Both the position numbers and the translations under genes were made by a program. This document shows, piece after piece, positions 1-15,616 of a stretch of DNA of 15,616 bases. The stretch comes from Planctomycetota bacterium. GTDB lineage: Bacteria > Planctomycetota > GCA-002687715 > DRQF01. The notes below the pieces were generated by a model. It was not told where the DNA came from. It saw only the letters and a list, made by a program, of their open reading frames with translations, and made no database searches. The stretch lies in assembly GCA_027001995.1 (NCBI GenBank), contig JALTLO010000115.1, forward strand, positions 33,029 to 48,644, written 5' to 3'. Position 1 is the first letter of the stretch. Each line of letters opens with the position of its first letter.

Positions 1-129
1 AACTACACCTTCGCAATGCCCGCAGGTCTTACTGGTTTCTCTTTGATGATCCAAAGCTTGATTCTTGAGCCAGGATTGAACGTCATCAACTTCGGAATTG
101 ACGACGCCATCGAATTGCAGATCATGTAA
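1..129 (+). CDS. 3' end of a gene entering from the left; C-terminus NYTFAMPAGLTGFSLMIQSLILEPGLNVINFGIDDAIELQIM*
   Basis: Frame +1 is open from base 1 to TAA at 127-129 and is followed by a strong + strand intrinsic terminator at 159-190. It is absent from the ORF track because it is truncated at the window edge. Confidence 0.7.
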   Translation, partial: NYTFAMPAGLTGFSLMIQSLILEPGLNVINFGIDDAIELQIM

Positions 130-158
130 TCGAAATCGAAACGGAATTTCGTTTCATG

Positions 159-190
159 GGGGCTCTCCTGCGGGAGGGCCCCTTTTTTTT
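159..190 (+). terminator. Rho-independent terminator
   Basis: GGGGCTCTCC-TGCG-GGAGGGCCCC forms a 10-bp stem with one G-U pair, followed directly by T8 (183-190). It lies 30 nt after the TAA at 129. A smaller hairpin, GAAACGG-AATT-TCGTTTC, precedes it at 138-155. Confidence 0.9.
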
Positions 191-242
191 GTGCAAGAAG
201 AAGCTCAGTCTTCCTTTTGTGCAAGAAGAAGCTCAGTCTTCC
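187..242. repeat. Perfect 28-bp tandem duplication (TTTTGTGCAAGAAGAAGCTCAGTCTTCC x2)
   Basis: Identical copies at 187-214 and 215-242 with no spacer. The second copy contains the stop codon of the minus-strand gene (233-235). Confidence 0.95.
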
Positions 243-760
243 AGATCGTCAATGAGTGAGTCAATGATCCCCGTCGGCAAAGAAACGGTAGCACCATGTT
301 TGTCCAAGACATCCCCCCATTCATCATCGCTCATCCCAGACTCAGCAAGAAACCTGGCAACGAGAGCATCCCCAGCTCCATGGTCCAGATCGAATAAGCT
401 GTCTAAGTCATTTCCTTGGACATCCAAGGCTAGGTGAGTCAATAGGATGAGCCCATCTTCATCCGTCAGTTCCCCCAACGCCTGGTTCCAAGAATCAATC
501 TTTGAGGTGATCTCATTCAACGCAGCCAAAGTAAAAGCAGTGGCGTGGTAGATGGGTGTCCGTCCATCCAAATCACCCGTCAGAATAAGATTTCTTGTGT
601 TTGTCAGAGCCTGCTTGAGGCAACCCTTAGCTATTTCTTCATCGTTTGAGACATGAAAGGCCAGATCAAAGTTGGGCGCATAGATGCGCCCAAGGACATT
701 CTCAAGAGCGTCCAAATTCCCCTTGAGTGCATTGATGAGAACATAGTCCTTCTTCGCCAT
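233..760 (-). CDS. Hypothetical acidic protein with a degenerate ECF sigma-70-like layout (regions 2 and 4)
   Basis: 175 aa with SD AGGGGGAG just upstream of the ATG. LINALKGNLDALENVLGRIYAPNFDLAFHVSNDEEIAKGCLKQAL follows the hydrophobic pattern of ECF region 1.2/2. NQALGELTDEDGLILLTHLALDVQGNDLDSLFDLDHGAGDALVARF follows region 4 (AL..L....R.VL.L....LS..EIA..L....GTVKSRL.RA). The CDS is secure; the fold call is tentative. Confidence 0.6.
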   Translation of the reverse strand: MAKKDYVLINALKGNLDALENVLGRIYAPNFDLAFHVSNDEEIAKGCLKQALTNTRNLILTGDLDGRTPIYHATAFTLAALNEITSKIDSWNQALGELTDEDGLILLTHLALDVQGNDLDSLFDLDHGAGDALVARFLAESGMSDDEWGDVLDKHGATVSLPTGIIDSLIDDLED

Positions 761-789
761 GACTCCCCCTTATTGAAGCCCGCTCAAGA

Positions 790-814
790 GGCCCTGTCTT
801 GCGAAACAAGGGCC
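790..814. other. Intergenic stem-loop (possible weak terminator or RNA stability/processing element)
   Basis: GGCCCTGTCTTGCGAAACAAGGGCC gives about a 10-bp stem with a bulge on the minus-strand transcript. It lies between the UT-sirtuin stop and the SD of the 175-aa gene and has only a weak U-tract (UCUU). Confidence 0.45.
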
Positions 815-836
815 CCACACATAGAAACCACCACAA

Positions 837-2714
837 TCAGTTCAGCCACATACGCATGTGCTTCATTTCGTCAACAAGTTCCTCAAGGACGTCTCCCGTG
901 GAACCCCTCAAAAGAACATCAGCGATAGAATCAAAGTCCGTCGCCGTGTAGTTGACGATAATAAGTTTGGCACCATTGGACGCGGCCCGGGCCACAAGAG
1001 ACGCCACGGGCTCAACGCTCAAGGAAGTACCCGCCACAAGAAGTAGATCACATTGATCAATCAATGTGAGCGCTTTTTGGCTCGACTCCTGTTTCATGGG
1101 TTGGCCAAAGGCGATGGAATCTGGCTTGAGAAGTCCTTGGCAGTGGAGACAATAGGGAACTTCGGTTCCGTGGAGAATCCAACGAAAAACCTCATCTCTC
1201 GAATATGCCGCCCCACAGCTCAAGCAACTGACGCCGAATTCATCACCATGAATCTCAACAACACGCTCTGCTTTATTGCCAGCCCTTTGATGCAAACGAT
1301 CAACATTCTGGGTGATGATGCCTGAGAGTTTACCGATTTTCTCAAGGTCAGCGAGAGCCCGATGTGCCTTGTTCGGTTTTGCTTCACGGAGCAAGACGTA
1401 GAAATCTTGGCTCATCCGCCAATAGGTCTTACGGGCATTTTCATCCCGAAGGAAAGCAGAGTAGACCAGATCCGCCGGGTCATAGGCAGTCCAAGCAATG
1501 ATCCCAGAACGATAGTCGGGGACACCAGATTCAGTGCTGATTCCAGCCCCCGTCAAGACCACAACGCGCTCGCTGGCAAGAAGGTGATTGACAGCTTTCT
1601 TGATGGACTTAGCGGGTACTCCTGGAGGTTGAGGTTTCTGCATCTCTTCGACATCTTGCCAATAGCGCATTCCAGCCGCTCGACTCGGCCCAAAATTGGG
1701 CACGGCATCAGAGCCGACGCGATAAAGTGGTACAGGCACTGGCAAGAACTTGAGGATGGGCTTAGGAGCAAACCGCAAGATCCCCAAGGCTACGATGGCC
1801 GTAAGGGCAAAAGGAAGAGTCAAGAGCGGCAGCTCGAGTTGTTCGAAAAACAACCCTGTAACTTGCCAAAGCGGAGCCGCCACCATCATCGACGCCACTG
1901 CCAGGAGAAAGCTGCGCCAACTTGCGTGAACGAAGAAAAAACCGAGGGCCAACCCCAGAGGTGCTGCGGTAAACCAAGTGAAACCTGGGTAGCGGGGGGC
2001 ATTCGCACCCAAGAGAAGCCCAGCGACGCTCAAAGCCAAGGCAACTGAGACAAGCACCGCGGGAATGCGCCGAGGATTCTCAATGGCGTAACCCAACAAG
2101 AGCAAGACGGCCACGGGTAAATGAGGTAGTCCAGCGTCAAACCAAAGGCGCCAGGCATCTTTCAGGCCAGCGAGGCCATGCCAATGGACATCAACGAACG
2201 ATGGAAAATAAGCATCCGGAGACAAAGTCAGCACGCCAAGACCAACGAAGATCTTGCTCATACCCCAAACAGAAAGCATGGACGGAAAAGTGAGGGCTGG
2301 AAGACCCGGTCTGTCCGACCACCCAGTCAGGGAATAGAGCCGCATCAGGAACCCGGATGTTGCAGAAGAAAAAAGGACCAGCATCATGGGCCAGCCATAG
2401 TCCACTTCCACCGCAGGAACCAATCCTTCGGGGGTCACAAAAGCAATACTACCCAAACCGGCCAATACGCCGTTGTAGCCGAAGACACCACTTTCGACCA
2501 TCAGCCGATCGGCGCCCAGCAAGCGGGCGACGAAGCTCGACACGAGAGCGCCAGCTAAGGCACTCGCACCGGCGAGGGGATGCAAGACGAAAAGAGCGAT
2601 AAGAAATACTAATCCCGATGCGGACCCTGAGGCGAAGAATAACAAGCCGTGACTCTTCAACAGAGTTCGGACTTGGTTCTCAACCCCCGTTGACCAATGC
2701 CTGATCAATGTCAA
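837..2714 (-). CDS. Fusion protein: N-terminal urea-transporter (UT)-family membrane domain plus C-terminal NAD-dependent sirtuin (Sir2/CobB-like) deacylase domain
   Basis: UT domain (~1760-2690): many hydrophobic helices, GVFGYNGVLAG, and twin signatures LPALTFP and LPLLTLPF. Sirtuin domain (~840-1605): TGAGISTESGVPDYR, KPNKAH, TQNVDRLH, EIHG catalytic His, CLSC/CLHC zinc ribbon, GTSL, IIVN. The frame is uninterrupted. Start is TTG at 2714 (overlapping the upstream TGA) or TTG at 2708 (better spacing from SD GGGGAG). Confidence 0.92.
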   Translation of the reverse strand: MTLIRHWSTGVENQVRTLLKSHGLLFFASGSASGLVFLIALFVLHPLAGASALAGALVSSFVARLLGADRLMVESGVFGYNGVLAGLGSIAFVTPEGLVPAVEVDYGWPMMLVLFSSATSGFLMRLYSLTGWSDRPGLPALTFPSMLSVWGMSKIFVGLGVLTLSPDAYFPSFVDVHWHGLAGLKDAWRLWFDAGLPHLPVAVLLLLGYAIENPRRIPAVLVSVALALSVAGLLLGANAPRYPGFTWFTAAPLGLALGFFFVHASWRSFLLAVASMMVAAPLWQVTGLFFEQLELPLLTLPFALTAIVALGILRFAPKPILKFLPVPVPLYRVGSDAVPNFGPSRAAGMRYWQDVEEMQKPQPPGVPAKSIKKAVNHLLASERVVVLTGAGISTESGVPDYRSGIIAWTAYDPADLVYSAFLRDENARKTYWRMSQDFYVLLREAKPNKAHRALADLEKIGKLSGIITQNVDRLHQRAGNKAERVVEIHGDEFGVSCLSCGAAYSRDEVFRWILHGTEVPYCLHCQGLLKPDSIAFGQPMKQESSQKALTLIDQCDLLLVAGTSLSVEPVASLVARAASNGAKLIIVNYTATDFDSIADVLLRGSTGDVLEELVDEMKHMRMWLN

Positions 2715-4081
2715 CTCCCCTTCGGCATCAGACTGTCAGGAACACTTTCCAATGCCAAAGCGTCGGCCACCGTCTCTTCTCGCCGAATCACGTGAACTTC
2801 ATCATCCAACGCCATAACGTAATTGGGTCGGGAATAAATGAACTGCATGGACTGACTGAAGTTATAGGCCCCAACCTTTCGAATTGCATAGACGTCACCA
2901 GGACGTGGAGAAGGCAAAGTCACCTTGGGCCGCACCACATCGATCTGCATACAAAGAGGACCGAACAATTTCACCCGCTCTGTGGGGCGTGGCTCAGTAG
3001 CGATAGGCGTGATCTCATGATCATACCAATAGGCTGTTGGCAAGATGTTGACGCCGGCGTCAATAATAGCCGCCCGTCCTCCGCCCCGCAGTGGCTTCAC
3101 CGAAACAACAGTCGTAATGATGTCGCCACAATCGTCCACCAGAGCACGGCCCGGTTCCAAAATCAACTCGGGCTCATAACCCTCTTTTTCTTTCGCCCGT
3201 ATGAGAGGCTCTGTCACACAGTCGGCATACATTTCTGGAGTAGGAGATGTGGCCGTTCCTTGGAGCATCTGACCCCGTAGGGTATTCGATGAAGCATACC
3301 CTCCTCCCATATCAATGGAGCCAGGGGCAACGCCAAATTTATCCCTCAGTCGAAGAGCCAGTTCCACAAGAGCTGACGCTCCTTTGCGGTATTGATCGGG
3401 ATTAGGAATATAGGTGCCCACATGCATGTGCAAACCAGCAAGTTCGAACTCAGGATTCGCCAAAATTCGCTTGGCCATGGCCATGGCATCACCACTTGCT
3501 AAATTAAAACCGAATTTATCCCAAGGCGGGTAACTCACATCCATATTGACGCGAATGCCGATACGTTTCTTGCCAGGAATATCTTTGGCCAGACGTTCAA
3601 CACGCAAGAGCTCATCGTGATTGTCCAAGTTTACTTGAGACCCATTCTCGAAGGCCCCAATCAGCTCCGCGTTCTTTTTCCAAGGCCCGTTAAACGTGAT
3701 GTCTTCCCCAGGAATTCCCAATCGCCGGCAGACGGCATACTCGAATCCTGACACCACCTCCATTTTCGCACCTTGCTGATACAAGAAAGCGACTAAGGAA
3801 CTCAGGTAGTTCGTTTTCACCGAGTACGCGACGTGCATCTTCTCGTAGTGCTGCTTAAATGCCCCGACGAATCCCTCGTAACTTTTCTTCAGTTGTTTGC
3901 CATCGAAGATCACCAGAGGTGATCCGTACTGTTCAAGTAAAGCAAGCGGGTCATGTCCGGCAATTCGGTCCATTGCCTGTGCTTGACGTTGGCTTAAGGG
4001 CGACCTTGTCGTCATAGGCCGATCTAAGGGAATGACCTTGGGAGCCTCATAAAGTCGCGTAGTTTTCTTCGCCTTTGTCAT
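2711..4081 (-). CDS. Group IV (alanine-racemase fold) PLP-dependent decarboxylase, LysA/BtrK-like; substrate unknown
   Basis: YGSPL, YSVKTN (PLP lysine), FNGPWK, DKFG, HMHVGT, DMGGG, EPGRAL, DAG, GPLCMQID, VGAY. ATGA overlap with the upstream gene at 4078-4081. Confidence 0.92.
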   Translation of the reverse strand: MTKAKKTTRLYEAPKVIPLDRPMTTRSPLSQRQAQAMDRIAGHDPLALLEQYGSPLVIFDGKQLKKSYEGFVGAFKQHYEKMHVAYSVKTNYLSSLVAFLYQQGAKMEVVSGFEYAVCRRLGIPGEDITFNGPWKKNAELIGAFENGSQVNLDNHDELLRVERLAKDIPGKKRIGIRVNMDVSYPPWDKFGFNLASGDAMAMAKRILANPEFELAGLHMHVGTYIPNPDQYRKGASALVELALRLRDKFGVAPGSIDMGGGYASSNTLRGQMLQGTATSPTPEMYADCVTEPLIRAKEKEGYEPELILEPGRALVDDCGDIITTVVSVKPLRGGGRAAIIDAGVNILPTAYWYDHEITPIATEPRPTERVKLFGPLCMQIDVVRPKVTLPSPRPGDVYAIRKVGAYNFSQSMQFIYSRPNYVMALDDEVHVIRREETVADALALESVPDSLMPKGS

Positions 4082-5031
4082 CGGCCAATCCTCTCCAACA
4101 AAGTACTTTGATCAATTGCAAAATCTATCGGTGCGTCGGCGTAGTAGAGACCTGAAGATGTGACGACTCCCGATTCTGCCGATTTCATCGCCGCCATCAA
4201 ATCACTTTCACAAGCCACAAGACAAGAACTGGGAAGAGGCATCGAAGCAACAAACCGAGCTTTTCTTTGTCCTGGCGCGCTTAACCACAGCGTCTGAAAG
4301 AAACCACTTGGCAGCTTAAGGTGAGTCAAATCGTCGATTGCTCGATTCCAGACCCGACCATCTACAGTTCTACCCATGGCCAATCGCCACGATGGCCGCA
4401 TGGAGTCAGCTCTAAAAAAAGCATGATGGCACCCTTTATCGTTCTCGAAATAGTGCAACCCCATGAACAAATCCCTCCCCAAGGAAGGAATCAATGCACA
4501 GGGGCCGACTCCCTTGCGGACAAGGGAAGCGAGCCGAAACCAAGCTTCACCTCCATCCTCCACCGCCACCAGGACGCCGTCCGGCTTCAAGATCCAGCCA
4601 CCATGAAAGATCTTCGCGCAGAGCTTACGGTCTGGTTTCGAAACGATCACCTCGTGTTCAGCTATAGGAACTTCCGCCACCGCCGCCGCTGCCAGAGATG
4701 CGAATCCTCGTGGCGAATCGAGGAGATCTTCCAAGGCAGATTGCCATGAATCATGTTCTTGATCACTCCGTAAGGCGTCTAACCACTCTAAGGCCGCCCG
4801 CGTTCCCGGCACCACAAGGTCATCTGGCCCCAGATCCTCAATCACCTCAAGGAGGCCAGATCCATCAACGCACTGGGCAAGGGAATCTTGCTGCCATCCA
4901 GAATCCATGGGAGAAACAGTCCAGCATTGATGCTTGACCTCCAAGCGGCGGAGCATGGATGCCAATGCTGCTCCACCGCCACCGTCGGGACCATCGTCCA
5001 AGTCGACAATATGTATGTTCCTATCTGCCAT
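4078..5031 (-). CDS. Degenerate ATP-grasp-like protein, apparent paralogue of 7474-8577
   Basis: 317 aa, translationally coupled on both sides. It is collinear with the active ligase: IVDLDDGPDGGGGAALASMLRR vs ISGLDSGTNPHPGTAVAMALKR, LVVPGT vs VLLPCL, SGLYY vs AGIYF. It lacks the ExNxR motif. Confidence 0.65.
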   Translation of the reverse strand: MADRNIHIVDLDDGPDGGGGAALASMLRRLEVKHQCWTVSPMDSGWQQDSLAQCVDGSGLLEVIEDLGPDDLVVPGTRAALEWLDALRSDQEHDSWQSALEDLLDSPRGFASLAAAAVAEVPIAEHEVIVSKPDRKLCAKIFHGGWILKPDGVLVAVEDGGEAWFRLASLVRKGVGPCALIPSLGRDLFMGLHYFENDKGCHHAFFRADSMRPSWRLAMGRTVDGRVWNRAIDDLTHLKLPSGFFQTLWLSAPGQRKARFVASMPLPSSCLVACESDLMAAMKSAESGVVTSSGLYYADAPIDFAIDQSTLLERIGR

Positions 5032-5032
5032 C

Positions 5033-7477
5033 CTATTTCCTCAACCCTTTGTTGATGGCTTCCAAACCTTGAGAAGCTGTTTCCAAGCGCGGCTCCTTTG
5101 CCAGTGCTTTCAAGAAGTAGCTCCTTGCCCGTGCTGGTTTACCCATTTGAAACCATGTCCAACCCAGGGCGCTCAATAAATCCACCCCTAAATCCTTATC
5201 ACGGCCTTCTCGCTTTTCGACTTTTTGAAACCGCCGCAAAGCTCGCTTAGTGAGACCAGCACTGTAGAGATTCCAGCCAAGAGTCATGTCCAAAGCCCGC
5301 CACGCTGCCTTATCGGCAGCGGTCTTGCCAAGAGTTTGGATCCAAGCCTCAGCATATTTTTCGGCTTCGTCGAATTTCTTCGATGCGCTGCAGGCCAAGG
5401 CCAAACCTTTCTTGTGCAAAGCTTCACCGGGTTCGAGTTCAACGGCTTTGGTGAAGTTCGCAACCGATTTTTCGTACTTGCTCCGGTTGTAGAAAGCCCA
5501 CCCCAACGTACCGTAGAGGGGGCGAAACTCCTCAAACTTAGACATCCATTCAGAAAGTTCTGATTCGGCAATGTACTCAGGGTCGGAATTAACCACAGCC
5601 GTGAATGCAATGCGAGCTTCGATGTGTCGGTTCTTAGCAATAAGCATCCGGCCATAACGATCATTGAGTTCAGCATCCGTGGGAAAGTCCTTAACCCACT
5701 GTGCCAAGAGATCAAAGACCTCTTCCCCACGATTCCATTCAATGAGTGCCCGGGCCAGGAGCTTACGAGGCCGAGGGTCGTTAGGAAGTTGAGCCAAAAG
5801 TGGTTCTAAGACTCGTTTCGCATCGCCATACTCACGCAGACTCACCAAGGCCCACCCCAATCCGACACCGGCATCGGTCAGTTTTGGATTTCTTTGCAAT
5901 GCCGAACGAAAGAGTTTGGCAGCATCTCTAGGTCTGCTTTGTAGTCGGGCAATGTGCCCAAGGGAGTAATCGATCAGGTCGATGCGCGCCCGAGGGAATC
6001 TCTTGGCAGGATCTTGCCTCAGATTCTTGAAGATTGCCGATGCACCGTCCAATTCTCCGGTGCCTATAAGAGCCCAGGCCCGATTGTAGTCCTCAAAACG
6101 CCACACTTGAATCAGTTTCATTCCCTCGATTGCAGGGGAATAGTCCGGCATTGCTGCCAGAGATTTTTGGAAGCTCATCTCGGCTTCCAGGTATTTCTTT
6201 TGCGCAATCCTCACATAACCAAGGCCGGCATGAGCATCTGCCCATTCACCTTGAAGTTCAAGGGCCTTCTCAAACATGGTGGCAGCTTCATCCGCTTCTC
6301 CCAGCCGTAAATGAGCCCAGCCCGCAATCGTAGAAGCCGACAGCTCAACTTCCGTTGTTGCACTTCCATCTGCATTCGGGACCCGCTGATCACGCTGAGG
6401 ATCCTGCCCTCTGTCATGGAGAGACTTAGTGATCCTTAAGGCACCCAAGTTGTCGCCTTGATTGAGAGCACACAGGGCGTCCCCAAGAAGCATTTGGTCG
6501 CGTTCGACATTGGTGGCAGCCGAGCGAAAAACCTGTTGGGCGCTTAAGTACTGCCCAAATTCTGTCAGTGCAAAGCCATAGTCGACCAAGAGACCATTGC
6601 GAGACTTATCCTGGCGAATCCAGGCGAGTAGATCAGCAGTGGCAGCGCTTGGGGACATCTCAAGAGCCCGGCGAAACAATTGAAACGCCTTATCTTTGTC
6701 GCCCTTCTTATTGAGGGACCAGGCCATGCCGTACACAGCACCCCAACTTTGAGGAAAGAGCTCCCGAGCTTTTTCGAAACGCCTCAATGCCGCAGTTGAA
6801 TTGCCCGAATAATAAGCGCACCAACCGTGACTCAGTCGGACTTGCAAATTGTTCGGGTCATACTTGATGGTATGTTCGAAAGCGATGTCAGCTAAACTGT
6901 ATTTCTTACGAGCCAGTTCCACGAAACCAATCCCCGCACTGGTCACGGGATCGTTGCGAACAATGCGATTGGCTTTTTTCAGGTCCTTGAGAGCTTTTTG
7001 GTAGAGCCCAAGGTAGTAATAGCAATAGCCGCGCCCGCGATAGCAACGATTCAAAATATCGTCGTGAGGCCGCGGACGTTTTTCCAGGATGGCGTCAAAA
7101 GTCGCAACCGATTCAGTATATCGGCTTTGAGCCAGCAACGTTTCCGCACGAACGATCTCCCCGAGACGGGCGTTCTTAACGCTCTCGAGGCCCATTTTCG
7201 AATAGCGATAGTTCTTGTCGATCGAAAGCGCTTTCTTGAAGCAAGTTTCTGCTTGATCAAGATCGCCACGAAAGAAATAACACCAGCCCAAGCCGTCTTG
7301 AATCTCATGACTCTTGGGGTAAAGACGGGCATCTTTGGCCAACAATTCAAGAGCTACATCATATCGTTTCTGTTTGAAGTAGTCCCAACCAGTGAGACCA
7401 CCCTTCTTTGAACTTTGTCCCAGAGATGTTCCCACAATGAGGAGAACAACAAGCACGATCCAGGAGAAGCGTTTCAT
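5033..7477 (-). CDS. Large exported tetratricopeptide-repeat protein
   Basis: 814 aa with Sec-type signal peptide MKRFSWIVLVVLLIVGTSLG. Many TPR units carry a recurring (L/I)GW motif (GLGWCYF, SHGWCAY, IAGWAHL, GLGWAL, TLGWAFY, TLGWNLY, ALGWTWF). ATGA overlap with the ligase stop. Confidence 0.9.
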   Translation of the reverse strand: MKRFSWIVLVVLLIVGTSLGQSSKKGGLTGWDYFKQKRYDVALELLAKDARLYPKSHEIQDGLGWCYFFRGDLDQAETCFKKALSIDKNYRYSKMGLESVKNARLGEIVRAETLLAQSRYTESVATFDAILEKRPRPHDDILNRCYRGRGYCYYYLGLYQKALKDLKKANRIVRNDPVTSAGIGFVELARKKYSLADIAFEHTIKYDPNNLQVRLSHGWCAYYSGNSTAALRRFEKARELFPQSWGAVYGMAWSLNKKGDKDKAFQLFRRALEMSPSAATADLLAWIRQDKSRNGLLVDYGFALTEFGQYLSAQQVFRSAATNVERDQMLLGDALCALNQGDNLGALRITKSLHDRGQDPQRDQRVPNADGSATTEVELSASTIAGWAHLRLGEADEAATMFEKALELQGEWADAHAGLGYVRIAQKKYLEAEMSFQKSLAAMPDYSPAIEGMKLIQVWRFEDYNRAWALIGTGELDGASAIFKNLRQDPAKRFPRARIDLIDYSLGHIARLQSRPRDAAKLFRSALQRNPKLTDAGVGLGWALVSLREYGDAKRVLEPLLAQLPNDPRPRKLLARALIEWNRGEEVFDLLAQWVKDFPTDAELNDRYGRMLIAKNRHIEARIAFTAVVNSDPEYIAESELSEWMSKFEEFRPLYGTLGWAFYNRSKYEKSVANFTKAVELEPGEALHKKGLALACSASKKFDEAEKYAEAWIQTLGKTAADKAAWRALDMTLGWNLYSAGLTKRALRRFQKVEKREGRDKDLGVDLLSALGWTWFQMGKPARARSYFLKALAKEPRLETASQGLEAINKGLRK

Positions 7478-8577
7478 TTCTTGCTTTCCGACAAAAGGTT
7501 GTCTTTGTCATGTTGCTCAGTGCGAACCCCAAGCTCGTTGCTTAGCACGGCATCCCAAACCTTGAGACTATTACTGGAACCGTATGATTGTATGTGCCCC
7601 CGGGAGAAATAGATCCCTGCTTTCGGGCTCGGAACGAATTCCGGGTTCATCCCCGCAGCCTCGGCGACCGCTGCATGAACAATGGGAAAGTCGATTTCCG
7701 TTGCGAAAGAAATCCAAGCTGGAAATCGCCCATTCACTTCGATCAACAAGAAGTCACCTGTTGTGGCATCCTTCATGAATTCCAATTCAAAAGGACCTTG
7801 CCAATTGAGCACTTCAAGGAGTTTCCGCGCCACTTGGTCTAACTCAGGGTTTGCCACCGTAACGCCCGAGGTCGCTTTGCCAGAAGAGGTGGTATTCCCC
7901 TTCTTGACGCTCACAGACCCCAGGAGCCCTCGACGCCCCACTACCCCAGCAACAAGGTATTCAACGCCAGCGCGACACTCCTGAGCCATCACGGGATAAC
8001 CCCATTTTTTTGCCATCTTGCGAAACAAAAATTCGGCTTCTTCTTTGTCAAAGGCAAGTTCAGCATCTGCCAATGCGCCTTTAACATAGAGCGGAAAAGA
8101 CCAACCATCCAAGGGATGGAGCTGGCCCGTGTCATAGAGAACACTTGTTCTGGGAGTGAGCAAATTGGCCTGAGAGGCGAGCTCAGACAAATTCCATTTG
8201 AAGCGCCGCTTGACGGAGTCTTCTTGAGGCACCAAAGAGTGTATGCCAATCTCTCGGAGAGGATCTCCTAAGCGTGCGACGGTGGGCAAGTCAGAATCCA
8301 AGCAAGGCAACAAGACATTCAGGCCAAGGTCATGGTGAATGCCAGACAAAGAGCGCATGTACCAATCTTCATGGTCCCCGGGCCAAGGAACCAGAGCGAC
8401 ATCATCGAATAGGTCCTCCATGAATGCACCTGGGATCATGGGATCGTAGGCCAAGGCAATGAGGCGACCATGAAAGTTGGGGTCCCGCTTCAGCGCCATC
8501 GCCACCGCCGTTCCTGGGTGTGGGTTCGTTCCGGAATCAAGCCCACTGATTCCAACGACCAATTCAGAATCGAGCAT
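7474..8577 (-). CDS. ATP-grasp (carboxylate-amine) ligase
   Basis: FPLYVKG, VMAQE, GVEY, WQGPFELEF and the catalytic motif FLLIEVNGRF. ATG at 8577 is preferred over TTG at 8583 because of its spacing from GGGGGTGG. Overlaps the end of the PqqD-like gene. Confidence 0.9.
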   Translation of the reverse strand: MLDSELVVGISGLDSGTNPHPGTAVAMALKRDPNFHGRLIALAYDPMIPGAFMEDLFDDVALVPWPGDHEDWYMRSLSGIHHDLGLNVLLPCLDSDLPTVARLGDPLREIGIHSLVPQEDSVKRRFKWNLSELASQANLLTPRTSVLYDTGQLHPLDGWSFPLYVKGALADAELAFDKEEAEFLFRKMAKKWGYPVMAQECRAGVEYLVAGVVGRRGLLGSVSVKKGNTTSSGKATSGVTVANPELDQVARKLLEVLNWQGPFELEFMKDATTGDFLLIEVNGRFPAWISFATEIDFPIVHAAVAEAAGMNPEFVPSPKAGIYFSRGHIQSYGSSNSLKVWDAVLSNELGVRTEQHDKDNLLSESKK

Positions 8578-8848
8578 CTTCAACCACCCCCAGCCTGACT
8601 AGGTCAAGAAGACAGCGTTCAACATCCCCCCGCACAACTTCTTCATCGACGTCAAAACCTTCGACCAAAGCCGCAATAATCTGGGAGCGTCCGGCGCCTT
8701 GCTGCAATTGCGATAACACCAAATGGGCGCTATCATTGAGCAACAGGACTTGCCCCGATTCGGGAATCCGCAGCAGCAGCCCCCGATCGCTGGAATCCAA
8801 GTCGAATTCAACTTTGAGGCTCAGTTTCGCCTCGCTTGTCTCAGACAT
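8564..8848 (-). CDS. Stand-alone PqqD-family protein / RiPP recognition element (RRE)
   Basis: 94 aa with the classic three-strand plus three-helix pattern: LLLRIPESGQVLLLNDSAHLVLSQL...SQIIAALVEGFDVDEEVVRGDVERCLLDLVRLGVV. GGGGG SD upstream. Confidence 0.9.
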   Translation of the reverse strand: MSETSEAKLSLKVEFDLDSSDRGLLLRIPESGQVLLLNDSAHLVLSQLQQGAGRSQIIAALVEGFDVDEEVVRGDVERCLLDLVRLGVVEDARF

Positions 8849-8875
8849 TCAAAACCCCCATGGCGATTCAATGAA

Positions 8876-8903
8876 ATCATATCTGATCTCGGGACTTTGC
8901 CAT
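8876..8903 (-). promoter_or_regulatory. Possible sigma-70-type promoter for the PqqD-to-sirtuin operon
   Basis: Minus strand ATGGCA-16 nt-TATGAT. The -10 element ends 27 nt upstream of the PqqD start. Confidence 0.35.
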
Positions 8904-8964
8904 CCCGCTACAGATCTATCCTGAAATTTCCCTATTTCGGATCAAAAAACTCTGTTGGACCCAA

Positions 8965-10671
8965 TTATCGGCTCAACAGACTCAAAGCCTGCCTCACCGC
9001 CTTCGATAGCACACGATCCTCAGGATCCCGGCGAGCATATTTAATCACATTCCTTACTTGTCGGCGACTTAAGTGCCCTTTTCCTTGTCCCTTCTTAAGA
9101 ACACGCAGCACCGAAAGATGAACACTTGGAGGAAAATCGTACAGTTGCGGTGCATGACCCGCCAAGTGAGCAGCCAAAGCCCCCACAGCCGTCTTTGGAC
9201 GTTCCGTGGTTTCCACCGTCTCCAGAAGCTCCAAAGCACGGATTCCGGATGCTTTTCTTAGGTTCTTGATCGCCTCGTCTCGGCGGCCTTCATCAAGAAG
9301 TCGGCGCACGTACAATAAATTCCTGGCATCGTCAGCCAAGGATCCTTGATGAGATTCAGTTGGCGCATAGGTTGCGGACAATGGAGCAAATCGTAGGCGA
9401 CGCTCTAGATTCTCGAGAGCCTTGGGGGCCGACAGGTCACCTCCTTGAATAGCAGCCCTAAAGGCCTCCCGAGCCGCTTCTGAATGACCAAGCAATTCCT
9501 CGGCCTCACCAAGAATCCCAGGTGGACAGCTCTCTTTCGCCAACTCGATGAGGGGCGCGATGACATCAATACGCTTGATACCGATTGCAGAACGAAGAGC
9601 TTCAGCCCCCAGGCGCCCTCGATGTTTGTTGTCCAAGACCCAGTCGATCAGAAGGTCATGAAGGCCAGAACGCCTAAACACTTGTGCGCAGGCCAATAGA
9701 TCTTCCGGCTCCGAATCCAACCAAGCTGATGCCGCCTCCTCCGAGACATAGGGAGAGACGGCCCAAGAGGATTCCACAATTAGAGGAAGAAGTTTAGCAA
9801 GTTTTCGATCTTTCTTCGCGAATATCAGCAGGTCTGGCCCTGAGGCATGCCAACCCACGGCACAGGCCGCAGCAAAAGCAGAAACTGTGTCGTCATGGTT
9901 ATGACGCCAACGAGACCATGCCCAACCCCAAGCACTCTCTAAGTCGAGAGAATTCCGGCCCATGGCAGCTCCAAAAGCTCTGCTGGCCGCTGCATAGTTG
10001 CCGTCTTCATAGTGACACCAACCAATGAGTGCCAAAGGCGCCGGCGCCATCTTGTTGAGATTCGCCGCGTGCCCAAAAATCGGTCGCGCGGCTCTGCGCT
10101 CCCCCATGGCTCGATAGGCACTGGCTGTCCCATAGAATGCATCCATGTGCCGCGGATCAACACGAGCCGCCCGCTGAAAGAAATCAAGTGCCACCCGAGG
10201 TAACCCCGCAGACATCTCCACCCACCCAGCCCCGCATAGAACAGAAGTCAAAGCCTCCGCCGGAAGGCGACGTCCAACAAGTTTCAACGCCGACGCAAAA
10301 GCTTCTCGGGCTTGGTCAACGTCTCCCAACTTAATTAAGGCATAGGCTTGACTCAGGGGTTCATAACGATGTCTGGCCAGAGCATCTGCTTGAAACCGAA
10401 GCCCAGTGTGCTCGGGGTAGCTCAAACATGCGTCGTCCAAGAAACGCTGAGCCTCGGCCTCCCGCCCCACTTTCTGCAAAGCGATGGCATAGGCGCGAGC
10501 AGCATCGGCAGAAAATTCCGAGCGGGCAGCCAACTCGTCCATCACCTCCGCTGACAATCCCTCAATAGTGGCCCCTAGGAGGGCATCTCCCCCTTCGTAG
10601 GGGCGATCCCGTCGCCGACGACGCCAGAGAAAGCGCCCAAAGGCGAAGACATTTTTGAATTGATTAGTCAT
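8965..10671 (-). CDS. TPR-repeat protein, no signal peptide, Arg-rich N-terminus
   Basis: 568 aa, Ala-rich and helical. TPR units include GAGWVEM..ALDFFQRAARVDP and LIGWCHYEDGNYAAASRAF. The central part is collinear with modules of the 814-aa TPR protein. Confidence 0.8.
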   Translation of the reverse strand: MTNQFKNVFAFGRFLWRRRRRDRPYEGGDALLGATIEGLSAEVMDELAARSEFSADAARAYAIALQKVGREAEAQRFLDDACLSYPEHTGLRFQADALARHRYEPLSQAYALIKLGDVDQAREAFASALKLVGRRLPAEALTSVLCGAGWVEMSAGLPRVALDFFQRAARVDPRHMDAFYGTASAYRAMGERRAARPIFGHAANLNKMAPAPLALIGWCHYEDGNYAAASRAFGAAMGRNSLDLESAWGWAWSRWRHNHDDTVSAFAAACAVGWHASGPDLLIFAKKDRKLAKLLPLIVESSWAVSPYVSEEAASAWLDSEPEDLLACAQVFRRSGLHDLLIDWVLDNKHRGRLGAEALRSAIGIKRIDVIAPLIELAKESCPPGILGEAEELLGHSEAAREAFRAAIQGGDLSAPKALENLERRLRFAPLSATYAPTESHQGSLADDARNLLYVRRLLDEGRRDEAIKNLRKASGIRALELLETVETTERPKTAVGALAAHLAGHAPQLYDFPPSVHLSVLRVLKKGQGKGHLSRRQVRNVIKYARRDPEDRVLSKAVRQALSLLSR

Positions 10672-10853
10672 TTCAAGATTGCGTTAAAGTCCTTTGCCAC
10701 AAGAGTTTCGCAGCAATCTCCCAAGAAATCCAATAGTTAACTGACATTCTTACCTATCGGGGCAAACTCCTATCCTCGCCAAGAAGATTCTCGTTCTTTG
10801 ATAGCCAATTCTTCAGAATTCAAAGATCTTCTCCCCACTTTAGCTCCGGTCTC

Positions 10854-10882
10854 TTGCCCATTTCGGAGCCAGTTTCTACATT
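10854..10882 (+). promoter_or_regulatory. Sigma-70-type promoter positioned for a leaderless transcript
   Basis: TTGCCC (10854-10859), 17 nt, TACATT (10877-10882), 6 nt, ATG (10889). No SD upstream of the ATG. Confidence 0.6.
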
Positions 10883-10888
10883 CTTCCC

Positions 10889-11497
10889 ATGAAAACACTC
10901 ATAATCATCACCGTCATCGCGTTCTTGACTGCTTGCGGCGGCCAAGATCACAACAATAATACCGCCGAAGATCGTCCATCAAACCCGACGAGTCAACCGG
11001 CGAAAAGTAAGGCCCAAGAAACTCCCAAGTCCATGCCGACTATGAATCCGGCGGAAAATCCAAAGGCCAAAGCCGCTCCTGAGGCCCCTTACAACTATGG
11101 AGCTCCCAAGAAAGCCGCCGGATGGGCAACGCCCAAAGCCATCAAAGTGCAACACATTTTGGTGAGCTTCACCGGAGCCGCAGGCGAAGGACGACTTGGC
11201 AAACGCATCCCTCGGACCCAAGAGCAGGCCAGGAACTTGGTGCACGGTTTAGTCAAGCGCCTTCGTAATGGCGAAGAAATGCTGCCTTTGGTGAAGAAAC
11301 ACACCCAAGATAGTGCTCCAGGCATCTACGAGATGTGTATCGGCAGACCGACTAAGAGAGGTCAAGTACCGCGAGCGGGCATGGTGAAGAATTTCGGGGA
11401 CGTTTCCTTTTCGTTAGACGTTGGCGAGGTTGGATTGGCTGAATATGACAGAACCAATTCCCCCTTCGGCTACCACATTATCAAACGTCTGGAGTAA
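10889..11497 (+). CDS. Lipoprotein parvulin (PpiC/rotamase)-type peptidyl-prolyl cis-trans isomerase
   Basis: Signal peptide with lipobox FLTA-C, then a P/A/K-rich linker. Parvulin motifs VQHILVSF, GMVKNFGDVSFSLDVGEV and SPFGYHIIK. Confidence 0.92.
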   Translation: MKTLIIITVIAFLTACGGQDHNNNTAEDRPSNPTSQPAKSKAQETPKSMPTMNPAENPKAKAAPEAPYNYGAPKKAAGWATPKAIKVQHILVSFTGAAGEGRLGKRIPRTQEQARNLVHGLVKRLRNGEEMLPLVKKHTQDSAPGIYEMCIGRPTKRGQVPRAGMVKNFGDVSFSLDVGEVGLAEYDRTNSPFGYHIIKRLE

Positions 11498-11519
11498 TCG
11501 GACTGAAGTGGTGATCCCA

Positions 11520-12596
11520 ATGATGTTCAGCATCCATGACCGCCCCGCCCTTGAGGGATTTCGCCGCCGACTCCGCTTAGATCCCTATCTCATTGGTCGA
11601 CTTCGCACCCGTTTCTACAAGAAGTCCGAAGAACTCTCGGACTCTCTTGTAGAACTCGGCAATGCTCACATCTCAACCGCCTCCTGCCATATTCGCCCGA
11701 GGGAATTCGAAGTTGTCTCTCGCCAAGACTCCCAAGTGGACGGCGCCACAAAACTGGCACTCAAAACCCACGATGGTCACTTGATCGAAACAGTGATTCT
11801 GAGAATCAAATCTGGTCGCGTTGCTATCTGCGTCTCCTCCCAAGTCGGTTGTGCCGCAGGATGCACTTTCTGTGCCACAGGCAAAACCGGAATCATCCGC
11901 AATTTGACTGCATTCGAAATTGTTGATCAAGTTGCCATTGCCAATCGAATCTTGAAACGAGAAAAGCTCCGCATCAGGAATCTCGTTTTCATGGGCATGG
12001 GTGAACCCCTTCATAATCCCCGTGAAGTCGACTTAGCCCTCGATCTACTTACAGATCCAGCGCTCTTCAATCTAGCCCCGGGGCACATCACAGTTTCGAC
12101 AGTTGGTTTAGAAAAGCAGATGATCGTCTTGGCAAAAAAGCGTCCAAATATTTACCTCGCTCTGAGCCTCCATAGTGCGCGCCAAGACGTCCGGGCTTCC
12201 TTGATCCCTCTTGCCAAGCAGCACAATTTGAAGTCTCTTCATGAGACCATCCACGAGCTTAACCGCCTCCAAGGCCGTCCTATCATGGTGGAATACCTCA
12301 TGCTCGCCGGAGTCAACGACAGCCAGCAAGACCTCGATGCTCTGATCGCTTGGAGCGCAGGCATCCAGATCCATGTCAACCTCATTCCATTCAACCCTAT
12401 TCCCGACAGTCCTCACTTGGCCCCAACAACTCACGAAGACTGCGTCATTTTCGGCAAGAAACTACGAGAAACCGGGATCAAGACGACAATTCGCTATTCC
12501 CTGGGTGCAGACGTCACGGCGGCATGCGGCCAATTGGCAAGAGAAGAAAACCGTCGTCCTTCCTTTCAAGGGACGTCTGCGCTTCCAAAGAAGTAA
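11520..12596 (+). CDS. rlmN: RlmN/Cfr-family radical SAM RNA methyltransferase (RlmN-type)
   Basis: DGATK, IETV, CVSSQVGCAAGCTFCATG (CxxxCxxC), FMGMGEP, SLHS, EYLML.GVND, VNLIPFN, AACGQL. Start placed at ATG 11520 (or 11523) to avoid overlapping the PPIase gene. Confidence 0.88.
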   Translation: MMFSIHDRPALEGFRRRLRLDPYLIGRLRTRFYKKSEELSDSLVELGNAHISTASCHIRPREFEVVSRQDSQVDGATKLALKTHDGHLIETVILRIKSGRVAICVSSQVGCAAGCTFCATGKTGIIRNLTAFEIVDQVAIANRILKREKLRIRNLVFMGMGEPLHNPREVDLALDLLTDPALFNLAPGHITVSTVGLEKQMIVLAKKRPNIYLALSLHSARQDVRASLIPLAKQHNLKSLHETIHELNRLQGRPIMVEYLMLAGVNDSQQDLDALIAWSAGIQIHVNLIPFNPIPDSPHLAPTTHEDCVIFGKKLRETGIKTTIRYSLGADVTAACGQLAREENRRPSFQGTSALPKK

Positions 12597-12640
12597 GGGA
12601 GTGTGTAGAGTCCCCCCATCACGAGAAACAAGGAAGAGTT

Positions 12641-14269
12641 ATGAAGACACTTGCGTTAGTCGCCTTATTGTTGATCACCAACAATCTAAAGGCCCAAGAG
12701 AGTTCCTGGCCTGCTAAAGAGGTCATAGAGGCAATCAAAAGGACTATCGACAACGGCTACTGGCAGGGTGCTGCCCTAGCTTGGATCGACGGCGATAAAG
12801 AAGGTTTCATCGGTTTCGGCCAAGAAGCGGGCAATGGCTCACCCAAGGTAAGCGCGGCCAGCGTCTTTGAAATCGGTTCTATCTCCAAAGTCTTCACTAC
12901 CGCTCTGCTTTGTGATGCTCTTGCCAAGAATGAAATCAAGCTCGAAGCGACTTTAGGGGAGATTCTTGGCACAGAGAAAAAGCTCTCGCCTTCCGTCGCA
13001 AGAATCACCATCGAGCAGCTCGCCACGCACTCTTCCGGGCTGCCCCGTATGCCAACCAACTTCTCCCCGGAGAACAACGAAAATCCCTATGTGGATTACG
13101 GCCAAGACAAACTCTTTGCCTTCCTTGCCACGTTTGAAGTCAATGAGAAAAACGTTGGGCAGATTGCCTATTCCAACCTAGGCATGGGCCTCTTGGGAAC
13201 TGTCCTGGGGATTGTCCTCAAGAAGGACTGGCCGACTTTGATCAAGGAGCGAATCACCGCGCCGCTGAAAATGAACATGACCGGCGTGACGGCACAAAAG
13301 AACGAGGTTCAAGGTCACTCGGGCAAGGTTCCCACGGCTGCCTGGGATTTCGACGCTCTGGCTGGCGCTGGCGATCTCGTCTCCTCCGCCCATGACATGA
13401 TTCTTTGGGGTCGTGCCTGCTTGAGCCCAAGTAAGCCTGGAATCCACCAAGCCATCGCCGCCGCCAGCAAGATTCGCAAGAAAATCGACAAGGACATGAG
13501 CATAGGCTTAGGCTGGCATACGAAGGATCAAGGTGGTCGCCAGGTCATTTGGCACAACGGCGGCACCGGTGGGTTTTCCTCCTTTTTCGCCTTTGAACCT
13601 AAGAGCAACCGCGCCATTTTCTTAGTAGCCAGCAGCAATGGGCCAGAAGTAACCAACGTTGGTTTTCATGCCTTTTTTTCCGATTTCCCCATGGGCATCA
13701 CCAAGTTACCCAAACCCGTATCTCTGGCTGTGGAAGACATGAAACCTTGCGTTGGCCGCTACAGTCTCAAAGGCGGTCTCATGTTTGAAATCGCACTGAG
13801 AGAGAACTTCCTGACCGTTGCTATTCCAGGACAATCCACCTTTACCCTCTATCCTTCAGCAAAGAATGAGTTCTTCTTGGCTGTTGCCGCAGCACGGTGT
13901 CATTTTATCCAAGACAAAGAAGGCAAGATCACAGCCCTTGTTTGGTCTCAGGGAGGGCAGAATCAAAGAGCCATTCGCGTCGAGGGAGAAGTCAAGGAAT
14001 TCCAGATTTCCCCAGAAGATCTCGAAAAATACACCGGTCGCTTCCGCCTGACGAAGGATCTCATCTTTACTTTGAAAGTCGTTCAAGGCCGCCTAAAAGC
14101 GGGGCTCACCGGACAACCTTCCTTCCCCATCTATGCCAAATCGAAGACTGAGTTCTATTATCGTATTCTCGATGCCCAAATGACCTTTTTCTTTGATGAC
14201 AAAGGGAAGGTGACTGCTTTGGAATTGCATCAAAACGGCGCTGACAAGAAGGCACCGCGAATCGACTAA
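12641..14269 (+). CDS. Exported serine hydrolase of the beta-lactamase class C / peptidase S12 family with two C-terminal DUF3471-like domains
   Basis: ATG 12641 follows AGGAAG. Signal peptide MKTLALVALLLITNNLKA. Motifs FEIGSISK (SxxK), LATHSSGLP, YSN, WHNGGTGGF. Two ~90-aa C-terminal repeats (VGRY..GQ..F.LY..EFF..F..DKEGKITAL and TGRF..GQ..F.IY..EFY..F..DDKGKVTAL). Confidence 0.9.
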   Translation: MKTLALVALLLITNNLKAQESSWPAKEVIEAIKRTIDNGYWQGAALAWIDGDKEGFIGFGQEAGNGSPKVSAASVFEIGSISKVFTTALLCDALAKNEIKLEATLGEILGTEKKLSPSVARITIEQLATHSSGLPRMPTNFSPENNENPYVDYGQDKLFAFLATFEVNEKNVGQIAYSNLGMGLLGTVLGIVLKKDWPTLIKERITAPLKMNMTGVTAQKNEVQGHSGKVPTAAWDFDALAGAGDLVSSAHDMILWGRACLSPSKPGIHQAIAAASKIRKKIDKDMSIGLGWHTKDQGGRQVIWHNGGTGGFSSFFAFEPKSNRAIFLVASSNGPEVTNVGFHAFFSDFPMGITKLPKPVSLAVEDMKPCVGRYSLKGGLMFEIALRENFLTVAIPGQSTFTLYPSAKNEFFLAVAAARCHFIQDKEGKITALVWSQGGQNQRAIRVEGEVKEFQISPEDLEKYTGRFRLTKDLIFTLKVVQGRLKAGLTGQPSFPIYAKSKTEFYYRILDAQMTFFFDDKGKVTALELHQNGADKKAPRID

Positions 14270-14291
14270 CTGGCATCCTTTCTGGGCAAGA

Positions 14292-14300
14292 TGTTAACGT
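14292..14300 (+). promoter_or_regulatory. Possible extended -10 element for a leaderless transcript
   Basis: TG-T-TAACGT ends 6 nt before ATG 14307; no SD. Confidence 0.35.
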
Positions 14301-14306
14301 GATGCC

Positions 14307-14945
14307 ATGAGCAAGCCTTTTGTCATCTCCGTGGCTGGGCCAGGATCCAATTCGGGCAAGACCCATTTGGTCTGCGCCTTGCTGCGCCATCTCGCCACCC
14401 TCGGTGATGTGGGAGCGGTCAAGATCGCCACCTCGACTCCAGACCACATGTGCGCCCGTACCAATCTGCCCTGCGACTGTTTGCGCTTTGAGGGACGGAT
14501 GCGCCTGCTCAAAGATCCGGCCTACATCAACAAGGTTGGCAAAGATACAGAAGCTATGTTCGCTGCTGGAGCTCGGCCAACCTGGTGGCTTCAGACAACT
14601 TCGGATGTTCAAATTGAATCGGCCCAGTTTTTGGTCGAAGAACTCTCTGGGCCAAAGATTTGGGTGGTAGAAGGCGCTGGCCCCATTCGCGGGGGTCTTG
14701 CTGACCTAGCAATTCTGGTGGTGAAAGCGGATGGCTCCGAACCCAAAGAGTCTTGGTTCGACCTTTTGCCCCAGGCCCATGTCATCGCCCGAAGCCACGA
14801 GCACGAAATAGACACCGCCATCAACATGAATCCCTGGACGACCTCAGTGCATCATCGACCCACCTTAGAGTTCTCGGGGCGGGCTCAAGAACTGCCGAAG
14901 AAATTCATCGACTTCTTGACTCATTTCTTCAATGGCGAATCATGA
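14307..14945 (+). CDS. MobB-like P-loop NTPase with a Cys/His-rich insert
   Basis: VISVAGPGSNSGKT Walker A, VGAVK, GKDTEAMFAAGA (compare MobB GKDT.R...AGA), VVEG. Insert HMCARTNLPCDC. Confidence 0.65.
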   Translation: MSKPFVISVAGPGSNSGKTHLVCALLRHLATLGDVGAVKIATSTPDHMCARTNLPCDCLRFEGRMRLLKDPAYINKVGKDTEAMFAAGARPTWWLQTTSDVQIESAQFLVEELSGPKIWVVEGAGPIRGGLADLAILVVKADGSEPKESWFDLLPQAHVIARSHEHEIDTAINMNPWTTSVHHRPTLEFSGRAQELPKKFIDFLTHFFNGES

Positions 14946-15616
14946 TACGGGCATCAACCACAGCCGCTTCCTTGGCTCTCTCCCCCACGATGAAGGGATT
15001 TAAGTCCATCTCAATGATATCCTCCAAATCCATAGCCATCTGACTGAGGCGTAGGATGCAAGACTCGACTATTCTCCGATCAATGGGAGGTTGATTGCGA
15101 TAGCCGTCCAGCAACACATGTCCTTGGAGGGAATTCAGCATTTGCACTGGATCTCCCGAACGCAGAGGCGCGCACCGCAGAGCCACGTTGCGCCAAATCT
15201 CAACTTCCGTCCCACCAAAGCCCACAACAATCTGAGGGCCGAATTCAGGATCTCGTGACATACCTAAGAGCAATTCCCGATGTCCCGTGGCCATAGCCTG
15301 AACAATGAATCCAAGCCCTTTGTGCTCCTCAGACAAACGGGCATGTATCTCATTGGCCGCTGAAAGTACTTCATCGGCACTGGCCAAGCCCACACGAACT
15401 GCATCCACATCAGACTTGTGAATCAAGGTGGGGGCGTCAGCTTTGAGCACCACAGGGTATTTGATCTGGTGAGCCACCCCTGCTGCCGCCTCTGGATCGG
15501 AAACTCGCCGCGATTCCACCTGTGGGATTTTGTAAAGCGAAAGCAAACGCGCCACATCGCCCGGTTCAAGCCACAGCTGTTTTTTTTTCTTGGCACGTCG
15601 GATGCTCTTCTTCGCC
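14929..15616 (-). CDS. 3' part of an ADP-forming acyl-CoA ligase / Pat(YfiQ)-family protein (C-terminal ATP-grasp domain); 5' end lies outside the window
   Basis: YPVVLKA...IHKSDV..V, IVQAM, ELLLGMSRDPEFGPQIVVGFGG, EMDLNP, VDAR. The frame stays open upstream of 15555 to the window edge (AKKSIRRAKKKKQLWLEPGDVARLL). Confidence 0.88.
   Translation of the reverse strand, partial: AKKSIRRAKKKKQLWLEPGDVARLLSLYKIPQVESRRVSDPEAAAGVAHQIKYPVVLKADAPTLIHKSDVDAVRVGLASADEVLSAANEIHARLSEEHKGLGFIVQAMATGHRELLLGMSRDPEFGPQIVVGFGGTEVEIWRNVALRCAPLRSGDPVQMLNSLQGHVLLDGYRNQPPIDRRIVESCILRLSQMAMDLEDIIEMDLNPFIVGERAKEAAVVDARIMIRH

Follow-up and report, generated by a model that had tools for sequence, protein, structure and literature searches.

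What does an operon make that combines an RRE, a pair of ATP-grasp proteins and a PLP decarboxylase with two TPR proteins and a urea-channel-like membrane protein carrying a sirtuin? The window analysed here is the whole stretch of 15,616 nt from a Planctomycetota bacterium (GCA_027001995.1, contig JALTLO010000115.1, positions 33,029–48,644 of the forward strand). An earlier note had described seven co-oriented genes, and all seven were found as minus-strand ORFs where it had placed them:

8965–10671, minus strand: TPR protein 1, 568 aa, likely a cytoplasmic scaffold (Pfam TPR_2, E 1e-12)
8564–8848, minus strand: discrete RRE of the lasso-B1 type, 94 aa (PF05402, PqqD, E 4e-11)
7474–8583, minus strand: ATP-grasp ligase 1, 367–369 aa, catalytic motifs intact (PRK12767, E 5e-14)
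5033–7477, minus strand: TPR protein 2, 814 aa, predicted periplasmic, with a Sec-type signal peptide (TPR_2, E 1e-52)
4078–5031, minus strand: degenerate ATP-grasp paralogue, 317 aa, likely pseudo-enzyme (HHalign to the second-ligase profile)
2711–4081, minus strand: FigC-like PLP decarboxylase of alanine-racemase fold, 456 aa, N-terminal tail flexible (Orn_Arg_deC_N, E 6e-32)
4034–4051, minus strand: YxxPxV motif, lasso-leader-like, decarboxylase residues 11–16, predicted RRE docking site
837–2714, minus strand: UT-fold membrane protein with a C-terminal sirtuin, 623–625 aa, in one ORF (UT, E 3.5e-28; SIR2, E 1.5e-41)

The junctions claimed for these genes were also read, with ATGA at 7474–7477 and 4078–4081, TTGA at 2711–2714 and a single G at 5032; the RRE and ligase genes overlap by 14 nt with ATG 8577 as start and by 20 nt with TTG 8583. 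UT–Sir2 has an alternative start, TTG at 2708, where the database call of 623 aa begins. A promoter scan of the locus returned 7 sites against 6.1 expected, and nothing usable. The 175-aa gene at 233–760 was excluded from the system because it recurs at one same-genus locus only.

The proposal that this is a conserved, uncharacterised system holds. In a gene-neighbourhood check, RRE, ligase, decarboxylase and UT were kept together in 29 of the 32 well-flanked loci (flanks of ≥5 kb upstream and ≥2.2 kb downstream) drawn from 50 related loci. RRE, ligase and UT accompany the decarboxylase in 11 of 12 further phylum genomes, four of which repeat earlier loci, and the system is present in ~5% of the sampled genomes of the source phylum (16/301). 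Its recurrence in tens of genomes across several phyla puts the arrangement far beyond chance. Two loci, L102 and L109, have the RRE, ligase, decarboxylase and tailoring genes, but their contigs contain no UT; the system can therefore do without the channel-cutter. No description of the gene set was found in the literature searched; the 2009 ATP-grasp survey by Iyer et al. could mention the neighbourhood. The main text and readable supplements of RRE-Finder (PMC7470986; two image files were unreadable) gave 0 hits for the system.

The RRE had been expected to deliver a peptide substrate, but no precursor peptide was found in the window or in the 50 loci. The only two motif-bearing short ORFs of the window lie inside other genes, leaving no separate short gene with a leader motif, and the 68 motif-bearing short-ORF hits across the 50 loci revealed no shared short gene on inspection. 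The locus thus has the leader-binding residues of an RRE-dependent RiPP cluster but not its short precursor gene. By profile, the RRE matches TbiB1 (2e-15) and TfuB1 (2e-14) as against PqqD (7e-3). Its N38 and D75, conserved in 38/40 and 40/40 homologues, correspond to N33 and D70, the residues by which LppB binds P and Y in YxxP (PMC13381572). It therefore shares with the discrete lasso/LPP RREs (TbiB1, TfuB1, LppB) the subfamily, the Asn and Asp holding YxxP, and the YxxPx[LIV] motif. In the window, however, this motif sits on the N-terminus of a 456-aa enzyme, and no precursor gene, B2 protease or cyclase was found.

Among the 8 co-oriented proteins of the window, the decarboxylase alone carries an N-terminal YxxP motif. 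YxxPxV is present in 45 of 49 decarboxylase tails, and in 12/12 in the phylum sample; residues 1–30 have a pLDDT of 48–58 in the predicted model. At L041 the motif is absent and 0 of 29 candidates in the genome match the RRE, yet the other six genes remain, with their catalytic residues. At L043 and L045 the motif is also absent, RREs are weak only and there is no UT, while L060 and L048 retain the motif and have the family RRE on another contig. The co-loss of motif and RRE amounts to two independent events, in incomplete genomes. Because the binding residues are conserved and motif and RRE are lost together, we infer a clamp in which the likely partner of the RRE is the decarboxylase's own N-terminal tail.

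The best PDB match of the decarboxylase is FigC (7KH2; sequence E 9e-58, fold E 1e-39), the N-citrylornithine decarboxylase of the FigA/FigC (FslA/FslC) rhizoferrin route (PMC7857480). BtrK matches far more weakly (E 5e-26), and the scanned proteins included no carrier protein, so the BtrK-like assignment in the earlier note was not sustained. The butirosin proteins BtrI/BtrJ/BtrK resemble the system in combining an ATP-grasp ligase with an alanine-racemase-fold (group IV) decarboxylase and in using a removable acyl group, but here there is no acyl carrier protein (no PP-binding match in the scanned proteins) and no sugar pathway.

Residues K89, H220, C377 and M378 are invariant among 45 decarboxylases. 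T327, Y331, C354 and M355 of FigC correspond to T349, Y353, C377 and M378 of the window enzyme, the Cys-Met loop and the Thr/Tyr of the specificity helix being common to both; FigC has M355 in place of the acid to which a free side-chain amine would bind (PMC7857480). By contrast, the citrate-facing H357, R387 and N389 of FigC are I380, Q410 and M412. With these citrate-binding residues replaced, the acyl group on the substrate is probably neutral and not citrate. The FslC model scores 213 bits against a cut-off of 500. The order of FigA/FigC, acylation of the side-chain amine followed by decarboxylation, is likely shared by the window route, but FigA/FigC relies on an NIS synthetase instead of an ATP-grasp enzyme (there is no IucA/IucC match among the window's 13 proteins) and has no counterpart to the N-terminal leader-like tail, RRE, UT–Sir2 or TPRs.

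The predicted pair of ATP-grasp ligases was borne out for one member: ligase 1 is catalytically intact, and its 317-aa partner is degenerate. The K, two E and E-x-N-x-R of ligase 1 are kept in 44/44 homologues, whereas E-x-N-x-R is retained in 0 of 26 second ligases. The predicted model of ligase 1 (pLDDT 87) has as its best fold match 2pn1, a protein of unknown function (E 1e-20). The best characterised PDB matches of its profile are carbamoyl-phosphate synthetases (CPS; E 5e-18), but in the fold comparison CPS is equalled by carboxylases, PurK and an L-amino-acid ligase. At L095 the ligase is a fusion whose two halves both look catalytically intact. The 317-aa protein has no Pfam or NCBIfam match and no usable match in ESM Atlas. 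Its family is assigned an ATP-grasp origin by profile comparison only, through HHalign to the second-ligase profile (P 97.7%, E 1.5e-12, 298 columns), with controls at P ≤1% (7 other profiles, that of ligase 1 among them) and 0.8% (reversed). The second-ligase profile also links it to ligase 1, to which it gives no direct alignment (P 1%). The protein is likely a pseudo-enzyme.

In the fusion protein, the UT domain spans residues 16–311 and the SIR2 domain residues 389–569. The former scores 99 bits with PF03253 (cut-off 25), matches solved UTs by profile at E 1e-59 or better and has both LPxxTxPF-like repeats. It has the fold of UT/Yut channels but falls below the Yut cut-off (TIGR03441, 67.8 bits against 274.6). 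The first GQ motif Gln of UTs, which has a filter role, is Ala or Leu in 24/24 members of the window clade, and the 99 bits compare with 172–193 for UT–M23. Judged by these sequence features, the window-clade UT is degenerate and may not transport. In the sirtuin, the GAG, QNVD and HG (catalytic His) motifs and four zinc Cys are intact in 36/36 aligned domains. Fold and catalytic motifs are those of Sir2Af2/TmSir2-type sirtuins (best PDB match Sir2Af2, E 1e-48; CobB model 239 bits against a cut-off of 320), and the domain is a putative NAD+-dependent deacylase.

Unlike these channels and sirtuins, the two domains are here fused in one chain, and Sir2 is interchangeable with M23. When the domains fused to UT were tabulated, as the earlier note had suggested, they proved to be Sir2, Sir2+GNAT or M23. 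Sir2 comes after UT in 37 of the 50 loci. M23 takes this place in 7 of them and in 7 of 12 further phylum loci; the UT–M23 variant mentioned in the earlier note thus exists, and the window system is the effector-swapped form. UT–Sir2–GNAT occurs in 4/50 loci (confirmed by Pfam in the 3 scanned), which agrees with a writer/eraser logic by placing an acyl writer and an eraser in one chain. M23 metal motifs are present in 16/17 and 15/17, and the post-UT linker is common to 12/17 M23 forms. In a quick tree (50 rows, split locus L028 left out, SH-aLRT support only), the M23-type loci form one side of a branch with a support of 97. A small secreted protein is found at M23-type loci (5 of 50 loci, and L072), with no match in the window genome.

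Paired TPR scaffolds had been proposed too. Both long ORFs do contain TPRs, but they are not alike, one having a signal peptide and the other none. In a hydropathy scan (not SignalP), 18/18 homologues shown of TPR protein 1 have no strong N-terminal hydrophobic stretch, and 19/19 of TPR protein 2 have a leader-like one. A SAM methyltransferase gene lies 2.9 kb downstream of the operon in the window genome. System genes are found at 19 of 26 close loci of its subfamily (7 clusters) versus 0 of 54 distant ones; the subfamily is dedicated to the system, and the gene is absent from 5/7 operon-carrying genomes of the source order. Variant operons elsewhere include P450, TylF-type methyltransferase and PaaK-like (CoA) ligase genes, partners that indicate a small-molecule product. 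Outer-membrane barrel homologues occur at 6/50 loci; matches in the window genome are weak and unlinked.

We tentatively prefer, at somewhat under even confidence, a route that acylates an ornithine- or lysine-type side chain, decarboxylates, and deacylates at the channel. Ligase 1 would use ATP to amide-link an acid to the side-chain amine of the amino acid. The PLP enzyme would strip the alpha-carboxyl to leave an N-acyl-diamine, a step suggested by its FigC-type pocket. Meanwhile, the RRE would grip the decarboxylase by its YxxPxV tail and so serve as a clamp for assembly; the tail would not be a precursor peptide. Because Sir2 and M23 are swapped, we place a domain that cuts amides at the channel's cytoplasmic mouth, where it would remove the acyl handle and free the product. 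The urea-channel-like UT would pass the amine outwards to the signal-peptide TPR protein, with the pseudo-ligase and the signal-less TPR protein acting as scaffolds. In some lineages, likely including the window genome, the product would be methylated or otherwise tailored. The cost of such a release, with ATP and NAD+ consumed for a handle that is later removed, counts against it, and we know of no citable case in which a sirtuin works on a small molecule instead of on lysine in a peptide.

A reversible switch would explain the GNAT fusion better than release in one direction would. UT–Sir2 could be a sensor-regulator: an amide- or urea-like ligand would bind the degenerate channel and so control a protein deacylase, by which the ligase/decarboxylase module is switched (a GNAT serving as writer in some lineages) while its acyl-diamine product stays intact. 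Amt-kinase sensors are a parallel, and the loss of the pore Gln in the window clade, the likeness to generic protein deacylases, the fusion of the UT fold elsewhere to EF-hands and TPRs, and the two loci without UT all agree with this. Nevertheless, M23 in the same position, on a shared linker, is difficult to reconcile with one and the same switch, and the window-clade tail has no conserved acetylatable lysine; we regard a sensor as rather unlikely. The earlier note had proposed an acceptor, whether protein, peptide or envelope polymer, to which the amine or aminoacyl unit would be joined by an amide bond, with the sirtuin as editor. ATP-grasp ligases amidate wall precursors, and the secreted TPR in Sir2-type operons, the barrel homologues and the M23 domain in the other form of the system would suit it. 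Against it stand the lack of a conserved acceptor gene and tailoring partners that are small-molecule enzymes, making it distinctly unlikely. A peptidoglycan acceptor in particular is unlikely because murC above cut-off and any murG match are absent in 3/3 Dehalococcoidia carriers, both being matched in 2/2 other genomes (genomes may be incomplete).

The decarboxylase tail might itself be a carrier, with a building block loaded onto a fixed lysine at a distance of 16 residues from the motif Tyr, then decarboxylated and cut off by the sirtuin, whose usual substrate is acyl-lysine in a peptide. The geometry is leader-like, and position 16 is Lys in 4/4 Sir2+GNAT, 4/4 split-Sir2 and 7/13 M23 tails. 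In the window clade, however, 19 of 22 scored tails have Arg at this position and 2 have Lys, for which reason a fixed carrier lysine was rejected there; just 5/22 have any Lys at positions 7–30, Gln, Ala or Ser occupies position 16 elsewhere, and L041 keeps the six other genes without motif or RRE. A carrier tail is thus quite improbable. The CPS matches of ligase 1, the two-halved L095 ligase, the neutral FigC-type pocket and the UT fold could instead point to carbamoylation of ornithine or lysine (citrulline type), decarboxylation to an N-carbamoyl-diamine and passage of this urea-like product through the channel. We consider this very improbable, since none of the scanned loci has a glutamine amidotransferase, other ATP-grasp enzymes equal CPS by fold, and Sir2 or M23 would have no clear role. 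Scarcely credible is a housekeeping LysA with incidental neighbours. A search of the genome for lysA gave the decarboxylase as the best match and found no other, but this reading was rejected because the enzyme scores below the TIGR01048 cut-off (221.3 bits against 297.9) and dapF was not found in the genome. The enzyme also has Cys-Met for Cys-Glu, a genome of the same genus carries an additional, separate LysA-like gene, and the operon context is fixed.

The acylation, decarboxylation and deacylation route can be tested with three soluble proteins, and the dedicated methyltransferase offers a second handle on the product, via SAM labelling. Possible, though on balance doubtful, is the wider claim of a new non-ribosomal pathway in at least 10 phyla, in which an RRE clamps an enzyme's leader-like tail and a channel-tethered sirtuin, swappable for M23, deprotects a sometimes-methylated diamine and releases it via a repurposed urea channel. 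If this is true, RRE-based genome mining would mis-call such loci as orphan RiPP clusters. It would also take RREs beyond peptide natural products, put a sirtuin to biosynthetic work on a small molecule and let the UT fold carry something other than urea.

Seven genes make up the operon, listed here in transcription order:

8965-10671, minus strand: TPR protein, 568 aa
8564-8848, minus strand: PqqD/RRE protein (RiPP recognition element), 94 aa
7474-8583, minus strand: ATP-grasp ligase (first ligase)
5033-7477, minus strand: TPR protein, 814 aa
4078-5031, minus strand: 317-aa protein, no family match
2711-4081, minus strand: PLP decarboxylase
837-2714, minus strand: fusion of a urea-channel-like membrane domain (UT) and a sirtuin (Sir2)

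Every gene junction quoted in the earlier note is present in the sequence. The closest named relatives of the window (contig C115 of its genome G000, G000:C115:33029-48644) are Planctomycetota MAGs, and the GC content is 52.8% for the operon and 51.7% for the genome. A 175-aa protein directly 3' of UT–Sir2 (233-760, minus strand) has no family match and recurs in one same-genus locus only; by eye, we take it to resemble a degenerate ECF sigma region 2. At the end of its gene lies a direct duplication of ~27 nt (about 183-240), adjoined by a strong plus-strand terminator hairpin at 158-183. Positions 10889-15615 hold unrelated neighbors: a PpiC-type rotamase lipoprotein, an RlmN-like radical SAM protein, an AmpH-like beta-lactamase-fold protein with DUF3471, a MobB-like P-loop protein, and an ATP-grasp_5 acyl-CoA ligase fragment.

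With the decarboxylase as query, a search of a single genome for each species yielded 50 loci; this survey was seeded with the window's own peptides and is biased to its type. Carriers include Planctomycetota, Rokubacteria/Methylomirabilota, Syntrophales, Bacteroidota, Dehalococcoidia, Armatimonadota, Vulcanimicrobiota, and Firestonebacteria. Profiles built from the loci find the RRE in 39/50, the first ligase in 43/50, and UT in 47/50. With at least 5 kb upstream and at least 2.2 kb downstream, 29 of 32 loci carry all three with the decarboxylase (exceptions L041, L045, and L060), bearing out the co-occurrence for which the earlier note had proposed a check. In an even draw across the phylum, 16 of 301 genomes have the decarboxylase family. 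Twelve of these loci were excised: seven are UT–M23, with an M23 peptidase domain in place of the sirtuin, four are Sir2 types already among the earlier loci, and one is truncated at a contig end, with TPR and barrel genes but, over the 9 kb upstream, neither ligase nor RRE. The decarboxylase and second ligase of L028 and the secreted TPR protein of L047 are split across frames, through assembly errors or decay.

By profile, the RRE is much closer to the lasso RREs TbiB1 and TfuB1 than to PqqD. According to PMC13381572, LppB grips YxxP through D70 at the Tyr and N33 at the Pro; the equivalent positions here are kept in 40/40 (D75) and 38/40 (N38) RREs. No separate precursor gene was found at the loci, and the motif sits instead on the decarboxylase, which starts with a low-confidence tail in the structure model. 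Of the 49 loci scored, 45 have [YW]xxPx[LIVF] on this tail (anchoring failed for two loci), as do 12/12 of the phylum sample. Among the four misses, L040 keeps xxxPxL and the RRE, the L041 genome yields no RRE match, and L043 and L045 lack UT and have weak RREs only. The motif persists in L060 and L048, whose family RRE lies on another contig. A fixed tail lysine was rejected for the window's clade, where 19 of 22 tails have Arg at position 16 (one row mis-anchored), and L041 keeps everything else after losing motif and RRE. We therefore read the tail as a predicted docking strap for the RRE and not as a substrate. Separately, the RREs of L051, L061, and L066 have an N-terminal Cys/His extension resembling a zinc ribbon, with an extension of the same length in L052, L056, and L070.

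The ATP lysine, both GPxExE glutamates, and E-x-N-x-R are intact in 44/44 first ligases, whose nearest structure is 2pn1 (function unknown), followed by CPS, carboxylases, PurK, and an L-amino-acid ligase. Second ligases align with first ligases at P 100%; E-x-N-x-R is kept in 0/26 of them and the lysine in only 4/26. The 317-aa protein matches the second-ligase profile (P 97.7% over 298 columns) and aligned to no other profile tried, ligase 1 included; judged by its sequence, it is the most eroded second-ligase form, a predicted pseudo-ligase. The proposed ATP-grasp pair is instead one ligase with intact motifs and a probable degenerate paralogue, tied to the ATP-grasp family by profile comparison only. 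L095 encodes both ligases as one fused protein with the motifs preserved in each half; two amides may therefore once have been made by the pair.

Among solved structures, both sequence and fold put the decarboxylase closest to FigC, an N-citrylornithine decarboxylase. As described in PMC7857480, FigC carries M355 in place of the acid to which a free side-chain amine binds, its pocket is lined by T327, T330, and Y331, and the residues modeled near citrate are H357, R387, and N389. In our alignment (chain numbering offset 19) the window enzyme keeps T349, Y353, C377, and M378 of this pattern but has W352, and I380, Q410, and M412 take the place of the three citrate-near residues. We infer from these residues that the substrate would be a side-chain-acylated basic amino acid whose acyl group is neutral and not citrate. 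An identity as LysA was rejected: the score is below the LysA cut-off, and neither dapF nor a canonical lysA was found in the 92%-complete G000 genome. In L043 and L045, rokubacterial decarboxylases of the family stand apart from the operon; their neighbors are DUF1464, ATP-grasp_3, a menaquinone-biosynthesis domain, and a methylene-H4MPT dehydrogenase-like gene, and they were possibly recruited to another pathway.

The 50 loci comprise 29 UT–Sir2, four UT–Sir2–GNAT, four adjacent UT and Sir2 genes, and seven UT–M23, with four cut by contig ends and two without UT. Pfam confirms GNAT in 3/3 and M23 in 6/6 scanned, so the UT–M23 form named in the earlier note does exist; L035 and L065 were assigned by similarity. 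A quick tree of the decarboxylases puts the M23 types together with three truncated single-ligase loci on one side of a branch (SH-aLRT 97); the swap may therefore have taken place just once, deep in the tree. Sir2 loci have a second ligase gene in 36 of 37 cases (the other is truncated) and M23 loci in 0 of 7, counts that are not independent of this one split. UT domains fused to EF-hands or TPRs (P0040, P0044, L089:11065-12495) suggest further UT-based sensor architectures. M23-type loci encode a small secreted protein (~130-150 aa) just upstream of the RRE, with conserved W-x-G-V-S and NG-aromatic-H motifs (L058:1435-1842, L062:1474-1932, L067:8321-8713; also L065, L068, and L072); it has no Pfam or NCBIfam match and was not found in the G000 genome. 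The only other sirtuin match of that genome, G000:C93:13601-14119, is a CobB-like frame of only 173 aa with an apparent internal deletion.

A Methyltransf_2 SAM methyltransferase is encoded about 2.1 kb left of the window:

G000:C115:29818-30918 (L081:7819-8919), minus strand: methyltransferase

Its gene lies 2.9 kb downstream of UT–Sir2, past an oppositely oriented gene, and is a separate transcription unit here; in L064 the homologue lies between the decarboxylase and UT–M23. The protein is 33-45% identical to those at L061 (two), L064, and L069, and its solved relatives are small-molecule methyltransferases, e.g., SibL, BchU, DnrK, and DsyB. We scanned part of a metagenome collection with these five methyltransferase sequences. 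Among the best 80 of 125 confirmed loci, system genes accompany 19 of 26 at E <=6e-41 (7 clusters at 75% identity; 16 with RRE, ligase, or decarboxylase, three with UT only) and 0/54 weaker matches; on contigs of at least 5 kb, still within these 80, the counts are 12/15 close versus 0/26 weaker loci. The family occurs only in the G000 genome within the 301-genome draw, and within the order in 2/7 operon carriers and 0/16 other genomes. The subfamily is dedicated to the system and yet, being so rare, is an optional accessory. Other additions at these metagenome loci are a P450 and a TylF-type methyltransferase 3' of the decarboxylase in L102 and a P450 in L109 (neither has a UT on its contig), a PaaK-like ligase plus a further UT–TPR gene in L089 and L091, a second sirtuin in L095 and L096, and UT–M23–TPR in L086.

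The gene set matches none of the characterized systems compared, in keeping with the earlier note: it falls outside the definitions of RiPP clusters (no separate precursor gene was found at the loci), the FigA/FigC route, the BtrI/J/K module, and LysA, yet FigA/FigC is the likeliest working resemblance. We found no description of the set in the open-access literature searched; subscription papers, such as a 2009 ATP-grasp survey, may mention this neighborhood. The accessible part of PMC10849128 does not mention the system, and the main text and readable supplements of PMC7470986 gave zero term matches.

A simple hydropathy scan finds a signal-like stretch in 19/19 inter-ligase TPR proteins, and no strong one in 18/18 TPR proteins upstream of the RRE; the inner membrane probably separates the two. 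Six of the 50 loci, the window locus not among them, have barrel homologues; in Brocadiae loci the TPRs are lipoprotein-like and 1,555 aa long, and a barrel lies upstream. An acceptor on a protein or the envelope is unlikely in our view. Three Dehalococcoidia carriers have neither a murC above cut-off nor any murG match, which argues against an envelope acceptor, though only suggestively because the completeness of these genomes is not given; the G000 genome and an Armatimonadetes-labeled carrier match both genes. That the decarboxylase tail itself is the carrier seems quite unlikely, given Arg at position 16 and the persistence of the other genes in L041, and a ureido route is improbable.

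The main rival places UT–Sir2 in sensing and reversible acylation. The GNAT fusion, the eroded UT pore, and the loci without UT favor this role, to which we give a rather low probability. Sirtuins and M23 peptidases have in common that both break amide bonds. Here both hang from the same end of UT, which would have to lie on the cytoplasmic side for the sirtuin to use NAD+. The simplest reading, which we hold tentatively, is that the system would acylate its substrate, decarboxylate the acylated compound, and then cut the amide at the channel by Sir2 or M23, followed by export.

What the first reader, a model, noticed from the sequence alone, without database searches (positions are those of the whole stretch)
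837..2714. Urea-transporter-family channel fused to an intact sirtuin
Seen: one continuous 625-aa frame with UT signatures, a Pro-rich linker (~1605-1760) and a complete sirtuin motif set including catalytic His and four Zn cysteines. Known: UTs are stand-alone trimeric solute channels and bacterial sirtuins are normally soluble; related Amt-type channels are sometimes fused to signalling domains. Inference: this is a membrane-tethered NAD-dependent deacylase, possibly gated by a solute (transceptor) or acting on a substrate coupled to transport. I do not know a described example of this architecture.
Basis: partly seen in the sequence, partly recalled or inferred. Interest (0 to 1): 0.85.

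Follow-up and report, generated by a model that had tools for sequence, protein, structure and literature searches.

The report
Channel-tethered sirtuin ending a biosynthetic cassette
A urea-channel-like membrane protein fused to an intact sirtuin enzyme is real and recurs in several bacterial groups as the last gene of an undescribed amide-building gene cassette, where it probably removes an acyl group at the inner face of the membrane rather than moving urea.

Summary
The 625-aa UT–Sir2 frame is real and not a chimera: 28 other clusters share the architecture, and a contig from another study spans the junction. All catalytic and Zn residues are invariant, and the sirtuin is cytoplasmic. Most of the 'Pro-rich linker' is the UT's own C-tail. 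The gene ends a fixed cassette, TPR–RRE–ATP-grasp–TPR–pseudo-ATP-grasp–PLP decarboxylase–UT::Sir2, with the decarboxylase directly upstream in 27 of 29 non-redundant loci. In sister cassettes an M23 peptidase occupies the same position (11 loci). Two unrelated GNAT acetyltransferases joined Sir2 cassettes, one as a UT–Sir2–GNAT fusion. The channel's outer filter half is remodelled, so urea transport is unlikely. Best reading (0.5): a pathway-dedicated, membrane-tethered deacylase that frees an amine product at the pore. Rivals: an acetylation switch on a cassette enzyme (0.25) and solute-gated transceptor (0.12). The substrate is unknown. I found no paper on it. This scan reported the same cassette earlier in another genome (e1-7309523).

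The parts
837..2714 (-). UT::Sir2 fusion, 625 aa, last gene of the cassette
1659..2714 (-). UT-fold membrane domain, residues 1-352 including its C-tail; inner filter half kept, outer half remodelled
1617..1658 (-). true linker, about residues 353-366; W352-G389 spacing 37-39 aa in 43 of 49 fusions
837..1616 (-). Zn-finger sirtuin domain (H489, four Cys; family-typical Y401, D437/F438, E492, S533)
2711..4081 (-). group IV PLP decarboxylase, closest solved relative FigC; N-tail with YxxP motif and Arg at Y+15; 4-nt overlap with the fusion
4078..5031 (-). degenerate second ATP-grasp (assigned by position and by relatives; the window's own copy matches only weakly)
5033..7477 (-). 814-aa TPR protein with a signal-peptide-like hydrophobic N-terminus (exported, inferred)
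7474..8583 (-). intact ATP-grasp amide ligase (K168, E268, E282-x-N284-x-R286)
8564..8848 (-). PqqD/RRE peptide-binding adaptor
8965..10671 (-). 568-aa TPR protein without a hydrophobic N-terminus; first gene of the cassette

Best explanation
The protein is the terminal module of a seven-gene amide-building cassette. Shown: the gene order, an intact ligase, a catalytically stripped second ligase, a FigC-like decarboxylase, an intact cytoplasmic sirtuin, and a UT fold whose outer filter is rebuilt. Inferred: the RRE recruits the ligase to the decarboxylase through the decarboxylase's YxxP tail. The ligase acylates an amino-acid side-chain amine, and the decarboxylase removes the alpha-carboxyl, giving an N-acyl-diamine or aminoacyl-amide that resembles acyl-lysine. 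The sirtuin, held at the cytoplasmic mouth of the channel, cleaves the N-acyl amide using NAD+. The freed amine passes through the repurposed pore towards the periplasmic TPR scaffold (plus an outer-membrane barrel in some lineages). The sirtuin does the job that M23 does in sister cassettes.
For: Decarboxylase directly upstream in 27 of 29 non-redundant fused loci, and the second ATP-grasp before it in all 24 with room to see it. The same core recurs in 5 of 151 genomes of a Syntrophaceae-centred order and 7 of 251 of a Rokubacteria-centred phylum. In the window's phylum, 11 other loci with this decarboxylase are followed by UT-M23: two unrelated amide-cleaving folds fill one slot. Cassette sirtuins form one clade (46 of 49 fused rows plus the split form, SH 94, FastTree). 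4 of 6 cassette-bearing relatives keep a separate soluble sirtuin, and 5 of 6 keep another group IV decarboxylase besides the cassette copy and the 630-700-aa form. The decarboxylase's best solved relative acts on an N-acylated diamino acid (7KH2, E 9e-58, against 3e-42 for DAPDC; PMC7857480 passages). The repeat-2 UT signatures are present in 0 of 51 Sir2-type UTs against 82 and 90 of 120 other UTs, and dvUT L247 is Pro in 48 of 51. No urease gamma and no urea carboxylase over cut-off in the 92% complete genome. GNATs resembling small-molecule amine acetyltransferases (PseH/SpeG-like) head 3 of 3 Syntrophales cassettes with visible upstream DNA.
Against: No substrate, activity, flux or expression data. 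The GNAT/Sir2 pairs equally fit a protein acetylation switch, and GNAT-bearing cassettes mostly keep a Lys at Y+15 of the decarboxylase tail (6 of 7). The window's clade has no GNAT and Arg at that place, so the acyl donor there is unexplained. The strict repeat-2 patterns also fail in 28 of 28 M23-type UTs, so that loss is not specific to Sir2. L113 has the fusion without the decarboxylase directly upstream. No barrel homologue was found in the window's genome. Three fused sirtuins (P0029-31) fall outside the clade, and their context is unknown. E492, my hint for a cationic acyl group, also occurs in 8 of 11 UT-Sir2-GNAT clusters and may be structural.
Confidence: 0.5

Rival explanations
1. 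Acetylation switch: a GNAT writes and the tethered sirtuin erases an acyl mark on a cassette protein, most plausibly the Lys 15 residues after the decarboxylase's YxxP motif, so that pathway activity follows acetyl-CoA/NAD+ status at the membrane.
For: Two unrelated GNAT families were recruited (no cross-hits): 11 UT-Sir2-GNAT clusters and a separate GNAT gene in Syntrophales. Tail Lys in 6 of 7 triple-fusion cassettes, whose sirtuins have small apolar His+3 residues as in ordinary deacetylases. Tail Lys in 10 of 10 M23 cassettes. Protein lysines are the established sirtuin substrates (PMC4253809 passages).
Against: In Sir2 cassettes the site is Arg in 18 of 26, Lys in 6, and the window's clade has no GNAT. 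Yet that clade keeps every catalytic residue, so its sirtuin needs another substrate. A switch does not explain the interchange with M23.
Confidence: 0.25
2. Transceptor: a solute bound in the UT pore gates the sirtuin, which signals by deacylating host proteins; the channel is a receptor more than a conduit.
For: The inner binding half of the filter is kept (F27 48/51, F/Y80 48/51, L84 47/51, T294 44/51) while the outer half is rebuilt. Spacing between the domains is fixed. Tyr instead of Phe in the cofactor loop (42 of 49) is the variant that lowers kcat in Sirt4 (PMC5686155 passages).
Against: A split UT + Sir2 cassette exists. The flanks of the Planctomycete-type loci share no further recurring gene family such as a regulator. 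The same slot holds a peptidase in sister cassettes.
Confidence: 0.12
3. The sirtuin is a general housekeeping deacylase that happens to be membrane-anchored, or a non-catalytic NAD/acyl sensor.
For: It is the only intact sirtuin found in G000; the other hit is an internally deleted 173-aa CobB-like frame.
Against: 4 of 6 cassette-bearing relatives have a separate soluble sirtuin. The cassette sirtuins form their own clade with their own conserved pocket residues. Invariant H489 argues against a pseudo-enzyme.
Confidence: 0.08
4. Anti-phage NADase with a membrane sensor.
For: Sir2-fold NADases are common defence effectors (own knowledge); the cassette is patchily distributed (12 of 401 genomes).
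Against: This is a classical Zn-finger deacylase fold, closest to Sir2Af2. PADLOC gives only a 33-residue match at E 6e-4. The neighbours are biosynthetic enzymes.
Confidence: 0.03

Closest known systems
dvUT / mammalian UT-A and UT-B urea channels (PF03253)
   Same: Fold (Z 29.7), topology, C-tail, and inner filter residues F27, F80, L84, L129, T130 (as Ser/Thr), T294.
   Different: Second pore-helix loop shortened in the model; repeat-2 signatures lost; L247 is Pro; Q24 mostly Ala/Leu; far below the Yut cut-off (68 vs 275 bits); carries an enzyme domain and sits in a biosynthetic cassette.
Sir2Af2 / Sir2Tm / CobB sirtuins (PF02146)
   Same: Rossmann fold plus Zn module, all NAD-binding and catalytic motifs.
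   Different: Membrane-tethered; lacks the Tyr/Arg pair of desuccinylases; has Y401, D437-F438, E492, S533; below the CobB cut-offs.
UT-M23 cassette (RRE, ATP-grasp, PLP decarboxylase, UT::M23), itself undescribed as far as searched
   Same: Core gene order and homologous RRE, ligase, decarboxylase and UT.
   Different: One ligase instead of ligase plus pseudo-ligase; Lys instead of mostly Arg at tail Y+15; M23 instead of Sir2; its UT falls on a separate branch.
Rhizoferrin FigA/FigC, staphyloferrin SbnH, butirosin BtrJ/BtrK (ligate, then decarboxylate)
   Same: Group IV decarboxylase acting on an acylated amino acid; 7KH2 and BtrK are PDB hits. BtrJ being an ATP-grasp is recalled.
   Different: No NIS synthetase, no acyl carrier protein and no MFS exporter among the seven genes; RRE, TPRs and UT::Sir2 have no counterpart there.
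Lasso-peptide B1 RRE and leader YxxP motif
   Same: Discrete PqqD/RRE; YxxP motif on the decarboxylase tail. The leader motif itself is recalled, and the lead came from e1-6542870.
   Different: No precursor gene, B2 protease or lactam synthetase among the cassette genes.
Amt-type channels fused to signalling domains
   Same: Channel-fold domain with a cytoplasmic C-terminal enzyme (recalled, not tested).
   Different: Different fold; the output domain here is a deacylase in a biosynthetic, not a two-component, context.

Membership tests
UT fold family (PF03253) | Pfam score over the gathering cut-off and UT fold | tested here: met
   99 bits vs 25; Z 29.7 to 3K3F
Functional urea channel (Yut/dvUT type) | TIGR03441 cut-off | tested here: not met
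   67.8 vs 274.6 bits
Functional urea channel (Yut/dvUT type) | Signature motifs in both repeats (So, Sm and Si filter residues) | tested here: not met
   repeat-2 motifs 0 of 51; L247 to Pro in 48 of 51 (residue assignment from PMC4357013 passages)
Functional urea channel (Yut/dvUT type) | Urea flux and trimer | not testable with these tools
   needs proteoliposomes or a structure
Sirtuin deacylase (PF02146) | GAGxS, QNxD, catalytic His, four Zn Cys, fold | tested here: met
Sirtuin deacylase (PF02146) | NAD-dependent deacylation | not testable with these tools
   needs an assay
CobB / class III desuccinylase | Tyr-x-x-Arg acyl pocket and NCBIfam cut-off | tested here: not met
   S435/F438 in the ungapped register; in HMMER's gapped register R433, which varies in the family; 239 vs 320 bits
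Rhizoferrin-type NIS pathway | NIS synthetase gene and FslC cut-off | tested here: not met
   no such Pfam hit among cassette genes; FslC 213 vs 500 bits
Housekeeping LysA | TIGR01048 cut-off | tested here: not met
   221 vs 298 bits; 5 of 6 cassette relatives have a further paralogue, G000 and G287 do not
Lasso peptide / RRE-dependent RiPP | Precursor, B2 protease, cyclase | tested here: not met
   none among the seven cassette genes; short precursor ORFs under 60 aa were not searched
Sir2 anti-phage NADase | Match to defence models | tested here: inconclusive
   one 33-residue PADLOC match at E 6e-4
Transceptor | Ligand-gated enzyme output | not testable with these tools
   needs reconstitution

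The most novel reading that the evidence does not exclude
A new kind of make-and-export system in which a urea-channel fold has become the exit pore for an amide-linked amine product, with interchangeable cytoplasmic release heads (M23 or sirtuin). Here a sirtuin acts as a biosynthetic, NAD-driven de-acylase on a small molecule at the pore, possibly removing an amine-bearing acyl group recognised by E492, with a GNAT in some lineages as its reversible protecting-group partner.
Probability: 0.3. Interest if true: 0.88.

Novelty: categorically new. Interest (0 to 1): 0.72.

Why it matters
Sirtuins are known as soluble erasers of protein acyl marks, and UTs as passive urea pores (own knowledge). 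If the best reading holds, a sirtuin works as a dedicated pathway enzyme on a membrane channel, and a UT fold exports something other than urea. The M23/Sir2 swap is also a natural experiment on an orphan cassette that this scan has met many times. Sirtuin chemistry is narrow (N-acyl amides of lysine-like amines) and leaves a detectable O-acyl-ADP-ribose, so assaying the 260-residue soluble domain could reveal the unknown product's acyl group. The UT-Sir2-GNAT triple fusion offers writer, eraser and pore in one chain.

Tried and rejected
Complex prediction of the UT domain against the Sir2 domain: no answer; not used as evidence either way. The genome-contig scan with the full alignment returned general sirtuins only; these 80 loci then served as controls. 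UT-only word search found only 6 close hits. No RNA holder listed. No fusion in 401 genomes of the phylum centred on G402, where all 9 hits were sirtuin-only matches, in 5 handle genomes or 2 Rokubacteria handles, nor in the plasmid collection (0 of 67 records covered 80% of the query). Promoter scan at chance level (7 vs 6.2 +/- 2.8). The 995- and 1135-aa open frames are upstream extensions over the decarboxylase gene, not longer fusions (P0032 and P0113 are 612 and 585 aa). ORF 233-760 is rejected as a cassette member or precursor: it occurs only in one same-genus locus, with no Pfam/NCBIfam hit and Atlas hits to hypothetical proteins. The earlier idea of a fixed tail Lys as carrier is rejected for this clade (Arg). 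The profile comparison of the window-type second ATP-grasp with the first was weak (P 0.025, probability 2%, collinear over 295 columns); the assignment rests on position and on relatives with E 2e-9 to 3e-29. No DAP epimerase found in G000. Literature: 11 unrelated papers; 0; 4 listed, none on this cassette by listing; 0; 5, none by listing; 15 listed of 703, none holding 'UT family' or 'prokaryotic urea transporter'; PMC9503650 has no 'urea' or 'PqqD' in its main text.

Full report
1. Observation. The frame 837-2714 (-) is open for 625 codons and holds a Pfam UT domain (16-311) and a SIR2 domain (389-569), both above cut-off. An AlphaFold model from a 29-row alignment (mean pLDDT 85.5, pTM 0.77) matches dvUT over residues 1-343 and Sir2Af2 over 367-621 at Z near 30. 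A whole-length search found 31 proteins, 29 of them with both domains, one being the window's own; identities run from 79% down to 29%, and the named ones are Planctomycetota. The window's taxon is inferred from this only. A contig from a run of a second study covers window 1506-3470 without gaps at 139 differences, bridging both the domain junction and the upstream gene junction. These are contigs, not reads. The chimera explanation is excluded.

2. Anatomy. A profile of 21 UT halves aligns through the Pro-Leu tail with the C-terminal tails of dvUT and human UT-A and UT-B, and a naturally separate UT ends right after the conserved Tyr-Trp. The distance from W352 to G389 is 37-39 residues in 43 of 49 fusions. 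With loops assigned from the model and UT topology, Lys/Arg favour the inside loops in 48 of 49 (means 7.3 vs 1.9), which places the sirtuin in the cytoplasm. I mapped the dvUT filter residues listed in PMC4357013 (passages) on 51 Sir2-type, 28 M23-type and 120 other UTs, de-duplicated at 90%. The inner and middle positions are kept in the Sir2 type: F27 48/51, F/Y80 48/51, L84 47/51, L129 47/51, T130 as Ser/Thr 46/51, T294 44/51. The outer half is not: the two repeat-2 patterns score 0/51 against 82/120 and 90/120, the conserved Asn becomes Thr (38/51) and L247 becomes Pro (48/51). The strict patterns also fail in all 28 M23-type UTs, though those keep the Asn (28/28) and Leu (25/28). In the model the loop after the second pore helix is one residue, against five after the first. 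G000 (92% complete) shows no urease gamma and no urea carboxylase over cut-off.

The sirtuin keeps every catalytic and Zn residue in 49 of 49 rows. Against 113 unfused controls it prefers Tyr at the cofactor-loop Phe/Tyr (42/49 vs 17/113), Phe438 (48/49 vs 12/113), Ser533 (41/49 vs 2/113) and Glu at His+3 (44/49 vs 5/113, two of those five being contig-cut fusions). Kin share such residues, so these are not independent counts. In SIRT6 the His+3 residue, Met136, lines the acyl channel about 10 A from the ribose (PMC8389836 and PMC8148055 passages). An acid there would suit an amine-bearing acyl group. This is a hint only: Glu also occurs in 8 of 11 GNAT-fused clusters. The Tyr/Arg pair of desuccinylases (PMC4253809, passages and part 2 of section 3) is not conserved.

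3. Context. In the window the fusion ends a run of seven same-strand genes, four junctions overlapping: TPR, PqqD/RRE, ATP-grasp, signal-peptide TPR, a 317-aa orphan, PLP decarboxylase, UT::Sir2. Loci came from a motif scan of metagenomes (37 loci; 21 of them held a matching sirtuin frame), a 401-genome phylum search (12 full-length matches including G000) and a Syntrophaceae-centred order search (5 of 151). Of 34 fused loci, 29 are non-redundant. The decarboxylase is directly upstream in 27; L096 is cut inside the gene and L113 has other, repeat-bearing DNA upstream. The second ATP-grasp precedes the decarboxylase in all 24 with enough DNA. The first ligase keeps E-x-N-x-R in 33 of 33 rows and the second in 0 of 23 (not de-duplicated). 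G296 has the same cassette with UT and Sir2 as two genes overlapping by four bases. Seven more cassettes, of 251 genomes in a Rokubacteria-centred phylum, end in UT-Sir2-GNAT, all seven with decarboxylase and second ligase upstream. Eleven such triple-fusion clusters exist, with names from Rokubacteria, NC10 and Nitrospinota. In Syntrophales an unrelated PseH/SpeG-like GNAT heads the cassette in 3 of 3 loci with visible upstream DNA.

The decarboxylase occurs in 26 of 401 genomes of the phylum. Of 14 further decarboxylase loci fetched, 11 continue into UT-M23, with no second ATP-grasp in the 10 that show the region; 2 have no UT and 1 is cut. FastTree puts Sir2-type UTs, including split ones, on one side (SH 96), apart from M23-type and canonical UTs, and 46 of 49 fused sirtuins plus the split one in one clade (SH 94). 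These are quick trees with long branches and show no direction of replacement. The decarboxylase's nearest solved structure is FigC, which decarboxylates N-citrylornithine and groups with SbnH, AcsE and BtrK (PMC7857480 passages). Its N-tail has YxxP in 26 of 29 Sir2-type rows. The three without it are L091, L099 and L100, and in the L099/L100/L165 lineage the RRE gene is missing too: one co-loss event. The residue at Y+15 is Lys in 10 of 10 M23 cassettes and 6 of 7 triple-fusion cassettes, but Arg 18, Lys 6, other 2 in the 26 Sir2-type rows, and Arg in the window. An AlgE-like barrel flanks three Sir2 cassettes but was not found in G000.

4. Mechanism. Best reading (0.5): ligation, decarboxylation, then NAD-dependent removal of an N-acyl group at the cytoplasmic mouth of a repurposed pore, with export towards the TPR scaffold. 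The parts and their order are shown; every chemical step and the direction of transport are inferred. The main argument is the slot: two unrelated amide-cleaving folds occupy the same C-terminal position on the same kind of membrane domain in otherwise homologous cassettes. The strongest rival (0.25) is a GNAT/Sir2 switch on a cassette protein. It fits the Lys-retaining, GNAT-bearing lineages well but not the window's Arg-bearing, GNAT-less clade, so both may be true in different lineages. The transceptor (0.12), housekeeping or sensor (0.08) and defence (0.03) readings are set out with their tests in the rival list.

5. Known and new. Both domains belong to known families but fail the function-level models (Yut, CobB). 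The cassette works like FigA/FigC or BtrJ/BtrK in its ligate-then-decarboxylate logic but is a member of neither. Six searches of the open library and one in-paper search found no description. I saw listings and abstract starts for these, read passages of seven papers as cited, and opened no supplements; subscription papers and supplementary tables could list the architecture. Earlier AI notes of this scan describe the same Sir2 cassette once and the M23 cassette many times. I had mapped the gene order before seeing them, and took from them the tail/RRE lead. New here: the corrected domain boundary, the asymmetric pore, the pseudo-ligase that accompanies Sir2 but not M23, the Arg/Lys split of the tail, and the two GNAT recruitments.

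6. Verdict. A real, conserved and, as far as searched, undescribed architecture in an orphan pathway, with a narrow and assayable chemistry but no known substrate. Interest 0.72.

Noticed in passing
L218:1261-1782 (G000 contig C93): The genome's only other sirtuin hit is a 173-aa CobB-like frame lacking the whole middle (no QNxD, catalytic His or Zn cysteines): an internal deletion or an assembly collapse.
   Followed up: partly
window 233-760 (-): 175-aa acidic orphan directly after the fusion; seen only in one same-genus locus; no family hit; Atlas hits are hypothetical proteins, with a sub-0.9 lead to sigma-70 region 2.
   Followed up: partly
window 158-183 (+): Strong hairpin with a T-run, terminator-like for the convergent + strand gene that ends outside the window.
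   Followed up: no
window 14929-15615 (-): C-terminal ATP-grasp_5 domain of an acyl-CoA synthetase/Pat-like protein, cut by the contig end; not seen as part of the cassette.
   Followed up: no
G000 whole genome: Only two group IV decarboxylases (the cassette's and a 660-aa frame) and no DAP epimerase were found in this 92% complete genome; how it makes lysine is unclear.
   Followed up: partly
L172:13627-14010, L234:8308-8709, L235:10061-10459, L236:11361-11783: RRE proteins of these cassettes carry a Cys/His-rich N-terminal extension, possibly a zinc module.
   Followed up: no
L113:1-575: Fusion preceded by two similar stretches about 440 nt apart instead of the decarboxylase; insertion or misassembly.
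   Followed up: partly
L213:8935-10539 and L216:125-1582: Related decarboxylases with Thr at tail Y+15; L213 has RRE and ligase but no UT downstream, so a third cassette type may exist.
   Followed up: partly
P0029, P0030, P0031: Shorter (555-560 aa) UT-Sir2 fusions whose sirtuins fall outside the cassette clade; possibly an independent fusion, context unknown.
   Followed up: no
P0060, P0078, P0118, P0123, P0152, P0134: UT domains fused to EF-hands or ankyrin repeats among the representatives.
   Followed up: no
L236:5756-7872: Two O-methyltransferase-like genes lie directly upstream of the GNAT-headed cassette on the same strand in one Syntrophales genome.
   Followed up: no

Follow-up and report, generated by a model that had tools for sequence, protein, structure and literature searches.

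The RRE encoded in this operon very probably binds the N-terminal tail of a fold-III PLP decarboxylase encoded four genes further along, in which the ligand appears to be a leader-like motif of the type found in lasso peptide precursors. Because conservation, linkage, co-loss and co-variation of the motif and the RRE were all observed, we infer their interaction from evolution and regard it as real and well supported. The proposal of the first-pass annotation that the RRE ligand is built into the decarboxylase is thereby strongly supported, the co-variation being one in which motif Tyr and RRE Asp change in compensation. None of the four outcomes that the annotation had named as refuting it was observed. 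The minus strand of the window (the whole stretch of DNA analysed, 15,616 nucleotides) carries a tightly packed operon in the order TPR, RRE, ATP-grasp ligase, TPR, a 317-aa gene, decarboxylase and channel-sirtuin fusion, with the following features:

8965..10671, minus strand: first gene of the operon, TPR protein, accessory (domain search)
8564..8848, minus strand: discrete RRE of the PqqD family, lasso B1 type, 94 residues (PF05402, 4e-11)
7474..8583, minus strand: ATP-grasp ligase with intact ExNxR motif (Pfam/NCBIfam search, motif alignment)
5033..7477, minus strand: TPR protein with a signal-peptide-like start, accessory (domain search)
4078..5031, minus strand: second ATP-grasp homologue, degenerate, 317 aa, without the catalytic motif (hhalign)
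2711..4081, minus strand: fold-III PLP decarboxylase, 456 aa, FslC/FigC-like (PF02784, 6e-32; PF00278, 2e-12)
3962..4081, minus strand: N-terminal tail of the decarboxylase, residues 1–40, with a basic stretch, the motif and Arg26 (low pLDDT, alignment)
4034..4051, minus strand: leader-like motif YEAPKV, Y11–V16, presumed RRE ligand (ORF translation, homologue alignment)
837..2714, minus strand: urea-transporter-like membrane domain fused to a sirtuin (domain search)

The RRE, whose presence the first-pass annotation had reported, was confirmed by the domain search at 8848–8564 and is the sole PF05402 match in the window genome (92% complete). The ligase gene overlaps the 3′ end of the RRE gene and has its likely start at ATG 8577. 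Across the cassette family ExNxR was kept by the first ligase in 154 of 161 loci and by the second ATP-grasp copies in 2 of 53 rows. The 317-aa protein of the window aligned with the second-copy ATP-grasps of relatives (hhalign 97%, E 3.9e-11), and the sequences suggest that this copy may be a pseudo-enzyme that partners the active ligase. When ORFs no shorter than 45 aa from 92 loci were clustered, the decarboxylase was recovered in 91, the ATP-grasp in 87, the channel in 85, the RRE in 77 and TPR proteins in 66, with no further core gene. Among the genomes sampled, 29 of 401 from Bacteroidota and 21 of 301 from Planctomycetota carried the cassette (E below 1e-100), which occurs in other phyla too; the closest named relatives are labelled Planctomycetota. 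A search of a plasmid collection gave no match. In the layouts inspected the RRE gene lies directly 5′ of the ligase gene, the exceptions being a split cassette (L039) and a locus with a gene interposed (L041).

The decarboxylase ORF (4081–2711, minus strand) opens with MTKAKKTTRLYEAPKV. The probable start is the ATG at 4081, which shares bases with the stop codon TGA of the 5′ gene (ATGA); a good putative ribosome site, GGAGAGGA, ends 8 bases 5′ of this ATG. A start at Met23, which had been raised earlier as an alternative, was rejected: Met23 is not preceded by a ribosome site, and homologues retain the motif 5′ of Met23. The N-terminal extension with YEAPKV at 4034–4051, as first annotated, was confirmed by the ORF and by alignment of homologues. 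Solved relatives (best hits) align with the decarboxylase only from residue 32–48 onward, and in a model of the monomer residues 1–30 had a pLDDT of 54–58 and no strand pairing (whole-protein mean 91). Arg26 (4006–4004) occupies the position fifteen residues after the motif Tyr (Tyr+15), where relatives have Lys or Arg. Of the 3063 six-frame ORFs in the window genome that reach 200 aa, 12 have YxxPx[LIV] within their first 25 residues and 92 have a broad form of the motif there; taken singly, the motif of the window sequence could be chance. This doubt was removed by its conservation in 113 of 116 homologues.

These homologues were the 120 best, window included, less four set aside as truncated or mis-anchored. 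The form [Y/F/W]xxPx[hydrophobic] was kept in 113 of the 116 scorable proteins (Tyr 96, Phe 16, Trp 1), approximately 40–46 residues N-terminal of the start of the catalytic core, so that the tail has a nearly fixed length. Lys or Arg stood three residues N-terminal of the motif in 93 of the 113 and at Tyr+15 in 99. When 150 representatives were taken from a word-free search, 15 of the best 17 and 8 of the remaining 133 had the motif in the correct place, as counted from a printout in which about 30 rows had no anchor. Matches in genome searches fell into two groups: alignments began at residue 2–9 in the high group and, for the most part, at residue 23–42 in the low one. Among 30 low-group paralogues (10 of the 46 Bacteroidota and 20 of the 29 Planctomycetota matches; five of them less than 600 bases from the end of the contig on one side, three mis-anchored) neither the motif nor, within up to 9 kb, an RRE was found in any. 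Judged by these two sets, the motif is confined to the cassette. The 30 are mostly LysA with a C-E loop; five have C-M, so that this loop says nothing specific about the product of the cassette.

We then scored motif and RRE together in the 149 distinct in-group decarboxylases that were left after removal of 18 duplicates and of 14 rows that had no anchor. The motif was accompanied by a linked RRE in 115, lay at a contig edge in 25 and had an unlinked RRE in two; four decarboxylases had neither motif nor RRE, one had an RRE without the motif, and two motif-less ones lay at a contig edge. As for the two unlinked cases, the RRE of L039, with its Asp intact, sits in the other half of the split cassette, while the contig of L176 ends 127 bases after the gene and the genome has a second cassette with an RRE. 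The four cases without motif and RRE correspond to two events on the tree. Two of them, L020 and L248, keep the TPRs, both ligases, the decarboxylase and the channel, but TPR and ligase genes are direct neighbours, and the incomplete assembly of L020 yielded no RRE; with ligases, decarboxylase and channel all retained, this lineage can dispense with the RRE. In the other two, L022 and L024, the decarboxylase stands alone; for L022 the RRE hit that was examined sits in a PQQ operon. Both are Rokubacteria proteins (near 9900–11300 in their loci) nested in the cassette family without motif, RRE or ligases, and they follow genes which by eye resemble methanopterin-linked C1 genes. As a counter-example, L019 (5186–5461 and 10001–10060) keeps the RRE and its Asp although the motif Tyr is replaced by Pro. 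Nine residues are inserted immediately ahead of helix 3 in the L019 RRE, and its pocket is possibly remodelled; L009, the sister of L019, was scored as motif-bearing only via an upstream Phe match.

Among solved structures the RRE family profile matched TbiB1 (2e-15) and TfuB1 (3e-14) best, followed by PbaB1 and LppB, the chains of the latter two being named from entry codes in PMC13381572. According to the accessible text of that paper, the Tyr of the leader is bonded by D70 of LppB and the kink at its Pro is held by N33; mutations of D70 and N33 weaken or nearly abolish leader binding. N38 and D75 of the window RRE align with N33 and D70, respectively. Over 115 loci the motif Tyr was paired with Asp in 99 and with Asn in one, while Phe was paired with a residue other than Asp in 15 (Tyr, His, Phe or Gly) and with Asp in none. 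The RRE Asp column was the best tracker of Tyr/Phe among 801 RRE, ligase and decarboxylase columns (0.99; next 0.88). Fourteen Phe rows form one Bacteroidota clade, which also holds one Tyr/Asp row and the Tyr/Asn row; the fifteenth Phe locus, L200, is distant and lies among Tyr/Asp relatives. Parsimony on a FastTree phylogeny with midpoint root gave four Tyr/Phe changes and three Asp changes. Since the Phe rows are kin, they represent 2–3 independent events and not 15, with Phe from at least two lineages. As read from the sequences, the direction of every one of these events is that expected on loss of a hydroxyl partner.

A predicted complex of tail residues 1–40 with the RRE scored 0.46 (runs 0.46, 0.47 and 0.46) against 0.01 for the best control. 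On a benchmark, support of this grade was obtained for 116 of 157 solved complexes and for 2 of 215 mismatched pairs, but with a score of 0.60 or under for only 18 of the 157 and for both mismatches. At least 89% of contacts agreed between runs, and the pLDDT of the partners was at least 52 (custom alignments, no interface output). As like complexes are already solved, the predictor may have reproduced known structures. The prediction lends weak support to the pairing of tail and RRE.

It is very unlikely that the motif is instead a structural part of the decarboxylase, such as a dimer contact, with the RRE serving something else. The model is that of a monomer, so a dimer contact would stay hidden, and L019 has an RRE but not the motif Tyr. 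Yet such a role leaves unexplained the change of the RRE Asp when Tyr becomes Phe, the joint loss of motif and RRE, and the absence of the tail from FslC and LysA.

That no free precursor is visible in the operon was noted at first reading, and scans of 51 loci, 92 loci and the genome agree with it. Short ORFs with the motif, down to 10 aa, were scattered over the 51 loci with none common to them, and no conserved precursor gene appeared among ORFs of 45 aa or more in the 92 loci. The genome-wide scan, which needed an ATG or GTG start and a ribosome site, gave 44 motif candidates from 13204 short ORFs; the seven whose context was inspected all lay within or overlapped longer frames. A word-based search, a weak test, gave no candidate among short proteins resembling the Lys-type tail. 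A separate tiny precursor could still have been overlooked, since FzmZ, a YxxP precursor of 22 residues, once escaped notice in the gene cluster for fosfazinomycin (as related in the accessible text of PMC13622209); the assemblies are incomplete and the genome scan was tied to its start and ribosome site. Given that history we retain this explanation as a small rival, although the lack of a shared motif-bearing short ORF and the covariation of the RRE pocket with the decarboxylase's own motif make it most improbable.

To place the cassette among known systems, we compared it with lasso B1 RREs (TbiB1, TfuB1, PbaB1) and LppB. These are likewise stand-alone RREs with an Asn and an Asp holding Pro and Tyr; their ligand, a motif given as [Y/W]xxPx[L/V/I/F/A] in the accessible text of PMC13381572, follows a basic stretch as it does in the cassette tail, and their RRE recruits enzymes as a scaffold, as the cassette RRE would. 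There, however, the ligand is a short precursor, whereas in the cassette it would be the N-terminus of a 456-aa enzyme, and the cassette partners are an ATP-grasp ligase, a decarboxylase and a channel fusion, without B2 protease, cyclase, core peptide or Thr-2. A B1-type RRE (PF05402 over the cut-off) and the leader motif are present in the window. The RRE scored below the NCBIfam lasso_PqqD cut-off (38 vs. 70 bits), B2 protease and lasso cyclase were absent from the operon (Pfam/NCBIfam) and from the conserved neighbours in 92 loci, and no free short precursor with penultimate Thr and core was found in the ORF scans and the tail alignment. Ten tails gave no NCBIfam match, no Pfam match over the cut-off and nothing significant against PDB sequences and leader HMMs, one of them reaching DUF5972 at E 0.15. 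With precursor, protease and cyclase not found, a lasso peptide system was rejected.

The closest match of the decarboxylase in both sequence (9e-58) and fold (1e-40) was FslC/FigC (7KH2), the N-citrylornithine decarboxylase of rhizoferrin synthesis, which we compared in a set including SbnH and AcsE. The two share the C-M loop and a WxxFG stretch, and in both pathways ligation would be followed by decarboxylation. They differ in that the partner of FslC/FigC is a NIS synthetase and that of the cassette enzyme an ATP-grasp; FslC aligns only from residue 37, and no RRE is known with FslC. A NIS synthetase was absent from the operon and from the conserved neighbours in 92 loci. Identity with FslC/FigC was rejected (NF041039, 213 vs. 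a cut-off of 500 bits), as was LysA (TIGR01048, 221 vs. 297.9 bits; C377–M378 loop, not C-E). C377–M378 is invariant in cassette decarboxylases and C-E is found in most paralogues; the Schiff-base lysine is K89. As the accessible text of PMC7857480 has it, the clade containing FslC/FigC acts on acylated or carrier-bound amino acids, and from the shared C-M loop we infer that the cassette decarboxylase may act on an N-acylated diamino acid. The window genome (L052) has two PF02784 matches, the decarboxylase and a 660-aa frame like arginine decarboxylase (length and motif, by eye); no LysA-type copy was found in this 92% complete assembly.

BtrJ is the ATP-grasp ligase of the butirosin route. 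As in the cassette, BtrJ/BtrK/BtrI include a fold-III decarboxylase, one that works on a protein-bound unit according to the accessible text of PMC7857480; BtrK is a weaker match (5e-26), and the butirosin route has no RRE. A carrier-protein route of this kind was rejected: no acyl carrier protein is among the conserved genes, and the RRE is the only conserved small one. FzmZ/FzmA/FzmT of fosfazinomycin, in the parts of PMC13622209 available, also combine YxxP with a discrete RRE in a small-molecule pathway, but there YxxP is on a free 22-residue peptide modified at its C-terminus, and in the cassette on an enzyme.

What the tail-RRE interaction serves can be stated less firmly. We see an even chance that the RRE is an adaptor docking the FslC-like decarboxylase onto the ATP-grasp ligase. 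The decarboxylase would carry the lasso-type leader as a docking tag, gripped by the RRE as B1 proteins grip lasso leaders, with predicted contacts of Tyr11 with Asp75, of Pro14 with Asn38, and of Val16 in a second pocket. The adaptor would hold the decarboxylase against the ligase, the basic residue at Tyr+15 would make a charge contact, and the tail would be left unmodified. Ligase and decarboxylase may then act in turn on ornithine, lysine or a similar diamino acid, which would be acylated at its side-chain amine before being decarboxylated; the product, after FigA/FigC in rhizoferrin synthesis, would be an N-acyl-diamine whose acyl group the channel-tethered sirtuin or M23 domain might remove or trim. 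We favour docking because the RRE and ligase genes are adjacent, because of a natural 871-aa ATP-grasp/decarboxylase fusion (P0133), because of the likeness to FslC/FigC, and because Tyr+15 suits a charge contact. The gene adjacency and the fusion, a single sequence without genomic context whose linker retains the motif, also make the ligase the putative docking partner. Against an adaptor, L019 keeps the RRE Asp with Pro for Tyr, and L020 and L248 do without an RRE. When the RRE profile was run against longer proteins, one methyltransferase-like fusion and none to a ligase or decarboxylase was found, which is weak evidence.

After the motif, Tyr+15 was the sole further conserved position of the tail. 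Over 142 loci it is Lys in 99, Arg in 32 and another residue in 11 (Gln, Ser, Thr, Ala, Gly or Pro), with seven switches between Lys and Arg on the tree. No Lys stands anywhere from Tyr+6 to Tyr+31 in 24 of the 32 Arg-type tails, the window's included, and Arg-type systems have intact catalytic residues in the first ligase and the decarboxylase. No ligase column tracked Lys/Arg at Tyr+15 beyond clade signal, a point against the adaptor. The lasso-like penultimate Thr was not conserved in the tails of the top homologues, and the alignments held no invariant modifiable tail residue. In the lineage without RRE and motif, Arg at Tyr+15 is seemingly kept (by eye).

These data bear on a second role considered in the first-pass annotation, that of a fused precursor. 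The RRE would present the tail, the ligase would acylate the Lys at Tyr+15, the decarboxylase would process the tethered unit in the way BtrK handles that on BtrI, and sirtuin or M23 would release it, the tail being a built-in carrier. Sirtuins, M23 peptidases and GNAT proteins all act on amide or acyl-lysine bonds. All three occur as channel partners in the cassette family, and Lys is the residue in 99 of the 142 loci. Moreover, when counted as in LppA/PbaA, Tyr+15 corresponds to −1/+1 at the processing site (Y-16 and W-15 in the accessible text of PMC13381572), which favours a presented site, and BtrK acts on carrier-bound glutamate (PMC7857480, accessible text). Yet the 32 Arg and 11 other residues, the seven switches, the Lys-less Arg tails with intact enzymes and the apparent persistence of Arg where RRE and motif were lost render a fused precursor unlikely. 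Switching between Lys and Arg, and Lys-less tails beside intact enzymes, fit a charge contact better than an acylated Lys, at least here. Of the two roles first proposed, docking by an adaptor therefore fits and modification of the tail fits poorly.

A regulatory role seems to us rather improbable. Here the decarboxylase would be inhibited or destabilised by its tail until it is switched on, either when the RRE binds or when a protease guided by the RRE clips the tail. A Lys or Arg at a fixed distance from the core would suit a pseudo-substrate, part of the cassette family has M23 fused to the channel, and RREs present leaders to peptidases, a membrane signal peptidase among them (PMC13381572, accessible text). 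In contrast, sirtuin-type cassettes, the window's included, have no peptidase among their conserved genes, the basic residue is apparently kept in the RRE-less lineage, and the penultimate Thr of the lasso type is not conserved.

Returning to docking, the cassette points to a hitherto undescribed way of bringing enzymes together in a widespread bacterial cassette, and there is a fair chance that it constitutes a new category of RRE use. In the accessible text of PMC7470986 non-RiPP RRE hits are treated mainly as false positives, and where enzymes and a transporter accompany a discrete RRE, this is read as strongly indicating a RiPP cluster that includes a free precursor. The cassette seems to break this rule, the leader being part of an enzyme. 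In the openly readable full texts searched, neither the cassette nor an RRE that binds the N-terminus of an enzyme was described, and the accessible text and supplement PDF of PMC12710340 make no mention of decarboxylase or urea. We think it somewhat more probable than the specific docking onto the ligase that RRE-leader recognition works as a general protein-docking tag outside peptide maturation, with the RRE assembling leader-bearing enzymes into a small-molecule production line. In Lys-type members the tail may even serve its enzyme as a carrier, to be loaded by the ligase, processed by the decarboxylase that bears it and unloaded at the membrane channel. If so, many orphan RREs without a precursor could have leaders hidden on neighbouring enzymes; the cassette supplies a search rule for them and an entry to an amine-bearing product. 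The idea is testable with one peptide, one 94-residue protein and one natural compensating pair of changes.

Variation was also observed in the remainder of the cassette. The urea-transporter-like domain is joined to varying enzymes, namely a sirtuin, a sirtuin plus GNAT, a separate sirtuin gene or an M23 peptidase (window 837–2714, L010, L018, L030, L037 and L041). In a Chitinophagales genome with a split cassette (L149, 9840–11448), the RRE and a barrel-like gene lie on one contig and the ligase, decarboxylase and channel on another. Finally, a 175-aa gene 3′ of the operon (window 233–760) had no Pfam/NCBIfam match, and its homologue was found only in L002 among 50 loci.
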